A DNA stretch of 64,000 nt from an uncultured Gammaproteobacteria bacterium (GTDB lineage: Bacteria > Patescibacteriota > Microgenomatia > Levybacterales > UBA12049). Position 1 is the first letter of the stretch. Every line of letters starts with the position of its first letter. The notes beneath the pieces are model-generated. The model saw only the letters and a program-made list of their open reading frames with translations. It had not been told where the DNA came from and made no database searches. The stretch is taken from positions 234,972 to 298,971 of the forward strand of contig CAZCCG010000002.1 of assembly GCA_964497535.1 (NCBI GenBank), in the 5' to 3' direction. Below are positions 1 to 64,000 of the stretch, piece by piece. The position numbers and the translations under genes were made by a program.

Positions 1-1327
1 GACCCTCATCGATCGTTGTCCTCCCATATAATCAAAAAATTTACCTGAGAAAAACGGAAAACTATAACAAATAATTGCGATACAAATTAATCCGTATAAA
101 AAATATACCTTATAGATATCTTTTATTTTCAATCGCTGTAGAACATAATCAATCATAATCCCTATGAGTACTGCATATGAAAACCATAGTGCCGGAGCAA
201 ATTTATAAAAAGGTGTACGAAATGCCAAAAACCCTGGAATAAAATTAACCATAAGAATATAAAAGATCCCAAAGGGAGGATGCGAACCTCCAATAAAAAT
301 CATTGAAAAAAGTGCGAGAAACGCAAAAAACAATATAAGAGTCCGTTTTTGTTTATCTTTTATAAGATACAACGGTAGAAATGCTACTACCGGCAGCATA
401 TAGCTGACAAAAATCAAAAAGGGATTTTGAAGATAACTATTTGAATATGGATGACCCGGGTTGTTATACCATTCAGGAATACCTTGTAACCGGAATAGAT
501 TAATTAAAGAACTGTCTTGACTGATATAACTTAACCAACCCAGTACTCCTCCAATTCCTCCTGCTTGAGTTACTGCTTTTGCAAAGGAGGTTTTTACGAA
601 ATAAATCATGGGAATAATCCAGTATGAATTCAAAACCAGACTTAATATCCCAACAGTAATTCCCAGTTGAATGAGGCGTACTATTCTTTTGAAAGAGAAT
701 TCTTTTATGAGATAAAAGATTGCAAAACAAAAGAGAGAAACCAGAAGCCCTCCATAGAGAGGTAAACTTCCTCCGCCATTGAGCAAGAATATGGTTAGGG
801 AAATAAGAATCCCTGTCAATAACGTATTTTTTTTACTATCTTCCCAATCCATTAAAAATGCGAAGATAAGCGGTACGGCTGCATAGAGAGAAAATTTGGT
901 GCGTTCAGCAATAAACCATCCCTGGAGAAGAAAATGATTAAACATAAAAAGGATTGACGCAGGCAAAGCAAAGTATTTTAACTCGAATCTTTTCTCCAAT
1001 TTGGAAGCAAAATAATACATGGCAAGCCCCGGCAAGAGGAACCAGAAAACGAATGTGATTTTTTGCTCGAGCTGAAGCGAAGCTCCAAAAGATGATACAA
1101 GAGCTTCAAGACCATGAATGGGAACTACCGGAAGAAAGATTGATTGATCTGTACCAAATCCCAGGCGGTCTGTCCAGGCAAGAATCCTGTCTTGAAAATG
1201 GGTGATTGGATCAAGTGGTAAACCAGTATCATGCCCTTGGATTACATAATTACCGTTAAACCACAACAGTGGAGTCAAGCCGATCAAGCAAATAATAATA
1301 AGTTCCACTACTTTACGCTTGTTCATA
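1..1327 (-). CDS. Polytopic membrane protein, partial (N-terminal 442 aa; C-terminus lies beyond window start). Not in the supplied ORF track, presumably because no stop codon falls inside the window. Possible GT-C-like/DUF3367-like transferase, family uncertain.
   Basis: Manual translation of the minus strand from ATG at 1325-1327 gives MNKRKVVELIIICLIGLTPLLWFNGNYVIQGHDTGLPLDPITHFQDRILAWTDRLGFGTDQS..., continuous to position 1 with no stop. Multiple hydrophobic segments. TATAAT-like box about 20 nt upstream. Confidence 0.6.
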
Positions 1328-1383
1328 TTCCTATAGTACTCATGCAATTATAGCAGGTTCTTTTTTCATAATATATTATTGTT

Positions 1384-3600
1384 TTAAAGGTAAGCCATTG
1401 TTTGAATAACCTTTTCAATCACCGAATTGTAATCTTCCGTACCATCCTCATTCATTTTTCGCTCAAAACCAGGCCCGGTGGCATAGATCTCAAGCGTTTT
1501 GTCATTTGTCTTATATCCTAAAAAATACATAGGATATTTACTGTTAGTTACATATACGGCGGTTTGGACATCGCTGTTGAACTGGGTAACAATACGAAAT
1601 GTAAAATGTTCCTCAATTGGGATATCTTCTGTATTGGATAACCCCGATGCAAATGTTGATACACCCATATTGTCAATCTTTTTATACAAAATTACATGTA
1701 TTTGGGTATCGTTATCGGGATCTGCTATGGTAACAGTTCGAATAACGGGACTATCTGGCCCTTGATCCAGATCCTGTTTTATCACCATATCAGGCGGGAA
1801 ACGGAAAGAAAAACCATATTTAGCATCTTTATAACTCTTCCATTTATTCATTTCTTGTAAAGTACCTAACCGGTCATATGCTTTTTTCCTGATCAGGTCT
1901 GTTACTTCGGTAATTTGATTCTTATTTCCATCCCAGGCAAATGCATAGACATCTGATGGATCTATTTTATGAGCCAAAATTTGATCCATCAGATGCCGCT
2001 CATCCAGATAATATCCAAATCCTTTCATACCGATTTGCTTATATCCTTCACCGGCAATCCCGCCTTTTGTTAAGTAGTTACTTGTAATGAATGCTAAAGA
2101 AAGCTGTTTTTTTTGATAATAAATAATAGTTAATATCTGCCCTAAATTTGTTTGGAATGGCGGAATAGGAGGAAAACCGTAGTAACCGAAGTTACTATTT
2201 ATATAAACGATTTTTTTATTTTGAGTCAAAGGCACCGTTTGTGTAATTTTATCAATAACAGTCCTGCGTTGATATCCTGTTATTGCTTCCGCAGTAAGCT
2301 CTTTTTGCAGGGTTATATAATTCAAAATAATCCAACTGACCACAAACAATATCAAGATAGCTTTCTCAGAAATCGGAATCAATCGGGATACCTTCTTTGA
2401 TGCCCACTGGCTGAAAGTAATACTTGCTAACGCCAGAAGAAGAACTCCCCCTACTGAGGCTTGATGAATATGACGTGAATCTATATAGGTAACATACCCC
2501 CATGAAGGTATAACAAATGCAATGGGGATTAATACTAAGGATGAAAGAATAATGATAAGAAATGAGAATAAGATTGTGATTCTTGTTTCTCTTCTTGAAT
2601 GAATATAAGCAACGATTGATACAACAATTATTATCGCTGCTAAGGAATAAATTATAGTATCGCTCCCTGCAGTTTGAGTAAATGTCAAATAATTAATACC
2701 TCCGATAGCTTTTTCTGCAGTATATTGTGGATATGCAAGGGTAGTAATGCTTTCCACAAAACCCAGTATCCAAGGGCCGGGAATAAAAACTTCAGTTACC
2801 ATTTTCAACGGATATGTAACTGCTCGAAATAGCAAAATATCCCAAGATAAAAGATGAAATGAAGCTGAATTATTTGTAGTTCCACTTACTAACAGGAATA
2901 TCTTTGGTAATAAAAAACGATAGGGAAGATATATGATAACGACCGGTAGATAATATTTGATGATTGAGATAAATTTTGTTTTTTTTATCTTAAGTATTGT
3001 AAGTATAGGAATAATAACAAACAAAATTGCTGTTGATTCTTTTGTTAAAAGTCCACAGAACATAAAGATTGCCGAATAAATCAGATTTCTTTTTTGTATC
3101 TCCTTTTCTTCAAATGCTTTGAAAAAATGTATAAGACAGAGAAGCAGGAATGCAAGAGATAACCCATTATATATATATGTCATTGCCCAGGTAATTGCTT
3201 GCTGGTGGACAAATGAACAGGCAAAAAAGATAGCGGATATAACTGCAACCTTCTCATTATTTCGGACTATTTTTTTAGCAAAAACGTATACGAGAATTGT
3301 ATCCAACATGTGAAGAATTAATCCACTAAGCGCATACAGCCAATAGGTAAAAGAGAAAGATTGAACGCTGAGAAAAAATAAGAGATTCGTTATGGGGGTA
3401 AGATGAGCACCTGCAGATATTGTATATGAATCTGCAACACTTTTGTACAAAATGATTAAGGGACCAAACCATGTATTAGTATAAGGTAAGGTTTGAATAA
3501 AGTAGTACCATTCATCTCCTTGGAAGTAGAGAACAAAGCTTCTCCAATAAAAAATAAGAATAAGAACTAGTAAGGCCAAAAAAAAATGAGGCTTTTTCAT
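1384..3600 (-). CDS. Large membrane protein (738 aa): N-terminal polytopic domain (about 12 TM) plus C-terminal soluble domain of about 330 aa. Putative GT-C-type glycosyltransferase, family unassigned.
   Basis: Long ORF. Hydrophobic N-terminal two-thirds, hydrophilic C-terminal third. 4-nt overlap with the upstream GT2 gene (3597-3600). Confidence 0.6.
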   Translation of the reverse strand: MKKPHFFLALLVLILIFYWRSFVLYFQGDEWYYFIQTLPYTNTWFGPLIILYKSVADSYTISAGAHLTPITNLLFFLSVQSFSFTYWLYALSGLILHMLDTILVYVFAKKIVRNNEKVAVISAIFFACSFVHQQAITWAMTYIYNGLSLAFLLLCLIHFFKAFEEKEIQKRNLIYSAIFMFCGLLTKESTAILFVIIPILTILKIKKTKFISIIKYYLPVVIIYLPYRFLLPKIFLLVSGTTNNSASFHLLSWDILLFRAVTYPLKMVTEVFIPGPWILGFVESITTLAYPQYTAEKAIGGINYLTFTQTAGSDTIIYSLAAIIIVVSIVAYIHSRRETRITILFSFLIIILSSLVLIPIAFVIPSWGYVTYIDSRHIHQASVGGVLLLALASITFSQWASKKVSRLIPISEKAILILFVVSWIILNYITLQKELTAEAITGYQRRTVIDKITQTVPLTQNKKIVYINSNFGYYGFPPIPPFQTNLGQILTIIYYQKKQLSLAFITSNYLTKGGIAGEGYKQIGMKGFGYYLDERHLMDQILAHKIDPSDVYAFAWDGNKNQITEVTDLIRKKAYDRLGTLQEMNKWKSYKDAKYGFSFRFPPDMVIKQDLDQGPDSPVIRTVTIADPDNDTQIHVILYKKIDNMGVSTFASGLSNTEDIPIEEHFTFRIVTQFNSDVQTAVYVTNSKYPMYFLGYKTNDKTLEIYATGPGFERKMNEDGTEDYNSVIEKVIQTMAYL

Positions 3601-4646
3601 TCTTTGTATCTATCTAAATGTCCCGTAAATAGATAATAGTAGTAGGAAAGTCGAACATGCCATGTAAGCTTGGGTAAAAATTCAGAATCAGGAATTTTTC
3701 TCATCGTAGTTTGTATTACTTTTCTTTTTGCCAGTGTTTCATTCAAGTGGATAATATTCCAGAATATTGCTTTTTGGATCCCCCATGACTCATTAAATTT
3801 AAACTTCGCCAAATATCCGAAGCTCGTAACTTCACAAAATATGAGATGTAGAGGTAAAACTGTCAAAATATTTTGTACTTCAAAGTTTTTTATATACGTA
3901 GCTATTCTATTTTTGAATGAGTTATATTGAATCCAGGCATAATTGATTCTTTTGGAAGTCCTTCCTCCTTTATGATAAATAGCTGTAGATGGCTCACACA
4001 ATACTTTATATCCACTCAGCCATACTCTATGACAAAGATCAGTTTCTTCAAAATATGCGAAATAATCTTTGTCAAAAATTCCAAGTTTTCCCACTTTTTT
4101 AATAACTTCCTTTTTGAAAAGCATACATGCCCCTTTCATAGAAAAAATTTCCTGTTTTTTGTTGAATTGTTTTTGATCTTTCTGATCATGACCATAATGA
4201 TAGAGAAATCCGCTGTTAAGGAAAAAAGATCCTACTGAATCAATTTTTTCTTTTTGAGGATATTGCAATATTTTCGGCATAACTGCACCTATAGTTGAAG
4301 AACTATAAAGTGTTTTTATAAGAATATCTATTACGTTTTTTTCGACTAATGTATCGTTACTGAGGAATAATATAGCATCACCTTTTGCTTGTAAAAACCC
4401 AACATCATTTCCTTCAGCAAATCCTAAATTCTCTTTATTTATAACAATTCTTGCAGAAGGATAATTTTTCTTAACGTATTCTACTGAATCATCTTTCGAT
4501 GCATTATCTACTACAATTACTTCTTTATTCTTGTAGGTAGTTTTATATACGGATTTCAAGCAATCTTCCAGGAGTTCTTTTCCGTTCCAGTTAACAATAA
4601 TAACGGATACAAGAGGATTAACCATGTTTTTGGATATATTTGTCAA
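3597..4646 (-). CDS. Glycosyltransferase family 2 (GT-A fold).
   Basis: N-terminal motif VSVIIVNWNGKELLEDCL...VIVVDNASKDDS...NLGFAEGNDVG, typical of the GT2 nucleotide-sugar binding domain. Confidence 0.85.
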   Translation of the reverse strand: MTNISKNMVNPLVSVIIVNWNGKELLEDCLKSVYKTTYKNKEVIVVDNASKDDSVEYVKKNYPSARIVINKENLGFAEGNDVGFLQAKGDAILFLSNDTLVEKNVIDILIKTLYSSSTIGAVMPKILQYPQKEKIDSVGSFFLNSGFLYHYGHDQKDQKQFNKKQEIFSMKGACMLFKKEVIKKVGKLGIFDKDYFAYFEETDLCHRVWLSGYKVLCEPSTAIYHKGGRTSKRINYAWIQYNSFKNRIATYIKNFEVQNILTVLPLHLIFCEVTSFGYLAKFKFNESWGIQKAIFWNIIHLNETLAKRKVIQTTMRKIPDSEFLPKLTWHVRLSYYYYLFTGHLDRYKE

Positions 4647-5949
4647 AAATTGAGGTTACATATTCAATATGTTTGTCTGTTAATCCTGGATATACTCCAA
4701 TAAAAAATGTGTTGGTAAAGGATAAATTTGAATTTGCCAGATCACCAATTTGTCTATGAGCTATATTTTTATATCCGGGTTGTCGCAAAATATTCCCTGC
4801 AAATATTGGTCTTGTTTGTATCATATGCTCTTCTAAAAATTGTGTTATTGCAAATCTATCAAAAGGGGCATCTGGACGAATCGTCATAGGGAAAGCAAAC
4901 CAACTGGGATCTGATTTTGGCATAGCCTCGGGTAAAATAAAATATTTTTCATACTTTTTGAAGAATTTCTTATAATGAGCAAAATTTTTCTTTCTTGCTA
5001 TAACAAACTCCGGAAGTCTTTTGATTTGGACCAAACCCATTGCTGCCTGTATTTCAACCGGTTTTATATTATAGCCAATATGTGAAAATATATATTTATG
5101 GTCATAGGGAATCCCATCGATATTATAGTTAAATCGGACACCGCAAACTCCATTTGTCCCTCCTCCTGAAGCTCCACACCAACAGGATCTTCCCCATTCC
5201 CTAATTGATTGGACAATTCTTTTCAGCCTTAAATTGTTGATAAAAACTGCTCCCCCTTCTCCAGCTGTAGTCATATGATGAGCGGGATAAAATGACTCTG
5301 CTGATAAAATTCCGAAAGATCCTGTCTTTTTCCCATTGTAGGTTGATCCTAATGCGTCACAGTTATCTTCCAAAACCAAAAGATTATTCCTATTTGCGAT
5401 TTCCATTATCGGATCCATGTCATTGGGATTACCCAACGTATGAACCAAAAAAATCATTTTTGTTTTTTTACCAATTGCTTTTTCTATATCTTCAGCTTTA
5501 GGATTCAAGGTATGCAGGTCTACATCTACAAAAACAGGCTTTAGTCCATTATGGACTAAGGCTGCAACAACGGCCGGAAACGTACAAGCTGGGGTTATTA
5601 CTTCGTCTCCTGGATTCAAATGCTCGGTAAACTGATACGACATTAAAGAAGCAACAGCTAATAAATCTGCAGAAGATCCAGAGTTGGTCAGATAAGCATG
5701 TTTTGCCCCCATATACTCGGCAAGTTCTTTTTCTAACTGTTCTCCCGCTTCACCCAAACCAAACCACCCCTTCAACATTACATCAACCATTGAGTTAAGT
5801 TCTTCACTTCCATAAACTGCTCCAGCATATCGTACCAAGCTTTTTCCGGGAATAAATTCTGGTTGGTCGATAGCCATATATTGCGAAATGGCTTTGTGGA
5901 TGGATTTAACCAGCGTATCTTTCTTTAAAGAAGAGTTCATAATAAACAT
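4618..5949 (-). CDS. rfbH: PMP-dependent 3-dehydrase of the DegT/RfbH family. Resembles CDP-6-deoxy-D-xylo-4-hexulose-3-dehydrase (E1/RfbH/DdhC). True start probably the internal Met at about 5940.
   Basis: 443 aa, longer than ordinary DegT aminotransferases. Active-site region SFYPAHHMTTAGEGG has His where transaminases have the PLP-binding Lys, as in E1/ColD. Cysteines C197, C256, C258, C269 form C-X58-C-X1-C-X10-C, close to the E1 [2Fe-2S] motif C-X57-C-X1-C-X7-C. LVHTLGNP motif also present. Confidence 0.6.
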   Translation of the reverse strand: MFIMNSSLKKDTLVKSIHKAISQYMAIDQPEFIPGKSLVRYAGAVYGSEELNSMVDVMLKGWFGLGEAGEQLEKELAEYMGAKHAYLTNSGSSADLLAVASLMSYQFTEHLNPGDEVITPACTFPAVVAALVHNGLKPVFVDVDLHTLNPKAEDIEKAIGKKTKMIFLVHTLGNPNDMDPIMEIANRNNLLVLEDNCDALGSTYNGKKTGSFGILSAESFYPAHHMTTAGEGGAVFINNLRLKRIVQSIREWGRSCWCGASGGGTNGVCGVRFNYNIDGIPYDHKYIFSHIGYNIKPVEIQAAMGLVQIKRLPEFVIARKKNFAHYKKFFKKYEKYFILPEAMPKSDPSWFAFPMTIRPDAPFDRFAITQFLEEHMIQTRPIFAGNILRQPGYKNIAHRQIGDLANSNLSFTNTFFIGVYPGLTDKHIEYVTSIFDKYIQKHG

Positions 5950-6033
5950 TTGTTATTGTACACCATTCCCTATATGTTGTAAATAATATGTTGAGGTTGT
6001 TGTTTGCGGTAGCTGAATTCTTGAGTTATAATA

Positions 6034-6993
6034 ATGTTAGATATGGCAAAGAAAAACTACATGGTGACTGGTGGACTTGGTCTTATTGGCTCAGCAATTG
6101 TTAATTCACTAACCGATCCAACCACTATCGTAACACGTTCAACCCGCAGAATGGACCGGTTAAAAAGAAAAGATGTAAAAATTATTGTAAAAAATATTAA
6201 TGATCTGACTCTTGAAGATCTAAAAGGTATTGATATTATTTACCACTGTGCAAGTAAACCCACAAATTATAATGTTCTTTCAGATCCATATATAGATATA
6301 CAAACAGATTTGGTTGGTACTGTACATATTTTAGAATTATGCAAGAACCTGAAAAAAAAACCACTTTTCATTTATTTTTCGACCTTCTTCGTATATGGAC
6401 ATACCTATGATAATACAAAAACTCCTATTAATGAGGAAAGTAAGACTGACCCACTTGCAATTTATCCTGCAACCAAACTCTGTGCGGAAAGCATCGTAAG
6501 ACTCTATGGAAAACTTCATCAAATGCCATATCTTATTTGTCGATTAACCAATGTATATGGAGAGCTTGAAGATTACAATAATAGTCAAAAAGGCGCATTA
6601 AACCTTCTGATTATGAAAGCAATCAAAGGTGAAGAATTAAAGATATATAATAATGGCAATTTCTATAGAGATTATATTCACGTTGATGATGTTGTCTCAG
6701 CCGTACGTTTTCTTGAAGAAAAACAACAATATGATACTCTCTATTTAATTGGGTATGGAAAACCGATCTTATTTAGTGAACTTATTCATACCATTAAAGA
6801 GCTAACTCATACTACTTCCGAAATCCATGCTGTAGAACCTCCTCCTTTTCATAAAGTTGTTGGTATGAACAATTTTGTCGCAGATACATCGAAGATTAAT
6901 AGATTGGGTTGGAAACCTAAGGTTACTCCAAAGGAAGGGATAGAAAAAATAGTAAAACAATATAAAGATCTTCTTACAAAAGATGTTGAATAA
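6034..6993 (+). CDS. NAD(P)-dependent epimerase/dehydratase (extended SDR). Possibly a nucleotide-sugar 4-reductase/epimerase partnering the RfbH-like enzyme.
   Basis: N-terminal Rossmann motif VTGGLGLIGSAIV. Catalytic YPATK (YxxxK). Divergently transcribed from the RfbH-like gene. Confidence 0.75.
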   Translation: MLDMAKKNYMVTGGLGLIGSAIVNSLTDPTTIVTRSTRRMDRLKRKDVKIIVKNINDLTLEDLKGIDIIYHCASKPTNYNVLSDPYIDIQTDLVGTVHILELCKNLKKKPLFIYFSTFFVYGHTYDNTKTPINEESKTDPLAIYPATKLCAESIVRLYGKLHQMPYLICRLTNVYGELEDYNNSQKGALNLLIMKAIKGEELKIYNNGNFYRDYIHVDDVVSAVRFLEEKQQYDTLYLIGYGKPILFSELIHTIKELTHTTSEIHAVEPPPFHKVVGMNNFVADTSKINRLGWKPKVTPKEGIEKIVKQYKDLLTKDVE

Positions 6994-8011
6994 GCCGATG
7001 ATAGGTATCCGGTTTTAAATAGGACTTAGCCTGATTAGCCGACCTTTCCAGCACTACTTTTCTGATTTCTTTTATAATAGGCCTGGGTAAAATTACTAAG
7101 CCAGTATATACGTAAAACATTGGATTGAATAACAACCTCTTATCGAGTGACACCATGCTCCATGCAACATGATAAGCATTTTCTATCGAAGTGAAATAAC
7201 GGATGTTGGTAATAAAAAACAAATTAGTAGTCAGATACTTTAATCTGAACTCTTCAAATGATGTTTTGTTTCTTATTTCTTTGTACGCTAACTCAATGAA
7301 ATCCCTCATGAAAAAACTCCCGTGTTTTTTGATATCAAAGTAAACAGGAAGCATTTCGAAACTCAGCCTTGCGATAATATATAAATCCGGGATATAGACG
7401 CACCCTTTTTTCTGGATGACATCAAAAAGTACAGGAAAATAAACAAACCCCATATGGTTTATCAGTTTTTTCGTATCTACAAATTCTTTTCTGAAAGTTA
7501 TTCCGGAAAAAAACCCAAAGTTAAAATCAAGCATGTCTAACAACACATTATGAGAAGCGCTGGGTTTGCGGGTTGTAACTTTTGTGAAATGTATAAATGA
7601 TTTCACTAGTGTATGTATATCGGTATCATAAGAGAATCCGCCAATTTTTCCTATTCCTACTCTTGTCTCATCCATAATTGTTTTAATTTTCTCAAATGTA
7701 TCGTCATATAAGATAAAATCATCATCTCCCAACGTGAAAACATAGGTTCCTTTCGCCACTTCAAATCCTTTAATTACTTTCAATGGATACCCCAAGTTTT
7801 TCTCGCTTTTATAATAACGAATATTTTTATTTTTGAATTTTTTTGTCAGGATTTCTATTGCATCAGTCTTTGTGTCATCCACAATGATAATTTCATAGGA
7901 TACGTTCTTCTGCGCGAGTACTGATTTTATTGCAATTCCTAAGTATTCCGGACGATAAGCAGGTATTATAACGCTAAAATCGACTCTTGAATCTCTTTCT
8001 TGTTTATTCAT
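6974..8011 (-). CDS. Glycosyltransferase family 2 with C-terminal extension.
   Basis: FSVIIPAYRPEYLGIAIKSVLAQ...YEIIIVDD GT2 signature. 345 aa. Confidence 0.8.
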   Translation of the reverse strand: MNKQERDSRVDFSVIIPAYRPEYLGIAIKSVLAQKNVSYEIIIVDDTKTDAIEILTKKFKNKNIRYYKSEKNLGYPLKVIKGFEVAKGTYVFTLGDDDFILYDDTFEKIKTIMDETRVGIGKIGGFSYDTDIHTLVKSFIHFTKVTTRKPSASHNVLLDMLDFNFGFFSGITFRKEFVDTKKLINHMGFVYFPVLFDVIQKKGCVYIPDLYIIARLSFEMLPVYFDIKKHGSFFMRDFIELAYKEIRNKTSFEEFRLKYLTTNLFFITNIRYFTSIENAYHVAWSMVSLDKRLLFNPMFYVYTGLVILPRPIIKEIRKVVLERSANQAKSYLKPDTYHRLIQHLL

Positions 8012-9161
8012 ATACGTCTAACTGCTTTAGATAATTTGAAAGTAATTCAGACATGTTATATTCATTTGCAAGTGCTATAGCGTGTTCTCTCATTTTCTGA
8101 TATTTGCCAGGATTATCTAAAACCATTAATAATTTTTCATATATATCCTTTTCGCTTAGGTCAACCTTCACTCCTGCATTTTTTTTCTCAAGTTCGTCTC
8201 CGATTCCGCTATTGCCTGAAATAAAAGCTGGTAAACCGGAAGCTAAATAATCTCTAACTTTCATAGGATCACTGAAATATCGAAAATGGGTTTTATCGGA
8301 ATTCTCATAAAATGCTATACCGATTGCACAACGAGTTATTAATTTAAACATATCATTATGTGATAATACTCCAACAAATTGAATTGTATTCTCCAACTTT
8401 TTTTCTTTTACATATTCTTTGAGAGTTCCTTCCAAACTACCGGTTCCAATAAGAACTAATGTTACATCTGGCAGTTTTTGTTTTAATTTTGCAACAACAT
8501 CGAACAATAACTCGAAAGCTATTCCTTTTTCCAACGCAGACACCAAGACTAATGAATGCTTTTGTATTTTACCGTAGGGGAACCGTTTTACTTCGTCAAA
8601 AAATGGCGCATTAGGAAGCAGTAAATTTCTTCCATTGTCTAAACCATTTTCTTTTCTATATAATTGTATTCTCTTTGATACACTCCAGGTTTGGTTAGAA
8701 TCCAACATTGCTTTCTTATCCAACCATAAATAAAAATTATTTAACATACTATTGGGAAACCGCAGGAGAGCAAAATCAGCGCTAAAGTAAATAGTTTTTC
8801 CCACAATTCCTATAGTTTTCAAGACATTTCCAGCAAATTCATTTAATGGATCGACACCGATAAAAAGCTGACATCTTTTGGCTTTTGATACTACAATCCA
8901 ACTGGTAATAAGAAACTCGTAAAAATATTGTAGAAAGACTAACCCTGCAATATTTTTTATATTTTCTGTCTTTGTTTTCTTACCATTCTTATAATACTCG
9001 ACAACTGAAGGACCAGTTCCATACAAGTTATGTTTGATAAATATATGTGTTATTTTCTTTTTGTTGAGAAAGAGAGATACAGCGTGAGGAGGTCCATAAA
9101 TATCTTTCCCATGGAGAAAAACCGCATGTGTAACAATTACTATCATTAAATCTCCTTCCAT
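8004..9161 (-). CDS. GT-B fold glycosyltransferase (GT4-like). Probable real start at the internal Met at about 9146.
   Basis: Length and C-terminal region (DYLASGLPAFISGNSGIGDEL) resemble the nucleotide-sugar binding half of GT1/GT4 enzymes. Weaker than the other GT4 calls. Confidence 0.55.
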   Translation of the reverse strand: MEGDLMIVIVTHAVFLHGKDIYGPPHAVSLFLNKKKITHIFIKHNLYGTGPSVVEYYKNGKKTKTENIKNIAGLVFLQYFYEFLITSWIVVSKAKRCQLFIGVDPLNEFAGNVLKTIGIVGKTIYFSADFALLRFPNSMLNNFYLWLDKKAMLDSNQTWSVSKRIQLYRKENGLDNGRNLLLPNAPFFDEVKRFPYGKIQKHSLVLVSALEKGIAFELLFDVVAKLKQKLPDVTLVLIGTGSLEGTLKEYVKEKKLENTIQFVGVLSHNDMFKLITRCAIGIAFYENSDKTHFRYFSDPMKVRDYLASGLPAFISGNSGIGDELEKKNAGVKVDLSEKDIYEKLLMVLDNPGKYQKMREHAIALANEYNMSELLSNYLKQLDVYE

Positions 9162-10072
9162 GCCGTATCAGAAAGAGGATGCATTTTAAAATGAATAAGC
9201 CCCTTTTGTACTTCTAATGGAATAATCTTTAATACTTGTTCCATTTTTGTTGTTACAAAACACGTGTTTTTAGGACGGGGAACAAAATTTTTGAAAAAAT
9301 CCAAAGTAACAGGATATAACATAGTACTATCTAATCCGAAAATCTCAGCGATATGTTTTGAAAAATCATATCTACTCATACATTCTTTTCCCGCAATATT
9401 AAAAGTTTCATCAATTTTTTCAAGCTCTATTGCTTTCCAGATGCTTTGTGCTGCCGACTCAACAGATAAGAAATTATTATACATATCGGTAACCATATTC
9501 ACGGGTGTTTTATTTTTCCCCATTATTTCCAAAAGCCACGTAAGAGGATTTTGCCGCTCATTCGGATTATTCCACCCATACATGGTAATAAGTCGAATAA
9601 CAATGTATGAAATTCCTGCGGACTTTGTCATCTTCTCTCCCTCATATTTGGTATATCCATAATAGTCAATTGGTCTTGGCTCTGCTTGTTCATCATAGGG
9701 AGCGTGCTCTCCATCATATATGCCATTGGTGGTGATATAGACCAGAGAACTTCCATATTTTTTACAGGCTTCGATAATGTTTTTTGTTCCGGTAATATTT
9801 ACTGCCTGCGCTTCATCTTTGTGTTTGTCACAATAATCGGGAGTTGCAATTGCCGCAGTATGGATAACAATATGGGGCTTAAATTCCGCAATAGCTTTTT
9901 CAACCATTGACTGATTTGTTATATCTACATGAAAGTACCTACAATCAACGTTTGGAACCAAATTGTTCTTATTATAAGAGGCGGCAAGCGTCACTCCTTG
10001 TGGAGCACTTCGTAAAAGTGTACTTCCTAATAACCCTGTAGATCCTGTTATAAATACTTTCATTGCAGACAT
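9146..10072 (-). CDS. dTDP-4-dehydrorhamnose reductase-like (RmlD-type) SDR.
   Basis: N-terminal KVFITGSTGLLGSTL Rossmann. YGYTKYEGEK matches the RmlD YGxTKxxGE catalytic motif. 308 aa. Confidence 0.6.
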   Translation of the reverse strand: MSAMKVFITGSTGLLGSTLLRSAPQGVTLAASYNKNNLVPNVDCRYFHVDITNQSMVEKAIAEFKPHIVIHTAAIATPDYCDKHKDEAQAVNITGTKNIIEACKKYGSSLVYITTNGIYDGEHAPYDEQAEPRPIDYYGYTKYEGEKMTKSAGISYIVIRLITMYGWNNPNERQNPLTWLLEIMGKNKTPVNMVTDMYNNFLSVESAAQSIWKAIELEKIDETFNIAGKECMSRYDFSKHIAEIFGLDSTMLYPVTLDFFKNFVPRPKNTCFVTTKMEQVLKIIPLEVQKGLIHFKMHPLSDTAWKEI

Positions 10073-10099
10073 GCCTCTTATTGTAGCATATGGATTTTA

Positions 10100-11917
10100 T
10101 CACTCAATAGATGAACTTTCCGGTATTTTCAGCCCACTCTTTTTTTCCAGTACTTTTGCAACTTCTGCTGTAAATGTGCTCAGTTCTTGTTGATCTACTT
10201 TCTTTTCCTTTTTATAAATAGTAATTTTACTTTTATCAAGAGGAACGTATATTCTTTTAATCATCTTAAAACTTGATAATAGATGATTGTCTTTGCCAAG
10301 TGACTGGAAAATTCCATCAAGTAAGGCATAATTTTGTGGGCCAAAATGATTATCTATAACAATGCCTGATTTGATTACAATGTAATTAGCATTTTCAAAA
10401 GAATGCTGTACCCGTGCAGTAACGACATCATAATTTGTGTAATTTGCTCCTACAAAATTATCGATTTGTATAGGTTTTAATCTATGGTATTCATTGAGAG
10501 AATACATTCCCAAATCTACCGGTCTATAACTAAATACTGTAACTACTAAAGGATCTTGAATATGAGATTTTTTGCTATCTTGCTCTATGAATCTGAGTAA
10601 TTCTTGTCCTTTGGCAACATTTTGTGTCGGCGCCCATACAACAGGCGCAAAATGAATCGTACGGGCATGTCCAAGTGGCATGGGAACTACCACAGAAGCA
10701 AGGCCACGATTCATAGGACCCACAGCCCATACTCCTCCCAGGAAATTACAAATACCATATACAACAATGAAAAAAACTATACTTATCCGCACTATTTTTT
10801 GTGGGATTACCAGGAAAATACTTGCTGATAAAATAGCTAGTATTGGGTACAGAGGAACAATGTAGCGGTCATCTTTTATGATTGTCCCGAATGAAAAAGC
10901 TAAATAGGGAAGCAAAAATGCTAAAAGGATGAATAACATTTTCTTCCAATGGATTATACTTGCGATAAAACCTGCTACAAAAAGGGCGAAAAAGAAAAAT
11001 GTAAGCTGCTCAAATACTTTAAAATAATAAGCAGCAGATTGCAATGAAAGATGATGCTGATAAGGCTTGGGTACCACAGTCCACAGTACTCCTCCTAATG
11101 CTTGGGACTTAAAATAATCACCAAAGAAAGTAGAAGCATTTAATACATAAGGTATAGAACCTGGAATAATTCCCAAAAGAATAATTAAAATTATATTATT
11201 AAAGGATTTGTTCCGTTGCTCTTTTGTTTGCCGGATTACCTGATATAAAACAAATATCAATGGTCCACCTACAAAAAGTGGTGTAACCCACCGAACAAAA
11301 ATTCCATATCCGAATGTTAATGCGAAGAGAATACTATAGTTGCGTCGGGTAAATAGCTTTGATTTCGCCAAAAAGAGCAATGACATAGTAACAAAACATG
11401 TGGTAGCAGTCTCAGAATAGGTGAAATGCAAATAGAACAGACTCCATCCATATGTTGTGAAAATAAATGATGCCACAAGTGCCCATTTTTTCCCCAAGAA
11501 TTCTTTTGCCAGAAAATAAACTCCCAGAATTGTTGTTACATACAATAACCCATTTACCCATAATCCCCATTTATACGAATTATCCAAACCAAATACTATG
11601 AGAAACGGCAGAATGATAAAGGAATATCCAGGTTGCCGAAAGGGTATAAATTCAATCATCTTCACAGGGGTATCTGTCGAAGGATTTTGAAGAAGCTTGT
11701 AAAAGCCAGTCGCCATCTCCATATAATGTTGTTCATCCATTTCAGGAGTCTGGTATGTCTGAAAGATATAGAGTGTATGACTTATTAGAATTATAAGAGA
11801 AATTAATAGAACTATACCAAGATATCGATCGAAGTGAGTAAAATATAAGTTTTTTATCTTTGCACTAATAGTTTCTTTTTTGATTCTTGCCTGGATTTGT
11901 TGTTTCTTCTTTTTCAT
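10100..11917 (-). CDS. Polytopic membrane protein with C-terminal soluble domain. GT-C-like (ArnT/PMT-type, DE motif in first loop).
   Basis: 605 aa. PEMDEQHYMEMATGF (DE motif) after TM1. About 11 hydrophobic segments. Hydrophilic C-terminal domain of about 180 aa. Confidence 0.6.
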   Translation of the reverse strand: MKKKKQQIQARIKKETISAKIKNLYFTHFDRYLGIVLLISLIILISHTLYIFQTYQTPEMDEQHYMEMATGFYKLLQNPSTDTPVKMIEFIPFRQPGYSFIILPFLIVFGLDNSYKWGLWVNGLLYVTTILGVYFLAKEFLGKKWALVASFIFTTYGWSLFYLHFTYSETATTCFVTMSLLFLAKSKLFTRRNYSILFALTFGYGIFVRWVTPLFVGGPLIFVLYQVIRQTKEQRNKSFNNIILIILLGIIPGSIPYVLNASTFFGDYFKSQALGGVLWTVVPKPYQHHLSLQSAAYYFKVFEQLTFFFFALFVAGFIASIIHWKKMLFILLAFLLPYLAFSFGTIIKDDRYIVPLYPILAILSASIFLVIPQKIVRISIVFFIVVYGICNFLGGVWAVGPMNRGLASVVVPMPLGHARTIHFAPVVWAPTQNVAKGQELLRFIEQDSKKSHIQDPLVVTVFSYRPVDLGMYSLNEYHRLKPIQIDNFVGANYTNYDVVTARVQHSFENANYIVIKSGIVIDNHFGPQNYALLDGIFQSLGKDNHLLSSFKMIKRIYVPLDKSKITIYKKEKKVDQQELSTFTAEVAKVLEKKSGLKIPESSSIE

Positions 11918-12009
11918 TCTGAGTGCATACTGCTCGGCAATTATACTATATTTTATGAGCTTGTTCGTATTGCAATTAAAAACGTGCTCAACTATAATTT
12001 CCTCAACAG

Positions 12010-13503
12010 ATGAATTTATTATTAGCTTTTCTCATCCCAATTCTAAGTTTTATTCTTCAATCCTACCCACGATTATTTAATAAATTGTTCGGCGTAGATG
12101 TATGGACTAGACTTCTGGAAACAGAGCATATTCGAAAAAATCACCATACTGTTCCCAATTACAAACTTGAAGATCAATTTATTATTGATGGATATTTTGA
12201 TTATCCACCCGTATTCCCTACGCTTCTTTCTTTTTTCCCCAAAAAAACCTTACTTCATATCCAGGGATTTGTAGCTCCATTTTTTGATGCGCTTCAAGTA
12301 CTCTTGGTTTATTATGTGACCTATTACCTAACCGGTAATGTTCAAGTATCACTTCTGGCACAACTGATGTATATGATGACCCCCATGATTGCTATTGAAA
12401 ATAGCTATCTTACTCCCCGGTCTTTGGGATATCTCAATTTTACACTCGCGGTTTTACCTCTGGTTTTGTACTACTATAGTCATCAACCGATATTTTTCCT
12501 TCTTGGAATTATCTTTACATTTCTACTTTTTTTGACTCATCGCTTTGCTATTCAATCATTCTTTTTTATCATGATATTCTTTACGTTCTTCCTTAATACT
12601 CCCATCTTTTTCCAAAGCTTTGTAATTGGTTTTGCGCTCGCGTTACTTATTACAAAAGGCTATTACCTGCGAGTTCTCAAAGGTCATTTATACAATATCT
12701 ATTTTTGGGTAAAGAATTTGGATTACCGGTTTGCCCATCAGATCCGTGGTATCTCCAAAAAAAGCGCAAAAAAGGATTTGATTGAAAGAATATACCAGTT
12801 CCTCACAGTGTTCTCACCGATTGCGGTTTTTGGGCTCAATCCCTGGAGCTTAAGCGGATTTCTTATTCCTCTTGCATTTTATTTTGCGCTCTTACCTGTG
12901 TCTCCAATTCTTCTGACCCTTGCTGCTTGGATTCTTTTCTTTTATGTATTAGGAGTCGTTGTATTAAAAACCAAACAGCTCATGCCAATCGGCGAAGGAC
13001 AACGCTATATGGAAATGGCAACTGTTCCCTCCTCAATTCTCTCTTCATATATATTCTTCCAACTATTAAATACGCAATTTAAAACTCCGGCCGTTATTAT
13101 TCTAGTTGCATTACTACTTTTCACTTTTGTACTGATTATCGTTATCCAAATTAAAGGTGTCATCAAGGATCGTAACAGAAGTATTACAGAAGACTTGGTA
13201 AACATATTTGAATATATTAATAAACAAAAAGATACGATGCGCATCGTATGCATCCCTCACCAAAATACAACAATGACTGTCTATCATACCAAGGCACAAG
13301 TGTTAGTAAACGCAGATAACCCTGGGCTTATGAGGATTCAGGATGTGTATCCGATTTTAAGAATGCCGGTTAAGGAACTTGCCAAGAAATATCATCTTAC
13401 CCATGCATTAGTCAAAGAAAGCTTTGCCACGCTTAAGGAATTAGGCCTATCTCAAAAAGATGTAATTTTTTCATCAGGGGATGTCCTCCTTGTTCAACTG
13501 TAA
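12010..13503 (+). CDS. Polytopic membrane protein (497 aa) with C-terminal soluble region. Function unknown. Shares a YMEMAT motif with its divergent neighbour.
   Basis: Long ORF, many hydrophobic segments. GEGQRYMEMATV near residue 330. Confidence 0.55.
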   Translation: MNLLLAFLIPILSFILQSYPRLFNKLFGVDVWTRLLETEHIRKNHHTVPNYKLEDQFIIDGYFDYPPVFPTLLSFFPKKTLLHIQGFVAPFFDALQVLLVYYVTYYLTGNVQVSLLAQLMYMMTPMIAIENSYLTPRSLGYLNFTLAVLPLVLYYYSHQPIFFLLGIIFTFLLFLTHRFAIQSFFFIMIFFTFFLNTPIFFQSFVIGFALALLITKGYYLRVLKGHLYNIYFWVKNLDYRFAHQIRGISKKSAKKDLIERIYQFLTVFSPIAVFGLNPWSLSGFLIPLAFYFALLPVSPILLTLAAWILFFYVLGVVVLKTKQLMPIGEGQRYMEMATVPSSILSSYIFFQLLNTQFKTPAVIILVALLLFTFVLIIVIQIKGVIKDRNRSITEDLVNIFEYINKQKDTMRIVCIPHQNTTMTVYHTKAQVLVNADNPGLMRIQDVYPILRMPVKELAKKYHLTHALVKESFATLKELGLSQKDVIFSSGDVLLVQL

Positions 13504-13507
13504 TAAT

Positions 13508-14227
13508 CTAACCAAGGTCAGTCCAGCGAAAAGTTAGGTGCGAATCTACAATTTTAAATCCACACGTTCCATAAGCTCTCAAAGCAGGAATATTCCCCAT
13601 TTGTGTTTCTATAGTAAGTTTTTCTATATTCCACTTTTTAAAATACGCAAAAGACTCCTGGATAAGTTTTTTTGCGGTTCCTTTTCCTCTGGCATCTTTT
13701 GAAACAGCTATTAATGGAATATGACCGTTTCTTGAGAGTGTCAAAAATCCCAAAATAGTATCTTCTTCTGTATATATCAAAACAGTATCTGCTGCTTCAC
13801 CTTTTATGGAATTCTCAATCCACTTACCGTAAAGCTCGTCTGCTTTTTCTTTTTGAATTACAGAATCATTGTAGAATCTATTGAGTTCAAATGATGTTTG
13901 CGCAATGTGCTTGAGCTTTTCCAAATCTTCCAGGCTGGCCGGATGAATATACTCCGATTTGGTTTTTGGAGCCTCAAATTGTGTTAACTCCAAACTAATC
14001 AGACCATCAACCAACCGAAACACATGATCTTCAAGGCTATGAATCAGTTTAAAATCATTTGCATGGACTCGATATGTCGCGTAGCGGACGTGCTCTTTTT
14101 TTAAATTCTCAACTAACTCCGAAATGGTAGCGTCAACATCTCCTAAAGATTCTATAGTGGTTATTTTTGCAACAGCAAAACCAAATAAGGTTGTGTCAAA
14201 TAACTGAGGTTCAAATGAATAGTTCAT
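13508..14227 (-). CDS. GNAT-family N-acyltransferase, WecD/TDP-fucosamine acetyltransferase-like (N-terminal domain plus C-terminal GNAT fold).
   Basis: C-terminal IAVSKDARGKGTAKKLIQES...NIPALRAYGTCGFKIV matches the GNAT acetyl-CoA binding motif (R/Q-x-x-G-x-G/A). 4-nt overlap with the upstream aminotransferase gene. Confidence 0.75.
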   Translation of the reverse strand: MNYSFEPQLFDTTLFGFAVAKITTIESLGDVDATISELVENLKKEHVRYATYRVHANDFKLIHSLEDHVFRLVDGLISLELTQFEAPKTKSEYIHPASLEDLEKLKHIAQTSFELNRFYNDSVIQKEKADELYGKWIENSIKGEAADTVLIYTEEDTILGFLTLSRNGHIPLIAVSKDARGKGTAKKLIQESFAYFKKWNIEKLTIETQMGNIPALRAYGTCGFKIVDSHLTFRWTDLG

Positions 14228-15378
14228 TTGCGATATTTTTTAACTAAAGCGCCGATTGTCTCGATAATATAGGTAACATCATCCTCACTCATTCCAGGAT
14301 ATAGAGGCAGAGAAATCAACCCTTCAAAAGTCTTATCGGTAACAGGGAACATCTTTTTGTCAATATCAAAATTCTTTTTGTAATACGTGAATAAATAGAG
14401 AGGGATGTAATATACTGTGGCACCGATTCCTGCCTCTTTTAACTCTTCCATAAAAGCATTTCGGTCAATCTTTAGCATGCTTGTCTCCAGTTGAATCGAG
14501 TAAATATTGCGTGCATGTTTTATATTCTTCCCAACATAGGGAGTTATAATCTCAGGAATTTGGGAAAATGCTTTATCATATAGTGCTGCATACTTCTCTC
14601 TGGTTTTTATAAAACCATCCAATTTGGCAAGTTGATGAATTCCCAAGGCTGCCGAAATATCGGTCATATTATATTTAAAACCTGCATCCACAATATCATA
14701 GAGCCATGACCCTGCTGCTGAATGTCTTTTCCACGCGTCTTTACTCATGCCATGCAACCGAAGCTCCGACAATCTCCCAGCATACTGCTCGTTGTTTGTG
14801 GTAACTACTCCTCCATCCCCTGTTGACATATTTTTGACAGGATGAAATGAAAAGCAGGTTAAGTCGGATATTGCACCAATCTTTTTCCCTTTATATTCTG
14901 CTCCGATTGCAGTTGCAGCATCTTCAATAAGAATAAGATTATGTTTTTTTGCAATTTTGCGAAGCTGGTCATAATTACACGGTTGTCCTCCATAATCCAT
15001 TGGCATAATTGCTTTTGTGTTTTTGGTAATTTTTGCTTCGATCAAATCGGGATTTATATTAAGCGTTTGTGGATCAATATCGACAAATACCGGAGTAGCA
15101 CCGCTATGGATGATTGTGTTGGGAGTAGCAGCCATTGTAAATATTGTTGTGATTACCTCATCACCTTTCTCAATTCCTGCTGCCAAAAGAGAGATATGAA
15201 GTGCTGCTGTACAGGAAGTTACAGCTATAGCATATTTGGATCCAACATATTTTTTGATTCGTTCTTCAAAATCCTTTGTCCTTGGGCCGAGTGTTACCCA
15301 TCCTGAATCAAGAGCTGCCAAAACCTCATCTTTTTCTTCTTTTCCAAATACCGGCTGAGCATAATGAATATATTTCAT
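14224..15378 (-). CDS. DegT/DnrJ/EryC1/StrS-family PLP-dependent sugar aminotransferase (nucleotide-4-keto-6-deoxyhexose transaminase type).
   Basis: QPVFGKEEKDEVLAALDSGWVTLGPRTKDFEERI N-terminus. SFHPVKNMSTGDGGVV with the canonical PLP-Lys. 384 aa. Confidence 0.85.
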   Translation of the reverse strand: MKYIHYAQPVFGKEEKDEVLAALDSGWVTLGPRTKDFEERIKKYVGSKYAIAVTSCTAALHISLLAAGIEKGDEVITTIFTMAATPNTIIHSGATPVFVDIDPQTLNINPDLIEAKITKNTKAIMPMDYGGQPCNYDQLRKIAKKHNLILIEDAATAIGAEYKGKKIGAISDLTCFSFHPVKNMSTGDGGVVTTNNEQYAGRLSELRLHGMSKDAWKRHSAAGSWLYDIVDAGFKYNMTDISAALGIHQLAKLDGFIKTREKYAALYDKAFSQIPEIITPYVGKNIKHARNIYSIQLETSMLKIDRNAFMEELKEAGIGATVYYIPLYLFTYYKKNFDIDKKMFPVTDKTFEGLISLPLYPGMSEDDVTYIIETIGALVKKYRK

Positions 15379-16466
15379 AGATTTTCCAAAACTTGAAGGG
15401 CAATTCGTGCTGTATTATCCCAATTATACACTTTTGCTAAAACGATTGCATTATGTTGTAATAGTTGATAAAGATTTTTATCTCGTAATAATCGTACTGT
15501 TTTACTAGCCAGATCTGATGGATTCTTATAAGCCAAAAGTCCTGTCTTTTCATCTTGAATAACATCTCGACTGCCGGATACATCATATGCAACTGAAGGT
15601 GTCCCCATATATCCTGCTTCAGGAATTACCAAACCCCACCCTTCATGAACAGATGGCATCAAAAGGATATGAGCCTTACCTAATAATTCAAACTTTTTCT
15701 CTTCAGATACGAATCCCCAAAAGACGGTATCATTTTTCATGTTTAAGTTCGTAACTTTATTTTTCAAATACTCTAAATAATCTTTCTGTCCTGACCCAAC
15801 AAGCCACAGTTTTGCAGATGAAATTTCTAAATGGATTTTTGAAAACGCATCAATAACATCCTCAACACCTTTTTGTTTATTCATCCTTCCTAAATAAATA
15901 ACAGTAGGATTTTTCTCTTTTTTTTGTAGAGATATTCCCTTGGGAAGAGACAATCCCATTGGGATAACGGTTATATTTTGGGCAGAAAAACCTTCTCCAA
16001 CAAGATCCTTCTTTGTTGAATCCGAGATAGCTAATGTTGGGACATTTCTATAATAAGATACATATATTTTTTCAATTGATCTCCAAAATGCAGAAAGAGG
16101 AAAGGAAAAGATATTAGGAAAAAGATTTTTTGCCACCTCGCATGCAAGTAGTACTGTTTTTTTATTGTAAACTTTACTGAAAAATGGAAACCAATGTACT
16201 TCATCTATTACAACATCAGTATTATTTTTCAAACTAAGAAAGTAGTAAAAAAATGCCAGAATATGTACATTCCACCATTGACCTTTTCTGATAAATCGTA
16301 CGCCATCGATTATTTCATTCTCTTGTGCTCCTGGAAATTTTGAAGAGAATTGAGTAACTCTATTTCCCCATTTTACCCATCGCTTTGCCATCTCGTGAGT
16401 GAGTATCTCTGCACCTCCACCTGCTGGATTTTTGATATCGCGCCAATTAAGAATTAAAATATTCAT
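15375..16466 (-). CDS. Glycosyltransferase family 4 (GT-B).
   Basis: PSVHEGWGLVIPEAGYMGTPSVAYDVSG is a classic E-x7-E motif region. Confidence 0.85.
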   Translation of the reverse strand: MNILILNWRDIKNPAGGGAEILTHEMAKRWVKWGNRVTQFSSKFPGAQENEIIDGVRFIRKGQWWNVHILAFFYYFLSLKNNTDVVIDEVHWFPFFSKVYNKKTVLLACEVAKNLFPNIFSFPLSAFWRSIEKIYVSYYRNVPTLAISDSTKKDLVGEGFSAQNITVIPMGLSLPKGISLQKKEKNPTVIYLGRMNKQKGVEDVIDAFSKIHLEISSAKLWLVGSGQKDYLEYLKNKVTNLNMKNDTVFWGFVSEEKKFELLGKAHILLMPSVHEGWGLVIPEAGYMGTPSVAYDVSGSRDVIQDEKTGLLAYKNPSDLASKTVRLLRDKNLYQLLQHNAIVLAKVYNWDNTARIALQVLENL

Positions 16467-16472
16467 AAGAAG

Positions 16473-17276
16473 TTACGGAAGGTTAACTTTGAAGTTCAGC
16501 TCGGGATCATATTTCCATTTCCTGTTATTTTTATCATCATAGTAATGTAAGATACGAAGACGATAAAACACTGCCATTGTATCCCATAACATATGGAAAA
16601 TAGTATTCCAAAACCCTTTTTGGGTAATTGATGAGACGCCTGAGAAATCAAGCTCAACAGGTGCTTCAAAGATACGATTATATCCCAGATAATTTGACAC
16701 TGCCAGTATTTCTATATCAAATGCATATGTTTTTACCAGAAGTCGAGGTGATACATCTTCCAGAACCTTTCTTCTAAAAAATTTCATTCCAACCTGTGTA
16801 TCGCGAATTGATAATCCAAATAAGACTCGTACTAAAAATCGATATCCCCATGATAGAATTTTACGAGTAATTGGATACTGGACTTTTGAAACAGGATGAA
16901 GCTTACTGCCGACAATAATATCGGCATTATACCATTCAAAATGCTCCAAAAGCATTGAAAGTCCATTGGGATTAATATCCATACCAGCATCAATGAATGC
17001 GACAATATCTCCTTTGGAACGTGCCATCCCAAAACGAACCGCATGCCCTTTCCCATGATTATGAGGATATCCAGTTACCAGAATATTAGGTGCTTTTACT
17101 TTTTTAGCGTTTTTTTCTGTATTATCCAGCTCTCCATCTACAACAACAATAATTTCATACGGATAGCGCATTTGATCCATAACATCTTTGATACGAGTAA
17201 GATCTTTTTCAATGGTTTTTTCTTGTTTATAAACGGGGATTATAAGCGAGACAAGACGAGGATTTTTTTCGTTCAT
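16473..17276 (-). CDS. GT2 polyprenyl-phosphate glycosyltransferase-like (DPM1/GtrB/ArnC type).
   Basis: LVSLIIPVYKQEKTIEKDL...YEIIVVVDGELDNTE. 267 aa. Confidence 0.8.
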   Translation of the reverse strand: MNEKNPRLVSLIIPVYKQEKTIEKDLTRIKDVMDQMRYPYEIIVVVDGELDNTEKNAKKVKAPNILVTGYPHNHGKGHAVRFGMARSKGDIVAFIDAGMDINPNGLSMLLEHFEWYNADIIVGSKLHPVSKVQYPITRKILSWGYRFLVRVLFGLSIRDTQVGMKFFRRKVLEDVSPRLLVKTYAFDIEILAVSNYLGYNRIFEAPVELDFSGVSSITQKGFWNTIFHMLWDTMAVFYRLRILHYYDDKNNRKWKYDPELNFKVNLP

Positions 17277-18532
17277 TTTATTTTTTTTGTGCCGATCTTC
17301 CCAACAGCATAAGGGTAGTATAACAAAAGTGTTAAAAGAAGTAAAAATGTAATAACCGTGTTTATGGTGATTAGTTGAATAATAGTACTGTGGAATAAAT
17401 AAATGCCTATGATTTGAGTTATTGCAGCAACAGCAACGATATACATTATAAAAGTTTTATGAATTGATAGAAAAAAATTAGCCAGGAGATAACTGAGAGA
17501 ATACAGTGCTATAAATATCCCAAATATCCCCAGATAGGGAACAATCTGTATATATCCTTGTCCAAAAAGTAAGTGTACCATCAAGCTTGGGAAGAGGAAA
17601 TAAATGAGAAGGACACAAGCGGAAGCCGCAAAAGTAAGGCCAAAACTAATAAAAAGAAAATGAGAATAACGCTGCCCTCTGGCATGGTGTTCTGATACAA
17701 AAGGGAACATAACCAGCATGATAGGTGATACACCAAAGAAAATAATCTTTCCAAGTACGGACAATGCTGCATAGTCACCAGCATTGGAAGCAGGAAGAAA
17801 GTGCCTTGCGAGTATTACATCGGTGGTTATTAACGAAGTTATTGAAAGGGTTGTTATAAATGCTGGAATACTAAAATGAAAAATTTGTTTATGCTGCGTA
17901 AATCCTTTATCATGCAGATGTAACTTGTTAATAAAATATAAAGCAATAAGGTATCCAATGAAAGCTCCAATTGTTACCGCTCCAAACGCGCCTTCTACTT
18001 TGTAGCCTAGGAAAATGAGACAAATAGCAAGTAATAACTTGCTAAAGGTTTCTATTAAGTTAGTTACTGAAAAACCAAAAAAATCAGATATTCCCTGGAG
18101 AACACTTTTATTCAGTATCGACAATAATCCTACAAAAAAGTTAACTACTAATAACAGAACCAATATTGGAGATGACAAATGGAGAAAAGAGGAAATGAAA
18201 GGAGAAAAAAGAAAAAGCACACCACTTGTAATACCTCCAACTATAATTATTTTGGTTCTGAGGAAATGATACATCTTTGATATTCCTGAAATATCACTTT
18301 TCCCTTTATAATCTGATACGAATTTTACTATGATTATAGTAAGTGTCATCATTGGAATTGAGAAGATATAAAGCAAAGATATAAGGCTTTCCAATTCTCC
18401 ATATCCACTTTTCCCAAGCATTCTTCCGGTAACCACATGGTAGAGATAGTTACCAATGTTGAGAAACCCTGTGCCGACAAACATCCAAAAGCTTGCCCGA
18501 ATAAACTTGAATTGCAATATTTTTTTGATCAT
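17273..18532 (-). CDS. Oligosaccharide/polysaccharide flippase (Wzx-like, MOP superfamily).
   Basis: 419 aa, about 12 TM. N-terminus FIRASFWMFVGTGFLNIGNYLYHVVTGRMLGKSGYGELESL typical of PST-family flippases. Confidence 0.7.
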   Translation of the reverse strand: MIKKILQFKFIRASFWMFVGTGFLNIGNYLYHVVTGRMLGKSGYGELESLISLLYIFSIPMMTLTIIIVKFVSDYKGKSDISGISKMYHFLRTKIIIVGGITSGVLFLFSPFISSFLHLSSPILVLLLVVNFFVGLLSILNKSVLQGISDFFGFSVTNLIETFSKLLLAICLIFLGYKVEGAFGAVTIGAFIGYLIALYFINKLHLHDKGFTQHKQIFHFSIPAFITTLSITSLITTDVILARHFLPASNAGDYAALSVLGKIIFFGVSPIMLVMFPFVSEHHARGQRYSHFLFISFGLTFAASACVLLIYFLFPSLMVHLLFGQGYIQIVPYLGIFGIFIALYSLSYLLANFFLSIHKTFIMYIVAVAAITQIIGIYLFHSTIIQLITINTVITFLLLLTLLLYYPYAVGKIGTKKIK

Positions 18533-19719
18533 GATACGAAATATCCCTGGCTAAAAAACCCAAGGAGAGCAATATGGAGTAGAGCAAAAATAAGCAGTAG
18601 TATCCACTGAAGGTATTTATTTTTAACTGCACCCAAGGAAATAAAAATACTGAGTGAGAGTAATGCATATCTGGGAATGGAAGAAAAAGTACCCGTAAGG
18701 CTTGGAACAATAATTTGCGAAAGAGAAAAAAGGGTTAACCCCAAAAGAAATGCAAATTTTTCTGTCTTTTTCTTTCTGATAAGTTGTATCAATTGATAAC
18801 ACAGGATAAAAAAAACAAATGTGAAAATAATACATTCTATAACTGAAATGAAATATTGAAATGACAGATCAGATTGTAAGAATATTTTTGCGTAGCGGTA
18901 ATAAACCTGAGGGAGAATAATAAGAGAGGTCGAACGGTGTGCACCAAAAGCAGATTGAGCATGGAAGAAGAACAAAGGATCACCGGTAGTCTTTAATAAA
19001 TACCACGCATAGAGCATAAACCCAAGTATTGGCGCAGCGATAGTTATAATTAATTTCTTTTCTATTTTTTTTGACTTTTTAAAATCACCCAGTACTACCA
19101 GAAAAATCTGAAACGATACAAAAATACCCATAAGCCGCGTTAAAGCTGCCAGAAACGACGAGATAAAAAGAGAAAAAGCTTTTGTATGAATTACATTGTA
19201 GAGAGAAAATGTAAATAAGAAGAAAAATAAACCCTCAGTATATACTGCAGAGAGAAAAAATGAGGTAGGAAAGGCAAGAAATAAGATAAGTGCAAAAAAA
19301 ACGTTCCGTTTATCACTCAGGCAATACTCAAGGATTCTTGTGAAATAATAAAGACCTCCAAAAGCTGCTACATTTGAAATTATTATTCCTGCCAGTAAGT
19401 AATTCTGAAGGAATAACGGAGCAATCAACCTCATCAGTAAGGGATATAGCGGAAAGTATGCCTGGTTGTAATTATAGTAACCATCTCTTGCGATAATAAT
19501 ATAATGTGCTCCATCAAAATTTGCTAAAGATGAGAGAAGATGAGGCAAATGTGAAGCTATAAGTTCTTCTTTATAGGGAAAGAATCCAAGATAGGGAATA
19601 AAATGGGGAGTAACCAGAACAATAATGAAATCAATAATTTTAAAGCCAAGAAACAGAAGGAAAACTGTTTTGAGCGAAATAAAAGTATTTTTTCCAAGGA
19701 TAGGAATTGTTTTTTTCAT
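18529..19719 (-). CDS. Polytopic membrane glycosyltransferase, PIG-V/Mannosyl_trans2 (GT76)-like.
   Basis: FDGAHYIIIARDGYYNYNQAYFPLYPLLMR resembles the conserved wD..hyl.IA..GY...AFfPl.P motif of GPI mannosyltransferase-2-like proteins. 396 aa, multi-TM. Confidence 0.5.
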   Translation of the reverse strand: MKKTIPILGKNTFISLKTVFLLFLGFKIIDFIIVLVTPHFIPYLGFFPYKEELIASHLPHLLSSLANFDGAHYIIIARDGYYNYNQAYFPLYPLLMRLIAPLFLQNYLLAGIIISNVAAFGGLYYFTRILEYCLSDKRNVFFALILFLAFPTSFFLSAVYTEGLFFFLFTFSLYNVIHTKAFSLFISSFLAALTRLMGIFVSFQIFLVVLGDFKKSKKIEKKLIITIAAPILGFMLYAWYLLKTTGDPLFFFHAQSAFGAHRSTSLIILPQVYYRYAKIFLQSDLSFQYFISVIECIIFTFVFFILCYQLIQLIRKKKTEKFAFLLGLTLFSLSQIIVPSLTGTFSSIPRYALLSLSIFISLGAVKNKYLQWILLLIFALLHIALLGFFSQGYFVS

Positions 19720-20768
19720 TCTCTTTTTATAGCTTTATAAACCTCTATTGTATTGCCGGCAGTTTTTCTCCACGAGAATTCCTTTACTCTCTCTTGTCCT
19801 TGTATGGAAAGTTTTTTTCGCAATTGGCTATTTTTGAAAACTTCATCAATTCCTTTCGCAATATCATTCGTATCATATGGATTGACATAATATGCCGCTT
19901 CACCCGCTATTTCGGCAAGAGAACCTTCCTGTGTTGTGATAACCGGACACCCACATGCCATTGCCTCCAAAACCGGTAACCCAAAACCCTCATATAAGGA
20001 TGGCATAACAAATACTGTAGCAATATTATAGAGCCCCACCAAATCTTGGGTAGGAATAAATCCTAAAGCGTGTATATTCCTACTGTCTGCAATCTTTTCC
20101 TGGACAATCATTCGATCCTTATTCCAGGGATTTTTTTTATCAAAATCATTTTCTGTAATAGCTTTTCCTACTAAAACCAGTGGCAGACCGATCTGCTCTA
20201 TTGCTTCAATCAGCCGGGGGATATTTTTGTTTCCGGTGATATCTCCTACATACAAAACAAAATTCTGCGGTAGAGAATATTTTTTTCGTAGATATTGCAC
20301 TGATTGGGAAGACAATTTACGGAAGGATTCATCCGCAGCCAGGTACACAACATGAATTTTTGAAAGAGGGATATGTGTTAATCTATTGATATCTTTTTTC
20401 GAACAGGTTGAGTCGGTAATAATTCCATCGACAAAGCTGAGAAGAAATTTCTGAAGGCTCCATTTTAAAATTCCTCTGATCCCGCTGGGAAATGTATCTT
20501 TGAATATGATTGGTATTAAATCGTGTATTGTAACAACTGTTGTATATTGTTTTACAAATGGTAGTGATAAAAAGAATGGCTCAAAATAAGGAATATGTAA
20601 AATATCACTATCTGCCGGAAGAGATCCCGTAGCGTCAAAAAAAGTATAGTCGTTATCCGGGAAATATTTCTCCAAAGATTTCCGTAGATTGGATATATAA
20701 AAACCCGCACCTCGAACTGTATGCTGGGAATCGGAAACAAGAGGGGAAATATCAAATGCAATTTTCAT
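19716..20768 (-). CDS. Glycosyltransferase family 4 (GT-B).
   Basis: MPSLYEGFGLPVLEAMACGCPVITT is a canonical GT4 E-x7-E motif. Confidence 0.85.
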   Translation of the reverse strand: MKIAFDISPLVSDSQHTVRGAGFYISNLRKSLEKYFPDNDYTFFDATGSLPADSDILHIPYFEPFFLSLPFVKQYTTVVTIHDLIPIIFKDTFPSGIRGILKWSLQKFLLSFVDGIITDSTCSKKDINRLTHIPLSKIHVVYLAADESFRKLSSQSVQYLRKKYSLPQNFVLYVGDITGNKNIPRLIEAIEQIGLPLVLVGKAITENDFDKKNPWNKDRMIVQEKIADSRNIHALGFIPTQDLVGLYNIATVFVMPSLYEGFGLPVLEAMACGCPVITTQEGSLAEIAGEAAYYVNPYDTNDIAKGIDEVFKNSQLRKKLSIQGQERVKEFSWRKTAGNTIEVYKAIKRE

Positions 20769-21745
20769 TGATTCTTATGACCATTGATATGCCACTTCCA
20801 GGCTGTTTGTACAATAGTCTCAATATCTGAATGAGCAGGAGCAAATCCCAGTTCATTTTTAATCTTAGTAGAATCAGCAATTAATGTATCAGCATCGCCG
20901 GGACGTCTGGATACTATCTTTACAGTAAGCTTTTGTCCAGTAACCCGTTCTACTGTATCAATTACTTCTTTATTGGAATAACCATTTCCTGTCCCTACGT
21001 TGTAGATAAATGATCCCTGGTCTTTATCAATCTTACCCAAAGCGAGAATATGTGCTTCTACCAAATCTAATACATGGATATAATCCCGAACGCATGTTCC
21101 GTCTTTTGTTTTATAATCATCACCATATAACGTGAAATCAGATTTATTCAAGATTGACCGAATAATACTTGGGATTAAATGAGATTCCGGCTCATGGTCT
21201 TCACCCATTGAACCGTCAAGTGCGGCTCCTGCAGCATTGAAATATCTCAGACATACGGAGTTTATTCCATGTATATCCCCATACCAACGAAGAATTTGTT
21301 CAACCATTAATTTACTTTCACCGTAGGGATTCGTGGGCTTTTTTGAGTGATCTTCAGTAATAGGTATTTTAGTAGGGTTTCCATATACCCCGGCTGTTGA
21401 AGAAAAGATAAATTTCTTAACCCCTTTTTCTTGCATTTTATCCAATAGTTTCACCGAAACCATTGTATTATCAAGAAAATACATACCCGGGTTTTCCATG
21501 GATTCTCCCATCGATATAAAACCGGCAAAGTGAATTACTGCATCAAAATAATGATGACCAAACAAACTCGTGAGGAATTGTTCATCAGAAAGATCCCCAA
21601 CTTCAAGCGGCGCCCGCTTATCAACAAAAGCTCTATGTCCTCGAACCAGACTATCTGCAACGATAACCTGATGCCCCTCATCAAGCAAGCGTTTTACCAT
21701 GAAACTACCAATATATCCGGCTCCTCCTGTTAGAAGTATTTTCAT
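20765..21745 (-). CDS. galE: UDP-glucose 4-epimerase.
   Basis: KILLTGGAGYIGSFMV Rossmann. NPYGESKLMVEQIL is near-identical to the E. coli GalE SPYGKSKLMVEQIL catalytic region. 326 aa. Confidence 0.85.
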   Translation of the reverse strand: MKILLTGGAGYIGSFMVKRLLDEGHQVIVADSLVRGHRAFVDKRAPLEVGDLSDEQFLTSLFGHHYFDAVIHFAGFISMGESMENPGMYFLDNTMVSVKLLDKMQEKGVKKFIFSSTAGVYGNPTKIPITEDHSKKPTNPYGESKLMVEQILRWYGDIHGINSVCLRYFNAAGAALDGSMGEDHEPESHLIPSIIRSILNKSDFTLYGDDYKTKDGTCVRDYIHVLDLVEAHILALGKIDKDQGSFIYNVGTGNGYSNKEVIDTVERVTGQKLTVKIVSRRPGDADTLIADSTKIKNELGFAPAHSDIETIVQTAWKWHINGHKNQ

Positions 21746-21766
21746 ATACTCTCCCTCTATTATACC

Positions 21767-22345
21767 TTATTTCGCACAAAAATAAGCAGTCGTACCCAAA
21801 GCTGTCACATAATAAAGGACAGCAATAATAACTGTACCCAAAAGTGTAAGAACAACAACGCGTGTATTTTTTTTCTGGAGAAAATTCCACCACCCATAGG
21901 CAGATATGATAAGAAAGACACCCGTAAGTACTACTCTGGAAAACATATACGAAGCATTGGGAAATAACACTATAACTATCGGTAAAAGAACAATTGCGGT
22001 AAAACTAAATTTAATAGTATTTCTTTTCTCCTGGAGGATGTACCAAAAGGCAAATAAAATACCTACCAGTCCTAGAATTGAGACTAAATCTATAATAAGT
22101 CTAAAATCCCATAACAATATATATTTCTTTATAAGGTCGCTGACCCCAAGAGTAAGTTTATTATGAAAAAAGCGAATAATAACAAAAGGGACACCTTCAT
22201 CATTGTGAATAACATCATCAAGCTGAAGCGCTAGATCAGAGAAAGAGAATGGAGTAATAAATTTAAAATTGCTACAAGCTTTCCACAAAAATTGTGAAAG
22301 CAGCTCAAAACATATAATAAAGGGAATAAATATCTTTTTATTCAT
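21767..22345 (-). CDS. Small membrane protein (about 192 aa; N-terminal soluble segment plus 3-4 TM), function unknown.
   Basis: ORF inside the operon. Start placed at MNKKIF, which gives an 8-nt ATGAATAA overlap with the upstream gene's stop. The track's longer start, 22366, is also possible. Confidence 0.5.
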   Translation of the reverse strand: MNKKIFIPFIICFELLSQFLWKACSNFKFITPFSFSDLALQLDDVIHNDEGVPFVIIRFFHNKLTLGVSDLIKKYILLWDFRLIIDLVSILGLVGILFAFWYILQEKRNTIKFSFTAIVLLPIVIVLFPNASYMFSRVVLTGVFLIISAYGWWNFLQKKNTRVVVLTLLGTVIIAVLYYVTALGTTAYFCAK

Positions 22346-23900
22346 AGAGCGTCCAGAATTTAGCAAATGGGTCTTTATTCAAATTCTTGAAATAAACCGT
22401 ATCTATAAGTTTTCCATGGGCTCGGATTGCCGCATTTCGGACCCATAATATCTGTTTTTTATCCAAATTCATGGGAGGTACCCATGTGATCGATACATAT
22501 TCAGGATGGATAGTTTCATCATAGAATTTAACATAAATATCAGAATCTCCCAATGATTGATCAATAACAATGTATTTATATTTATTTTTATACTGTCCAA
22601 TTTTTTGTATTGTTTCTTTATACCCTGCCCCCCAATCCAGACTGTTATTCTTGGGGTAATGGATATAATAAAAATGAAAGTATGACAATACTTCATACAC
22701 AGCACATAACAAAAAGCATACTATTAAGATTTTTCTGATTTTTCCTTTTGACAAAAAGAAAAGATACATCATTGAACAGGATACAAAGATAGTACACGGA
22801 ATAACTGCAAGCAGAAAACGAAGAGAATGAGGACTTGGCTGAGCCAGCGAACCCGGCACAGCAGCAAGAAATAAGAGATAGAAAAGAAGAATACTGTTCT
22901 TATTTGAATTTTTAAGACATACGTAGATTCCAAAAATAAGGAATGGCAATTCCCATATATAGAGCAGCCCAAAATTTGGTATCTGATGTCTCCCAATCCC
23001 GTCTCCCGATATAAATAAAAATTGCATAGAATAGAACGAAATAAAGTTTTTGACATAGACAGCGGGATATACTGTTAGCTTTCGGGTTGTAGATATCTTT
23101 TGATGCTGCGTAAAAGTTGAAGTCTGAGAAAAACGTCGTTGTCCAGCATCGGTAAGACTAAACTGAATCATTGGTAGTGACAGTACAAATGCAATAATAA
23201 ATACAAAAAGAACATTTTTCCATTGTCTCTCCTGCCAAAAAAGGTATCCCATCATATAAAAAAGCGTGAATGGAGTAATAACTCGATATGCAAAATAAGC
23301 GTACATAGCAAGTATCACAAAAAATACTGAGAAAAAAAGAATTGCTATATTTTTACGCTCGGCAAAATATAAGAAAAAGGTTAATCCTACCAGAAAGAAA
23401 AATAATGCAAGCGTTGCCTCAAATCCTCCCCGTGAAAATTGTAAATGCCATGGAGTAATGCTCAAGACAAATGAACTAAGTAACGCCACATATTCTTTCT
23501 TCTGGGTAAGAATATTTTTCTTTTTACCTTTTTTTGTAGACAATAATTTTTCTACAAAAAAGTATAAAGCCAATACCGTTAAAGATCCTGCTATGGCAGA
23601 GGGTAGTCGTACAGCAACTTCAGTTTTGCCAAATACCTTCATAGAAGCCGCAACAGAATAGATATAAAGGGGTAATTTATACTCTCCGAACGCCTTAAAG
23701 AATACCGGATGAGGAACTGAATATTCATCTTTCCCGGTAGTAAGAACTTTGTAGGCATTATATCCAATAGATGCCTCATCAAGATATAATCCGGGAGGAT
23801 TTACGTCAATTTTATAAATACGAAGAAACCCGGCTAACAAAACGATTAGCAATAACAAAATGTACCGATAATGAATAATCTTATTACTTATTTCGTACAT
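22338..23900 (-). CDS. GT39/PMT-like (COG1807, ArnT/PMT family) GT-C glycosyltransferase, paralog 1.
   Basis: First-loop signature LYLDEASIGYNAYKVLTTGKDEYSVPHPVFFKAFGEYKLPLYIY...GKTEVAVRLPSAIAGSL (DE motif, KPPLY-like, RLPSA). 520 aa, multi-TM. Confidence 0.8.
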   Translation of the reverse strand: MYEISNKIIHYRYILLLLIVLLAGFLRIYKIDVNPPGLYLDEASIGYNAYKVLTTGKDEYSVPHPVFFKAFGEYKLPLYIYSVAASMKVFGKTEVAVRLPSAIAGSLTVLALYFFVEKLLSTKKGKKKNILTQKKEYVALLSSFVLSITPWHLQFSRGGFEATLALFFFLVGLTFFLYFAERKNIAILFFSVFFVILAMYAYFAYRVITPFTLFYMMGYLFWQERQWKNVLFVFIIAFVLSLPMIQFSLTDAGQRRFSQTSTFTQHQKISTTRKLTVYPAVYVKNFISFYSMQFLFISGDGIGRHQIPNFGLLYIWELPFLIFGIYVCLKNSNKNSILLFYLLFLAAVPGSLAQPSPHSLRFLLAVIPCTIFVSCSMMYLFFLSKGKIRKILIVCFLLCAVYEVLSYFHFYYIHYPKNNSLDWGAGYKETIQKIGQYKNKYKYIVIDQSLGDSDIYVKFYDETIHPEYVSITWVPPMNLDKKQILWVRNAAIRAHGKLIDTVYFKNLNKDPFAKFWTLYE

Positions 23901-24645
23901 ATTTGATATAACTTACAGGAAACCGCAGTCCTGAGAAAAAAGCGAAAATAAAACCTTGCCAGCCGTCCATAAAACCTTTATGCCTGAAATAAATCAAGAA
24001 AAACCACCAGAACGGCGATACCAGTAAATAGCTGAAGAATGTACCCACATGTATCGTAGGCTCTTTCTCGGCAAGTTGCCGTGCCATAAGACTGGTATAT
24101 CGTTGCCATCTCAGAACATAGCGGGAAAAACTCGGATCTGCAATATGTATTAAAGGATTTTTTAAGTACCCTACTTTACCATCAACAATTGCCTGTTCGT
24201 GAACATCTTTTTGTGGCAATCGTCCTTTCCCCTTCTTATATAACCTGAGGGTATAATCCGGATACTGTCCCCCTTTCATCAAAAATCTTCCAAGGAACCA
24301 ATTTTTACGCGGCATCCAATATCCATTTATCTTTGCATCAGGATGAGCAAGAATATGCTCAATTTCTTTCCCAAGCTCTCTTGATACTCTCTCATCCGCG
24401 TCAAGCTGCAAAATCCAATCAGACATTGCCATATCAATAGCTTTTTGTTTGTTGATATGAAATACGGGAGGGTTATCAGTTATGACAACTTTTGCTCCGT
24501 ATTTTTTGGCAATCTCAACAGTTTTATCGGTTGAAGTCCCATCAACAATTACTATTTCTTTGGCAATATCTTTAATAGAATCCAAACAAACGGGTAGATT
24601 TTTCTCCTCGTTAAATGTGGCCAGCACTACTGATACAGTTTGCAT
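23884..24645 (-). CDS. Glycosyltransferase family 2 (paralog of 39568-40320).
   Basis: VSVVLATFNEEKNLPVCLDSI...IVIVDGTSTDKTVEIA...DADERV. Confidence 0.85.
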   Translation of the reverse strand: MQTVSVVLATFNEEKNLPVCLDSIKDIAKEIVIVDGTSTDKTVEIAKKYGAKVVITDNPPVFHINKQKAIDMAMSDWILQLDADERVSRELGKEIEHILAHPDAKINGYWMPRKNWFLGRFLMKGGQYPDYTLRLYKKGKGRLPQKDVHEQAIVDGKVGYLKNPLIHIADPSFSRYVLRWQRYTSLMARQLAEKEPTIHVGTFFSYLLVSPFWWFFLIYFRHKGFMDGWQGFIFAFFSGLRFPVSYIKYVRNK

Positions 24646-24665
24646 AAAACTCCCTAAATAGCATG

Positions 24666-26171
24666 TTATCGACCTTGTCTTTTTTCAACAGTAATATTTC
24701 CGGTAAATACTTTATCCCATGTTACAGTTCCTGTTTTAATTACTGTTTCTTTCCATCCTTTTGGAGCTAATGGACGCTCGGGATCAGGTTCGATTATGAG
24801 ATAGAACAATCCATCTTTACTTTTTCCCGGGACATAATTATACATTCGTGTGCCTGCCCACCAAAACAAATATTGATATGCATAATCATATACGGGAGGC
24901 GTATATACGAATACGCTAAACGGCTTTCCTTTTGCATCTTTATAAAGATAATTGATAACATTCATTTCATTTTTAAATATTCCGGTTCCCTGGTCATCAT
25001 ACACTGGAAATGTATGATATGAATTAATGGTAATTACTGCCCACAAAATAAGGAATAGAAAAACACTAGCCTTGAGGAATATATGGAGTCGGGCAATTTG
25101 AGATAACGAATACGCAACAAAAAAGTAATAAGAGACTTGGATGCCTATCCAATACCAAGCCCATGCAGGTCGAGGGAAAAAAATGAATAAGCTATAGTAC
25201 AAAACAGGAGCGATTAAAAACAGAATAAGAATTCTCAAATGGTCTGTTTGTTTTTTTACAATAGTATATGCAGTGTATAAAACACCACTTATCAGAAAAA
25301 GATATGCAATCAATTGATTGTTGGATAAGGCAAATACTGTTGCCCGCAAAACCTCATCCAACCGAAGACTCAACCGTATATTGAAAGGAATAACCGCCCC
25401 CAGACTCTGATTTTTACCTTCAAATAAAGCAACAATTGATTGTGTCATAAGAAACTGATGACGAAGATCAAATAATACTTGTGGAAGAAATAGTACTCCA
25501 TATACGACTCCTCCAATATAAAACCACTTATTCAAAAATGCTTTTCGATCCAAAATCAGGTAGGATACTACCAGAACTGGAAGCATCCATAACCCGTCTG
25601 CAACCTCAAGCTGAGCCATCAGTCCTGCAAAAAACCAAGTGGCAACAAGATATTTTTTATTACCATATATACTTTTGTAAAGAGATATATAGAACAATAT
25701 CATAAGAAATGGAATCCAATGAGGATTCCAAAAATGCTGAGAAAAAGCAATAGAAGCAGGCGCGATAGCAAAAAAAAGTGCTGCAATAATGCCAAATTGC
25801 CGGCTAGCAATTTGTTTACCAAACATATAACAGATAATAACCCCCACTACTCCTAACAGCGCCATAAATACGGTTCCTGAAGCAGGATGGCCATTCCCAA
25901 TGATTGAGGCAATTGCAAGAAGATAATAATGATAGGGACCTTGGAAAACTCCCTGGATACCGGTAAATGGTCCAATGAGTGTTGGTTTATGATCCACAAT
26001 AATTTTATTGACATCTAGAAGATCTCTACCGTGATCAAAAAGGAATGGAAAATTTCCGGTAACAATTGGGGTAAAACGCACTACTGCTGTCAGGATAACC
26101 AATACTAACACAAGGAGATAATCAACCTTATGATTTTTAATTTCTTTTTGGATATGTTTAAATAATTTCAT
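24666..26171 (-). CDS. 'Family B' polytopic membrane protein, paralog 1. Probable divergent GT-C glycosyltransferase, unassigned family.
   Basis: 501 aa, about 12 TM. N-terminal loop FDHGRDLLDVNKIIVDHKPTLIGPFTGIQGVFQGPYHYY is shared with 29469-30956 and 32689-34182. Confidence 0.6.
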   Translation of the reverse strand: MKLFKHIQKEIKNHKVDYLLVLVLVILTAVVRFTPIVTGNFPFLFDHGRDLLDVNKIIVDHKPTLIGPFTGIQGVFQGPYHYYLLAIASIIGNGHPASGTVFMALLGVVGVIICYMFGKQIASRQFGIIAALFFAIAPASIAFSQHFWNPHWIPFLMILFYISLYKSIYGNKKYLVATWFFAGLMAQLEVADGLWMLPVLVVSYLILDRKAFLNKWFYIGGVVYGVLFLPQVLFDLRHQFLMTQSIVALFEGKNQSLGAVIPFNIRLSLRLDEVLRATVFALSNNQLIAYLFLISGVLYTAYTIVKKQTDHLRILILFLIAPVLYYSLFIFFPRPAWAWYWIGIQVSYYFFVAYSLSQIARLHIFLKASVFLFLILWAVITINSYHTFPVYDDQGTGIFKNEMNVINYLYKDAKGKPFSVFVYTPPVYDYAYQYLFWWAGTRMYNYVPGKSKDGLFYLIIEPDPERPLAPKGWKETVIKTGTVTWDKVFTGNITVEKRQGR

Positions 26172-26207
26172 AGTCGAATTGTAAGCAAACCCTGCAATAA
26201 AAGCAAC

Positions 26208-27851
26208 TTACTTTCCAGGTGCAATGACCATAGCAGGTTTACCATTCAAATAATTTATTATTTCTACCGACATAACGTCTTTGGGAAATTCATCAACACT
26301 TCCTACATACAGAGTGTCCTTTTGTGAATCTGCATAGTTAAATGCTTTAAATTCATACTTTGAGAAGGAGTGATTTGATCGTTGTTCCTGTTGATATTTC
26401 AAAGGAGGATATTTAAGATAATAGAGAAAAAAGATATATGATTGATCCAATGGCTGTTTATCCGAGATTATAATATGATTGTATTTGCCTTGGATATTGT
26501 TTACCTGACCAACCACCTGTTGATATCCATACTGCCAGTCCTGTGAGCTAAAGTAATTATACTGGACAAAATATTGCAACATATAATAGATTATATTCCC
26601 TACAATGAGAGTAACGAAAACTGCTCCGATACCTTTTACCACCACTGCTTGCTTCCCTGTGCTTTCTTTTACCCATAGTGCAGTTTGGAATGCTCCCAAA
26701 GCTATAAGAATTTGTACCATGGGAAGAAAATTAAGAACTCTCACGGCATTGGGTACATCCCAGGTTACAGATGAAGCAATTGGGGTAATAAGAATCCAGC
26801 CGAATATGATATATTTTGTCTTCCTATCTACCGTTATAAAAAGCAGCATATATATCCCGATCAAAAGGAAGGGTAATTCAAATAAATAGAGATGGCCCAT
26901 AAAAGGCGGTTGATGTCTTCCAGTCTTATCCCCTACGATAAATAACCAATTTGGGTCAAAGTGGGATAAGTAGTTTCCAATAATAACGGGGATATAAGAA
27001 AGTTTTTGGCTACTGAGTATTTCTCCGATACCATTGCCTTCCTGTTTATTTATAACCTGACGTTTAGCTATCCGCTCAATTGTTGCATTTGGATTATTAA
27101 AAATACTTACTCCTGCAGCTCTTGAAAAAGCATTGGGATTTGAAATAACAAAAAGAAGCATTGGAAGAAGAATAATAATTCCCGACAAAATAACGAATCC
27201 GAGCGTTTTATGGGAGACTTTCAACAATTGTTTCCCATATAGATACAAAAGCAGAACTCCAACAAGAGGAATGAAAATCTTTTCACTCTGATATGCATAA
27301 ATACTGAGTGCAAAAAATATGATAGACGGCAAAAGGAAAACAGATCGCTTGAGACCTTTGAGAAAAAATAGTAATCCAAAAACATTTAAAGATAATCCAA
27401 TATTAGATTCAAATGCCACACGGCTAAACTGAATATGCCAGGGAGATAGGGCCAAAAATAGAGCACTGAACAAAGCCAGAACTTCCCCACGTTTGTATTG
27501 TTTTAAAGGAAATAATTCCTTTACCAAAAAATATGTTGCCAAAACAGTCAAAATGCCAAAGATTGCAGACGGTAAACGTACAGCAGTTGTCGTAAGCCCC
27601 AGTATTTGGACGAAGGGTATTGCTAAATAGGTATATAAAGCAGGTTTGTAATCTCCAAAGGAACGCAAGACTACCGGTAAAAAGGTTCCGTATTCATCTT
27701 TTCCCGTCTGGCTGATTGAATAAGCGTTGTATCCCAGCGATACTTCATCCCAATCAGGAGATATAGGTATGCTACCCAATTGATAGAACCTCAAAATTGC
27801 AGCTATTACAAGAATACATCCCAGAAATAGAACGGTTACCTTTTTATTCAT
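26208..27851 (-). CDS. GT39/PMT-like GT-C glycosyltransferase, paralog 2.
   Basis: PDWDEVSLGYNAYSISQTGKDEYGTFLPVVLRSFGDYKPALYTY...TTAVRLPSAIFGIL. 547 aa. Confidence 0.8.
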   Translation of the reverse strand: MNKKVTVLFLGCILVIAAILRFYQLGSIPISPDWDEVSLGYNAYSISQTGKDEYGTFLPVVLRSFGDYKPALYTYLAIPFVQILGLTTTAVRLPSAIFGILTVLATYFLVKELFPLKQYKRGEVLALFSALFLALSPWHIQFSRVAFESNIGLSLNVFGLLFFLKGLKRSVFLLPSIIFFALSIYAYQSEKIFIPLVGVLLLYLYGKQLLKVSHKTLGFVILSGIIILLPMLLFVISNPNAFSRAAGVSIFNNPNATIERIAKRQVINKQEGNGIGEILSSQKLSYIPVIIGNYLSHFDPNWLFIVGDKTGRHQPPFMGHLYLFELPFLLIGIYMLLFITVDRKTKYIIFGWILITPIASSVTWDVPNAVRVLNFLPMVQILIALGAFQTALWVKESTGKQAVVVKGIGAVFVTLIVGNIIYYMLQYFVQYNYFSSQDWQYGYQQVVGQVNNIQGKYNHIIISDKQPLDQSYIFFLYYLKYPPLKYQQEQRSNHSFSKYEFKAFNYADSQKDTLYVGSVDEFPKDVMSVEIINYLNGKPAMVIAPGK

Positions 27852-29472
27852 ATATTATAAGGGTATCTCTTTCATTTTTTAGATCAATTGATTTACGTAT
27901 GTTAACTCCTGCCGATTGTTTGCCTTTTAAATCAACATAGAGATTTTTTCCTGATATTGGAGATGGACTAGAATCAAGGAAATGATACTTCCCTACTTGT
28001 GATACGGTGACGAATCCATAGGTATCGCGCGTTACTTTGGAATCATTCCTCAAGGTTTGAGGATTTAACTTAAGATAAAATAAATAATAGATATAGGGTC
28101 TGCCTAAATAGGAAGAGATATAAATGGTGCGATATTCTCCCTGAACTTTCTGTACATACGCAATTGCTTGTTTGTATCCATATTGCCACTCGGATGCGTA
28201 CTCATTACTATAGTACGTATAATAGTTATACAAAAAATAAAAAACATTTACTGCTAATATCACTCCTATAATCCCACGTATAACTGTTACTTTCTTTTTT
28301 GGAAGCCACGCGGACAATGTATATACCCCATAGGCTATCAGTATTTGGAACATTGGTACTGTTGCCTCTGTACGAAGTGCGTGGGGAGTTTCACGAGCTG
28401 TGGCAGCCGGTATTATACCGATTACAATCCAGATAGGAATCAACCACCAATATCCTTCCCTTTTTCTAAAAAGAACTAGTATGCCGATAAGAAGAAAGGG
28501 TAAATCCCACAGATATAACTGCCCAATATCTTGTGTAGAGAATTTTGGATTCATATCCCCATGAATAAAAAGATAGGTGGGATTGAAATGGTCGAAATAA
28601 TGTTTGAGATATTCAATTGAATATTGTAATCGTCTGTTATAAATAATTTTCGAGTACAATGAATTATTGTCATTTTGTATCTCCTGATTGCTGCGTTCTA
28701 TTACATCAAGATTTGAAAAAATATTAACTTCACGGAATCTTAAGCTTGCTTGTGGAGAAAGGAGAAACCTTACAGTAGGAGCAATAACAATCAACCCCAG
28801 TAAAGCAGCGACTATCACTTGTTTTTTCATAAACCATAATTTTTTATAAAAACCTATTGTCAAAACAAGAAGAAGTATCGGTACGACAATACGAGGAGTA
28901 TTAAAAGTGTAGAGAGATAAAACAAAAAAGAGTGCTGAAATTACGATACTCCATTTGTACCCATTGATGCTTCTCAAAAAAAGCCAGACGCCAGTTACTA
29001 TAAGAAATGTTGCGATATTCGCTTCAAAAGCAGCACGGGATAACATAATATGCCAGGGAGACAATGCTAATATTCCCGCTGCAATCAACCCTAGATATTT
29101 CCGTTTTCTTTTTTCTATCTTTGGGAATAACTCCTGCATGAGGAAAAATGTAATCAAAACTGTTAACGTACCAAAAAACGCTGAAGGAAATCGTACGGCA
29201 AATTCTGTCAAACCAAACAACTTAATAGGAATAATATCCAGATACGCATACACCGGCGGTTTAAAATCACCAAACGATTCCAAATAATCATACGGCAGAA
29301 ATCGGCCAAACTCATCTTTTCCATCAATTCCTAACGTATATGCGTTATATCCCCAGGCAACCTCATCCCAGGTAAGAGAAGGAGGTATCGATCCTAATTG
29401 ATAGAACCGGAGCAACCCTGCAACCAAAACAATACCAATCAAAATCCACTTTATTTTGTCCATATAATTCAT
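27844..29472 (-). CDS. GT39/PMT-like GT-C glycosyltransferase, paralog 3.
   Basis: LTWDEVAWGYNAYTLGIDGKDEFGRFLPYDYLESFGDFKPPVYAY...FAVRFPSAFFGTL. 542 aa. Confidence 0.8.
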   Translation of the reverse strand: MNYMDKIKWILIGIVLVAGLLRFYQLGSIPPSLTWDEVAWGYNAYTLGIDGKDEFGRFLPYDYLESFGDFKPPVYAYLDIIPIKLFGLTEFAVRFPSAFFGTLTVLITFFLMQELFPKIEKRKRKYLGLIAAGILALSPWHIMLSRAAFEANIATFLIVTGVWLFLRSINGYKWSIVISALFFVLSLYTFNTPRIVVPILLLVLTIGFYKKLWFMKKQVIVAALLGLIVIAPTVRFLLSPQASLRFREVNIFSNLDVIERSNQEIQNDNNSLYSKIIYNRRLQYSIEYLKHYFDHFNPTYLFIHGDMNPKFSTQDIGQLYLWDLPFLLIGILVLFRKREGYWWLIPIWIVIGIIPAATARETPHALRTEATVPMFQILIAYGVYTLSAWLPKKKVTVIRGIIGVILAVNVFYFLYNYYTYYSNEYASEWQYGYKQAIAYVQKVQGEYRTIYISSYLGRPYIYYLFYLKLNPQTLRNDSKVTRDTYGFVTVSQVGKYHFLDSSPSPISGKNLYVDLKGKQSAGVNIRKSIDLKNERDTLIIYE

Positions 29473-30956
29473 TTTTTATACCAATTCTGTCCTGAATTAT
29501 AAATTCCTTGAGGCGTTACAGACACCCACTTCTCTTTTTTCAAATTTGGGGGAAGCTTTTGCATATCAATCAACAAAAAACCTCCTTCATATCCCGGTAT
29601 GAGATATTGTTGGAATCTCCCTTTCTCAGAAAGGTCAGCATACCCTACCGCAAATCCTTTATCATTTATCTTGTTTGCTGCATCCAAATATAGTGATAAT
29701 GCCTGACTGTATGCGGAAGTATGAAATTGATAGTCATATATTGAGAACTTTTTGCCGGGATATTTCTTTAGTAAAAACTGCATTTGGGAGTCTGCTTGCT
29801 GGGGATTTACATTAAATGTATCTTTTGATATCTCACCACTATCTCTATATATACTTAGAATTATTATGAAGAGAAACAGCAGAATTCCTATAATTTTTTT
29901 CCACTGATATAGATAAAAAATAACCCAAGCGGTAATAAGAAGTATAAAGACATGAAGGAACACATAAAAGCTATCAAAAAGAGGTGTACGAGTGTATCGT
30001 AGAATTATAAACATAACAGGAACGCTGGTAAAAATAATCAGCCATTCTTTCTCTAGTTTCTTTTTATAAGAAGCATATCCGATAACCAAAATCGAAAGAG
30101 GAAATAATACATAACCCAATGGTAAAAAGCCTCCGATAATTGCCGACCAGGCAGTTGGGATAAATATGCCTATGAAGTTTTTCCAATTCCTACCCAATAC
30201 CTCAAAAGACGCTTTATTTTTCTCAAAAAAGTAATAATAAATCATATTATGGGTATTTTGGAAATTTCTTCCACTGTCTGAATAAAAAACAGGTGTCCAT
30301 GGTAACAAAAGTCCTACTCCTGCCAATAATAATCCCTTTATGCCGGGAAATTGGAAGATAATAATAGCCAAAAGCAACGGCATCAGTGCGATTCCTTGTA
30401 AATGAATCGAAGATGCAATCCCAATACTTAATGCTATGAAGAAAAAGTAACGCAGTTTTTTTGTTTTGATATATAAAACCATACAAAATACTGCAATAAA
30501 CGCAAACAAACTAATCGGCGATTGATTAGATAAATTCGCGGCTTGTGTAATTTGCGCAGTTGAAACTGCAGATAACCCTCCAAGAAGTAGTCCAAATGTT
30601 TTTCCTTTTAATTGAACTCCTAATAGAATCATTCCCACAATAAATAAAACATAGATACCAGTCAGAAATACCCACGGTGCAACTACCCATCCCATATTCC
30701 AAAATGCTCCAGTCATGACAAACCAATACCATTCTCCCCCGGTTTGAAACGGTCCGGCAGAAGAAAAGGGACCTAACAGGGGTAATTGAAATGACTCCAA
30801 AGCATATCGAGCCTCCAAAGCAAAATGAGCTTGATCTCCTCCCAAAACCCATCTATTACTATAGTTGTAAAAACGAAATAATAACCCTAAAAGGGTAATG
30901 ATAAAAGAGCAGAGGAAAAACCAATGTTTTTTAACACGTTTCAAAATCATATCCAT
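29469..30956 (-). CDS. 'Family B' polytopic membrane protein, paralog 2.
   Basis: 495 aa. LGGDQAHFALEARYALESFQLPLLGPFSSAGPFQTGGEWYW aligns with the loop of paralogs 1 and 3. 4-nt overlap with the downstream GT39 paralog. Confidence 0.6.
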   Translation of the reverse strand: MDMILKRVKKHWFFLCSFIITLLGLLFRFYNYSNRWVLGGDQAHFALEARYALESFQLPLLGPFSSAGPFQTGGEWYWFVMTGAFWNMGWVVAPWVFLTGIYVLFIVGMILLGVQLKGKTFGLLLGGLSAVSTAQITQAANLSNQSPISLFAFIAVFCMVLYIKTKKLRYFFFIALSIGIASSIHLQGIALMPLLLAIIIFQFPGIKGLLLAGVGLLLPWTPVFYSDSGRNFQNTHNMIYYYFFEKNKASFEVLGRNWKNFIGIFIPTAWSAIIGGFLPLGYVLFPLSILVIGYASYKKKLEKEWLIIFTSVPVMFIILRYTRTPLFDSFYVFLHVFILLITAWVIFYLYQWKKIIGILLFLFIIILSIYRDSGEISKDTFNVNPQQADSQMQFLLKKYPGKKFSIYDYQFHTSAYSQALSLYLDAANKINDKGFAVGYADLSEKGRFQQYLIPGYEGGFLLIDMQKLPPNLKKEKWVSVTPQGIYNSGQNWYKK

Positions 30957-31008
30957 GTAAATAAACTCATGATTATTATAGCATTCTTATTTTTAGTATG
31001 GTACTATA

Positions 31009-32688
31009 TTGAAAATTATGAGAAGGTCGATTATTGTTGTTCTATTAATTACCATTACCCTTCTAGCGGCACTTCTCAGATTCCCCGCTCTGGATAAAAT
31101 TCCTTCAGGATTTGCGATTGACGAAGCTGCTTTTGGCTATAATGCCTATTCGATCTTAAAAACAGGCAGAGATGAATATGGAATACCATTCCCTCTCAAT
31201 CTAAAATCATTCGGAGATTACAAAGCTGCCGGCTATGCTTATTTTGCGATTCCGGCAATTGCGATTTTTGGCCTTAGTGAATTTACAACTCGTCTTCCCT
31301 CAGCAATCTTTGGAACGCTCTTTGTATGGGTAGTTTATTTCCTTACTAAAAAACTGACCAAAGATATAAAGATATCCCTGATTGCTGCTGCTCTTACAGC
31401 AATCTGTCCTTCTCTTATTTTTCTCTCACGGATTCAAAGTGACCCACTGGTATCAGCATTTTTTGTGGTGCTAGGCATTTATTTACTATTACTATGGAAG
31501 GACAATAAGAACATATTTTTCTTTCTGCTATCTTTCTTCTCTTTTTTGATAAGTATGCTTACCTATCAGTCACCTCGAATTTTTGTTCCGCTTTTTCTTG
31601 TGGCATTTTTCTTGGTTTATCGGACATCGCTCTCAAAAAAACAGGTACTTTTCTCTCTGGGTGGATTTATAGGCTTAGGAATACTCATAGCCTTTCTTAT
31701 GTTCTCCGGCGGAGCACGGTATAAGCAAGTCAGCGTATTTTCTCAACCTGAGATCCGTTTGGTGCTTGAAGAAGAACTTCGGGAAGATGCAACCACCAAA
31801 CCGATTATTACACGCCTGTTCCATAATAAACCGATTGAATATGGAAGATATCTTGTTGAGAACTTTTTCAGGCATCTAGATTTTGACTTTCTTTTTTATC
31901 AAGCAAATTCCCCCATCCGGGAACGTGTTCCCAATACTGGAGTACTATATCTTATCGATTTACCTTTTCTAATATATGGTGCTTATTTAATACTTCATAA
32001 AAAGGTACGATGGGGATATATCCTTTTGGTATGGATTTTGCTACAAGCATTTTCCCTGTCTTTCACCTTTGACGAATCACCCAACATCCATCGTTTTATA
32101 GCGGCAACCATTCCTCTTGAAATAATTATAGCTTTTGGTATTACCCGATTTCTTCAGAATTTCAAAAAAAGGCCATTTCTCCATATGGGACTCCTGGTTC
32201 TTATTCCCTTTCTCTATTTCTATAGCGTTATTTATTATTTCCATGAGCTCATCGTACACCAACCGGTTCATCAACCATGGTTTAGAAATTCTGCCTATAA
32301 AGAGATGGTTACAGAAATCAATGAAAAATACGATACATCCAAAAAATTTATTATCACCAATACGGAATCAAATCCCTATATGTTTATATTGTTCTACAAT
32401 AAATATGATCCAAGAAAGTATCAAGAGTCCGGCTCTAATGGTAACGAAAACTACAAAGGTTTTGATAAATATGTTTTTGTCCCTCTGAATTGTCCGCTCT
32501 ATAGTGGTAATTCTATAGACCCAGCCACGGGAGATCCGGAAATAGTGTATATCGAACGAGGAAATTGTAATAATCCTCCAAATGTGAAAATTACCTATCT
32601 TAGATGGGGAGATAAATCATCAGCCTTTAAAATGATGAAACTTATTCCAACAGCACCACAACCAACCACTTCAACCAACCAAGAATAA
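31009..32688 (+). CDS. GT39/PMT-like GT-C glycosyltransferase, paralog 4 (plus strand).
   Basis: FAIDEAAFGYNAYSILKTGRDEYGIPFPLNLKSFGDYKAAGYAY...FTTRLPSAIFGTL. 559 aa. Confidence 0.8.
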   Translation: MKIMRRSIIVVLLITITLLAALLRFPALDKIPSGFAIDEAAFGYNAYSILKTGRDEYGIPFPLNLKSFGDYKAAGYAYFAIPAIAIFGLSEFTTRLPSAIFGTLFVWVVYFLTKKLTKDIKISLIAAALTAICPSLIFLSRIQSDPLVSAFFVVLGIYLLLLWKDNKNIFFFLLSFFSFLISMLTYQSPRIFVPLFLVAFFLVYRTSLSKKQVLFSLGGFIGLGILIAFLMFSGGARYKQVSVFSQPEIRLVLEEELREDATTKPIITRLFHNKPIEYGRYLVENFFRHLDFDFLFYQANSPIRERVPNTGVLYLIDLPFLIYGAYLILHKKVRWGYILLVWILLQAFSLSFTFDESPNIHRFIAATIPLEIIIAFGITRFLQNFKKRPFLHMGLLVLIPFLYFYSVIYYFHELIVHQPVHQPWFRNSAYKEMVTEINEKYDTSKKFIITNTESNPYMFILFYNKYDPRKYQESGSNGNENYKGFDKYVFVPLNCPLYSGNSIDPATGDPEIVYIERGNCNNPPNVKITYLRWGDKSSAFKMMKLIPTAPQPTTSTNQE

Positions 32689-34182
32689 TTATCGTACCAT
32701 CAGGTGTCTTACTTCCAGGATTCCATAGGAAAAGGATGACGTTGTTTTTCCCCACCTACTAACTGTTTTTTCAAGCCATTCTTTTTGATATAAAGGACTA
32801 CTGGTATCTTTTTGAATAATAACAAAGAGCATATTTGCTCCCTGGACAGGGGTCTTTTTATGATCCTCCGTTGCGGTATGCCAGAATAAATATTCCCAAG
32901 CCTGCTGTGACCAATAAGGAATTGTATAGGACTGTATATCAAATGGTTTTCCATTAGACTCTGCAAAGATTCTTTTTATTACAAATTGTTGATCCCGATA
33001 ATATAAATCAGGTTGAGCAGCTTGAAATGTTACGTGTCGGTTCGTCAGTATACTGCTTTTCCAAAATAGAACTTGTGATAACAATAGAAAAGATAAAATA
33101 AGATATCCCAATACATAATTTCTACCGATAAGATATGAAATAAAGTATGCAATAAGTACTATATATGCACCCGCTGACATCAGAAATAAATGTTCAAGTG
33201 AATCATGTCTCAAACCGATCAAAACTAAAAGGGGCGTAAATAGCCATAAATAGAGAAGCACTCCTTTATCCGTTTTTTTGTATTTTCTTATAAAAATCAC
33301 CAGACTTAACACCAACAAGATAAATGCTATTACAAAACTATTTGGATATACAAAATAAGACCATATCACAAAAAACGTCTCCAGTGCTTTCATAGCTGCC
33401 TGAGGGTAAGATAAATAAAATCCTGACTTACCACCTGCTAGTGCCAATAAACTATTTGTAATAAGCCATTGATGACGAAGATCAAACAAAAGAAAATTCA
33501 TTACAGAAGAAATAAGAGCAATAGCAACAGAACTTAGAAGAATTAATTTTGGCGTTGATAACAACCGTTGCCGATAGATAATTATAAGGAGCAAAATAAA
33601 TCCTCCATAAAAAAGAAAGTTAATAAATTCTGCTTGGCCAAGCATTCCAAAGGTTATAGCAACCAGTAATAAGTATTTTTTATTGCCTTGTAAAAATCGC
33701 CAGGTAAATAATGCAAAGAGAATCCCAAGAGGCATGGATAACGGAGGATTGGATAACCATCTGGCGTATACAATGGCACCCCAGGAAAAGGAGAATAAGA
33801 CCGCGGCAAGTATCCCAACGGTTTTACCAAACATCTCTTTTCCCAAAAAGTATAAAGCAATTAAAGAAAGTGATTGAATTGCTATAAAAAAGGCTGAAAC
33901 AACCAATGGGTCTCCCCTACTGATCAAAAATGGTATAGCTGCAACATAGTAAAATAACGGTCCGTGAAATACTCCTTCGATATCGGTTTTAGAACCGATA
34001 AGAGTCATCTTGTGATTTTGAACAATGTCTCGGATAACCAGAAAATCCCTTCCTTGCTCAGGACCAAAAAAAAGATTTGAAGGCATCACATAAAATCTTA
34101 GAAAAAAAGCCAGGATAACAAAAATCCCAAGTAAAACTGCTGCAGGTAAAATAAGCGTTCTCTTTTTTAATTTTTCATTCAT
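32689..34182 (-). CDS. 'Family B' polytopic membrane protein, paralog 3.
   Basis: 497 aa. FFGPEQGRDFLVIRDIVQNHKMTLIGSKTDIEGVFHGPLFYY. Its stop codon directly abuts the stop of the convergent GT39 paralog 4. Confidence 0.6.
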   Translation of the reverse strand: MNEKLKKRTLILPAAVLLGIFVILAFFLRFYVMPSNLFFGPEQGRDFLVIRDIVQNHKMTLIGSKTDIEGVFHGPLFYYVAAIPFLISRGDPLVVSAFFIAIQSLSLIALYFLGKEMFGKTVGILAAVLFSFSWGAIVYARWLSNPPLSMPLGILFALFTWRFLQGNKKYLLLVAITFGMLGQAEFINFLFYGGFILLLIIIYRQRLLSTPKLILLSSVAIALISSVMNFLLFDLRHQWLITNSLLALAGGKSGFYLSYPQAAMKALETFFVIWSYFVYPNSFVIAFILLVLSLVIFIRKYKKTDKGVLLYLWLFTPLLVLIGLRHDSLEHLFLMSAGAYIVLIAYFISYLIGRNYVLGYLILSFLLLSQVLFWKSSILTNRHVTFQAAQPDLYYRDQQFVIKRIFAESNGKPFDIQSYTIPYWSQQAWEYLFWHTATEDHKKTPVQGANMLFVIIQKDTSSPLYQKEWLEKTVSRWGKTTSSFSYGILEVRHLMVR

Positions 34183-34183
34183 A

Positions 34184-34906
34184 TTATGAGAAACGCAAAG
34201 TTAAAATTGTTTTCAGGGAATCAATACCATCCCGAACAGTATGCAGTTTTTTCCCTTCTGCATGATCCCGAGGTATAGTTCTAATAGGTAATTCGACTAT
34301 TTTATATCCTTTTTTTATCAGCTTTATTGTTATCTCAGGGTCGGTACTGAATCCATTTGCCGCAAGCTTTTCGTTTTTAAATACAATGGTCGGGAAAATC
34401 TTATAACAAGTATTCATATCTGTTATCCATTGTCCGTACAGCATACTTGTAATAAGACTCAATGCTCTATTTCCAAAATAATGCAGGAAAAAGAGTGGTT
34501 TTTTTTCATCTTTTGACAAATTCGGAAGGCGATTTAAACGAGTACCATATACTACGTATGCGGTACCATCTTTTATTGGTTTCAAAAGAATTGGTAAATA
34601 AGAAGGACTATATTCCAAATCAGCATCTTGTATTACACAATAATCACCGGTAGCATTTTCAATTGCCGTACGAAGAGCAGCCCCTTTTCCTTGGTTTTTT
34701 TTATGCTGAATAAATGTAATATGTGATTTATCCTTAGATGTTTTGAGATAGGATAAAATCTTTTCAGCCGTAGCATCTGTTGAACCATCATCTACCAAAA
34801 CGGTTTCTTTCTCAAATCCAGGCAACTTTACTTCAGATACTCTTTTGATAACTTCAATGACAGTTTTTTCCTCATTAAAAACCGGTATAAGAATTGATAA
34901 TTTCAT
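34184..34906 (-). CDS. GT2 polyprenyl-phosphate glycosyltransferase-like (GtrB/ArnC/CsbB type).
   Basis: KLSILIPVFNEEKTVIEVIKRV...VLVDDGSTDATAEKI. 240 aa. Confidence 0.85.
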   Translation of the reverse strand: MKLSILIPVFNEEKTVIEVIKRVSEVKLPGFEKETVLVDDGSTDATAEKILSYLKTSKDKSHITFIQHKKNQGKGAALRTAIENATGDYCVIQDADLEYSPSYLPILLKPIKDGTAYVVYGTRLNRLPNLSKDEKKPLFFLHYFGNRALSLITSMLYGQWITDMNTCYKIFPTIVFKNEKLAANGFSTDPEITIKLIKKGYKIVELPIRTIPRDHAEGKKLHTVRDGIDSLKTILTLRFS

Positions 34907-35859
34907 GTTCTAAATTTTTGAATAATTTCCCAGTCAGATCTTTTACGAAGTTTTCGAAATCTGAGATTCCATTTTATACTATTTTTAAGCTTTAGAAAAG
35001 CCTGGCAAAAACCGACAAGAAATGGCATGTTTCGTTGCATTAGTGCTCCCGCCAAATGATAAGGAGCCCAAAGAATATGGGAAAATAGCAAATTCGAATC
35101 GGTTATATTGTTCCATACAAATAAAAATTGGTTTCTATAGGAAATAACCTGTATCTCGTAATTAGAATACCTTATTTTAATTGACCCTTCTTCATGATAA
35201 TGGGTAACAACACTCTCTTTCTCAAAAAGAACAGTATAGCCGGCTTTCCACGCACGATATGAGAGATCAATATCTTCCCAGTAGAATGGGTTATAGAGCT
35301 CATTCATACCCTCTAATTGATCCCAATATATCTTTCTGAAGGCACTACTGCCTCCGCTTGCCCACAACGACTCTTTTTTATCAAGTTTACCGGCCGAGTG
35401 CAATAAAAATCCCCTGTGCCATCGTCCCAACCCCCGTCCCCGTTCAACTACCGTATCTTTTTCTACACTTTTATCCAAGCACCCTACTCCAAAGACCTGT
35501 TGATCTTCAAAGTTTTTCAAAAGAGGTTCCAAAAATCCAATTTTCGGTTGTACATCGGTATTGAGTAACAAAACAAAATCACCGGTTGCTTTTTTTACTC
35601 CGTTATTCACAGTAGTTGAAAACCCGGAATTCTTTTCATTCTTTAAAACATGCAGGGAAGTATTTTTTTTCCTTGCAACAGAGATAAAGTCATGTAAAAT
35701 CTCCAGTGAATTATCGGTTGAAGAATCATCAACTACAATTATTTCTGCTTGGGTTTGGCTTTTTTTTATATATTCGCCCACAACCTCAAGAACAACAGGA
35801 AAGTTTTTCTTCAACAAAAGCTCCCCATTATAATTAGGCATAACGATACTTATTTTCAT
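34903..35859 (-). CDS. Glycosyltransferase family 2.
   Basis: KISIVMPNYNGELLLKKNFPVV...IIVVDDSSTDNSLEIL. 318 aa. Confidence 0.85.
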   Translation of the reverse strand: MKISIVMPNYNGELLLKKNFPVVLEVVGEYIKKSQTQAEIIVVDDSSTDNSLEILHDFISVARKKNTSLHVLKNEKNSGFSTTVNNGVKKATGDFVLLLNTDVQPKIGFLEPLLKNFEDQQVFGVGCLDKSVEKDTVVERGRGLGRWHRGFLLHSAGKLDKKESLWASGGSSAFRKIYWDQLEGMNELYNPFYWEDIDLSYRAWKAGYTVLFEKESVVTHYHEEGSIKIRYSNYEIQVISYRNQFLFVWNNITDSNLLFSHILWAPYHLAGALMQRNMPFLVGFCQAFLKLKNSIKWNLRFRKLRKRSDWEIIQKFRT

Positions 35860-35861
35860 AG

Positions 35862-38165
35862 TTATAAAAGAGAATTACTAAAAACTACCCGGTGCTCCCC
35901 CGCGGGAATGATAACACCTCTGAAGTTATAATCCGCCCGTACAATTGTACCTTGTTTTCCATCAATGAGTACTGACCAAGTCGGATAGTATGTCTCTGTG
36001 AGAACGAGGAAACCTTCATGAGTATTACTTGTTGTAACAACAACTGAATTATCTCTATATGATGAGATATGCGCAGATCCTGGTGTAAAGCTTTTACTAC
36101 TCAGGTTATATTGCTCAACTACTGCTGATTTTTTCGGATCAAAAGAAGAAGACAGTATCGTATTTATAGCAGATTGCTTATCATGAGTAGGTATAACATT
36201 TGTTACAAAAAAAGCCCGTTGCACTACCTGTTTATTTTCATAGATCCGGGTCTGACCTTCCTGAAAAACTTTCACCAGCTTTGGTGACTGTATATCATGA
36301 AGGCTTAAGATATATTTAACTCCAAGCAGATCAATAATGGAAGATTCAAAGTTATGAGGAGTAATAATTCTGTTAAATCCAAATGGCCCTGAAATGTCAG
36401 CTTTTTTCCGCTCCGAAGCAATAATAAGCTCTCCATATCGCTGCAAATATAAAGGGTCGTATCCTTCAACTGACTGCAATTTATACATGAGTTGGAAATT
36501 GGGAGGCAAAATCTGATCATCAACTGCCATAATTCTGTAATTATTAGTATTATGTTGCAAAAATGAGATCGAGCGAGTCGTTGGGAAAAGATATATTCTG
36601 TCAGTAAACGGAGTAAATTTCTGGGCAAAACGGAATAGGTCAAAAATAGTAATGCCAATAATACATGCAATAATAATATTTCGCATATTTTTATTCTTTA
36701 AAAAAAGATTTGCAAACAAAATAATAACCGCTATACCAGAAAGAAGTGTCGGTATATAAAGATTCCGTTTTGCTGTTATTACATTTTCCATCAAAATATC
36801 TACCCCAACTTTTTCTCCAAAGATTATGAAACTCCATAAACCTGCAAAAATAAGCACAAAAAGTAGTAAAACCGGAATAATAGTTTTTTGGCTGGTTTTG
36901 AGATAGTAATCCATTCCAAATGCAGCCAACACGGCTAAGGCAAAATCCACAAGAAAAATCAGCCGTGTAGGTTGAGATGTGGATAACAAAGGAACATGTA
37001 ACAGAAAGGGGATTTGCGCAAAAATAGTCGGGAAAGCAAATAAAAATGCTCCAATAAGGACGAGTCCAAAAAAAAGCGTTTTCTTATCCCGTCTGAAAAA
37101 TAATGCAAAAATAGCAAATAATAAAGGGATGATACCGACATACCCTACGAATTCAGCATAATTCCATACTCCCCAGTAATTACCTGTGGCCGGATTTCCA
37201 AAAAAATCAGGGGCAATAAATTGGATACTATTTTCCCAGGGGATAAACCACCCTGCTTTTTGCCAATCCTGATCTATATTTCGGGCTGAAAGAGAAACAA
37301 GCTGAGCTGAAGGAATCCACTGGACAGCAGTAATAATAGCAAAAAGGAATAAACAAATAATAAAACCAAAGAGTACTTTTGCAGGTGGTTTTAATTGTAT
37401 AAATCGAGCAATTATATATGCCAGGCATACCACAAAAAGATAAAAGAATGTCTGCACGTGCCCCGCCAAGAAGGAACAAACCAATGAAAGTATAAAAACG
37501 AGCGACCAAACTAAGTTTTTCCGGACTCTTATTTGTTTATTTACTATTTGATATTTGATATTTGATATTGCTTTACTTGTTGAAAATATAAACATCTTGT
37601 CTATAGACAAAAGCACCAAAGGAAGCCACAAGGCAACATGCAGAACCGTTCCCCATTCCAACCATGCCACAAAAAATCCACAGAAGCTAAAAGACAAAGC
37701 ACCTAGTATTGATGCCCAGGGATTTAACCTTAAATTTCGCAAATAAAGATAGAGGAATAACCCTGCCAGAATAGGTTGTACAATAATCAAAAGACTCCAA
37801 CCTGCCTGAAAGGGTATGAGAAATAAAATGATATTCAATGGATAGAAGGCTGCCGATTGTCCATTCGCAAGCAAGGGAATTCCCGCCATTGCGTAGGGAT
37901 TCCACAGAGGAAGCTCAAATGCTTTTTGGGCAGTAACACTCACCCATCGCCATGGATACTGCTGACGTACAGGGTCGGTAATAAGAAAGTTTTTAAATGG
38001 AATGCCATTGGGATAGTCTTTTGCATATAAATCCCTGAAAGGATGATATAACCCGATGATTGTATCTGCAGGAATAGGCAATTTATCATGAATAAAAAAT
38101 GGGGCAAAAAATGCCACCACGATTATAATCAGAATGAAGATCGGAAGAAGAACGAGTTTTCTCAT
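35862..38165 (-). CDS. YfhO-family-like large membrane glycosyltransferase (GT-C), 767 aa.
   Basis: N-terminal region GLYHPFRDLYAKDYPNGIPFKNFLITDPVRQQYPWRW...LPLWNPYAMAGIPLLANGQSAAFYPLN matches conserved YfhO N-terminal loop features. At least 13 TM plus C-terminal soluble domain. Confidence 0.6.
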   Translation of the reverse strand: MRKLVLLPIFILIIIVVAFFAPFFIHDKLPIPADTIIGLYHPFRDLYAKDYPNGIPFKNFLITDPVRQQYPWRWVSVTAQKAFELPLWNPYAMAGIPLLANGQSAAFYPLNIILFLIPFQAGWSLLIIVQPILAGLFLYLYLRNLRLNPWASILGALSFSFCGFFVAWLEWGTVLHVALWLPLVLLSIDKMFIFSTSKAISNIKYQIVNKQIRVRKNLVWSLVFILSLVCSFLAGHVQTFFYLFVVCLAYIIARFIQLKPPAKVLFGFIICLFLFAIITAVQWIPSAQLVSLSARNIDQDWQKAGWFIPWENSIQFIAPDFFGNPATGNYWGVWNYAEFVGYVGIIPLLFAIFALFFRRDKKTLFFGLVLIGAFLFAFPTIFAQIPFLLHVPLLSTSQPTRLIFLVDFALAVLAAFGMDYYLKTSQKTIIPVLLLFVLIFAGLWSFIIFGEKVGVDILMENVITAKRNLYIPTLLSGIAVIILFANLFLKNKNMRNIIIACIIGITIFDLFRFAQKFTPFTDRIYLFPTTRSISFLQHNTNNYRIMAVDDQILPPNFQLMYKLQSVEGYDPLYLQRYGELIIASERKKADISGPFGFNRIITPHNFESSIIDLLGVKYILSLHDIQSPKLVKVFQEGQTRIYENKQVVQRAFFVTNVIPTHDKQSAINTILSSSFDPKKSAVVEQYNLSSKSFTPGSAHISSYRDNSVVVTTSNTHEGFLVLTETYYPTWSVLIDGKQGTIVRADYNFRGVIIPAGEHRVVFSNSLL

Positions 38166-39232
38166 GAAATAATAGTATGTATTTTCTCACAAAAATGTTC
38201 TTTATTAAACTCTTGAGCTCGTTTCTTCGCATTTTTACTCAATCGCGTTACAAACTCAGGATTATTCATCAGCTCAGTACTTTTTTGTATCAGCTCTTCC
38301 GGAGTATTCCACACGAAACCACTCACTCCATCCTCAACAATTTCTTTTTGTCCTCCTGCGTTAATAACCACAGGAACTGCGCCGCATATCATTGCCTCCA
38401 CTGTGGATATGCCAAAATGTTCGGCGCGATCAGGATGTTTTTCCAAATCCTGCCCATACCCTGATGCATGCCAATATATTGTAGCTTTTTCATAGTGCTC
38501 CCACAAAACATCTGACCCGGGGTTTACAATAAATTCTATTGGGTACCCGGATGCTTTCTTTTGTAGTTTTGAAAGCGCGTTTCGGTCTTGATCCATAACG
38601 CTGGTAATAAGCACAAACTTCCAGTGTTTGAGTCCCTGTTGCACCATTTCAATATAGGTATCAACCAACATATCCTGCTTTTTATAACTAGACCCTGCCT
38701 GATTAACACCAAAACGGCCAACGTTAAGAATTATATTTTCTTTTTTGAATGGCTTTACATTGCTGGGAATTTCAATGGGAGGATATAACACAAGACTATC
38801 TACCCCAAATGTTTTGTCTATAAATGATTTAGTAAATCTTGAATTGCAAATAAATTTGTTTACTCGAAATAATTTCAGCCTATTTTTAAACGCGGCTCCA
38901 TTCACCCACTGCATTGGAGATTGAAAATGCACATATAATTTAGACGCAACAACAGGAATACTTCCATCACTCAAAATTATAATTGCATCAAATTTACCGG
39001 ATTCAATGACGCGGGATAGTGAACTTACGGATCTGGCAAAAATATTTTTAGTAAATGTTATAGTATCTAAGGAGAAACCAAAGCGGTAAGCTGCACTTTT
39101 TCGTATACTTTGCTCATCATCCCAAAATAGAGAAACGGTATTATTCTGTGAAAGACACATGGCCATGGTAAGCATGTATTTCTCTCCCCCAGCCATGGTA
39201 TCCAAATACGGATCATAAATTCCAATTTTCAC
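38162..39232 (-). CDS. Glycosyltransferase family 4 (GT-B).
   Basis: RAEHFGISTVEAMICGAVPVVINAGGQKEIV E-x7-E region. 356 aa. Confidence 0.85.
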   Translation of the reverse strand: MKIGIYDPYLDTMAGGEKYMLTMAMCLSQNNTVSLFWDDEQSIRKSAAYRFGFSLDTITFTKNIFARSVSSLSRVIESGKFDAIIILSDGSIPVVASKLYVHFQSPMQWVNGAAFKNRLKLFRVNKFICNSRFTKSFIDKTFGVDSLVLYPPIEIPSNVKPFKKENIILNVGRFGVNQAGSSYKKQDMLVDTYIEMVQQGLKHWKFVLITSVMDQDRNALSKLQKKASGYPIEFIVNPGSDVLWEHYEKATIYWHASGYGQDLEKHPDRAEHFGISTVEAMICGAVPVVINAGGQKEIVEDGVSGFVWNTPEELIQKSTELMNNPEFVTRLSKNAKKRAQEFNKEHFCEKIHTIIS

Positions 39233-39291
39233 CTTTTAATTTTACCACAACTATTTAATTTAGTTGACATGAGCCACCTTTTGACCTTTTT

Positions 39292-39546
39292 ATGAAAGCA
39301 TGCTATTCTTTTGATATGGATTATTCCAACCCTTTTGCCCATGTCTCTCCGGTTCTGCTTGTCATACTTTTGACGTGGTCGTATGTATGGAAAGGTCTTG
39401 CACTGTGGCATGCAGTAACAAACAAACAAAAAGTATGGTTCTTGTTTCTCTTAGTTTTAAATACCTTTGGAATTTTGGAGATTACATACCTGTTCTTTTT
39501 CTCAAAAAAGAAGTTCAAATTAGAGACACTAAGACTCCGGAAGTAG
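39292..39546 (+). CDS. Small 2-TM membrane protein (84 aa), conserved-hypothetical type (WKGLALW...NTFGILEI motif, DUF5652-like?).
   Basis: Plus-strand ORF occupying the only gap inside the minus-strand operon. Two hydrophobic helices. Motifs WKGLALWHAV and LNTFGILEITYLFF. Confidence 0.5.
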   Translation: MKACYSFDMDYSNPFAHVSPVLLVILLTWSYVWKGLALWHAVTNKQKVWFLFLLVLNTFGILEITYLFFFSKKKFKLETLRLRK

Positions 39547-39567
39547 AAAAGTTAGCTCAAATTACAT

Positions 39568-40320
39568 TTATTTATCCTTATGTTTTTGCTCCTGCAATTG
39601 CCAGAGTTGTGCATAAGTTATAAAGATACTAAATGCCTGATACATACTTTCAATAAGTCCTACTGTTCCTACGCTATAACCTTTTTGCCGTATATAATAA
39701 TCAAAAAATGTAGGAATCATAACACGGGGAAATCTCCACCAGGTCATTTTAGGATGATTTGCTTTAAAGCGAAGCTCTGCTTCAATCTGAGACCATTGAA
39801 TTGTTTTTTCAACCATCATGGATAAATTTCGCCGTGTATAGTGAGTAAGATATCCTGATAACTGCCCTGCCTGACCTTGAATCGAAGGACTCTCATGTAG
39901 TTTCCCATACCATCCTTTGAGTGAGTCTTTCAGAAACAATCGCTCCATTGATTCCATAACCGGCCACTCGTGATTACCAAAATAAAAATTCTTGCGAAAC
40001 ACTTTGTAAAAATCGAATTCCGTTTTTGGAGAAGCAACAACTGACTGTATTTCTTTTGCAAGATCTGACGATACCCGTTCATCAGCATCAATATAAAAAA
40101 CCCAGTTTCCTTTTGCTTTTAAAAGCCCTGCATCACGCATTTTTGCAAAGCTATCAGTTGTAACTCCCACAACTTTTGCTTTCATACGCTGGGCAATCTC
40201 AATTGTCCGATCAGTTGAACCTGAATCAACTACAATAATTTCATCGCAGAAAGAAAGAGAATCCAAACAATCGGCAATCATTTTTTCTTCATTTTTTGTA
40301 ATAACAATTGCGCTTATCAT
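39568..40320 (-). CDS. Glycosyltransferase family 2 (paralog of 23884-24645).
   Basis: ISAIVITKNEEKMIADCLDSL...IIVVDSGSTDRTIEIA...DADERVSSDLAKEI. Confidence 0.85.
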   Translation of the reverse strand: MISAIVITKNEEKMIADCLDSLSFCDEIIVVDSGSTDRTIEIAQRMKAKVVGVTTDSFAKMRDAGLLKAKGNWVFYIDADERVSSDLAKEIQSVVASPKTEFDFYKVFRKNFYFGNHEWPVMESMERLFLKDSLKGWYGKLHESPSIQGQAGQLSGYLTHYTRRNLSMMVEKTIQWSQIEAELRFKANHPKMTWWRFPRVMIPTFFDYYIRQKGYSVGTVGLIESMYQAFSIFITYAQLWQLQEQKHKDK

Positions 40321-40321
40321 A

Positions 40322-41875
40322 CTAAATATGAAATCCTTTATTGTGTAGTATCTTTAATTGTACCGCATTCATCTCTTCTAATTTAGTCTTTTTTATCAAT
40401 AGACAGGTTGGTTTCGTAGTAAAGTATACCTGAATATATTTCTTTTTAATATCCTCTTCTATTGATGATTTTGCAAGGGGTGTATTACATACATTCACAC
40501 TATAATAAAACGACGGCGCATTCTTTTCAAACATACTTCGACGCTCTGAGTTGAACGTGTTAAGTGAAAATACTACTGGGTAAAATATATTATATTGATA
40601 ACTGGAGGGTAACTTTGCTTCTTCATAAACCAGACTATCCCATCCTTCCACAAAAAGGGTATCTCCTCGAGCTGACAAAGATTTTATTAAGCTTCCCATA
40701 CTGGAAAACTGTGCATAGTTATAGTTGAAGTCCTTATTTCTATCTGTTTTTTGAATCAATAGCTGAAGTGGGCTTACCAATACAATAATACTCACCAAAA
40801 TACCCAGAATGAGAAATATCTTTTTATCTTCGACATATTGAAGGAGGTAAACGCAACTTGTTATTAAACATCCATACCATATCATCATATGGAAAGCTTC
40901 ATAAAATTGTATTCCTGGTGTGATGATTCTGATACCTGCCAGTGCTAATACTACCAGTATGAAAAGTATAAGTTTTAGCTTATTTTTAAATAGGATAGAA
41001 ATCTCGCAGAGGAAAAATGCAGATAGAGCCATTGTAGTAACTCTAAAAAGATTTAATTTTCCTTCGATAAATATAACAAGTGGATAAAAAATGATCTTTA
41101 AAATTCCCACTCCGAAAATATTACTGCTTCTTGCTTCCGCAGCTGCAATAGTCTCTGAATTAAGTATTATGACCTGATATACAAAATCAAGGGAATCTAC
41201 TGATAGGAATGTACAGAGAGATAAGAAGAAAAATGTAATTATAGAAATAATTTTTTCCTTTTTATTATTCTTATTAAAAAGTATGAAGCCGTATAAAATA
41301 AGAGCTAACGGTATATAAGGTTCTCTCATCCAAATTATAAACCAGACGAAAATTCCACTCAGAATATAATCAAAATTTTTCAATTTAATAGAGTCAAGCT
41401 TAAGTAAATTCAGATAAAAAAGATAAATTACAGAATATACAATAAGTGATTCTGCCAAAAAAAGATTACCAAAAAGATAATATTTAATTGATTCAAATAG
41501 TATAAAGATAACCAGACCTTTAAATCGAAATCGATACGTCAGAAGTCCTGCCATTACTGTTGAGAAGAAAATAACAAACAGTCTATGGAATAAAATCAAT
41601 TTATATAAATTATGCGGATCTAGAAACTTTTGTATCAAAAAACTTATATACACAATAAGAATTTGGTGATTAAAAAATATGCTGGAATATAACTTCTCCC
41701 CCTGCAGAAGAAAATATGCGGCAATAATATTGTTCCATTCATCGATGAAACTAAAAGAGACACTTTTTTTGAAATAAATGTATCCAAAGAAAACTGAGAA
41801 AACAATCCAGAGAAGAAATAAAATTGCTTCTTTTTTTTTGGCATGATTTATAATTTTTTTTATAGAATTATTCAT
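40322..41875 (-). CDS. Polytopic membrane protein (517 aa), GT-C-like with DE motif after TM1.
   Basis: SFSFIDEWNNIIAAYFLLQGEKLY. About 13 hydrophobic segments. Confidence 0.55.
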   Translation of the reverse strand: MNNSIKKIINHAKKKEAILFLLWIVFSVFFGYIYFKKSVSFSFIDEWNNIIAAYFLLQGEKLYSSIFFNHQILIVYISFLIQKFLDPHNLYKLILFHRLFVIFFSTVMAGLLTYRFRFKGLVIFILFESIKYYLFGNLFLAESLIVYSVIYLFYLNLLKLDSIKLKNFDYILSGIFVWFIIWMREPYIPLALILYGFILFNKNNKKEKIISIITFFFLSLCTFLSVDSLDFVYQVIILNSETIAAAEARSSNIFGVGILKIIFYPLVIFIEGKLNLFRVTTMALSAFFLCEISILFKNKLKLILFILVVLALAGIRIITPGIQFYEAFHMMIWYGCLITSCVYLLQYVEDKKIFLILGILVSIIVLVSPLQLLIQKTDRNKDFNYNYAQFSSMGSLIKSLSARGDTLFVEGWDSLVYEEAKLPSSYQYNIFYPVVFSLNTFNSERRSMFEKNAPSFYYSVNVCNTPLAKSSIEEDIKKKYIQVYFTTKPTCLLIKKTKLEEMNAVQLKILHNKGFHI

Positions 41876-43827
41876 GGTAGTACTTGCAAGATCGTCACTG
41901 CGTTATTTGAAAAAACTTTTTTAGTAAATTGGTTGTTCTCCTTTGCCTTGAGTGATGAATGAGCGGTAAGATAAATATAATGAATTGAATTTTTCAATAA
42001 CAATGACTGAACTTCGAGAGAATTTCGGTCAGAAAATATATGTTCGGAAATCATTTTTTTTGATTGTGTGTCTACTCCTCTATCCCCCGGTTCTCCGCCG
42101 TTGCATACAAACAGAGGCCTTTTTGAAAAAATGCTAATGTAATTACACGTTGCGCTAAAGCCTAACCCTACCTCATCAGTGACGATCAGAGAATCGACCG
42201 GGGTATGGTTCTTGAGAAAATTGAGTGCTTGAATTTCTTGATTTTCAATTACAAAACCCCGATGATTTATAATCTCTTCAATAGTAACACTTTCTGAGAT
42301 TAGCATCCTGGGAAGCGTAAGAACTACCACCATTATAACTATAATTGGCCTCATTCCCGAAGGTAGTTTTGGAATCCAGTAGGAATAAGCACAAGCAGCA
42401 TATAACGACAGGACAATAAAAATTGTAATAATAAATTGAGAGGAATTTGAACCTCCTGTTTTTTGAATAAAGAAAAACCCAAGAAATGCGCTTATAACGA
42501 TTCCTGAAAGTAAGAATATATTGAGTTCTTTTGGAAAGAGTGTTAGTGACCGCTTGGTTTGAAAAAAAGAAGCACACAATGTGCCAAAGATTGTAATACC
42601 ATATAAAAGACTATAGATACCATCATATGATAAAACACGAAGCCAACTATGATGCGCCACATATACCATACGCGCCAGTTCAAATTTTCCCAGATTAAAA
42701 ACAGGTTGAGCGATATAATTTTCTACTCTCCAAAATCCGGTAAATATTAATCCTCCGGCATCCGCATTTACCGGTATATACAAAGCAAGGCCTATTATTC
42801 CCGCAATAAAAAGCGGTACCAATGCTCTATACCCTCTTCGTAGTAAAAAATAAAATCCTAATATCACCAAACCTCCCAAAGCGAAAATTCCCATATATGT
42901 TTTAATACTGATCAAACTTCCGAAAACGAAAGCCATAAGTATACCCTGATATATATTTTTTTTCGAAATCCACAAGACCAGCAAGCTCAAACCCGTGAAA
43001 AAAATTGGAATAGCAAGTGCACGAGAAGGACTAATCCATAATTGCGATGCATTGTATAAGAAGAAGAAATCTAAATTGAGATGCCTGGTAAGTATAAGTA
43101 TAAAGAGATAAATAATATCACCACTGAAATATAAGAAAAATAACAGGAAACTAATAAATAGTTTCTTTGCTTTGATAAGTTGACAGAAAACCACGGCGGT
43201 AGCTCCGATACCAACAGTAATTAATAAGGAGAAATACTGATAAAATGTAGATAAAAGGGGCAGTGAAAAAACCCGTACCATATCGGCAACAACAATATTG
43301 GTAAAGAAGTGATAATTTTTTAAAGCAACTCCATATATTCCCGGTTCCTGTGGCGGAAATGAATGTACCAATTCATTGGTTAATGCCAATTGATATAACG
43401 TATCAGGAATACCACAACAAAAATATATCCCTTCTTTCGTAAGTAAGCCATTGGGCCAGATAAATGCCAGTTGAGCAAGCGAACCAACTAGAATAAGCGC
43501 TATGATCCCTTTCTTTTGTTGAGTCCTCTGTGGATTTTTTAACCTATTGAAAATTTCTATTAATTGAAAACGGTAAAACCGCAGCCATAAAAAAAATGAT
43601 AAAAAAACATATATATAACTAATCCAGCGGATATGGAAAAAACCACCCACCTCTCCTACCAACCCCCATACTACTAATCCTAAGAATGTGCCAATAACCA
43701 GCTTTTGGAACAAGGTTAAAGATATTTTTCTGAGGAGAAATTGGCCGGGTATAGTAAATATGAGGTATGCAACAACGAAAAATAAAACAAGATTGAACCA
43801 AAAAAACGGGTCAGTTAATGTAAGCAT
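41872..43827 (-). CDS. Large membrane protein (651 aa) with C-terminal soluble domain of about 150 aa. Function unknown.
   Basis: Long ORF. 4-nt overlap with the downstream gene. Many TM segments. Confidence 0.55.
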   Translation of the reverse strand: MLTLTDPFFWFNLVLFFVVAYLIFTIPGQFLLRKISLTLFQKLVIGTFLGLVVWGLVGEVGGFFHIRWISYIYVFLSFFLWLRFYRFQLIEIFNRLKNPQRTQQKKGIIALILVGSLAQLAFIWPNGLLTKEGIYFCCGIPDTLYQLALTNELVHSFPPQEPGIYGVALKNYHFFTNIVVADMVRVFSLPLLSTFYQYFSLLITVGIGATAVVFCQLIKAKKLFISFLLFFLYFSGDIIYLFILILTRHLNLDFFFLYNASQLWISPSRALAIPIFFTGLSLLVLWISKKNIYQGILMAFVFGSLISIKTYMGIFALGGLVILGFYFLLRRGYRALVPLFIAGIIGLALYIPVNADAGGLIFTGFWRVENYIAQPVFNLGKFELARMVYVAHHSWLRVLSYDGIYSLLYGITIFGTLCASFFQTKRSLTLFPKELNIFLLSGIVISAFLGFFFIQKTGGSNSSQFIITIFIVLSLYAACAYSYWIPKLPSGMRPIIVIMVVVLTLPRMLISESVTIEEIINHRGFVIENQEIQALNFLKNHTPVDSLIVTDEVGLGFSATCNYISIFSKRPLFVCNGGEPGDRGVDTQSKKMISEHIFSDRNSLEVQSLLLKNSIHYIYLTAHSSLKAKENNQFTKKVFSNNAVTILQVLP

Positions 43828-43848
43828 AGGTTCTCTAAGGATTAATTT

Positions 43849-44766
43849 TTATAGACTGCCTTTCCCCCATTTTCCCCGGAAAAAATCGATTATTCCTTTT
43901 TTTTGGTTTTTCCTCCCTATAAATAAGTACATACATCCTTGTTTTAACAATGCTATTTTTGCTCTGGTTGATGCATAGGTAATACCAAAAAGCATCCGAT
44001 TGCGGGTTATAAAGTAATCTTGCAACTGCGACCCCGATCCTCCCGTCGAACCCGCATTTTTGTGCCAGATAATTGACTGAGGAACATACTCAACTTTGAA
44101 ACCTCCATTTTTAATCCGCTTGGATATATCATTGTCTTCATAATACAAAAAATATCGCTCATCAAATAACCCGATTTTTCCAAGCACTTCCCGGGTAAAT
44201 AGAATACAACACCCTGTTAAAAAATCTGTCTCCATCTGCATATCATATTGACCATGGTCTACTTCATCTACACCACGATGAGAAGCCAAAACATTTTCCC
44301 AATCCATAACTCCTCCAGCGTACCAAATAACCTTCCCTAATTCTTTTTCGTCATATCGATCTGCATGGAATTCATATCCTTTGGCAAAATAGATTTTGGG
44401 GCTAACGGCCCCAATAGTATTATCTTTATCTATCGCAATTATGAGCTTTCTTACAAATCCCGGATCAACATAGGTATCGTTATTCAACACCATAATATAA
44501 TCATTCCCATTTTTTAGAGCGGCAGTAATTCCGGTATTCATTCCTCCGGCAAATCCAAGGTTTTTTGAATTATTTATTATTACAATTTTTTCTTTCAGTT
44601 TATTTCTCTTCAAATGATCAATATCAAAAGCACCTTCTAAGGTATTGTTAACAATATACAGAGTAAGTTCGATTCCTGAGGTATCAATATCCTGCAAAGA
44701 GTCAAGACATTCTAACGTTTGGTTTTCAAATTTATAATTAAGAAGAATTATTGCGACTTTTTTCAT
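43849..44766 (-). CDS. Glycosyltransferase family 2 (WbbL/rhamnosyltransferase-like).
   Basis: VAIILLNYKFENQTLECLDSL...YIVNNT...NLGFAGGMNTGI. Confidence 0.85.
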   Translation of the reverse strand: MKKVAIILLNYKFENQTLECLDSLQDIDTSGIELTLYIVNNTLEGAFDIDHLKRNKLKEKIVIINNSKNLGFAGGMNTGITAALKNGNDYIMVLNNDTYVDPGFVRKLIIAIDKDNTIGAVSPKIYFAKGYEFHADRYDEKELGKVIWYAGGVMDWENVLASHRGVDEVDHGQYDMQMETDFLTGCCILFTREVLGKIGLFDERYFLYYEDNDISKRIKNGGFKVEYVPQSIIWHKNAGSTGGSGSQLQDYFITRNRMLFGITYASTRAKIALLKQGCMYLFIGRKNQKKGIIDFFRGKWGKGSL

Positions 44767-44767
44767 G

Positions 44768-46225
44768 TTACTTTTTTAAATTTTCTTTAATGAATTTAAT
44801 ATCGGCTATAATTTGGTTTTTGCTGAAGAGAAATAAGGTACCTAGGTAAACTAACCCTCCACATGCGATCATCAAGACCAATAAATAAATATTGTGTATT
44901 ACCAAAGGATTGAGTATATACAAAACGACACCCATAATAATGGTACTCAGAAGTGGACTTTTGATAGCAGATACTATATTAAAATCCACATATCGTTTGG
45001 CTATTAAGATAAGCGGAATTACCGATACATTAATTATAGCTGTAATGGCAGGAAAGGCATTGAAACCATAGAGATGAATTCCAATGGGGGTAGCAATCCA
45101 AATAAAGACAGTCCAACCAACCATAAAATATAACGTAATTTTAATTTTTCCTATCGCGTTGAGTAAATTTGTGATTGGTATAAGCATAGCAGCAAGTAAA
45201 ATATTCATACCGAAAAAGATAAAAGCCAAAAGAGCCGGCTCCCATTTATGATATTTGGGAATAATTGCAATGATATAGGGCACGATTAATACTAATCCCA
45301 CTACTCCGGGGAATACAAGAGCAGTACTGGCAAAAAGAGACTTTTCAAGTGCAGCCCCCAGCGCTTTTTTGTCATGCTGAAGTCTAGCAAATGAAGAAAA
45401 GGTGATACGGGTAATATTATCTGTGACGATTCGAAGAGGAACATACGTCCACTTCTGGGCAAAGGAGATATATCCGAGCTGATAATCGGGGAGAACTTTA
45501 CCTAAAAATACTGAAGTGAATAAATTATCTTTTATCAATGCTAAAATACTATTAGTCTGAAAAGGAACTCCATAAGAAAGTAAATGCCTCAGTGCCTTAA
45601 TAGAAAAACCAGGCTTAATTGTCCATGGAAAGATAATATACATAGCAATCAGCCCCGAAACTGCACGAACTAATACCGCAATAGAAAAACTATTAATCCC
45701 AAACCCTTTATAAGCCAAACCGACAAGCACCACTGTATAACAAATCGTCTCTACAACTTGAGGAATAACAAATTTATCATATTGCAAATTCCGTTCCATC
45801 AAAATAGAAGGAATTGTCTTAAGCGTTGAGATAAAAAAAGCAATTACAAAAGCTTGCAGTAAAAAGATAGCTTCCTGAGGAAAATGATAAAAATCCCTGA
45901 TTTGATTGGATAATAGAAAAACAAGAACTACTATGACCAATACAATTCCTTCCTGAACTACAAAGGTCGTAGAAAGCTCTTCATCCGTAATAGGATCTTT
46001 TTTTTGGATAAGAGCTCCTCCGAGTCCGATATCTGAAATATATCCTAGAATGCCGACAAATCCTTCTACAATAAAATAAACGCCATAGATAGCAGGAGTC
46101 AAAAGTGCCGCGAGTATCGCATCTCTGCCGAAATTAACCGACTGTATAAATATAGAGCGAGAAACGAATGCAGCTATTCCTTTAATAGAACGACGCGCAA
46201 CCAGTATTGGATCAAAGTCATCCAT
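44768..46225 (-). CDS. Polysaccharide biosynthesis protein / Wzx-like flippase (MOP superfamily), second copy.
   Basis: 485 aa, about 12-14 TM. SRSIFIQSVNFGRDAILAALLTPAIYGVYFIVEGFVGILGYISDIGLGGALIQKK typical of PST flippases. Confidence 0.7.
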   Translation of the reverse strand: MDDFDPILVARRSIKGIAAFVSRSIFIQSVNFGRDAILAALLTPAIYGVYFIVEGFVGILGYISDIGLGGALIQKKDPITDEELSTTFVVQEGIVLVIVVLVFLLSNQIRDFYHFPQEAIFLLQAFVIAFFISTLKTIPSILMERNLQYDKFVIPQVVETICYTVVLVGLAYKGFGINSFSIAVLVRAVSGLIAMYIIFPWTIKPGFSIKALRHLLSYGVPFQTNSILALIKDNLFTSVFLGKVLPDYQLGYISFAQKWTYVPLRIVTDNITRITFSSFARLQHDKKALGAALEKSLFASTALVFPGVVGLVLIVPYIIAIIPKYHKWEPALLAFIFFGMNILLAAMLIPITNLLNAIGKIKITLYFMVGWTVFIWIATPIGIHLYGFNAFPAITAIINVSVIPLILIAKRYVDFNIVSAIKSPLLSTIIMGVVLYILNPLVIHNIYLLVLMIACGGLVYLGTLFLFSKNQIIADIKFIKENLKK

Positions 46226-46976
46226 AAGTATGATTCATTTTAGATTTCCTTAGGTTTTCCCAGGGTCTTGTTTTCAACAAACGCCCCATTGTGGCAATAT
46301 CACCGGTAATAGTTGATAATAACCGTACGGTTGAACCGGGATTATCTATCCAATGCACGGGTTCTTCATATATTTTATACCCGCTTTTTTCCGCAACAAT
46401 TAAAAGTTCTCCATCAAAAAACCAGTCATTATCCAAAATCTTTGGGATTAAATTATCCACCACATTTTTGCGTACGGCTTTAAACCCACACTGAGCATCG
46501 GTAAAATGAGTATGGAATAAAAGTTGAATAAAAAAGAAATTAAGTATTCGGGAAGTGAACTCTCGAAGAGGTGTTCTTCCTTCCACATGTGCTCCCTTTG
46601 CAAGCCGTGATCCAATAGCAATATCATACTCTTTTTCAAGCTTTTCCAATAGTTTTGGCAGGTGCAACAAATCAGTAGAAAGATCTAAATCCATGTATAC
46701 GCAAAAATCGCTCAAAGATTGGCTCCATGCCCGTTTGATTGCCCTCCCTCTCCCCTTTTGCTCCAATCGTAACAGAGATAAATGGGGATTTTTTTTCGTC
46801 AGCGTTGCCGCAATAACCGGAGTATTATCGGACGAGGCGTTGTCCGCAATTGTTATGTGCCAATCGTACTGTTTTAAATGCTTGGTGCAAAAATCAATCA
46901 AGGTTGTAATATGCTGTTCAATTTCTTTTTCTTCATTATAGGTAGGTATAGTAATTTCCACAGTCTTTTTTTTCAT
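46218..46976 (-). CDS. GT2 polyprenyl-phosphate glycosyltransferase-like.
   Basis: VEITIPTYNEEKEIEQHITTL...ITIADNASSDNTPVIA...YMDLDLSTDL. Confidence 0.85.
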   Translation of the reverse strand: MKKKTVEITIPTYNEEKEIEQHITTLIDFCTKHLKQYDWHITIADNASSDNTPVIAATLTKKNPHLSLLRLEQKGRGRAIKRAWSQSLSDFCVYMDLDLSTDLLHLPKLLEKLEKEYDIAIGSRLAKGAHVEGRTPLREFTSRILNFFFIQLLFHTHFTDAQCGFKAVRKNVVDNLIPKILDNDWFFDGELLIVAEKSGYKIYEEPVHWIDNPGSTVRLLSTITGDIATMGRLLKTRPWENLRKSKMNHTYG

Positions 46977-48703
46977 TTGATATGTTTCTTTTTTGTTACT
47001 AGAAAAATTGTATAGATCAAAACTGAAATCAATGCAAGAAATGTAAGAATGTTACCGGTTCTTCTATATAACGTATCAGTAAATTTCGCTTCTATGTTAT
47101 ACATCCCCGGAGACAGATTAATAGTGATGAGCTTGAGTTTATTATTGCTACTATATTGTATTTGTTTTCCATTTGCAAATACAACCCATCCTGGAAAGGT
47201 ATAGGTATTTAAGCTGACTGTACCGGGACTATGGACTGTCATTTTATATTGTTTTGTTTGGGGATTATTTTTTAAAACATCTACATCTATATCACCTGAC
47301 AAAACCGTATATGCCGCTGTGGCAATTTGATCTTGTCTTACATCAATTACAGAATTTCCAATATCTGATTTTTTAGTGGCAATACCTTTGGGGGTATATT
47401 CAAAGGCCATAATACTGGTACGCCACCGTAATACACTCTGGCTGATATAGCTATTATCTGTAACCTCGGACAAATACTTGCTCGGGACAAAAAATTGCTG
47501 GTTTACTGCAATAATCAATACTATCGCAACTGCAATTCCCCATAATCGATATGTGCGTTTCAAGGGCAACAATTCTATAGATGCAATTAGAAACGAGAGA
47601 GTAAATGCCGATAATACTAAAAAGCGCCAGGGAAATTGGATATACGAAAATGCCTGCAAGATATCCCAAATCGGCTTCGAATAAACAGTTTGAATGAATA
47701 AAGAAAATAAGAACATTCCCCAAAAAATGACCAAAACAGTGGCATACTTCTTTTTTTTAAGAATCGTGTATAAAGTAGCAACTGCCGCCACCACACCCAA
47801 AACCAGCTGAACCTTTCCTACCTCAAATGACAACCCATCATCACAATTATAAAGAGACCCTCCATACCCCCAGGGAGAATTAAAAAACTGTTTGACACAG
47901 ACAAAATGAAGATTATAATCTGCTAATTCTGTAGTCAATAAATCAACCATAGTAAACTTTTTCTCCATCACTGCCGGAAGCAAAAAATAAGCACTCAGAC
48001 AAAGTGCCAGAATACCGCTTACCAATACTCCAATGACAAATTTTTTCTTTTGTTTTGTTGTGATCCAAAGAAAAATAAGATAGATCCCGATAAAAAGGAC
48101 GCTCATCATCATAATCAGGTTATGGGCAAGTACAAAAGAGGCTAAAGCAACTCCTGCTGCGATAGCCCAATAGAACTTCTGGGTATGATAAAACCGGGTA
48201 TATGCCCAAAAAACCAATGGAATTGCTACAAAAGACCATGCTTCGGGAAATGCCCCTCGTACATAAATATCTACGGAATGATAGGGTGCATATAAATAGG
48301 CAACAGAGGCAAGAAGTGACCCTGCTTTTCCAAAGTATTCCCGACAGAATAAATACATGAAGATCGCGGAAAGAATAAAGCCAATACCTACCATTATTTT
48401 TATCGACCAGATATAGGAGACCCCCATGAGCCTGAATAGTTCAGCAATGTAGTATACGAGTGGTGGATAAAAATTAAAGAGCGGATAATCGTAGCCAAAC
48501 CCTAAATCTTGAGCTAATCTGGGAGGAATATGCCCCGCGCGAACATCCTGGTCAATTTCATATAACCTCCCCACCTGCTCATCATCGTGGATAGGAAAAA
48601 ACCCTACATGAAACAACGGTTGTATAGTAAAAAAAGATATAAGAATAATAAGGAGGTACATGATATATTCCTTCTGTTTGATAAAAGAAAAAATATTTTT
48701 CAT
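46973..48703 (-). CDS. PTPS-related (PF10131-like) polytopic membrane protein, paralog A. Start placed at the internal ATG that forms an ATGA overlap with the upstream paralog.
   Basis: FPIHDDEQVGRLYEIDQDVRAGHIPPRLAQDLGFGYDYPLFNFYPPLVYY is the family-typical HD..E / PPR / GYGYPLFNFY signature. The ORF track starts at 48790, but MKNIFSF at 48701-48703 gives the classic 4-nt coupling overlap. Confidence 0.65.
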   Translation of the reverse strand: MKNIFSFIKQKEYIMYLLIILISFFTIQPLFHVGFFPIHDDEQVGRLYEIDQDVRAGHIPPRLAQDLGFGYDYPLFNFYPPLVYYIAELFRLMGVSYIWSIKIMVGIGFILSAIFMYLFCREYFGKAGSLLASVAYLYAPYHSVDIYVRGAFPEAWSFVAIPLVFWAYTRFYHTQKFYWAIAAGVALASFVLAHNLIMMMSVLFIGIYLIFLWITTKQKKKFVIGVLVSGILALCLSAYFLLPAVMEKKFTMVDLLTTELADYNLHFVCVKQFFNSPWGYGGSLYNCDDGLSFEVGKVQLVLGVVAAVATLYTILKKKKYATVLVIFWGMFLFSLFIQTVYSKPIWDILQAFSYIQFPWRFLVLSAFTLSFLIASIELLPLKRTYRLWGIAVAIVLIIAVNQQFFVPSKYLSEVTDNSYISQSVLRWRTSIMAFEYTPKGIATKKSDIGNSVIDVRQDQIATAAYTVLSGDIDVDVLKNNPQTKQYKMTVHSPGTVSLNTYTFPGWVVFANGKQIQYSSNNKLKLITINLSPGMYNIEAKFTDTLYRRTGNILTFLALISVLIYTIFLVTKKKHIK

Positions 48704-50430
48704 ATAGTATGCTTTTTTCGGTTGAACCGCTTTACTGCTTCTGTCTTTAACGTAAGATTTGGTTGAAACTTTCCTGGCAGGAATAACCAAATCAATAAAA
48801 ATAGTATTCCCAAAAGTGTTACTACATCAGCTGTCATACGAAGCGGTGTTTCCGTAAACTTAGCCTGAATTGTAGAACTCCCACTACCCAACGGAATTTC
48901 CATAAGACCCTGGCTATTATTATAAGAGATAGGGACACTTTTTCCATTGACCCAAATTGTCCACCCCGGATAATAAATAGTATTGAAACGCACGGTACCA
49001 GGATGATTCATGGATGATTGGAAAGAAATATTTTTTGAATTAAAAACAACATGGGAGATATTCCCGTTTCCATTGATTAAAAATACTTTTTCTTTCGGCC
49101 AGTTAGTTGGAAATTGCTTGACCCAAAGCGGCATAAATTCAAAAGAAGCAGTAGTTGTAGCATCATTAGTACTGTAATAAGAATCATCCCGTGTAGTAAA
49201 TGATATGGGTTTGGTGTATGGCAAAACAAAAAATACTCCTGCCAACGATATTCCCATCACCAGATATCGCAACTTCGGTATTGTTCCCAAATATCCGGCT
49301 CCGAGTGAAACCAAAAAGCCGATAATACCAAGCATGGTCCAAGGAAAAGTTATATCTTTCATAATGGGAATAATTTTCCATAAAAAGTTTGATGGTGGAA
49401 ATAGGAAAAATATAAAAATGAGGATCAAAATTGAAAAAAACAAACTCAAACGAAATGATACGGTTGTTTTCTTTTTTTTATTTTTCACAAAAATTATAAT
49501 AAGTGTAATGATTCCTACGATATATGCAATAAGTTGAGTAATACCAAGCTGATAGGTAAACCCATCTTTTTGAGAAGGACTTCCATACCCCCAGGAAGGA
49601 AGAATAAATTGCTGAATTGAAACAAAAAAATTATCCCGGACCGCGATGGGAATTTTTGCAAAAAGAACATTATTTTTTTCAATCAGTGCCGGAAGCCAAA
49701 AATAACAGGACAAAATAATTCCAAATACCATAGTTAGTATCAACGAAACCGCACTTTTATTTTTTCCTGAGACAAAGAGTGCCGCAATCGTGATAACCAT
49801 TGCCATAGAGAAGTATAAAAACATAATATTATGGGTAAGAACTAACGCTCCATACGAAAAAGCGGATATCAAAAGAGGGATTTTAGAAAAGGGCTTTTCG
49901 TACTGTTTTACCATACCCCAGGCAATTAGAGGGAATAATATAAAAGCAACCGATTCACCCAAGGATCCTCTTACATAAAGATCCACAAATCGATAGGGTA
50001 AAAAAACAAACAAAAACATGCTGATAAATCCTGCATAGGTACTTTTCCATAGTGCTTTTGAAGCACAAAAGATAAAGTAAGCTGAAAAAACCATACTGGC
50101 AATAAAGAGTATTTTTATACTATTTATGAATCCGAAATGTATTACATGTAAAACCGTTGTAAGGTAGTAAGGAAATGGATACGCAAAGTTAAAAAGCGGA
50201 TATCCATATCCATGATTGAGCACCCCGGAATAACGGGGAGGAATTTGCATATCTTTTATCTCCCGATACATATCTGCTGCACGGACTACTGCCCACTCGC
50301 CATCATGGGTTGTAAAGTACCCTTCCTGAAAAAACGGAAGCAAAAGAGGAATAGATATAATAACTGCAATAACAAAAGCAGCAAGGTAGAGGTATATCCC
50401 TGTTGTATATTTCAAAACTTGTGTTTTCAT
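48700..50430 (-). CDS. PTPS-related (PF10131-like) polytopic membrane protein, paralog B.
   Basis: FQEGYFTTHDGEWAVVRAADMYREIKDMQIPPRYSGVLNHGYGYPLFNFAYPFPYY. 576 aa. Collinear with paralog A, including the C-terminal soluble domain. Confidence 0.65.
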   Translation of the reverse strand: MKTQVLKYTTGIYLYLAAFVIAVIISIPLLLPFFQEGYFTTHDGEWAVVRAADMYREIKDMQIPPRYSGVLNHGYGYPLFNFAYPFPYYLTTVLHVIHFGFINSIKILFIASMVFSAYFIFCASKALWKSTYAGFISMFLFVFLPYRFVDLYVRGSLGESVAFILFPLIAWGMVKQYEKPFSKIPLLISAFSYGALVLTHNIMFLYFSMAMVITIAALFVSGKNKSAVSLILTMVFGIILSCYFWLPALIEKNNVLFAKIPIAVRDNFFVSIQQFILPSWGYGSPSQKDGFTYQLGITQLIAYIVGIITLIIIFVKNKKKKTTVSFRLSLFFSILILIFIFFLFPPSNFLWKIIPIMKDITFPWTMLGIIGFLVSLGAGYLGTIPKLRYLVMGISLAGVFFVLPYTKPISFTTRDDSYYSTNDATTTASFEFMPLWVKQFPTNWPKEKVFLINGNGNISHVVFNSKNISFQSSMNHPGTVRFNTIYYPGWTIWVNGKSVPISYNNSQGLMEIPLGSGSSTIQAKFTETPLRMTADVVTLLGILFLLIWLFLPGKFQPNLTLKTEAVKRFNRKKHTI

Positions 50431-50434
50431 GAAG

Positions 50435-51949
50435 CTACTTGGCAGGAATAATCTGATAGATGTTGAGATAATTATTCGAGTCTCCCTTTTTAATACTCAA
50501 TACGTTCTTTACCGGCCAGCTAAGAGGCGCAACACCAAATCCCTGACATGAAGGACAGGGTTGATAAAATAAAAAGTATGTTGGCATTTTCTTGGCAATT
50601 GTCATAACATCTGCCGGAGGAACGTCTTGAGTCGGCCAGTATCCTTTGATTGTAACATTCGGATCAGATTGGAAATACATCTCCAAAGCAAATGGCATCA
50701 ACCCAAAAGTACCCTGAGTTGCTATATAGATCGGCCCGTTTTGAGATTGCTCTTTAAAAAACGTAATTGATTCTTTCACTCCGACACCTGCCGGCCAACC
50801 GACAACAAATTGATCCAAATCAGTTTGGGGAATTGGTGCGCGAGCAAGATTCGTTATAATGAAAAAATCTGCATAGAGATACCACAAGAATAAAATGCCG
50901 ACAATAAATGCTTTTGCTTTTAACTTTTCTTTAAGTTTGACTATGACAAAAGCCATAACTGGCAACAACGGCAGCGTCATCAAAAGAATATGCCGAGGAT
51001 AAATGACTTTCCCGAAAAATGCAAAATATGTGATAGGAATACCAAAAGCGAGAAAACAAAATAGGATTTCTCTCCAGTGCTTTTTGCCATAGAAGAAAAC
51101 TCCAACCAAAAGAATAAGGGGAATTGACATATAGATAGCTAACCAATTCAAAAGCCCTTTTGTGTTACCAAACACAAATGCAAATGGTTCATGTATCCAA
51201 TCTTTTATCGGATACACAAATGTGGTATTTTTCTCATCAATGATATGGAAAAAAGGAGAAAGCCGCAGAACCGAATAATATACATATGCCAAAACTGAGG
51301 CAATAACCGCATACGTAATCCACTGTCGTAACCTCTTCCCTCTTTCTTTTTCTTTCCAATCAAATAATAACAATGTAAACGGTAAAAAGGCGCTCGTAAA
51401 AAATGCATTAGTTTTGGTAAGCATACCTCCACCCAAAACGAGAGCTAATATAAAGGAGATATCCAGACGCACTCTTCGTACCAAAAGCACTTCAACATAC
51501 AATCCCCATATATAAAATGCCCCCACCAGACTGTCATACAAAGCCATTCGATCATACACCAGCCCAAAGGGATAAATGAGGTAGATTCCGGCAGATATAA
51601 TACCAACCCATTTATTTTTAAAAAGCTCTTTCCCGAAAAAGAATAATCCCAGCATGGTTCCAAATCCGGCAAAAACAGAAACAATTCTTCCGGCAAATAA
51701 CGGATCATGGAAGATTTTAAACATAGGCATCATCAGCCAAATGAAGAGTGGCTGTTTACCATCAGTAAGGGAAATAAATCTCCATGCCGCATCATTAGCC
51801 GCAATTTGTCCCCAACGAATGTAAATCGCTTCATCCGTAAAAATAGGAAGAGCAGTCAAGTTATACAAACGGGTAAGAAAATAAATAACGGTAAATCCAA
51901 GAAGAATGAGTGTTTCTGTTTGATATTTCTGAATGAGTTTATTGATCAT
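50435..51949 (-). CDS. ArnT-like (GT83/COG1807) GT-C glycosyltransferase.
   Basis: LPIFTDEAIYIRWGQIAANDAAWRFISLTDGKQPLFIWLMMP (DE motif plus KPPLf-like motif). 504 aa. Confidence 0.65.
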   Translation of the reverse strand: MINKLIQKYQTETLILLGFTVIYFLTRLYNLTALPIFTDEAIYIRWGQIAANDAAWRFISLTDGKQPLFIWLMMPMFKIFHDPLFAGRIVSVFAGFGTMLGLFFFGKELFKNKWVGIISAGIYLIYPFGLVYDRMALYDSLVGAFYIWGLYVEVLLVRRVRLDISFILALVLGGGMLTKTNAFFTSAFLPFTLLLFDWKEKERGKRLRQWITYAVIASVLAYVYYSVLRLSPFFHIIDEKNTTFVYPIKDWIHEPFAFVFGNTKGLLNWLAIYMSIPLILLVGVFFYGKKHWREILFCFLAFGIPITYFAFFGKVIYPRHILLMTLPLLPVMAFVIVKLKEKLKAKAFIVGILFLWYLYADFFIITNLARAPIPQTDLDQFVVGWPAGVGVKESITFFKEQSQNGPIYIATQGTFGLMPFALEMYFQSDPNVTIKGYWPTQDVPPADVMTIAKKMPTYFLFYQPCPSCQGFGVAPLSWPVKNVLSIKKGDSNNYLNIYQIIPAK

Positions 51950-52017
51950 ATTTTATTCTTCGAACGAAGTGAGAAGTAAATCGTAATAGTTCTCGCTGAC
52001 ACTCGAACAATATGTAC

Positions 52018-53229
52018 TTATTTTACCACTTTTGATGAGCGTAAAGCCAACATAGAAACTCCTGTTGTAAACACAGAAATAAGAATAGAAACGACCAGCA
52101 GTATCTGCATAATCTGCGGAATGGGGGGATCATAATTACCGGTATAGAAAAAGGGGATATATTGAAACAGTGCCAAAAAAGTAATAGTTATAACCCCAAC
52201 TGCAACAATATATTTATTCGCGACCAAAGCAGCAATAGGCACCAGGAATAGGAGGTACCACGGCTGAAATGTAGTACGGAGTGAAGCAAAGACTACCGGG
52301 AGAACCATAAGATAGGTAAGGATGATAAAAAACTGTTCCCATTGTATTGATTTTGATCGAGATAAGACAAACAAACCGATTGCCGCAACAACCAATACGG
52401 CAATATGAATAGGCACTGGAATTGTATCTGCTGCTATTTTAACTCCATAAAAAAGGACAAAGAAAATCCACGCGGCTATATAGTTTTTTTTGACAACAAA
52501 AAACAAAGATACTACTGCAAAAAACATCATAACAATATCGTTGTGAGCTGAGACCAAACCTTCAATGATAACAAAAGGATTGAGTGCAAAAAAAGCAACA
52601 CCTAACAACTGTTCTTTTGGCCGAACTGTTTTTAGAATTTTTCCGATAAAATATGCTGTGCCTATATAGGCTGCTAATGCGATGAATTTAAATAAGAAGA
52701 ACGTCGGCACGAAATACCCCCAACCAATAAAAGAAGCTGGAATTGTAATACCAAGCCACACTGGACCATAGGGATATGTCCGATGTGTCCAATGCATAAA
52801 GGAAAGCATAGGATCACCGGGAAAATCCAAAGCCTTGTGATCGTAGGGATTAAGATGATAATGGGTGACAATCTTTGCGTCAAAAATGTAGTTGAAAAGA
52901 TCATAAGAAAATGCATTATAAGAAACTGCCCCAACCAACGCAGTAATAAAAATAAGTGTCCAAATGGTTTTTGATGAAAATTTTTTAATGTTTTTAAGAA
53001 TCAGCAGGTAGGAAATTAATAATAGAGAAAAAACAGCAATAACTAGAACTGCAGATAAAGGCCGATTAAAATAGCCGATATATTGAAATGATTTTTCCAG
53101 ACTTTGGATAATGGAACTGCGCGAAACGGTAAGACTGAGGTCAATTTGAGTGAAGGAATAAAGAAATAACCCTCCCAAACTAAATAAATATAACCCAATA
53201 AGAAGTTTTTTAAATTTGAAATTTGACAT
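52018..53229 (-). CDS. DUF2029/GT87-like polytopic membrane glycosyltransferase.
   Basis: DLFNYIFDAKIVTHYHLNPYDH...RTYPYGPVW...NPFVIIEGLVSAHND resemble the D..F / NPY / YPP / HND conserved positions of the DUF2029 (PimE-like) family. Confidence 0.5.
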   Translation of the reverse strand: MSNFKFKKLLIGLYLFSLGGLFLYSFTQIDLSLTVSRSSIIQSLEKSFQYIGYFNRPLSAVLVIAVFSLLLISYLLILKNIKKFSSKTIWTLIFITALVGAVSYNAFSYDLFNYIFDAKIVTHYHLNPYDHKALDFPGDPMLSFMHWTHRTYPYGPVWLGITIPASFIGWGYFVPTFFLFKFIALAAYIGTAYFIGKILKTVRPKEQLLGVAFFALNPFVIIEGLVSAHNDIVMMFFAVVSLFFVVKKNYIAAWIFFVLFYGVKIAADTIPVPIHIAVLVVAAIGLFVLSRSKSIQWEQFFIILTYLMVLPVVFASLRTTFQPWYLLFLVPIAALVANKYIVAVGVITITFLALFQYIPFFYTGNYDPPIPQIMQILLVVSILISVFTTGVSMLALRSSKVVK

Positions 53230-53253
53230 TTGAAATTGGTATTTATTGAAAAT

Positions 53254-54015
53254 TTACTTGTATACTCCATTCAAACTATTCATCTTAATTTTCAAAAGAT
53301 CCAGTACCCCATCAATAGAATCGGTAATGGGATTTACCCGGCGTGTCTCAACATATAACCAGCTGACCGGTACTTCTTTTATTTTGTAGCTCATCTTTTG
53401 TGCCAGATACAATAGTTCAATATCAAATCCTGAAGTAACCGATGAACCTGAGATTGCAGCAAATCCATTATGGATATTTTTGATCTTTGAAAATAATGTA
53501 TGCGCGGCATCCTTTGTAAAAGCTTTGAAGCCACACTGAGTATCTGATAAATCAGGCAATCCTACTATTAATTTTCTCAGTACTATTGATGAACGGGAAA
53601 TAAAAAGACGAATTAGGGGCGCGCCTTTGCGTCGGGTACTGCGTGATCCGATTACCACGTCATATCCTTGATTAAAGTATGGCAGTATTTTTTCTACTTC
53701 TTCAATAGGAGTTGCCTGATCCATATCGGTAAAAAGGATATACTCACCTGTGGCAGCCAGGACTCCGGTTGTTACTGCGCCGGCTTTGCCGGTATGGGAA
53801 TTTTTGATAAGCTTGAAATGTGGATTTTCTTTGACGAACTTCTCTACAAACTCTATACTGCCGTCTTTTGACCCATCATCAACCACAATTACTTCATATG
53901 AATAGCTTTGTTTACCCAGATAGTGATCAACTTTATCCAGAACGCCTTTTTGCAGATTCGCCATTTCGTCATAGGAGGGAATTACAACCGAGAGGAATAT
54001 TGTTTTCACACTCAA
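53254..54015 (-). CDS. GT2 polyprenyl-phosphate glycosyltransferase-like. First gene of the 32.7-54 kb operon.
   Basis: LSVVIPSYDEMANLQKGVLD...YEVIVVDDGSKDGSIEF...FTDMDQATPIEEV. Confidence 0.85.
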   Translation of the reverse strand: MSVKTIFLSVVIPSYDEMANLQKGVLDKVDHYLGKQSYSYEVIVVDDGSKDGSIEFVEKFVKENPHFKLIKNSHTGKAGAVTTGVLAATGEYILFTDMDQATPIEEVEKILPYFNQGYDVVIGSRSTRRKGAPLIRLFISRSSIVLRKLIVGLPDLSDTQCGFKAFTKDAAHTLFSKIKNIHNGFAAISGSSVTSGFDIELLYLAQKMSYKIKEVPVSWLYVETRRVNPITDSIDGVLDLLKIKMNSLNGVYK

Positions 54016-54078
54016 AATTATACTAAAAATACCCGTGCGTTACAAACGGCAGAGATACCTATCGCCTTGTGATTGAAG

Positions 54079-54099
54079 CTGTATTGAGGTAAAATACAG
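54079..54099. other. Perfect 7-bp stem / 7-nt loop hairpin (CTGTATT-gaggtaa-AATACAG) immediately 5' of the tRNA-fragment element.
   Basis: Inverted repeat read directly from sequence. Confidence 0.4.
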
Positions 54100-54106
54100 A
54101 GGCCAC

Positions 54107-54184
54107 GGCCCCATCGTTCCCGATGGCTTACAGCCATCGAGGATCCTCGATGACAACGATCATCGGGACTAGTGGCCTAGGACA
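54107..54184 (+). other. Partial 5' duplicate of tRNA-Glu (positions 1-11 and 12-27) interrupted by a 51-nt nested-palindrome insert at the D-loop position. Likely pseudo-tRNA or structured RNA.
   Basis: GGCCCCATCGT (54107-54117) and CTAGTGGCCTAGGACA (54169-54184) are identical to the 5' 27 nt of the intact tRNA 321 nt downstream. Insert TCCCGATG...CATCGGGA contains the perfect palindrome ATCGAGGATCCTCGAT, a GGCT-tac-AGCC hairpin and a CCATCG/CGATGG pair. The whole element is additionally closed by AGGCCAC (54100-54106) / GTGGCCT (54172-54178). Confidence 0.5.
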
Positions 54185-54190
54185 AACGGA

Positions 54191-54442
54191 ATGTATACTT
54201 ATATTCTGAAAAGTCATCAGAATGGGAAATATTATATTGGTAGTACTACTGATATAAAAAATAGAGTTAAATCCCATAACAAAGGTTATTCTAAATACAC
54301 TAAAAGCAGAGGCCCATTCGATTTAATTTACAAAGAAGAATATAATACACTATCAGAGGCAAGAAAAAGAGAAAGTTATCTGAAATCACTCAAAAGTAGA
54401 AAAGCACTTGAAAAAATAATTAAAAACGGCCCCATCGTCTAG
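54191..54442 (+). CDS. GIY-YIG nuclease family protein (small, domain-only, 83 aa).
   Basis: YILKSHQNGKYYIGSTTDIKNRVKSHNKG...EARKRESYLKS matches the GIY-(x10)-YIG motif, catalytic Arg and conserved Glu. The last five codons (NGPIV-stop) are templated by nt 1-15 of the tRNA-Glu gene. Confidence 0.75.
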   Translation: MYTYILKSHQNGKYYIGSTTDIKNRVKSHNKGYSKYTKSRGPFDLIYKEEYNTLSEARKRESYLKSLKSRKALEKIIKNGPIV

Positions 54443-54500
54443 TGGCCTAGGACATCAGGTTCTCATCCTGAAAACTTGGATTCGAATTCCAATGGGGTCA
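54428..54500 (+). tRNA. tRNA-Glu (anticodon CUC).
   Basis: Manual cloverleaf: acceptor GGCCCCA/TGGGGTC (one G-U), D-arm, anticodon stem TCAGG/CCTGA with loop TTCTCAT (CTC at 54462-54464, U33, A37), variable loop AAAC, T-arm TTGGA-TTCGAAT-TCCAA, discriminator A. CCA not encoded. Strong similarity to bacterial tRNA-Glu D-arm (TCGTCTAGTGGCCTAGGAC). Confidence 0.85.
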
Positions 54501-54508
54501 CTAAAATT

Positions 54509-54781
54509 TTAAACTTTTTTATACTTCCAATAGAGATATTTCCCTATAATTAGGATCCATGCAAGTCCATAAAAAAATACAATTGTTGTTATATAAAACC
54601 AGGAATTAAGTGGCGCTAAAATTACTAAAGGGAAAAATAAAGGAATAAGAAGTAAAATGATAAATGCTATTGTAGCGCCTATTAAAAATTGCTTATTAGT
54701 AGTTAATTTACCTTCAGTATGGAAATCAGAATATTTAGTAATAGGTTCTTTAAGAAAATTTCCAAATGAATAATATTTCAC
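54509..54781 (-). CDS. Small 2-TM membrane protein (90 aa), paralogous to 55012-55296.
   Basis: N-terminal NFLKEPITKYSDF motif followed by two hydrophobic helices. Confidence 0.5.
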   Translation of the reverse strand: MKYYSFGNFLKEPITKYSDFHTEGKLTTNKQFLIGATIAFIILLLIPLFFPLVILAPLNSWFYITTIVFFYGLAWILIIGKYLYWKYKKV

Positions 54782-55011
54782 TACTTTAACTTTAACATAT
54801 TACTAGATAGTTATGAAATATTTTTAGTAAATAAATGAAAATACTTCACAAGATCAGGTATAACAAAATTCCGACCCTCGACCCTTTGGGTCGCTCAAAG
54901 CTATATTTTCTCTCGTGTGAAAACTTATCCGTTTTTCGAAGCTAAAATTGTTCGAAATACACTTTGGTTGTTTCCCTTGACATAAGTTCTAAAGTTTGAA
55001 ATGCTCTAATA

Positions 55012-55296
55012 GTGAAAAAGAAATATACAGTTATTGATTATTTAAAAGAACCACAAACTTTTTATGAAGGGTTTTCCCCTTTTAAAGCTCCTCCCTGGCG
55101 TATAATTCTCTATTGGCTCTTATTTGTATGTGGAATAACTTGGATTATGTTGAATTATGCAGATACATGGATGTTAGACACTTATAAACCTATAATCGTA
55201 TATGGAACAATCTTTATTATTATATATAATGTTCTCCGTTATTTTTATAGAAGACAACAAGTTTTGAGTAATACAAAAAATAAAAAACGATTCTAA
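55012..55296 (+). CDS. Small 2-TM membrane protein (94 aa, GTG start), paralogous to 54509-54781 and divergently oriented.
   Basis: DYLKEPQTFYEGF motif plus two hydrophobic helices. Its stop codon lies inside the 13-mer GATTCTAATACCC that opens direct repeat 1. Confidence 0.5.
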   Translation: MKKKYTVIDYLKEPQTFYEGFSPFKAPPWRIILYWLLFVCGITWIMLNYADTWMLDTYKPIIVYGTIFIIIYNVLRYFYRRQQVLSNTKNKKRF

Positions 55297-55395
55297 TACC
55301 CTATGGTAGTAAGAACTGAAGAAGAACTTGCCTCAGAATAAATTACACTCTTCCAAGCTTCCAAAGAACCCCTTATCTGGTTCCAATTCTGAATA
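55291..55395. repeat. Imperfect direct repeat copy 1 (about 100 bp).
   Basis: Shares GATTCTAATACCC ... ACTGAAGA ... CCAA-GAAC-CC--ATCTGGTTCCAATTC with 55861-55950. Confidence 0.55.
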
Positions 55396-55474
55396 CTAGC
55401 GTCACTGCAAGGCCGAAGATTCGGCCAAGATACATGAAATAATCTCAGGCAATGATCTACTCACACAATGAACG

Positions 55475-55771
55475 TCACGATTCTAGTTCCTGATCGGTAA
55501 GCCCCAGAGCTTTGCCCAAAGCGATCGAGTCAGCCAAAGTTTGCTCAGGAGTACTCTCTTCAATAGCGTTCGTATCAACACCCAGTTTCTTAGCTAATGC
55601 GATCGAGTCAGCAAGCGTTTGTTGTGCTGTTGAAGTCGGTTCTAAATCTCGAGTTGTAGGTAACCCGAGCGTCCCCTCCAATCGTCCGATGTGGTAAACC
55701 AATTGCTGCTGTGTTCGATTCAACGACTCGCCAAGCGGTTGCTCAGGAGTAGATAAAGATCCTTTTTCCAT
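55475..55771 (-). CDS. Small hydrophilic protein (98 aa) containing an internal tandem repeat. Function unknown.
   Basis: Strong SD (AAGGAGGTG) 8 nt upstream of ATG. TTGACT-17-TAATAC promoter-like element upstream. Internal repeat PEQTLADSIALAKKLGVDTNAIEEST / PEQTLADSIALGKALGLTDQELES. G+C visibly higher than neighbours. Confidence 0.6.
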   Translation of the reverse strand: MEKGSLSTPEQPLGESLNRTQQQLVYHIGRLEGTLGLPTTRDLEPTSTAQQTLADSIALAKKLGVDTNAIEESTPEQTLADSIALGKALGLTDQELES

Positions 55772-55860
55772 ACATTATTCACCTCCTTATTCCATTAATA
55801 TCATGAACCATGTTGCTCAAGTATTACATTACTGATAACTGCAAGTCAATAATTGATAAG

Positions 55861-55950
55861 ATTCTAATACCCGTACTGAAGATGAAATAGGTTCAGGTTG
55901 GATAATACTTATTGCTCCAATGAACTCCGAATCTGGTTCCAATTCGAAAG
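55861..55950. repeat. Imperfect direct repeat copy 2 (about 90 bp).
   Basis: See copy 1. Exact 13-mer GATTCTAATACCC and 15-mer ATCTGGTTCCAATTC shared. Confidence 0.55.
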
Positions 55951-55968
55951 AATTAGGACCACAGGAGA

Positions 55969-56688
55969 CTAAAATAGAGTTTGTTTAAACCAATTTACTG
56001 TTGCAGATCTAAACTCTTCTCTCCAAGAATCTTGAGATAAGTCATGAGTTGCTCCTTTTATTTCAATCAATTCTTTTCTCTTCGGATGAACAGGTGCATT
56101 AAGAAATGCATTAATCATTTTAGCAGGGATTATAGAATCTTTCTCCGACTCAATAATTAATATATCTCCAGTAAAATTTACTAGACTTCGGATAGCAGGG
56201 GTATTAGTAATATCCGACATATTATTAAATTTATCTTTTTCTATTTGCATAAGTTGTGTAAGAGTCAAACCCATCATAGAATCAGTGTAAGTTGCAGGGG
56301 CACGAAGAACTAAACTTTTAACTTTCCTCTTGTTGCTTACATATGCTGAAATACCTCCTCCAAAACTAGCACCACACATTCCTATCCTTTCATCATCAAT
56401 AGACTCATTTTTTACTAAATAATCATAAGCTTGCAATCCATCTAAAAAACCGTCGTGGACTTTAAAACTATTCCCTTCCGTATTTGATACAGCATGACCA
56501 CGTAAATTAATAGTCAAAGTAATTATTCCAATTTCTGCTAATCTCTCCCCGAGTGGAATATAGTTCTTTTCACTACTACTGAATCCATGAATTAGAATAA
56601 CGCCTGGATTTTTATGTCTTACTGTTTGAGGCAGAATAAGCGTACCTTGTATAACTTTGCCCTTACTACCAAAATTCACTTTCTGCAT
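55969..56688 (-). CDS. Alpha/beta-fold hydrolase (dienelactone hydrolase / S9 peptidase-like).
   Basis: GVILIHGFSSS, nucleophile elbow GMCGASFGGG (G-x-S-x-G), C-terminal His region KGATHDL. 239 aa. Confidence 0.7.
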   Translation of the reverse strand: MQKVNFGSKGKVIQGTLILPQTVRHKNPGVILIHGFSSSEKNYIPLGERLAEIGIITLTINLRGHAVSNTEGNSFKVHDGFLDGLQAYDYLVKNESIDDERIGMCGASFGGGISAYVSNKRKVKSLVLRAPATYTDSMMGLTLTQLMQIEKDKFNNMSDITNTPAIRSLVNFTGDILIIESEKDSIIPAKMINAFLNAPVHPKRKELIEIKGATHDLSQDSWREEFRSATVNWFKQTLF

Positions 56689-56709
56689 AAATCGATTATA
56701 ACATCTCTT

Positions 56710-56757
56710 TTGACTTCAGTATTATCCTCTAGTATAATCTCCTCCGTACATTGATAG
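56710..56757 (+). promoter_or_regulatory. Sigma70-like promoter A: TTGACT-17-TATAAT followed after 7 nt by the conserved 12-mer GTACATTGATAG.
   Basis: -35 at 56710-56715, -10 at 56733-56738, 12-mer at 56746-56757. Drives the four-gene plus-strand cassette. Confidence 0.6.
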
Positions 56758-56789
56758 GTGCAGAAGAAGTATCCGAAAGGGGAACGGCA

Positions 56790-57212
56790 ATGCAAAAACA
56801 CCGCTGGGATGACACCACAATTGGTACCTACTGGACATGGGAGATGCCAGAGTTAGCTCGTGAGCTTCCAATCCTGCTTCAGAAAGCAGGCCGAGTCGAG
56901 ATTCTTTCAGAACCTGACTTCCTCACGCGAGTTGTTATCAGGGTGCATCTTCATCAACCAGCAAAGGTTATCGATTGGGGGCAAAACTGGGGAGACGGCG
57001 TAGCAATCAACTCCGCCACCTATGCATGTTTTTCCCGTGGCTTCTCGGCCAACATGAAGCGACTACCTCGCGAGGGAGATACAGTCATCGAACTCGATAT
57101 CGAGCTGGAGATGAGGACGTTTAAAGAGGGACAGGAAATCACACTCGATGACATGCGTAAAGCGCTTCATGAATTCGCTGAACAGATAACCAAAACATGG
57201 TACTATCACTAG
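56790..57212 (+). CDS. Hypothetical protein (140 aa), first gene of G+C-rich cassette. Start placed at ATG with SD AAAGGGG (the track's TTG start at 56751 is less likely).
   Basis: MQKHRWDDTTIGTYWTWEMPELAREL... No recognisable motif. About 50% G+C. Confidence 0.55.
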   Translation: MQKHRWDDTTIGTYWTWEMPELARELPILLQKAGRVEILSEPDFLTRVVIRVHLHQPAKVIDWGQNWGDGVAINSATYACFSRGFSANMKRLPREGDTVIELDIELEMRTFKEGQEITLDDMRKALHEFAEQITKTWYYH

Positions 57213-57262
57213 CACTCACGCAGTTCATCACTGCAATGCTAGTAGCTCAGAAAGGGGCAACC

Positions 57263-57658
57263 ATGACTACCGATCCCCCAGTCCCTGAAGGAATGGAATG
57301 GGTACGCAGGTCAACTGCTGTTTATCGTCTGGGAATATCCGAGAGAGCGATATCCCAACGGGTAAAGACGGGAAAACTACTCAAACGTGGTGGTCCTAGA
57401 ACTGGTCAGCCTGCGGAAGTGCTAGTTCCCATCCAGATGCAAGACTCTGTTCTTCAACAGTATAGTAAAGTGCTAGAGCAGGGCATCGAATATGGCAAAC
57501 TTCTGCAACAACGCGACCATTTACTCACTCGTCTAGGAGAAACAGAACGCCGGGCGCAAGATGCAGAAGCCAAACTCAGTCAAGCAATGTCAAAGTTGGC
57601 TCAGTATGAAGTGCTTATGAGTACCATAGCTCAATTGATTCCATCGCACCTACGATGA
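57263..57658 (+). CDS. HTH DNA-binding protein (excisionase/MerR-like N-terminal helix-turn-helix plus C-terminal coiled coil), 131 aa.
   Basis: SD AAAGGGG before ATG. WVRRSTAVYRLGISERAISQRVKTGKL is a typical HTH. C-terminal heptad-rich QQRDHLLTRLGETERRAQDAEAKLSQAMSKLAQYEVL. Confidence 0.55.
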   Translation: MTTDPPVPEGMEWVRRSTAVYRLGISERAISQRVKTGKLLKRGGPRTGQPAEVLVPIQMQDSVLQQYSKVLEQGIEYGKLLQQRDHLLTRLGETERRAQDAEAKLSQAMSKLAQYEVLMSTIAQLIPSHLR

Positions 57659-57669
57659 CTATTCTACTC

Positions 57670-57700
57670 GGGCACCCTTCGGGGTGCCCTCTTTCGTTTA
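57670..57700 (+). terminator. Rho-independent terminator: GGGCACCC-TTCG-GGGTGCCC followed by TCTTTCGTTTA.
   Basis: Perfect 8-bp GC-rich stem with TTCG tetraloop and U-rich tail, 12 nt after the HTH gene stop. Confidence 0.7.
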
Positions 57701-57733
57701 TCCTTCTTCAACCTCTCAAAAGATTCAATTACC

Positions 57734-57781
57734 TTTACTTCTTCCCTACTCTTTCCTATAATGCCATCTGTACATTGATAG
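57734..57781 (+). promoter_or_regulatory. Sigma70-like promoter B: TTTACT-17-TATAAT followed after 7 nt by GTACATTGATAG (identical 12-mer and spacing as promoter A).
   Basis: -35 at 57734-57739, -10 at 57757-57762, 12-mer at 57770-57781. Confidence 0.55.
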
Positions 57782-57866
57782 CGAAAATATACCGCTCTGG
57801 CATTATCTTTATAAGTTTGCTTGTAAAAATGATGCTGGGGCGGCAGCAGAAAGTGAGGAACCCTAT

Positions 57867-58139
57867 ATGGGTCAAGGATATACACCTACCTTGGAAGGAT
57901 GGCCTGAGTGCCTGAGCACAGGAGGGAGTCGAGAAACTCTCTTACGACGGCTTGAGAGCGACAGGCAGCTTTACTGGATACGGCCACACCTGATCCAACG
58001 ATTTGGCAGTCTCGAAGCATCGCTGGACTTTATCACTACTCCCCGCAACGACCTGGATGGAAGGACGCTTTGGCAAGCGTTTGGATCGTTTCGGCCAGGA
58101 GAAGTGTTGGTAGTCCAGGATATCCTCAGGCGTCAGTAG
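57867..58139 (+). CDS. Hypothetical protein (90 aa).
   Basis: SD GAGGAA 8 nt upstream of ATG. MGQGYTPTLEGWPECLSTGG... Same strand and composition as the rest of the cassette. Confidence 0.5.
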   Translation: MGQGYTPTLEGWPECLSTGGSRETLLRRLESDRQLYWIRPHLIQRFGSLEASLDFITTPRNDLDGRTLWQAFGSFRPGEVLVVQDILRRQ

Positions 58140-58199
58140 CGAAATGATTCGTAGGGAAACCGCCTTCTTCCCTGCACATCGCCGAAAGGAATAAGCATC

Positions 58200-58796
58200 A
58201 TGGCCGACGATCAGACTAAGGCACATCAATGCTCTTTGTGCAAAACACCTGAAGATCAGGTAAAACTTATAGCTTGCCCCGAAGGCAGCTACTTCTGCGC
58301 CATCTGCGCTCAAAAATGGGCAGACGCCGCGATGGATTTGATCGGCGAAGACCCAATACAGCTTACAGACGCAGATATCGACGAGATCAGTCTTCGTATG
58401 CTCGCTGGGGAATCTGGCCAACCGCTTGAACTCGATGCACTTGGTATGCCTCGAGGACTACGGATCTCTGAAGATAGCTGGAGGGAAATCAAGCAGCACG
58501 TAAACGAAGTACTAGCAAGGAGTACGCCGATGGAACCGCAGGTATGCAAGTCTTACGAAGAAGCCAATCGGGTCAAAGACCGCCACCTACGAGAGCTCGT
58601 AGTACCTTTGACACTTACCGTGGGCGTATACAGCCGCTCCCGGGAAGAGGGAGACCCCGAACAATGGGTAATCGTAGTAGGACTCCGCAGGGAACCTACA
58701 GACCAAGAGCTGCAAGATCTTCCCATGGAGCTTGAAGGCATCCCTGTGCTGTATGAAAGAGAAGGGAGATCACAAGCAGCAAAGAAATCTGTCTAA
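58200..58796 (+). CDS. Cys-rich zinc-ribbon/zinc-finger protein (198 aa), function unknown.
   Basis: SD AAGGAA before ATG. N-terminal CSLC-x11-C-x6-CAIC cluster (C11, C14, C26, C33, C36). Acidic C-terminal half. Confidence 0.55.
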   Translation: MADDQTKAHQCSLCKTPEDQVKLIACPEGSYFCAICAQKWADAAMDLIGEDPIQLTDADIDEISLRMLAGESGQPLELDALGMPRGLRISEDSWREIKQHVNEVLARSTPMEPQVCKSYEEANRVKDRHLRELVVPLTLTVGVYSRSREEGDPEQWVIVVGLRREPTDQELQDLPMELEGIPVLYEREGRSQAAKKSV

Positions 58797-58816
58797 CTAT
58801 CAACGCAACCTACACC

Positions 58817-58852
58817 GCCCCCGAGGCTTCAGCTGAGGGGGCTTTTTTTATT
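58817..58852 (+). terminator. Rho-independent terminator: GCCCCC-(14 nt loop)-GGGGGC followed by T8.
   Basis: GC stem 58817-58822 / 58837-58842 plus TTTTTTTTAT tail, 20 nt after the zinc-ribbon gene stop. Confidence 0.7.
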
Positions 58853-58877
58853 TACAGATTCAAACTATAAAGCTCTA

Positions 58878-61010
58878 CTATTGATCTGAATTTGAAACTG
58901 GAAGAGTAATGTCTTCTCCAGTTCTTGCCGTATGGCTCACTAAAACCCGAGTGGGAATACCGTCTTTCTTCATCACCATACTTCCTCCATTAGAACCGCT
59001 GAGTTTGGCATCATATTTTTGTTCTATTCCTTCAACAGCATGATATGTCGTGCTGCTATATATTTTGCTACAACATTCATCATAAAAAGTGTTTTTCAGC
59101 GCTCCACTACTGATGCTACTTGCAGGGTCATATATTCTGCTGATTGTTGTGCTCAGTTGTAATCCCGGAAATGTTTGTAGTTTTGCTTTAAGCTCCGGGG
59201 TCAGAGGAAGAAATGTAGTCCCAATTGGTACAAATGTATCGGGTATGACATTTTCAAGATATACATTTTGTAGGTATGAATTTCGTGAATCATTGGTAAT
59301 CCCCAGTATTACTTGTGCAAGTACAGAGAGCATTTCATTCTCTCTTTTCGTATCAATTTTATTGGGATTTATAGAAATGAGATACCCGTTTGTATCCTGG
59401 ACTATTTTTTGCCCTGTAGGAGAATAGAGTGTTCCTCTTTTTCCTACCTGAGAAGTATAGGTAAAAGTAGTACCGGGAGTGAATTTATGCAGTAATAGAT
59501 CCCAATCCCACACAATTTTCCATTGTCCGTTTTCATTGACCAAGTTCATTGTTTTATCTTCTGAAAATGCACCAAGGTCTTGTGTTTTATAGATGACATG
59601 AAACTGTACTGATCCGTGGTTTCCAAAAAGAGGAATGGTTCGCTTTTTTTCAGAAACGGTTATATTTTTTACAGTAGCATTGATCAGTGCATTTTGTGCA
59701 ATTTTTCTAAATTGTTCTTGTGTCAACCCATTTTTGCTTGTCTGGGAAATATCTTCTGCATAGATGTCATGGAAATATTGATGGGAAAAATTATAGTAAT
59801 AATCCTGTATCGTAAATGGCTGGGTCGTTACCAGAAGCCAAGTAGTATAAAACAATCCCCCGCATGCCACAATAACAAAAAGAACTAATCCCACAGGTCG
59901 AAGCAGATACTTTTTAAATGCCTGCGCAAAAAGTAAATAGAGGATTGGAACAAAAAGAATTGTATAGCGGACATAAAAAGGAATATTGGTATAGATAAGA
60001 AGAGTTACTAACAAGAAAACGCATATTCCTTTGAGGAAAATATCTTTCTTTCGAGTTATGAGAGTTTTAACAGCAACACCAATACCTGCTACTGTAACAA
60101 TCGGCAGAAAAATCCACCATTCCCTGATCTTCTGAAAGGCTCCAGTAACAACATCTGGAAAATATCCAATAAGAATAGCATCCCATACAGACAAACGAAA
60201 CAATTGATTCTTGCCGTTGTAGTAAACCGATGCCATGTACTTATGCAGCTTGAGATAGTCCAGGATGGTATGACCCATAGCAAAATATCGAAAGTAAGGA
60301 ATAAATACTCCAACCACAAATGTAGCTAAAAATACTATGATAAAAATAAATCTCTTTTTGTAGAAAAGATAAACCAACTCCAAACAAAGAATTACAGGAA
60401 CCAGAAGCGGCGGCTTTGTTTCTGTAAAAAATCCCAGACTCAATCCGCTGATCCCAATCCATAGATACCTTATTTTGTGATTGGTATCGGTAACTGCATA
60501 GAAAAGAAAAAGAAAATTAATAAGGAGAAAAAGAAGCTGCAACAGATCCAGAGTGGTAGTCGTAAAATGAGTATAAACAAACGGCTCAACTACCAGTAAC
60601 GTTGTAGTCATCAGAGCTATTTTTTTATTTTTTAGTAATGCTTTGGCAAAAAAATAGAATGCTACAATAGTACCTATTCCAGTCAAAAATGCGAAGTAAA
60701 TGGGATTATGCAATAGGATAATACTTATGCCGATTAAATAGATTCCAACAGGAGGTTTATTGGCATTTGTCGTTTCGATACTGTCTCCCTGCATCATGCG
60801 ATATCCAGCATAACTATAAATTCCATCATCACCGATGATGCGTTGGGACAAAGGCAATGTCCACTGAGAATGTTCCATTCTATCTTTCCAATAAGAAACG
60901 TTATACTCCTGCAAAAAAAGATATCGGTTAAAATATAGTAATTGAAGAAATTGAAGAATAATGATTGCGAGGCAAAATAAGAAGAGCCGATTTTTTGTAA
61001 TAAAAGTCAT
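58878..61010 (-). CDS. Large membrane protein (710 aa): N-terminal polytopic GT-C-like domain (GDDGIYSYAGY loop motif) plus C-terminal soluble domain of about 330 aa.
   Basis: Long ORF. About 12 TM in the first 390 aa. IGDDGIYSYAGYRMMQG after TM1 resembles the acidic first-loop motif of GT-C enzymes. Confidence 0.55.
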   Translation of the reverse strand: MTFITKNRLFLFCLAIIILQFLQLLYFNRYLFLQEYNVSYWKDRMEHSQWTLPLSQRIIGDDGIYSYAGYRMMQGDSIETTNANKPPVGIYLIGISIILLHNPIYFAFLTGIGTIVAFYFFAKALLKNKKIALMTTTLLVVEPFVYTHFTTTTLDLLQLLFLLINFLFLFYAVTDTNHKIRYLWIGISGLSLGFFTETKPPLLVPVILCLELVYLFYKKRFIFIIVFLATFVVGVFIPYFRYFAMGHTILDYLKLHKYMASVYYNGKNQLFRLSVWDAILIGYFPDVVTGAFQKIREWWIFLPIVTVAGIGVAVKTLITRKKDIFLKGICVFLLVTLLIYTNIPFYVRYTILFVPILYLLFAQAFKKYLLRPVGLVLFVIVACGGLFYTTWLLVTTQPFTIQDYYYNFSHQYFHDIYAEDISQTSKNGLTQEQFRKIAQNALINATVKNITVSEKKRTIPLFGNHGSVQFHVIYKTQDLGAFSEDKTMNLVNENGQWKIVWDWDLLLHKFTPGTTFTYTSQVGKRGTLYSPTGQKIVQDTNGYLISINPNKIDTKRENEMLSVLAQVILGITNDSRNSYLQNVYLENVIPDTFVPIGTTFLPLTPELKAKLQTFPGLQLSTTISRIYDPASSISSGALKNTFYDECCSKIYSSTTYHAVEGIEQKYDAKLSGSNGGSMVMKKDGIPTRVLVSHTARTGEDITLPVSNSDQ

Positions 61011-61020
61011 AAATTCTAGT

Positions 61021-61461
61021 TTAAACTAAATCTTTTACCTGCTCTCCTCTATTTATATATATTTCAATAATTGCTTTGTGTCCGGGTAAAATATTTTGAG
61101 GTAAATGTTCAAAAGAGTACCACTCCCATCCTTTGCATTTTTCAGGTTCTTTATTTTCAGGCTCTCCAATTACATTTTTTGCCACCATACCGAAGTGGAT
61201 AAAATTATAGCTATCTTGTAATTCTCTAACTACCCCAACATATTCCAATTCCTCTATTGCCAATCCGCATTCTTCTTCCAATTCTCTTTTTGCCGCATCC
61301 GTAATGGCCTCTTGAAGTTCTATCCTTCCTCCTGGCAACCCAAACCACCCTGCTCTGTAGGCATTGATCCTTTCACCCAGCAAAACCTCCCCCTGCGAAT
61401 TTGTAACAATAACTGCAACTCCTATATGTTCTTTTTGAGTAGAAACTTGTTCCTCTGCCAT
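61021..61461 (-). CDS. NUDIX hydrolase.
   Basis: Perfect Nudix box GGRIELQEAITDAAKRELEEECGL (G-x5-E-x7-REUxEExGU). 146 aa. Confidence 0.85.
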   Translation of the reverse strand: MAEEQVSTQKEHIGVAVIVTNSQGEVLLGERINAYRAGWFGLPGGRIELQEAITDAAKRELEEECGLAIEELEYVGVVRELQDSYNFIHFGMVAKNVIGEPENKEPEKCKGWEWYSFEHLPQNILPGHKAIIEIYINRGEQVKDLV

Positions 61462-61510
61462 GTGGACAATTATATATGATGATGAATTGAAAAGGTAGAA
61501 GGGACTGTGT

Positions 61511-61540
61511 CAATCTCAACCTAAAAACCCAAGCACTGTA
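61511..61540 (-). terminator. Weak candidate intrinsic terminator for the stress-protein gene (CCAAG-cactgta-CTTGG, then GTTTTT on the minus strand).
   Basis: Short stem, modest U tract. Low confidence. Confidence 0.25.
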
Positions 61541-61574
61541 CTTGGATCTTTAGGAACAACCCACCAAAACGAGG

Positions 61575-62266
61575 TTAAGAAATTTTCTTCCTGCGCTTTC
61601 GTGAGCGTGTTGTTCCGCCCTTTGCTCCCATTGTCATATATGAACCTTTATCAAATCGGGATCTCGGAACATAATTCTCATCGATATCTGCATCAACTTC
61701 TCGTCTCATAAATCGATCCATAGGTTGAGTTACGGAATTGATATCGGTTGCACCATTTTGTTCCATGATATTCCATACTTCGTCTTCCCGATCGGCATAT
61801 GTTGGTACCGCCAGAAGAATCGCACCTTCACGAATTTTGCTTTCATATACTTCTGCCTGTTCCCGTGGAATTCCAAAACCCATAAGTGCTCCGATAATTC
61901 CTCCTGCTACTGCTCCTGTCGCGGCACCTGATACGGTAGTTGCTGCTGCTCCGGTAAGACCAAGCGCTGCTGCCAAAGGACCACCAATGAGAATCCCTCC
62001 AATGCCAGGAATTGCTATGGTACCTACTCCTACTAATAAACCTGCAATACCACCGACAACTGCCCCTGTGGTAGCACCGGTAACTGCTCCCTCTGCAACA
62101 TCTACTCCGGTTGTATCGGAAATATCATGCGCTTCATCTGTATCACGCATAACAAGGGAAATATCTTTGGTGCGATATCCTGCAGTTTCCAGATCGGAAA
62201 TGGCGTTTTCCGCATTATCACGATTTGTATAAATACCAAATATTGTTTTTGCAATTTGCATCATAT
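61575..62266 (-). CDS. General-stress-protein-like (YflT/DUF1269-type N-terminal domain) with Gly/Ala-rich glycine-zipper membrane segment. About 230 aa.
   Basis: Start set at ATGATG with SD AGGAGGTG 5 nt upstream (the track's start at 62288 lacks an SD). N-terminal IFGIYTNRDNAENAISDLETAGYRTKDISLV. Central GAVTGATTGAVVGGIAGLLVGVG...GGIIGALMG repeats. Confidence 0.55.
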
Positions 62267-62384
62267 TCACCTCCTTTAAAACTCTCATTCCATTCTAAAA
62301 AAGGGAAATAAAATCTAAACAATAATTACGTAAGAGTTAAGAAAGAGTACGTCTACGGCCAAGTGCTTTACGCTTTACGCTTAA

Positions 62385-64000
62385 TTAGTCTGCTTTATAT
62401 GGGGAGGGTGCGTGAAGTACAGGACGTTGAGAAGCATGTGACTCATGTCCCTTTATTACTAATGGTTTTTTGAAAGCAACAGGTAATATTTCATCCATAT
62501 GGCTTACGAATACAAATTTGAGATCCCGCAATACTTCTTTTGGCACATCTTCCAAATCTTTCTTGTTTTCTTTCGGCAGGATTATAGTCTTGAGCCCTGC
62601 CCGATGAGCTGCTATTACTTTCTCTTTTACTCCTCCAATTTCTAAGACCCGTCCGCGAAGGGTTACTTCCCCTGTCATTCCTACTTTGCGATTCACAGGG
62701 ATTTTGGTAAGGGCCGATAAAATCGCGGTGGTTATTGCCCCTCCTGCTGAAGGACCATCTTTGGGAACAGCACCTTCCGGTACATGAACGTGTACATCGA
62801 GCTTATTATAAAACCCTTCTGCCAAACCAAATTGCTTTGCTCGTGCACGAATATATGAAAGTGCCGCTTGGCATGATTCCTTCATAACATCTCCCAGCTG
62901 TCCCGTAAGAAGCAGATGTCCATGTCCGGGCATCAGAGCTACTTCTATAAAAAGGATATCTCCGCCTGCTTCAGTCCATGCAAGGCCGGTGGACATACCG
63001 AATTCGTCCTTCTTTTCAATTAGTGTAGAACGATACCGAATGGTTCCCAAATATTTCGTGACATCGGATTCAGTTATAACGGTCTTACCTTTCTTCCCTT
63101 CAGCCACTTTTCTGGCAACTTTTCTAAAAAGTGTAGCGAGTTGTCGTTCAAGATTTCGTACCCCTGCCTCACGGGTGAAATGATTAATAACAAAGCGGAC
63201 TGCGTCATCGCTGACTTCTACCTTACTATCTGAAAGGCCATGCATTTCCATTTGTTTTTTGACAAGAAAATTTTTGGCTATCTGGAATTTCTCATCATGG
63301 GTATATCCGGCAAAATGGATAATTTCCAAACGATCACGGAGAGCAGGAGGAATGGTATCCAATACGTTGGCTGTTGTCACAAACATAACATTTGAGAGAT
63401 CAAATGGTGCTTCCAGATAATGATCTGAGAATTGACTGTTTTGCTCAGGATCAAGTGCTTCCAACAGCGCTGATGAAGGATCACCACGAAAATCTGTACC
63501 AACTTTATCTATTTCATCAAGCATAAAAACCGGATTTTTGGTTCCTGCGTCTTTGATGCCTTGGATAATGCGTCCCGGAAGGGCACCTACATAGGTTCGT
63601 CTATGTCCTCGAATTTCAGCCTCATCACGAATTCCTCCCAGTGATACTCGAACAAATTCACGACCCAATGCGCGCGCAATTGATTTCCCAATCGATGTCT
63701 TTCCTACTCCTGGTGGTCCGACAAAACACAAGATGGGTCCTTTCATTTTCCCGGAGAGTTTGTGTACTGCCAGGTATTCCAGAATCCGCTCTTTTGCCTT
63801 TTGCAATCCATAATGATCTTCATCCAATGTCTTTTCGGCTGTCTTAATATCAACACTATCTTTGCTTTCCTTACTCCAGGGAAGACTTACTAACCATTCC
63901 AGATAATTCCGAATATAACCGGCTTCCGGATTGAATTGATTCATTTGAGCAAGTTTGCGGACTTCCTTACGTGCTTTATCTTCTACTTCTTCAGGCATCC
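62385..64000 (-). CDS. lon: ATP-dependent Lon protease (La), C-terminal about 540 aa. N-terminus lies beyond window end.
   Basis: Walker [16 protein letters not shown]. Walker [10 protein letters not shown]. Proteolytic domain [20 protein letters not shown] (catalytic Ser) and downstream Lys. Strong collinearity with Lon. ORF runs to the window edge. Confidence 0.9.

Follow-up and report, generated by a model that had tools for sequence, protein, structure and literature searches.

Three genes in the 64-kb stretch of DNA analysed here (the window), designated B1, B2 and B3, very probably represent three anciently separated subfamilies within a large family of ArnT/PMT-like (PMT_2) GT-C glycosyltransferases that is still uncharacterised, and are most likely active enzymes. 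All three open reading frames exist at the coordinates given in the earlier note and lie on the minus strand, and translation recovers the loop peptides quoted there:

24666-26171, minus strand: B1, 501 aa, predicted family-B GT-C glycosyltransferase of the B1 subfamily (open reading frame, Pfam, structure model)
29469-30956, minus strand: B2, 495 aa, divergent family-B paralog with its own subfamily (open reading frame, subfamily profile)
32689-34182, minus strand: B3, 497 aa, family-B paralog of the B3 subfamily (open reading frame, PMT_2, HMM of B1 orthologs)

The three proteins have a membrane domain in common. B1 and B3 are 29% identical across 476 aa (BLASTP, E 2e-41), and an HMM made from B1 orthologs alone retrieves B3 at full length (E 7e-61). 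By the same sequence measures, B2 is far more distant from B1 than B3 is: BLASTP finds no match between B1 and B2, aligns B2 with B3 at 25% identity over 132 aa (E 2e-4), and the B1-ortholog HMM reaches B2 at E 5e-6. Two independently built profiles, one for B1 orthologs and one for the B2 subfamily, nonetheless align over 367 columns (hhalign 99.3%, E 2.3e-20), with the loop motifs in the register proposed in the earlier note. As judged by BLASTP, HMM and hhalign, the similarity of the three, including the loop after the first membrane helix, is far above chance, and the shared loop claimed earlier is thereby borne out. The 12 membrane helices originally proposed give way to an estimate of about 11 for B1, with the N-terminus inside and the C-terminus outside, from the helices of the AlphaFold2 model read together with the positive-inside rule.

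Pfam assigns B1 and B3 to PMT_2 (PF13231; 36.0 and 37.8 bits, respectively, against a gathering cut-off of 26.1), and the same domain matches 38 of 49 family-B members at E<=1e-3. B2 itself has no Pfam match; its subfamily numbers 217 matches at E<=1e-3, and among the 120 of these that were listed, roughly half have a PF13231 assignment computed beforehand. The AlphaFold2 model of B1 (pLDDT 94.5, pTM 0.92) has the polytopic membrane fold of solved enzymes of the GT-C superfamily (Pfam clan CL0111). Its best Foldseek match in the PDB is ArnT (5f15, E 5.9e-7, TM 0.56), and the best 37 matches, with E values up to 0.05, are exclusively GT-C enzymes; behind ArnT stand AglB/PglB/STT3, ALG12/ALG9, Pmt4, Emb and AftA, of which the AglB/PglB matches span the shared GT-C core only. 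Family B is also homologous to a second set of genes in the window, the GT39-like family A, whose alignment shows the DE motif:

22338-23900, minus strand: fourth family-A gene, downstream of B1 in the same operon
26208-27851, minus strand: family-A GT39-like GT-C (PMT_2/PMT), separated from B1 by a 36-nt gap
27844-29472, minus strand: family-A GT39-like GT-C (PMT_2/PMT), overlapping B2 by 4 nt
31009-32688, plus strand: GT39-like gene of family A, opposite in direction to its neighbours and abutting B3 tail-to-tail

The profile alignment of families A and B (hhalign 97.9%, E 3.4e-13) covers B1 residues 15-237, which on our reading of the model run from TM1 to the outer end of TM7. Searches of PDB chain sequences returned nothing for the family-B profile at E<=10 and nothing for the family-A profile at E<=1; the link to characterised enzymes therefore rests on Pfam, profile-profile and fold comparison rather than on residue-level alignment to the ArnT or PMT structures.

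More specific memberships were not obtained. The PMT domain PF02366 has no match in B1-B3 at E<=1, although two family-A neighbours do match it, and Pfam finds neither MIR nor PMT_4TMC domains in the three proteins; B1-B3 consequently fall outside PMT/CAZy GT39 in the strict sense of PF02366 with an Asp-Glu motif in loop 1 and, at the C-terminal side, a lumenal MIR domain plus PMT_4TMC as in eukaryotic PMTs or PMT_4TMC by itself as in bacterial ones. The ArnT equivalog model NF009784 (cut-off 567 bits) does not match B1-B3 at E<=1, its one weak match (16 bits) being to the family-A gene at 31009-32688. Membership of STT3 was considered and rejected (TIGR04154, 14.5 bits for B1 and 17.8 bits for B3 against a cut-off of 450), as were the NCBIfam Agl23 and archaeal STT3 models, with scores far under threshold. 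The family had been described from the letters as not assignable by eye, which holds for the eye; standard profiles do assign it, and the NCBI and JGI pipelines already name relatives "glycosyltransferase family 39 protein", "ArnT family glycosyltransferase" or ArnT-like. The suggestion of an undescribed GT-C subfamily proved essentially right as to fold and superfamily, given the PMT_2 matches, the profile homology to family A and the Foldseek search of an AlphaFold model, a check proposed at the outset, which returned GT-C enzymes only, with ArnT the best. Family B is most likely a branch of the known GT-C class rather than a new kind of protein. It appears to have no characterised member, and the literature on CPR GT-C or GT39 expansions yielded nothing specific to it.

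Family B comprises 3,429 clusters at 50% identity (E<=1e-30), and the best 150 of these are nearly all full-length, at about 500 aa. All members that bear organism names are from CPR/Patescibacteria. A pattern scan of a genome collection, derived from a narrower alignment, found four loci, two of them in MAGs labelled 'uncultured Gammaproteobacteria', a label taken as given. Many other assemblies encode separate orthologs of B1, of B2 and of B3, with identities of 40-78%. Family B divides into three old subfamilies with differing C-terminal domains. The domain of B1 is the following:

24669-25004, minus strand: C-terminal extracytoplasmic alpha/beta domain of B1, residues 390-501 (AlphaFold2 domain model, pLDDT 90.5)

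This domain of about 110 aa is specific to the B1 and B3 subfamilies, with no profile match in family A or the B2 subfamily; modelled alone, it finds no fold match in the PDB by Foldseek at E<=1e-3, the domain of ArnT included.

The conserved positions of family B, evaluated across 199 diverse members, lie mainly in the first extracytoplasmic loop and at the outer end of TM7:

25923-26045, minus strand: first extracytoplasmic loop of B1, residues 43-83, translating to FLFDHGRDLLDVNKIIVDHKPTLIGPFTGIQGVFQGPYHYY
26034-26036, minus strand: codon of B1 D46, the proposed catalytic base (translation, conservation, family-A alignment)
25458-25472, minus strand: B1 motif F234-D-L-R237-H238 at the outer end of TM7 (translation; consensus F-[DE]-x-R-H-x-F)

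The loop carries the signature F-x-x-D46-[QH]-G-R49-D50 ... L65-I-G67-P ... G74-x-F76-[HYQ]-G-P79 ... Y83. Position 46 is acidic in all 199 members (197 Asp, 2 Glu), and the model places D46 at the N-terminal end of H45-58, the first helix in the loop, so that B1 possesses the conserved acid of GT-C enzymes, in the first extracytoplasmic loop and just ahead of its first helix; the corresponding residues of B1, B2 and B3 are D, D and E. In the structures compared in PMC7801869, the first Asp of this loop is the one residue common to all GT-C enzymes (ArnT D55/E56, Pmt1 D77/E78, EmbA D281/D282), and in the PMT of M. tuberculosis an essential residue, D74, lies upstream of the first loop helix (PMC12331936). 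The hhalign comparison with family A places D46 opposite the D of the DE motif and H47 opposite the E, a position held by Q, H, V or N in family B (consensus D-[QHVN]-G-R-D). The reported lack of a DE motif is accordingly half correct: the Asp is retained, invariant as an acid, and the Glu is replaced. Position 77 aligns with the Lys of the family-A 'KPP' motif and is H in 81, Y in 44 and Q in 41 of the 199, K never being among the common residues. We tentatively equate this Lys, through PMC7801869 and by position rather than by direct alignment, with ArnT K85, which lies near the start of the second loop-1 helix and touches the donor phosphate (PMC7801869). Loss of the DE Glu and of the KPP-aligned Lys could signify altered donor handling or, less likely, lost activity.

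Other positions are similarly constrained: G48 (172/199), R49 (170/199), D50 (180/199), F234 (195/199), D/E235 (194/199), R/K237 (191/199), H238 (166/199) and Y340 (174/199). On the predicted 11-helix topology D46, G48, R49, D50, F234-H238 and Y340 all face outward, and alignment and topology together suggest that D46 and the other motifs may share one pocket, in which F234-D-L-R237-H238 is a candidate contact for the donor phosphate or sugar. The B2 loop reads D41-Q42-A-H ... L-L-G-P-F-S-S ... G-G-E-W-Y-W, with D41 and Q42 invariant in its subfamily and R49/D50 missing. The 'FG...(K/R)' stretch that had been likened to loop 1 belongs elsewhere, in the TM2-TM3 region seen by PMT_2, which the predicted topology puts on the cytoplasmic side.

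The gene neighbourhood offers a candidate donor synthase for B3, together with other glycosylation genes:

34184-34906, minus strand: DPM1/GtrB/ArnC-like GT2, 240 aa, 1 nt upstream of B3
34903-35859, minus strand: GT2 (Pfam), upstream conserved block
35862-38165, minus strand: YfhO-type GT-C (Pfam), upstream conserved block
38162-39232, minus strand: GT4 (Pfam), upstream conserved block
23884-24645, minus strand: GT2, GmaR/SunS-like, downstream of B1 in the same operon
17273-18532, minus strand: MOP/Wzx-type flippase candidate (Pfam Polysacc_synt, 56.7 bits), same minus-strand gene string

The best PDB sequence matches of the GT2 at 34184-34906 are ArnC, the P. furiosus dolichol-phosphate-mannose synthase (5mlz) and GtrB (5ekp), and its top NCBIfam matches include AglJ (the best), ArnC, dolichyl-phosphate hexose transferase and PpgS. 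We propose it as the synthase of a polyprenyl-phosphate-sugar donor for B3; on our reading of its 240 residues it would have no membrane anchor. Its orthologs directly precede those of B3 in loci L028, L029 and L030, where the GT4, YfhO and GT2 genes also keep the order they have in the window; within this upstream block (34903-39232) genes overlap by 4 nt or stand 1-2 nt apart. The conserved block in other genomes reads GT4-YfhO-GT2-GT2 (DPM1/GtrB-like)-B3-(B2)-A-A, and conservation of the block with family B extends over several lineages. The order B2-A-A recurs in L028, and the family-A genes that follow B3 in L029 and L030 are co-directional with it. A GT2 of the GtrB/DPM1/ArnC type is found beside B3 but not beside B1, whose adjoining GT2 looks more like a protein glycosyltransferase of the GmaR/SunS type than like a synthase acting on a lipid carrier, and no GT2 adjoins B2. 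In L013, L018 and L022, too, family-B genes are flanked by DPM-like GT2 genes. A polyprenyl-phosphate-sugar synthase working with a flippase and a GT-C enzyme is an established scheme (PMC11127046). Among the window's open reading frames of at least 100 aa that were scanned there is no GtrA-family flippase, the candidates being of the MOP type; the one at 17273-18532 may take part in the family-B pathway, and a second MOP-type protein is encoded at 44768-46225. The window holds at least 13 GT-C-type genes, and most of its 64 kb is given to surface glycosylation.

For the catalysis, donor, acceptor and order of action of family B, we infer the following scheme. A cytoplasmic GT2 of the DPM1/GtrB/ArnC type (34184-34906 in the case of B3) would load a sugar onto polyprenyl phosphate, the lipid-linked sugar would be flipped to the outer face of the membrane, and there the family-B enzyme would pass it to a cell-surface acceptor. 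The invariant Asp of loop 1 (D46 in B1) would act as the base that activates the acceptor, with the donor held by the outward residues R49/D50, H/Y/Q at position 77, F-[DE]-x-R-H after TM7, and W337/Y340. The subfamily-specific C-terminal domain probably picks the acceptor, and the A and B paralogs of the conserved gene string most likely would act sequentially, or at different positions, on the same surface glycan or glycoprotein.

The close association of the two families also invites the explanation, raised in the earlier note, that family-B proteins are non-catalytic or regulatory partners, that is, pseudo-enzyme subunits, of the GT39-like family-A enzymes encoded beside them. There is a 4-nt overlap between B2 and the family-A gene that follows it, family-A genes immediately adjoin family-B genes in the window and in L003, L006, L008, L011, L017, L020, L026, L027 and L028-L030, the DE Glu and the KPP-aligned Lys have been lost, and PMTs and Emb proteins are known to work as dimers (PMC7759382; PDB titles). 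Nevertheless, every one of the 199 members keeps the acid at the catalytic position, and several further polar motifs that face outward hardly vary, whereas a pseudo-enzyme would be expected to relax such positions. In addition, the 13-kb loci L014 and L018 hold several family-B genes and lack family-A genes across the 6 kb flanking them on each side, the conserved partner of B3 orthologs is a GT2 resembling a donor synthase and not a family-A gene, and each subfamily has its own C-terminal domain. We therefore consider an accessory role very unlikely; a family-A and a family-B protein might nonetheless pair as active enzymes, in the manner of Pmt1-Pmt2 or EmbA-EmbB. The position of B1-B3 among four family-A paralogs with which they have an N-terminal module in common might also suggest drifted, recent local duplicates of a family-A GT39 gene, the family being an artefact of a fast-evolving locus. 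This idea is rejected, with hardly any probability left to it, because each paralog has orthologs elsewhere, at 40-78% identity in many assemblies and also in syntenic positions; the mere 29% identity of B1 and B3, the failure of BLASTP to detect B1-B2 similarity and the thousands of 50%-identity clusters likewise oppose it.

A narrower question is whether the family-B enzymes carry out protein O-glycosylation as PMTs strictly defined do, modifying Ser/Thr on secreted proteins, for example pilins or S-layer proteins. This would be a sub-case of the preferred reading as active GT-C enzymes, with the acceptor alone differing. The Pfam match is to PMT_2, the nearest homologs in the window bear the PMT DE motif, and GmaR/SunS-like protein glycosyltransferases are encoded close by. 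Set against these observations are the lack of PF02366 (E<=1), MIR and PMT_4TMC in B1-B3, the lipid acceptor used by the best structural neighbour, ArnT, and a gene block with YfhO, GT4, GT2 and MOP flippase genes that is typical of polysaccharide or teichoic-acid-type assembly. We regard a strict PMT function as possible, if somewhat unlikely.

CPR/Patescibacteria are tiny, mostly uncultured bacteria that live fixed to other microbes, and next to nothing is known of their surface chemistry. Family B most likely decorates the cell surface, and its definition provides concrete targets for studying how CPR build the surface with which they contact their hosts: signature motifs, three subfamilies, a subfamily-specific C-terminal domain and conserved partner genes. 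No new principle is involved, as the fold, likely chemistry and neighbourhood logic are those of known GT-C systems. A more ambitious and unlikely reading is that a conserved extracytoplasmic assembly line, specific to CPR, is made up of family B together with family A and YfhO. Its many GT-C enzymes would use lipid-linked monosaccharides to build a surface glycopolymer or glycoprotein coat not described so far, and family B would found a CAZy family of its own, one whose donor-binding site is altered. The replacement of DE and KPP by D-[QH]-G-R-D and F-[HYQ]-G-P could then point to different donor chemistry or metal independence; mycobacterial arabinan and mannan synthesis would be the analogy for such a line.

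Compared with known systems, B1 most resembles its best structural match, ArnT (undecaprenyl-phosphate-L-Ara4N:lipid A transferase, GT83; 5ezm/5f15), in its multi-helix membrane domain with a cytoplasmic N-terminus, in the two helices of the first outer loop with an Asp just ahead of the first, in a small outward-facing C-terminal domain and in size (about 500-550 aa), and automatic annotation calls some family-B relatives 'ArnT family' or 'ArnT-like'. The two differ in that identity is only 12-13%, that ArnT has 13 membrane helices (PMC7801869) against the approximately 11 estimated for B1, and that ArnT D55/E56 and K85 (PMC7801869) would be represented in family B by D-[QH] and [HYQ], as aligned through family A; the surroundings of B1-B3 yielded no genes of an Ara4N pathway, leaving aside the DegT-type aminotransferases of the window. 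With PMT (GT39; PF02366, PF13231), family B has in common the PMT_2 domain, homology to the window's family-A genes over B1 residues 15-237 with the catalytic Asp in register, and fold matches to the Pmt4 and Pmt1/Pmt2 structures, whereas DE has become D-[QHVN]-G-R-D and profile comparison finds no relationship between its C-terminal domain and the one in family A. Like the GtrB/GtrA/Gtr*, CsbB/GtcA/YfhO, ArnC/ArnEF/ArnT and GT136 systems, B3 has a conserved GtrB/DPM1/ArnC-like GT2 directly upstream, and its operon also encodes a YfhO-type GT-C with its own GT2. In contrast to GtrB/GtrA-type systems, the flippase candidates among the scanned open reading frames are of the MOP type, with none of the GtrA type. 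Finally, whereas synthase-flippase-GT-C systems have one GT-C each, the window strings together at least seven GT-C genes that point the same way, and is in this respect closer in spirit to the many-GT-C assembly of mycobacterial arabinan and mannan.

The three family-B ORFs described in an earlier note, and the loop peptides quoted from them, are present in the window as follows:

24666-26171, minus strand, B1, ORF of 501 aa
29469-30956, minus strand, B2, ORF of 495 aa
32689-34182, minus strand, B3, ORF of 497 aa

The N-terminal outer loop common to the three translates in B1 (window:25923-26045:-) as FLFDHGRDLLDVNKIIVDHKPTLIGPFTGIQGVFQGPYHYY. B1 and B3 are clear paralogs (BLASTP, E 2e-41 over 476 aa at 29% identity), and an HMM of B1 orthologs alone matches B3 over its full length (E 7e-61). 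B2 is far more distant than these two are from each other: BLASTP found no match to B1 and only 132 aa to B3 (E 2e-4), and the B1-ortholog HMM reached its membrane part only (E 5e-6). Independent profiles of B1 orthologs and B2 relatives align in hhalign with a probability of 99.3% (E 2.3e-20, 367 columns), with the loop motifs in the register earlier drawn among the paralogs (FLFDHGRD...TLIGPFTG.QGVFQ versus LGGDQAHF...PLLGPFSS.AGPFQ). The B1/B3 matches and this profile alignment therefore show that the loop likeness reflects real homology and not chance. B1, B2 and B3 are the only strong members that a family-B HMM finds in the window. Recent local duplication is refuted as their origin; each has orthologs in syntenic positions elsewhere, and they therefore represent three old subfamilies.

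The earlier note had called family B not assignable by eye, and possibly an undescribed subfamily of the GT-C membrane glycosyltransferases. The Pfam profile PMT_2 (PF13231, cut-off 26.1 bits) does assign B1 (36.0 bits) and B3 (37.8 bits), and matches 38/49 aligned family-B members; B2 has no PMT_2 match. The AlphaFold2 model of B1 from the family alignment was very confident (pLDDT 94.5, pTM 0.92), and the best 37 matches in a Foldseek comparison with the PDB (E up to 0.05) were all GT-C glycosyltransferases, headed by ArnT (5f15, E 5.9e-7, TM 0.56) and followed by AglB, PglB, STT3, ALG12/ALG9, Pmt4, EmbA/B/C and AftA. Comparison of the family-B profile with PDB chains by sequence found none, and NCBIfam matches were far below threshold. 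By profile match and predicted fold, family B belongs to the GT-C superfamily and Pfam PMT_2, as the earlier note had supposed for the former.

Scanned in full with HMMER, 1.84 billion representatives yielded 3,429 family-B clusters at E<=1e-30, the best 150 of which are almost all full-length (~500 aa). Public pipelines name relatives "glycosyltransferase family 39 protein", "ArnT family glycosyltransferase" or "4-amino-4-deoxy-L-arabinose transferase-like", and many are still "hypothetical protein". Organism-named relatives are CPR/Patescibacteria (Saccharimonadales, Levybacteria, Roizmanbacteria, Gottesmanbacteria, Microgenomates), apart from one unclassified 'bacterium' label and two MAGs labelled 'uncultured Gammaproteobacteria'. 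Clear B1 orthologs occur in two MAGs titled 'uncultured Gammaproteobacteria bacterium' (loci L004/L006 and L002/L007), one on a 1.57-Mb contig; either these MAGs are mislabelled or family B extends beyond CPR.

Family A, the GT39-like GT-C genes beside B1-B3, carries a DE motif a short way past TM1 (as in LTWDEVAWGYNAY):

22338-23900, family A
26208-27851, family A
27844-29472, family A
31009-32688, plus strand, family A

Profile-profile alignment of families B and A (probability 97.9%, E 3.4e-13) spans B1 residues 15-237, which on our reading of the model would begin with TM1 and extend to the outer end of TM7. In it, B1 D46 falls on the DE Asp and H47 on the Glu; D41 of the B2 subfamily likewise pairs with the Asp.

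Residues at B1 positions 46-50 in 199 diverse family-B proteins
Position 46: D 197, E 2
Position 47: Q 99, H 35, V 29, N 10; Glu outside the five commonest
Position 48: G 172
Position 49: R 170
Position 50: D 180

Position 46 is acidic in all 199 proteins, so the earlier description of family B as lacking the DE motif is only half right: the Glu is replaced, but the Asp, which matters most in DE, is kept. One comparative study reports at least the first Asp of the motif in every GT-C structure that it compared (ArnT D55/E56, Pmt1 D77/E78, EmbA D281/D282; PMC7801869), and in M. tuberculosis PMT the essential residue D74 precedes the first loop helix (PMC12331936); in the AlphaFold2 model of B1, that helix comprises residues 45-58, with D46 at its start. 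B1 position 77, paired in the alignment with the Lys of the family-A 'KPP', is occupied in family B by H, Y or Q and never commonly by K. It directly precedes the second loop helix and may correspond to the location at which ArnT K85 contacts the donor phosphate (PMC7801869).

In the family-B alignment, F234-[DE]235-x-R237-H238-x-F240 is near-invariant at the outer end of TM7, as are W337/Y340 in the loop after TM9. Read as membrane segments, the helices of the B1 model leave short cytoplasmic loops that are all Lys/Arg-rich; B1 would thereby have 11 membrane helices rather than the 12 first counted, with its N-terminus inside, its C-terminal domain outside and all conserved polar motifs on the outer face. 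Residues ~390-501 form a small alpha/beta domain, confident when modelled alone (pLDDT 90.5), in which F418, P425, Y434, W438, E461 and W473 are strongly conserved in the B1 and B3 subfamilies. Comparison with PDB folds gave no significant neighbour (best E 0.03, TM 0.3-0.4), and profile comparison linked the B1/B3 domain neither to the C-terminal part of family A nor to that of the B2 subfamily. The subfamilies therefore share a catalytic membrane module and differ in their outer domains, a pattern that would be expected if the C-terminal domain selects the acceptor.

The window is a glycosylation island, with at least 13 GT-C-type genes (four of family A, three of family B, YfhO, a PIG-V-like gene, and others that match PMT_2 or PTPS_related), numerous genes for GT2 and GT4 proteins, enzymes that modify sugar nucleotides and two MOP flippases. 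Between 39232 and 13508 almost every gene lies on the minus strand, and neighbours overlap by 4 nt or leave tiny gaps; B3 ends the following string:

38162-39232, GT4, first gene
35862-38165, YfhO, second gene
34903-35859, GT2, third gene
34184-34906, DPM-like GT2, directly before B3

Among solved structures, the DPM-like GT2 best matches ArnC, an archaeal dolichol-phosphate-mannose synthase and GtrB; its top NCBIfam matches include several glycosyltransferases of the polyprenyl- or dolichyl-phosphate kind, namely AglJ (best), ArnC, dolichyl-P hexose transferase and PpgS. The order continues B3, A (inverted), B2, A, A, B1, GT2, A. A Levybacteria genome (L028) has GT4, YfhO, GT2, (DUF2079), DPM-like GT2, B3, B2, A, A, A, two other assemblies (L029, L030) have DPM-like GT2, B3, A, A, GT2, B1-like, after preceding genes, and in 20 further metagenomic loci family B is typically flanked by family A, more family B or DPM-like GT2. 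The inverted family-A gene (31009-32688, plus) is the sole plus-strand gene at ~13.5-39.2 kb and lies tail-to-tail with B3 (32689-34182, minus) at zero spacing; equivalent genes are co-directional with B3 in L029/L030, which suggests a local inversion in the window. In L014, L015, L016, L020 and L024, the family-B gene is followed on its own strand by an ORF of 552-589 aa that the A, B and DPM HMMs match little or not at all, possibly another conserved GT-C family of these arrays.

Two GT2 proteins of ~250 aa (23884-24645 and 39568-40320, both minus) best match GmaR/SunS-type protein glycosyltransferases, not lipid-carrier synthases, which hints that cytoplasmic protein or peptide glycosylation is encoded in the same island. 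The 710-aa product of 58878-61010 (minus) has a PMT-like GT-C N-terminus (106-245), MecA_N (402-510) and PBP_dimer (522-681), with no transpeptidase domain in Pfam; to our knowledge, a GT-C joined to a penicillin-binding-protein pedestal is unusual. In L006, a 689-aa PBP_dimer protein adjoins the B1 ortholog. Five large ORFs (1384-3600, 12010-13503, 40322-41875, 41872-43827 and 52018-53229; 403-738 aa) have no Pfam match at E<=0.01 and could encode additional membrane glycosyltransferases, likewise divergent, or polymerases. Paralogous large membrane proteins (46973-48790 and 48700-50430, both minus; 27% identity, E 1e-53), one matching PTPS_related and PMT_2, overlap by 91 nt as listed, so the downstream ORF probably starts later. 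The ~1.95 kb at 54016-55968 has no ORF >=100 aa, only a tRNA (54428-54500), and GC is 0.43 at 56000-60000 versus ~0.35 elsewhere in the window.

The fold, homology, motif conservation and synteny observed for family B best support a model in which its activity and donor class would follow the standard GT-C scheme (PMC11127046). Specifically, a polyprenyl-phosphate sugar would be made by a cytoplasmic GT2, flipped across the membrane to its outer face and moved by the family-B enzyme onto an acceptor at the cell surface; D46 would be the base and outward-facing residues, each motif in its presumed role, would hold the donor. That A and B paralogs, YfhO and several GT2 genes form an array suggests that one surface polymer or glycoprotein is decorated step by step or in a position-specific manner. 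The earlier note had alternatively suggested that family B could be an accessory subunit of the family-A GT39 enzymes, a role favoured by the adjacency of B and A genes and the loss of Glu and Lys. However, the acid at the catalytic position is conserved in every member (199/199), further outer-face motifs are conserved too, two loci (L014, L018) carry several B genes with no A gene within 6 kb, and B3 is coupled to a donor-synthase-like GT2, leaving that role very improbable; a heteromer of two active enzymes, A and B, is possible.

Protein O-glycosylation of the strict PMT type, which departs from the GT-C model in the acceptor alone, is a more tenable but still doubtful reading. Family B differs from strict PMT/GT39 in having no PF02366, MIR or PMT_4TMC match in Pfam and no Glu. 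Family B also differs from ArnT/GT83 in its loop residues and in having no equivalog match, and it did not pass the test for STT3 membership. It would work like ArnT or PMT, and we regard family B as an uncharacterised ArnT/PMT-like GT-C subfamily, apparently CPR-restricted, with the loop-1 signature F-x-x-D-[QH]-G-R-D ... L-I-G-P ... G-x-F-[HYQ]-G-P, the motif F-[DE]-x-R-H-x-F after TM7 and a C-terminal domain private to it. For a specialist this brings no surprise, but as an annotation it is sound, and it gives work on CPR surface biology a useful handle; if characterised, family B might become its own CAZy family, for which GT136 is the precedent (PMC11127046).

Follow-up and report, generated by a model that had tools for sequence, protein, structure and literature searches.

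A minimal GIY-YIG gene nested in a hairpin-interrupted tRNA-Glu duplication: a putative tRNA-gene-resident selfish cassette

Here we report a small GIY-YIG nuclease gene lodged in a partial duplication of a tRNA-Glu gene within the window, that is, the whole stretch of 64,000 nucleotides (64 kb) that was analyzed. We consider it somewhat probable (about 0.6) that this cassette belongs to a widespread family of selfish elements resident in tRNA genes and consisting of a minimal GIY-YIG protein and one or more GC-rich hairpins, its cleavage activity and specificity being inferred. What we could observe is the anatomy of the locus and its conservation, and, in related sequences, presence/absence polymorphism, relics, tandem arrays and purifying selection.

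Anatomy of the tRNA-Glu locus

On the forward strand the locus reads as a copy of tRNA-Glu nt 1-11 (54107-54117), a 51-nt double hairpin (54118-54168), a copy of nt 12-27 (54169-54184), the GIY-YIG ORF (54191-54442) and an intact tRNA-Glu(CTC) (54428-54501) identified by both ARAGORN and Rfam (57.5 bits). The earlier note, made from the letters alone, had proposed that the first 27 nt of this tRNA are duplicated upstream, and two exact repeats bear this out: positions 54105-54117 are identical to 54426-54438 (13 nt, being tRNA nt 1-11 and 2 nt upstream; spacing 321) and 54169-54184 to 54439-54454 (16 nt, tRNA nt 12-27; spacing 270). Its claims that a 51-nt palindromic insert splits the upstream copy after nt 11 and that the ORF lies between fragment and intact tRNA proved equally correct. 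The insert is a clean one, its removal restoring tRNA nt 1-27, and it occurs a single time in the window, where chance alone would predict 0 occurrences. It contains the palindromes TCCCGATG/CATCGGGA, the 18-nt CATCGAGGATCCTCGATG and CGATGGCT-tac-AGCCATCG, and no other copies of the palindrome exist elsewhere in the 64-kb window. The sole other tRNA-like match in the window is 14 nt long and probably due to chance. The genes around the cassette (GT2, PMT-type and hydrolase) are ordinary envelope-glycosylation genes, and no second GIY-YIG gene was found in the window.

Upstream of the fragment lies a promoter-like site, TTGTGA-17-TAAAAT (54067-54095, forward strand, 9/12 matches), which probably served the tRNA-Glu gene originally and now drives fragment, ORF and tRNA, its function being inferred. 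The leader AGGCCAC (54100-54106) is complementary to GTGGCCT (54172-54178) in the D-loop part of the fragment. The clamp that the earlier note had described is hence present in the window, but its pairing is not conserved across the clade: the gccac leader recurs in two related loci (L008 and L101), where the clamp pairs only partially. Likewise, the further perfect upstream hairpin exists at 54079-54099, yet it is missing from the relatives and overlaps the -10 hexamer TAAAAT (54090-54095), so that it is probably not transcribed. Folding of 54079-54190, which had been proposed as a check, yielded -44.9 kcal/mol, better than shuffled sequences (z = -4.9).

The ORF is embedded in tRNA sequence at both ends. 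The copy of nt 12-27 includes an AGGA (54179-54182) located 8 nt before the ATG, a spacing that is likewise found in the relatives, and this AGGA may serve the ORF as ribosome-binding site, a role that we infer. At the other end the last four sense codons (G-P-I-V) and the TAG are tRNA nt 1-15; the previous count of five codons plus TAG needs correction, since five is reached only by including the stop.

Few bacterial proteins without an assigned role are as common as the small stand-alone GIY-YIG proteins (UPF0213/COG2827). The 83-aa protein of the window matches PF01541 over residues 1-70 with 63.1 bits (cut-off 22.6; E=3e-17), and its best matches among solved structures are 1ZG2 (E=1e-10) and 1YWL (E=3.7e-8), each match extending over about 80 residues. 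It meets the criterion for UPF0213/COG2827, namely a stand-alone domain of about 80-110 aa similar to BH0048/EF2693, and it falls in the UPF0213/Slx1-like group. Among 25 homologues R25, H29 and E61 do not vary at all and Y15 and G17 hardly vary. The conserved catalytic residues of the superfamily (Tyr of GIY/YIG, Arg, His/Tyr and a metal-binding Glu) are thus present, their roles being assigned from established knowledge of the GIY-YIG fold. The median dN/dS of the ORF is 0.15, and on this measure it is under long-term purifying selection. The 83 aa hold the catalytic domain only, with no DNA-binding domain fused to it and no further Pfam domain, and sequence-specific homing would therefore need a partner, dimerisation or the recognition of a structure. 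UPF0213/COG2827 proteins have been grouped with the structure-selective nuclease Slx1 (PMC1564403; PMC7017083), a grouping that suggests, by analogy, hairpin or branched DNA as the substrate, cleavage itself being inferred.

Related loci, empty sites and hairpins

Ten relatives of the Glu clade, all from other candidate-phyla-radiation (CPR) genomes, have the architecture of the window (L001, L002, L008, L010, L012-L015, L020 and the distant L046). Their parts follow the same order of promoter, nt 1-11, two hairpins, nt 12-27, ATG, ORF and tRNA-Glu, with the hairpins placed after nt 11 in all ten and the ORF ending on the GTC TAG of the tRNA, except in L020, where the stop lies about 80 nt before the tRNA. 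Because independent assemblies carry this identical architecture, an assembly or duplication artefact can be ruled out.

A search of related loci for empty sites, again proposed beforehand, recovered four (L103, L112, L139 and L201), which have in common with the window the upstream glycosyltransferase (63-71% identity). Their tRNA nt 1 lies 10-13 nt past a ggTAAAAT box, the same box that precedes the 5' fragment of the window, so this fragment stands where the tRNA 5' end lay ancestrally. Compared with the empty allele, the window has gained 321 bp within the first 27 nt of tRNA-Glu(CTC). Read in one register, the added block comprises hairpins, tRNA nt 12-27, ORF and a regenerated nt 1-11, with the first nt 1-11 and the original promoter remaining ahead of it and a complete tRNA restored behind it. 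Syntenic occupied sites are also available in L001 and in L212/L213, the ORF of L212 being frameshifted. The window, L001 and L212/L213 against the four empty sites amount to presence/absence polymorphism at an otherwise conserved locus, as is expected of a homing gene, and the cycle of degeneration and loss that also characterizes such genes is represented by the frameshifted L212, by truncated GIY-YIG ORFs (L031, L057 and L066) and by at least three relics without ORF (L121, L195 and L169). The suggestion of the earlier note that the locus is the footprint of a small selfish or homing-type element that regenerated the tRNA 5' end thus finds support in the empty sites, the syntenic occupied sites and the relics. 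The same tRNA 5' half is present in approximately 92 distinct metagenomic loci among the matches listed, two of which are occupied (L166 and L101) while at least three are the relics just named. No relative of the flanking glycosyltransferase with more than 75% identity was found, which precludes a within-species comparison, and among relatives that are 63-75% identical gains cannot be separated from losses.

Beyond tRNA-Glu, 70 of the 96 related ORFs among the matches listed have a tRNA on the same strand within 60 nt, 19 isotypes being represented, and 39 ORFs (also among the matches listed) have their stop codon inside the tRNA. In 46/57 and in 13/13 cases the opposite side of the ORF bears another, partial tRNA copy, compared with 7% in a control. 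These frequencies come from both large scans, are confined to the matches listed and are not unbiased. The comparison of loci indicates that the association of GIY-YIG gene and tRNA is a family-wide phenomenon of 19 isotypes and many phyla, including CPR, Bacteroidota, Chloroflexota and others. The unit also forms tandem arrays (L047, L052 and L064), and hairpin-interrupted tRNA copies, some of them full-length, are found downstream of the intact tRNA too. ORF clades follow the tRNA isotype (36 against 19), as expected under site-specific homing, and copies at different tRNAs of one contig are just 30-45% identical. Phage and plasmid homologues detected by tblastn are 35-46% identical, and neither of the two phage loci inspected has an adjacent tRNA.

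Most of the tRNA-adjacent ORFs are flanked by a partial tRNA copy bearing GC-rich hairpins. The hairpins precede or follow the ORF, depending on the locus, but always lie in the non-functional copy and at a site that is constant for each isotype (11/12 in Glu, 22/23 in Arg-ACG and 18/19 in Gln). In the window, hairpin 1 (TCCCGATGGC-ttaca-GCCATCG(A)GGA, 54118-54143) is conserved with compensatory changes in 9 relatives, and hairpin 2 (TCC(T)CGATG-acaacgat-CATCGGGA, 54144-54168) has the same stem sequence. The nested palindromes noted previously are present as sequences, but the nested reading of them is not upheld by the relatives: nested and tandem models each pair about 91-93%, whereas an excess of double changes is restricted to the tandem model (9 cells, 0/500 shuffles, against 4 cells, 187/500, for the nested one), which favors two tandem hairpins. 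A U.G pair closes hairpin 2 in 6/9 sequences and one-sided bulges are tolerated, features that suit a single-stranded structure of the sense strand. Among automatically detected hairpins, G.T and A.C mismatches were too few to separate an RNA from a DNA function. A role of the hairpin against deletion by splitting the homology is weakly supported, several loci retaining uninterrupted repeats of 22-36 nt. From the conservation of the palindromic insert, at a position fixed for each isotype, we conclude that it belongs to the cassette as an integral part and did not arise later by accident in a duplicate under decay; the hairpins are best read as a cis element integral to the cassette, whose role is unknown.

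Mechanism and rival explanations

If the cassette is selfish, its nuclease would break the tRNA gene and recombinational repair off an occupied copy would transfer the block, which may be copied through homing or, to one side of the hairpin, through a crossover of the Campbell type. Sitting at a fixed site, the hairpin would label and inactivate the spare tRNA copy. The captured tRNA promoter would transcribe the ORF as the leader of a tRNA precursor, and the cut of RNase P at the tRNA 5' end would strip the ORF of its stop codon, so that its expression should stay low. After fixation the ORF would decay, and the cassette would then be lost through recombination between the repeats. Nuclease activity, cleavage site and transcription are inferences only. 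Moreover, the intact resident tRNA is the same as the empty alleles over nt 1-27, the spare copy being the one split by hairpins, and immunity to self-cleavage is therefore not obvious. The upstream fragment usually matches the local tRNA, and the mismatch in L001 and L002 is explained by no simple one-step model.

A more specific version of the selfish reading, which we offer only tentatively, takes the hairpins as the cis-acting substrate or guide of an Slx1-like, catalytic-only GIY-YIG protein and the whole as a new class of selfish elements specific to tRNA genes, distributed over at least 19 isotypes and many phyla. By placing a stable hairpin at a fixed position, which in tRNA-Glu is nt 11/12, the element would disable one tRNA copy; the replacement tRNA that it carries or regenerates would be linked to the nuclease gene, whereby loss of the element risks leaving only a broken tRNA, a situation resembling addiction.

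Copies only 30-45% identical within one contig, together with purifying selection on the ORF, also fit an old, domesticated gene family. In such a scenario, which we regard as rather unlikely, the host benefits from the GIY-YIG protein, which might act in tRNA or nucleic-acid metabolism, and the tRNA-like fragment and hairpins are a 5' UTR (a 3' element elsewhere) that controls mRNA stability, processing or translation within the tRNA precursor. The age and isotype specificity of the ORF clades, the compensatory changes that keep the hairpins paired, the frequent U.G closing pair and the tolerated bulges, the folding of the leader well beyond shuffled sequences and the AGGA at ribosome-binding distance from the ATG all agree with it, as does the fusion on record of a minimal GIY-YIG domain to a TrmH-like tRNA methyltransferase (PMC1564403). 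It leaves unexplained, however, the clean syntenic empty sites, the ORF-less relics and the frameshifted ORF, the tandem arrays and the full-length hairpin-interrupted tRNA copies without adjoining ORF, and the location of the hairpin on either side of the ORF but always in the dead tRNA copy. Nor does the structure match an Rfam family: at E<=1 only the tRNA was found in the window, and 20 related loci gave only tRNA matches. The alternative voiced in the earlier note, a structured RNA co-opting tRNA sequence, is not excluded for the hairpins, but does not account for presence/absence polymorphism or tandem arrays. The same Rfam searches revealed no ribozyme core, and with an uninterrupted tRNA present a group I intron in the tRNA gene was rejected.

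Two unrelated events could also be envisaged, in which a tandem partial tRNA duplication enclosed the ORF and a MITE/REP-type palindrome later landed in the dispensable copy. The cleanness of the insertion, the two or three hairpins in some spare copies (L041, L048 and L022) and the hairpin-interrupted copies without adjoining ORF (L212 and L016) are compatible with this history, which is nevertheless quite unlikely because the hairpins are not dispersed, none lying elsewhere in the window and 76 of 110 motif matches (564 kb) falling within 200 nt of a GIY-YIG ORF. Furthermore, they insert at a position that is constant per isotype or ORF clade, hairpins of the same families are found with the ORF in different phyla, and no target-site duplications surround them. 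As to a classical integrase-driven island in the tRNA gene, deleted down to an att-type remnant, the partial duplication regenerating an intact tRNA is an established hallmark of tRNA-targeting integrative elements. Even so, such an origin is scarcely credible for a net insertion of just 321 bp that holds the GIY-YIG ORF alone, without integrase or phage gene, that duplicates the 5' and not the 3' part of the tRNA, and that recurs as a compact unit in dozens of genomes.

GIY-YIG genes lodged in tRNA duplications are not described in the full-text literature that we searched, in which most subscription journals are not covered, and the architecture apparently represents an undescribed family of selfish elements. 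Our results tie one large branch of UPF0213/COG2827 to a concrete and testable behavior, namely residence in tRNA duplications together with conserved hairpins. Should the selfish reading be true, this would be a new and very compact selfish element of about 320 bp that keeps its essential target by duplication and not by splicing. It would account for the tandem tRNA arrays and the tRNA pseudogenes, partial or split by hairpins, of CPR, Bacteroidota, Chloroflexota and other genomes, would warn annotators that ORFs of GIY-YIG cassettes read into tRNAs, and might be a source of minimal structure- or site-specific nucleases.

Comparison with known systems

In size and single-domain organization the protein resembles the UPF0213/COG2827 members YhbQ of E. 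coli and YazA of B. subtilis (PDB 1ZG2, 1YWL). To our knowledge, proteins of this type are single-copy, of unknown function, not located in tRNA duplications and without a hairpin partner; yazA sits in a conserved operon. The cassette shares with phage and ICE att integration the insertion in a tRNA gene, the partial duplication and the regeneration of a functional tRNA, but tRNA-integrating elements rely on tyrosine or serine recombinases, extend over kilobases and duplicate the 3' part of the tRNA. The cassette lacks a recombinase and adds a net 321 bp; in the window it is the 5' part that is duplicated, and the spare copy bears a hairpin. REP/RAYT and IS200/IS605 systems also couple a small nuclease gene to conserved GC-rich hairpins, although their nucleases are of the HUH type and their hairpins dispersed or terminal. 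Group I introns with homing endonuclease genes are likewise selfish insertions in tRNA genes that preserve tRNA function, in their case by splicing, whereas the cassette relies on a second tRNA copy and has no detectable ribozyme; the sequence of its protein matches group I intron or homing endonuclease models only marginally.

Among known systems, SegB comes nearest to the cassette. It is a phage-encoded protein of several domains, about 220 aa long and equipped with DNA-binding modules. Both have a GIY-YIG catalytic domain and a gene adjoining tRNA genes; unlike SegB, the window-type element encodes 83 aa, is chromosomal, and is nested in a partial tRNA duplication with conserved hairpins. 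This T-even phage nuclease is encoded among tRNA genes and cuts inside them, driving co-conversion and nuclease-dependent tandem amplification of tRNA and segB; microhomology that the tRNA 5' end shares with the 3' end of the endonuclease gene assists this (PMC13096335). The tandem arrays that we observed (L047, L052 and L064) mirror this amplification, and the parallel suggests, by analogy, a general link between GIY-YIG nucleases and the dynamics of tRNA genes.

Anatomy of the tRNA-Glu locus

The arrangement reported in the earlier note, a minimal GIY-YIG nuclease ORF between an intact tRNA-Glu and a split duplicate of its 5' part, is present in the window as described. The intact tRNA-Glu(CTC) was identified by ARAGORN and Rfam at 54428-54501, and the 83-codon ORF (54191-54442), which matches the catalytic domain over residues 1-70 (E = 3e-17), terminates inside it as claimed, its TAG being tRNA nt 13-15, but the tRNA encodes four sense codons and the stop rather than five and the stop. 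Upstream of the ORF, tRNA nt 1-11 are repeated at 54107-54117 and nt 12-27 at 54169-54184, separated by a palindromic insert of 51 nt that has no second copy in the 64-kb window, and a -10 box (TAAAAT) lies at 54090-54095. The extra hairpin that had been noticed at 54079-54099 exists; it overlaps this box, however, and is not conserved. The region folds into a structure far more stable than shuffled controls (z = -4.9). An assembly or duplication artefact was excluded.

The neighbouring genes are GT2 and PMT_2, of ordinary envelope glycosylation, and a hydrolase, with no integrase or phage gene found among the neighbours of the window cassette (the nuclease gene with its hairpins). The source genome is CPR/Microgenomates-like; the best homologues of the ORF and of the adjoining glycosyltransferase carry Levybacteria, Daviesbacteria and Patescibacteria names. 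Window G+C is low (~0.35) and rises to ~0.43 in the last 8 kb (56000-64000). Elsewhere in the window we observed an exact 14-nt copy of tRNA-Glu nt 57-70 within a minus-strand ORF (45076-45089; blastn E ~0.01), probably a chance match, and a 98-aa minus-strand ORF (55475-55771) with an internal repeat (EQTLADSIALAKKLG and EQTLADSIALGKALG) and no Pfam match.

Following the ORF homologues (47-73% identity) back to their contigs, we found an identical order of parts within three different gene neighbourhoods (L001, L002 and L008; these handles denote related loci in other genomes or metagenomes): a -10-like TAAAAT or TAGAAT, the copy of nt 1-11, two hairpins in tandem (stems TCCCGATG/CATCGGGA), the copy of nt 12-27, the ATG and ORF, and the tRNA-Glu, with zero spacer between the last two and the ORF stop at the tRNA's GTC TAG. 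Seven further loci share this order (L010, L012-L015, L020 and the more distant L046), the ORF of L020 stopping ~80 nt before its tRNA. In a nine-sequence alignment the two hairpins were 92.6% paired, compared with at most 56% in slid controls; their core CCGAT/ATCGG was invariant, the closing pair of hairpin 2 was U.G in six of the nine sequences, and double-sided pair changes filled 9 cells, a count matched by none of 500 shuffles. The nested palindromic fold previously proposed pairs almost as well, because both hairpin stems share one sequence, but shows no excess covariation. In L001 and L002 the upstream fragments are closer to the Levybacteria-type tRNA-Glu consensus than the adjoining tRNA is (L001, 26 versus 23; L002, 25 versus 22; out of 27 nt), a hint either that the cassette can carry its fragment along when it moves or that a different tRNA has taken the place of the original one.

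Association with tRNA genes and hairpin families

When one genome per species was scanned with a protein profile, at least 384 confirmed relatives were obtained, and 80 loci were kept; tRNA association was counted for 96 ORFs in non-redundant loci from among the matches listed. Among these listed matches, 70 ORFs had a same-strand tRNA within 60 nt and 86 within 300 nt, the tRNAs bearing 19 isotype labels (one an uncalled tRNA-like copy); 57 ORFs lay immediately upstream of the tRNA, 39 of them with the stop codon inside it, and 13 immediately downstream. In the same listed matches a copy of at least 9 nt of the tRNA 5' part preceded 46 of the 57 upstream-type ORFs, and a tRNA copy of at least 9 nt followed all 13 downstream-type ORFs, the control with tRNAs of other isotypes being positive in 72/1001. 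Record titles named Patescibacteria, Bacteroidota, Chloroflexota, Acidobacteriota, Omnitrophota and Margulisiibacteriota, among others. ORF clades track isotype (nearest neighbour of the same isotype in 36 cases versus 19); copies at different tRNAs of one contig are only 30-45% identical, and tandem copies at one tRNA 92-98%. In locus L085 a Flavo-1 RNA (Rfam RF01705, 50 bits) was observed at 4780-4852, ~500 nt downstream of a GIY-YIG/tRNA-Ala cassette.

The GC-rich hairpins always reside in the spare tRNA copy and never in the intact one, inserted in or replacing its D-arm, anticodon arm or T-arm. Three families recur across phyla (CCCGAT..ATCGGG; CCTGCCTGCCGGCAGGCAGG; and CCCGCC..GGCGGG, with the related form TCCCGC..GCGGGA), and the insertion point is constant within each isotype: 11/12 in Glu, 22/23 in Arg-ACG/CCG, 18/19 in Arg-TCT and Gln, 6-7 in Asn, 9/10 in Asp and 20/21 in Phe. 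L101 keeps the point of its isotype despite very different ORF and hairpin sequences. No target-site duplications flank the hairpins, 76 of 110 hairpin motif matches in the 564 kb searched fell within 200 nt of an ORF, and the structure matched no Rfam family in the window or in 20 related loci. The role of the hairpins remains open; we rank first that they disrupt the spare copy at the site of the nuclease and thereby immunise or inactivate it, then that they form a structure recognised by a Slx1-like nuclease (PMC1564403, PMC7017083), and last that they stabilise or insulate mRNA ends.

Empty, occupied and decayed sites

A metagenome scan with the tRNA 5' half and anticodon loop as query returned at least 120 loci; among the loci listed, only L166 and L101 had a GIY-YIG ORF immediately upstream in a profile search. 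Comparison with related tRNA-Glu loci, as the earlier note had suggested, uncovered empty sites at L103, L112, L139 and L201, where the upstream glycosyltransferase is present (63-71% identity) in the orientation seen in the window and the tRNA lies 68-112 nt from its start codon. A ggTAAAAT box stands 10-13 nt upstream of tRNA nt 1 in L112 and L139, and 11 nt upstream of the 5' fragment in the window; from this shared spacing we infer that the fragment is the ancestral tRNA start and that the locus gained 321 bp. Syntenic occupied sites are L001 and L212/L213 (glycosyltransferase 74% identical), the L212 ORF being frameshifted, and the relics L121, L195 and L169 have no ORF but still show the 5' fragment, in some cases together with degenerate hairpins. 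As far as sequence comparison can tell, this is the pattern of gain, decay and loss that homing endonuclease genes typically show.

In L047 (120-810), L052 (3606-4500) and L064 (2688-3560) the unit fragment-hairpin-fragment-ORF is repeated in tandem, with a period of ~304-308 nt in the first two, and each array ends in one intact tRNA; in L052 a remnant ORF comes next, together with a further tRNA copy that is split by a hairpin and has its terminator. Many loci carry a hairpin-interrupted copy 3' of the intact tRNA; in L011 and L016 there is no upstream fragment, and a tRNA-Glu copy split after nt 11 by the double hairpin stands downstream of the intact tRNA. L212 (a JGI 3300001380 contig) has, besides an upstream fragment, a second tRNA-Glu(CTC), full-length, well-folding and different in sequence type (GCCGCG acceptor), which is split at 11/12 by the double hairpin and lies on the minus strand (~905-1035, locus coordinates), 7 nt after the intact tRNA-Glu and without an adjoining ORF. 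What recurs, therefore, is a set of three parts: the ORF, the intact tRNA and a tRNA copy that bears the hairpin.

Two other configurations were observed. L107 (1422-1720) has two tRNA-Glu copies 220 nt apart with the same leader, the first with a disrupted T-arm, and no GIY-YIG ORF between them. In the metagenome loci L168/L205 and L141/L179 (Acidobacteria-like tRNA-Glu) tRNA homology ends within the anticodon loop or directly behind it (TTCTCAA followed by GAAAGCCTGCC, and CAATCTG followed by CTAATACAAG), which marks a truncation or an insertion at the position of classical tRNA introns.

Mechanism, alternatives and known relatives

We favour, with a probability of about 0.6, the reading already advanced in the earlier note, that the cassette is a selfish element of the homing type. 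After a break, the tRNA gene would be repaired with the occupied copy as template; recombination 5' of the hairpin would give the window's type, and 3' of it the arrangement in which the intact tRNA lies upstream. Tandem arrays would arise when the resident intact copy is cut and then repaired against the spare copy, a route shown experimentally for phage SegB (PMC13096335). No convincing promoter belonging to the ORF itself was found, and the captured tRNA promoter would probably drive its transcription; as the ORF has its stop codon inside the tRNA, RNase P processing would, by inference, leave a non-stop mRNA and limit expression. On sequence evidence alone, namely invariant catalytic residues and a median dN/dS of 0.15, the ORF is predicted to be functional. 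The main weak points of the homing reading are the lack of a DNA-binding domain, a resident tRNA without visible immunity and the old lineages.

The covariation and purifying selection would also be accounted for by a domesticated gene with a structured leader, an explanation we consider unlikely, since it leaves the polymorphism, relics, arrays and ORF-less interrupted tRNAs unexplained. Confinement of the hairpins to cassettes, at a fixed position, contradicts their being independent MITE-like elements, to which we give little credence, and the size, content and recurrence of the cassette make a remnant of an integrase island scarcely tenable.

The anatomy of the cassette is solid and general, and the mechanism is testable with simple biochemistry. 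The cassette bears on a very common protein family whose function is unknown, the protein being assigned from its sequence to the UPF0213/COG2827 minimal GIY-YIG group (PDB 1ZG2, 1YWL). In the literature searched, whose coverage was incomplete, we found no description of hairpin-bearing tRNA duplications that enclose minimal GIY-YIG genes. The known system that the cassette most resembles in behaviour is SegB, a phage free-standing GIY-YIG endonuclease at tRNA genes; the DNA-binding domain, one of the features that define Seg-like enzymes, is, however, missing from the window protein, and we therefore liken the cassette to a free-standing homing endonuclease gene in the way it works, without placing it in that family.

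Follow-up and report, generated by a model that had tools for sequence, protein, structure and literature searches.

What fills the 4.4-kb gap between two operons of this uncultured Patescibacteria genome, and did it enter through the tRNA gene lying beside it? The gap extends from the start of a minus-strand glycosylation operon (54015) to the 3' end of a minus-strand GT39/PBP-dimer gene (58878) and combines host-like small genes with two G+C-rich patches of orphan genes. The original prediction described positions 54501-58870 as one mosaic island anchored at the 3' side of tRNA-Glu. We analyzed this segment within the window, namely the whole stretch of 64 kb, and recovered most items of the predicted inventory at or near the expected positions. 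The zone is indeed mosaic, accessory and partly foreign, but its reading as one island tied to the 3' end of the tRNA is not supported.

Composition of the gap

The features found from the tRNA up to the larger patch are the following.

54428-54501, plus strand: intact tRNA-Glu, anticodon CTC (ARAGORN; Rfam RF00005, 57.5 bits, E = 1.6e-10)
54509-54781, minus strand: mem1, ORF for a predicted small membrane protein of 90 aa, 25.6% G+C, convergent with the tRNA
55012-55296, plus strand: mem2, ORF for a predicted small membrane protein of 94 aa, possible distant paralog of mem1
55287-55390, plus strand: left copy of direct repeat R, from alignment
55475-55771, minus strand: ORF of a 98-aa orphan gene, 48% G+C, closer in composition to the cassette than to the host
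55858-55945, plus strand: right copy of direct repeat R, from alignment
55969-56688, minus strand: alpha/beta-fold hydrolase, 239 aa (Pfam Hydrolase_4, E = 5e-15; also Abhydrolase_1, Peptidase_S9 and DLH)

The background G+C content, measured in 2150-bp windows, is 35.8 +/- 1.8%. Composition along the gap is not uniform, and a two-state HMM segmentation delimited a block of 2104 bp (56739-58842) with 50.2% G+C, which deviates from the background both in G+C (z = 7.6) and in tetranucleotide distance (z = 4.3). The plus-strand cassette of about 50% G+C that had been predicted is thus real. The GC3 of its four genes, A to D, reaches 0.39-0.53 vs 0.17-0.35 in host genes, and the native genes Lon and YflT, whose G+C is also elevated, keep a host-like GC3 of 0.27-0.33. 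A second patch (~55391-55857) surrounds the 98-aa gene, with cassette-like log-odds under a second-order Markov model (z = +5.1 to +6.8). By G+C and by these log-odds, which are positive nowhere else, foreign composition is confined to the two patches. They are recent, un-ameliorated imports of mutually similar composition, a similarity that does not prove a common donor.

A change of composition had been predicted to begin immediately after the tRNA. Directly 3' of the tRNA, however, the sequence resembles the host or even exceeds it in A+T. The patches start 0.9 kb and 2.2 kb from tRNA-Glu, with the host-like hydrolase gene in between (GC3 0.21, Markov log-odds z = 0.14), and the mem1 and mem2 genes (26-28% G+C) are extra A+T-rich under the Markov model. 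These three genes have a resident composition with no high-G+C deviation, so foreign composition does not run unbroken between the tRNA and the far boundary. The hydrolase itself was correctly predicted, as its family match attests. The two membrane-protein genes are divergent as announced, but their paralogy is tentative: BLASTP between them is not significant and a whole-length Smith-Waterman alignment gives z = 1.9, with a motif K-x-Y-x5-LKEP-x-T-x-Y-x2-F common to their N-terminal 30 residues (z = 5.7, 0/2000 shuffles). mem1 matches no Pfam, PHROG, NCBIfam or PADLOC family.

The first import is a segment of ~470 bp that carries the 98-aa gene with its own promoter-like site (55849-55820, minus strand) and has imperfect direct repeats on both sides, in line with the repeat-flanked small gene of the original prediction. 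The gene contains an internal 78-nt (26-aa) repeat (copies D1 and D2), and its product has no family match, PADLOC giving only a chance-level one (E = 0.023). The flanking repeats R share exact 13-mers and 15-mers and a near-exact 14-mer, which occur nowhere else in the window. Since these repeats, of ~90-100 nt, are only ~75% identical, they fit poorly with a very recent, target-duplicating insertion.

Genes and signals of the 2.1-kb block

The block is organized in two successive units, P1-A-B-T1 and P2-C-D-T2, each with its own sigma-70-type promoter and terminator.

56710-56757, plus strand: promoter P1, TTGACT-17-TATAAT (11/12 matches), with the 12-mer GTACATTGATAG 7 nt on
56790-57212, plus strand: gene A, 140 aa, tiny orphan family of G+C-rich genes in unrelated contexts
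57263-57658, plus strand: gene B, 131 aa, N-terminus winged helix-turn-helix-like, C-terminus coiled-coil-like
57670-57689, plus strand: intrinsic terminator T1, after A and B, 8-bp stem with 7 G-C pairs and a T-rich tail
57734-57781, plus strand: promoter P2, TTTACT-17-TATAAT, with the identical 12-mer 7 nt on
57867-58139, plus strand: gene C, ORF of a 90-aa orphan without matches
58200-58796, plus strand: gene D, 198 aa, with a putative zinc ribbon of the ClpX C4 type at the N-terminus and an alpha/beta domain at the C-terminus
58823-58852, plus strand: intrinsic terminator T2, closing the block

The terminator expected to end the zone at 58852 was found, with a stem at 58823-58845 and a T-run up to 58852; the convergent host gene has its stop codon 26 nt away, and the HMM boundary falls at 58842. 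On the left side, P1 sits within 50 A+T-rich nucleotides that also belong to the promoter region of the hydrolase, which leaves this edge of the import defined only to within ~50 nt. The 12-mer occurs in the 64 kb at two sites only, 56746 and 57770, with equal spacing to either -10 box; two or more matches were obtained in 4/100 shuffles. It could represent a common operator or start-site element coupling both operons, and protein B, through its helix-turn-helix-like N-terminus, might bind it. The ribosome-binding context GAAAGGGG is also identical for genes A and B.

None of the block genes matches a Pfam, PHROG, NCBIfam or PADLOC family above cutoff, and neither the A-B nor the C-D pair is conserved together anywhere we found. 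Gene A is the only one with relatives: its four homologs (49-54% identity) are solitary genes without B, C or D, in four different metagenome contexts, and in 3/4 of these their GC3 is 0.59-0.65 vs 0.29-0.47 in the neighbours. A is part of a rare family in which the genes occur singly, are usually G+C-rich and lie in unrelated low-G+C contexts. A pattern scan of 185,579 species-representative genomes found no gene of this family, and the AlphaFold model of A (pLDDT 77) resembles no fold in either PDB or BFVD. For B, the helix-turn-helix and coiled-coil readings come from inspection by eye, the former also from a faint match to the AbiEi_4 wHTH (E = 0.095), with no further family or PDB match. 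The coding status of C, as judged from base composition, is supported by its GC1 > GC2 pattern (0.60, 0.48, 0.53).

Gene D is a singleton among 5.8 billion proteins, with domain-level matches only among 1.84 billion representatives. Its residues 10-39 match PF06689 with 20.9 bits, below the family cutoff of 27 (E = 3.4e-4), and the motif C11-x2-C14 ... C33-x2-C36 is present. Independent phmmer matches to P0064 (E = 8e-8), a protein with four ClpX zinc fingers, and to P0070 (E = 7e-5) lead to proteins that themselves carry three to four PF06689 domains. The middle part of D is poorly predicted; the C-terminal alpha/beta domain (pLDDT 74-94) also exists as stand-alone proteins of 90-107 aa. One could speculate that D would use its ClpX-like zinc ribbon to bind partners of the ClpX N-domain, such as adaptors or degradation tags, and might thereby modulate proteolysis.

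Origin of the two patches

How did the foreign DNA arrive? That the block results from an assembly chimera, or consists of resident genes of merely odd composition, is very improbable. The source is admittedly a metagenome-assembled genome, and amino-acid content can raise G+C, as in Lon and YflT. However, three separately assembled Logan contigs (SRR9179560, SRR9179562 and SRR9179563) align to the window with 100% identity, 3/3 spanning the right junction of the block and 2/3 the left one. Because three independent assemblies reproduce these junctions, there is no chimera. As for resident genes, GC3 is raised as well, beyond GC1 and GC2, and the log-odds turn positive in the two patches only. 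A single degenerate island covering 54501-58870, integrated at the 3' end of tRNA-Glu and having lost its integrase or being mobilised in trans, is unlikely too. In its favour, the zone opens at the tRNA and closes at a terminator just ahead of host-like genes, its orphan or accessory genes are in mixed orientation, and a relative encodes, elsewhere, a large serine recombinase as well as an HTH_17 protein, indicating that such elements exist in the lineage. On the other hand, the att-like repeat of the tRNA 3' end that was to be sought near the far boundary is absent: no second copy of the last 23 nt of the tRNA occurs in the 64 kb, even with up to 3 mismatches, and the tRNA with its flank matches 54531-59300 exactly over at most 10 nt, a length that chance can produce (shuffled mean 9.3, maximum 12). 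Pfam scans of the sense ORFs of the zone and of the larger antisense ORFs detected no integrase, recombinase or transposase, nor a remnant of a recombinase, as had been anticipated. With no 3' repeat, no recombinase, a tRNA-proximal 0.9 kb and a hydrolase gene that are host-like or more A+T-rich, and foreign DNA in two separate patches, the reading of a tRNA-anchored island is unsupported. The resemblance to classical tyrosine-integrase tRNA islands is limited to accessory genes beside a tRNA and to DNA of partly foreign composition. Unlike in these islands, integrase and tRNA-derived direct repeat are both missing, the foreign DNA does not adjoin the tRNA, and the only duplication concerns the 5' part of the tRNA and is tied to a GIY-YIG gene. 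Synteny is not conserved, the nearest available relatives having other neighbours and no tRNA nearby. This comparison is weak, however, since their version of the flanking 710-aa protein is at most 53% identical (~50%), too remote for a verdict on presence or absence of the zone as a unit.

Somewhat less improbable than such an island, while still rather unlikely, is that the 2.1-kb block is what remains of a prophage, plasmid or integrative element, namely its regulatory region, after deletion of the rest; it would then comprise a DNA-binding protein and small accessory genes. Its foreign composition, the compact two-operon layout with own promoters and terminators and a common operator-like 12-mer, and the excisionase- or AbiEi-like helix-turn-helix look of B would agree with this. 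One homolog of A adjoins a gene for Bro-N, a domain common in phages. A parallel can be drawn with phage morons, since both halves of the block are promoter-genes-terminator units that differ in composition from their surroundings, and the A homolog in context L008 is a single unit of this kind. Unlike morons, however, the block has no surrounding prophage and no viral homology. In fact, no viral or plasmid similarity was seen in sequences, families or structures: there was no DNA or protein match in 50,697 GenBank phages (blastn, tblastn) or 72,556 PLSDB plasmids, no match to the block in IMG/VR scans, nothing below E = 0.009 in PHROGs and no BFVD fold match with E <= 0.001. The A homologs, moreover, are solitary genes outside elements. 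A two-gene-pair toxin-antitoxin or anti-phage defence module is less likely still, and we would regard it as improbable. The genes are small and paired, the location is hotspot-like, an A homolog lies near PIN-domain genes (context L012), and in a relative the orthologous GT39 gene has AbiEii as its neighbour. Against this, no toxin, antitoxin or defence family was matched in PADLOC or Pfam, and the gene pairs are nowhere conserved together.

We rather favour, as the probable explanation, that the gap between the operons is tolerant and has gathered several independent small pieces instead of one island. The G+C, GC3 and oligonucleotide use of the patches lie beyond the host range, as in horizontally acquired DNA, and distribution is patchy, D being a singleton and the homologs of A lying in four contexts, G+C-anomalous in three. 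We infer the insertion events and their order from composition alone. The imports would have entered through recombination independent of the tRNA, probably by DNA uptake followed by illegitimate or short-homology recombination; uptake is the likely route because Patescibacteria commonly carry genes for competence and pili (PMC12455944). Genomic islands as well as horizontal transfer have been reported for these bacteria (PMC12455944). The small islands described there are, like the present patches, segments of anomalous G+C and oligonucleotide composition in streamlined candidate-phyla-radiation genomes and often lack obvious mobility genes, with DNA uptake through competence and pili as one proposed route (PMC12455944). 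Unlike them, the imports measure here just 2.1 kb and 0.5 kb, carry purely orphan genes with no identifiable donor, and include paired promoters of their own with a common 12-mer. The locus would then be a mosaic hotspot of the ordinary kind, fed by small-scale horizontal gene import, and no finding indicates that this DNA came in via the neighbouring tRNA gene.

The 5' side of tRNA-Glu

Only on the 5' side is there an insertion signature that involves the tRNA, and it falls beyond the segment delimited by the original prediction.

54105-54184, plus strand: partial, displaced copy of the 5' portion of tRNA-Glu (nt -2 to +27), from exact matches
54191-54442, plus strand: GIY-YIG gene, 83 aa (Pfam PF01541, E = 3e-17, 63 bits)

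The displaced copy consists of an exact 13-mer (54105-54117 = 54426-54438) and an exact 16-mer (54169-54184 = 54439-54454). It is interrupted after nt 11 of the tRNA by a palindrome-rich insert of 51 nt (54118-54168), which includes a perfect palindrome of 18 nt (54135-54152), and the folding z of the region is -3.5. The GIY-YIG gene sits between this duplicated 5' part (29 nt) and the intact tRNA, whose 5' end is overlapped by its last 15 nt. In the 83-aa protein, the GIY-YIG domain occupies residues 1-70, and Pfam reveals no additional DNA-binding domain.

Free-standing GIY-YIG homing endonuclease genes are found in tRNA clusters, e.g. SegB of phage T4 (PMC2330249). As with SegB-type genes, a free-standing GIY-YIG gene here directly abuts a tRNA, a conserved target that tolerates co-conversion (PMC2330249). 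Unlike these, the protein, whose homing role is putative, is reduced to a catalytic domain of 83 aa without a DNA-binding domain, and 29 nt of the tRNA 5' part are duplicated on either side of the insertion, a feature not generated by classical homing. Our hypothesis is that the gene inserted at position 27/28 of the tRNA gene in a separate event and brought a replacement 5' part, which would have left the tRNA intact and the old 5' fragment upstream.

Composition of the zone 3' of tRNA-Glu

The window has an overall G+C content of 36.4%, and its bulk is a minus-strand run of glycosylation genes extending from about 1.4 kb to 54,015. The tRNA-Glu gene, the zone on its 3' side and the genes to the right of it are arranged as follows.

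Features of the tRNA-Glu region
54428-54501, tRNA-Glu(CTC)
54509-54781, minus strand, mem1, small predicted membrane protein
55012-55296, plus strand, mem2, small predicted membrane protein
55287-55390 and 55858-55945, imperfect direct repeats R
55475-55771, minus strand, gene for a 98-aa protein, flanked by R
55969-56688, alpha/beta hydrolase gene
56739-58842, plus strand, block of 50.2% G+C (two-state HMM)
58823-58845, strong terminator, with a T-run to 58852
58878-61010, minus strand, 710-aa protein, a fusion of a GT39/PMT-like membrane domain, MecA_N and PBP-dimer
further right, minus strand, NUDIX gene, YflT-like gene and Lon

The original prediction saw in 54501-58870 a mosaic accessory zone, perhaps a degenerate island, set at the 3' side of the tRNA. 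Its inventory was largely accurate, since the tRNA, the repeat-flanked small gene, the hydrolase, the plus-strand cassette of about 50% G+C and the closing terminator are all present. Likewise, no integrase or transposase was found, and no ORF, antisense ORFs included, contains a recombinase domain. The two divergent membrane genes also exist, and their proposed paralogy is plausible but weak: mem1 and mem2, both small and hydrophobic, show no significant whole-length similarity (BLASTP; Smith-Waterman z = 1.9) and share a motif in their N-terminal 30 residues (z = 5.7). Neither these two proteins nor the 98-aa protein had a meaningful match in the Pfam, PHROG, NCBIfam and PADLOC families. No further copy of R was found in the window, and the exact 15-mer and 13-mer of the two repeats occur nowhere else in the 64 kb. 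Within the 98-aa orphan, 55503-55631 contains a 78-nt (26-aa) tandem duplication of the form PEQTLADSIAL-x-K-x-LG (internal repeats D1 and D2).

As predicted, composition is not uniform. Against a background of 2150-bp windows (35.8 +/- 1.8% G+C), the block stands out with z = 7.6 for G+C and z = 4.3 for tetranucleotide distance. Its four genes, A to D, display a coding pattern with GC1 > GC2 and a GC3 of 0.39-0.53 versus 0.17-0.35 in host genes. The DNA adjoining the tRNA is of another kind: mem1 and mem2 have 26-28% G+C and the hydrolase gene cannot be told apart from host sequence (GC3 0.21; Markov log-odds z = 0.14), so that this DNA is not foreign. When a second-order Markov model was trained on block versus host, the patch around the 98-aa gene (about 55391-55857) was alone in scoring cassette-like, with positive log-odds and z = 5.1-6.8. 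The foreign DNA thus consists of two patches of similar composition with a host-like gene between them.

No att-like repeat of the tRNA 3' end accompanies this arrangement. Even with up to 3 mismatches allowed, the 3'-terminal 23 nt of the tRNA are not repeated elsewhere, and exact matches of the tRNA region to the 4.8 kb that follow reach no more than 10 nt (shuffled mean 9.3, maximum 12). Altogether, and as had been proposed, the zone has a mosaic structure, is accessory and is in part foreign, but it is neither one island nor anchored at the tRNA. Composition, absent att repeats and patch structure argue together for piecemeal acquisition in a gap between operons. A tRNA beside odd-looking genes is therefore insufficient to call an integrative island.

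The structure of the zone is no artefact of assembly. Three Logan contigs, each from a separate run, are 100% identical to the window; two of them cover the left junction of the block and all three the right one. Two independently assembled contigs, L001 and L002 (equivalent to the window from 54429 onward), both start with base 2 of the tRNA. This shared start suggests a branching of the assembly graph at the 5' end of the tRNA, through upstream strain variation or because the tRNA sequence is shared with other organisms.

A GIY-YIG gene within a duplication of the tRNA 5' part

The clearest insertion scar is on the 5' side of the tRNA, outside the zone first described. Nucleotides -2 to +27 of the tRNA (54426-54454) are duplicated upstream, over 29 nt, as 54105-54117 and 54169-54184. 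This copy is split by a 51-nt palindrome-rich insert (54118-54168) with alternating CGATG/CATCG motifs and an 18-nt perfect palindrome at 54135-54152 centered on GGATCC; the folding of this region scores z = -3.5. The partial copy is separated from the intact tRNA by an 83-aa ORF that encodes a GIY-YIG domain only and has its stop codon in the D-arm of the tRNA. Neither other copies of the insert nor GIY-YIG paralogs were found in the window.

This layout fits the insertion, at tRNA position 27/28, of a cassette made of the ORF and a tRNA 5' part, by which an intact tRNA would be regenerated. To our knowledge, classical homing does not produce a duplication like that at the tRNA 5' part. Free-standing GIY-YIG genes are known from tRNA clusters of phage T4, as for SegB (PMC2330249); unlike those, the protein encoded here has no DNA-binding domain. 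Our search of the literature on small GIY-YIG or UPF0213 proteins returned no relevant paper.

The G+C-rich module and its orphan genes

The block is made of two transcription units, each with a predicted promoter and a terminator of its own.

Transcription units of the block (all on the plus strand)
56710-56738, P1, TTGACT-17-TATAAT, predicted promoter of unit 1
56790-57212, gene A, 140 aa, unit 1
57263-57658, gene B, 131 aa, unit 1
57670-57689, G+C-rich hairpin terminator, end of unit 1
57734-57762, P2, TTTACT-17-TATAAT, predicted promoter of unit 2
57867-58139, gene C, 90 aa, unit 2
58200-58796, gene D, 198 aa, unit 2, closed by the terminator at 58823

A and B have the ribosome-binding context GAAAGGGG in common. 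The same 12-mer, GTACATTGATAG, lies exactly 7 nt past both -10 boxes and at no other site in the window; judging from this placement, it may be a shared operator or start-site element.

None of the four proteins has a meaningful match in the Pfam, PHROG, NCBIfam or PADLOC families, and blastn and tblastn searches of GenBank phages and PLSDB plasmids found nothing similar to the block at the DNA or protein level. Scans of IMG/VR with all four (A in the form of an alignment) were equally negative, as were PDB sequence searches with B and C. For B, a faint winged-helix match (E = 0.095) is the most that was found. The idea, formed by eye, that C resembles the DUF2384 antitoxin domain found no support in family searches and was dropped. 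In a set of 5.8 billion proteins D is a singleton, and 1.84 billion representatives, scanned exhaustively with HMMER, yielded matches at the domain level only. Its residues 9-48 match proteins composed of three or four zinc fingers of the ClpX type (P0064, P0070), in agreement with a sub-threshold PF06689 match; for its residues 108-196, the matches are stand-alone proteins, 90-107 aa long, without known function. This C-terminal domain is modeled confidently (pLDDT 74-94) but has only weak fold resemblances: the model of D gave weak, non-significant likenesses to the N-region of Nal1, the pro-region of alpha-lytic protease and the C-terminal domain of MamM. Matches of the middle region of D to giant He_PIG/Ig-repeat proteins look compositional and were set aside. 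Our best guess, made with low confidence, is that of a co-regulated accessory module in which B would be a DNA-binding regulator and D a zinc-ribbon protein possibly mimicking the ClpX N-domain.

Gene A has four homologs (49-54% identity), all on metagenome contigs, in four unrelated contexts where B, C or D never accompany them. In three of the four, the homolog is a G+C-rich alien with a GC3 of 0.59-0.65 versus 0.29-0.47 in its neighbors.

G+C-rich A-family genes (about 50-53% G+C in contigs of 37-45% G+C)
L008:612-1037
L009:655-1089
L012:224-646

The copy in L008 stands out as a G+C peak of one gene, with a terminator of its own; that in L007 has the G+C of its surroundings. The contrast suggests that these genes were transferred recently and more than once out of a pool richer in G+C. 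With the A alignment, no family member turned up in 185,579 species-representative genomes, and a search of metagenome contigs yielded only one contig, already known. The AlphaFold model of A (pLDDT 77, pTM 0.71) found no counterpart among the folds of PDB and BFVD.

Three A-family genes have a long hairpin in their 5' leader (L008:529-589, L012:~124-185 and L007:~9914-9975), with a consensus stem of 23 pairs. Five pairs are kept through two-sided changes, which, with three sequences compared, is a lead only. A TTGCAC...TTGCGGAA element is conserved upstream of this hairpin. The A gene of the window has no such hairpin and carries the P1/12-mer leader in its place.

Gene gain in the gap and its genomic setting

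The zone is a fresh example of a known event, the small-scale horizontal acquisition of genes, here true orphans, in a Patescibacteria genome. The gap runs from the 5' end of one operon to the 3' end of another, convergent one, where insertions would do little harm. It most likely contains resident small genes and at least two recent imports of similar composition; these bring their own expression signals and show no trace of site-specific integration. DNA uptake followed by illegitimate or short-homology recombination would be the simplest route of entry. This route fits reports on Patescibacteria, in which hundreds of genomic islands and individually transferred genes as well as widespread competence and pilus genes have been described (PMC12455944). 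For these bacteria, the window offers a concrete, assembly-verified case of very recent orphan-gene import with its own expression signals.

A more ambitious reading, which we regard as quite unlikely, would be that the window displays two integrase-free routes of gene gain. In one, promoter-gene-terminator units of about 50% G+C, such as the A family, would circulate among low-G+C genomes as single-gene cassettes and be stitched locally into co-regulated, operator-sharing modules. In the other, a minimal 83-aa GIY-YIG gene would invade a tRNA from the 5' side with a replacement tRNA 5' part, mirroring 3'-end tRNA integration. Either route, if general, would represent a small mobile unit of a new kind. 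Two leads for surveys are the A family, rare and G+C-rich, and the GIY-YIG gene within a tRNA 5' duplication, and the practical value is modest unless they prove general.

Homologs of the flanking 710-aa protein come exclusively from Patescibacteria, the best being 53% identical and a Levybacteria protein 46%. The source is thus an uncultured candidate-phyla-radiation bacterium without close sequenced relatives; this protein had no match in a scan of 185,579 species-representative genomes. Regarding synteny, the contigs of homologs of at most 53% identity (L004, L006 and one JGI contig) have unrelated neighbors and no tRNA. The MecA_N domain of the protein is NTF2-like and its PBP-dimerisation domain is present, the transpeptidase domain not being detected; the whole architecture is kept in 56 Patescibacteria homologs. 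In the relative GCA_035510695.1 (L004:1400-3221), an HTH_17/MerR-like gene and, after it, a large serine recombinase lie next to secA, so that integrase-type elements exist in the lineage, though not in the window. At the right end of the window, the HMM delimits a second segment of raised G+C (61781-64000, 43.6%) spanning the YflT-like gene and Lon. GC3 is host-like there (0.27-0.33), and the rise thus comes from amino-acid content and not from import.
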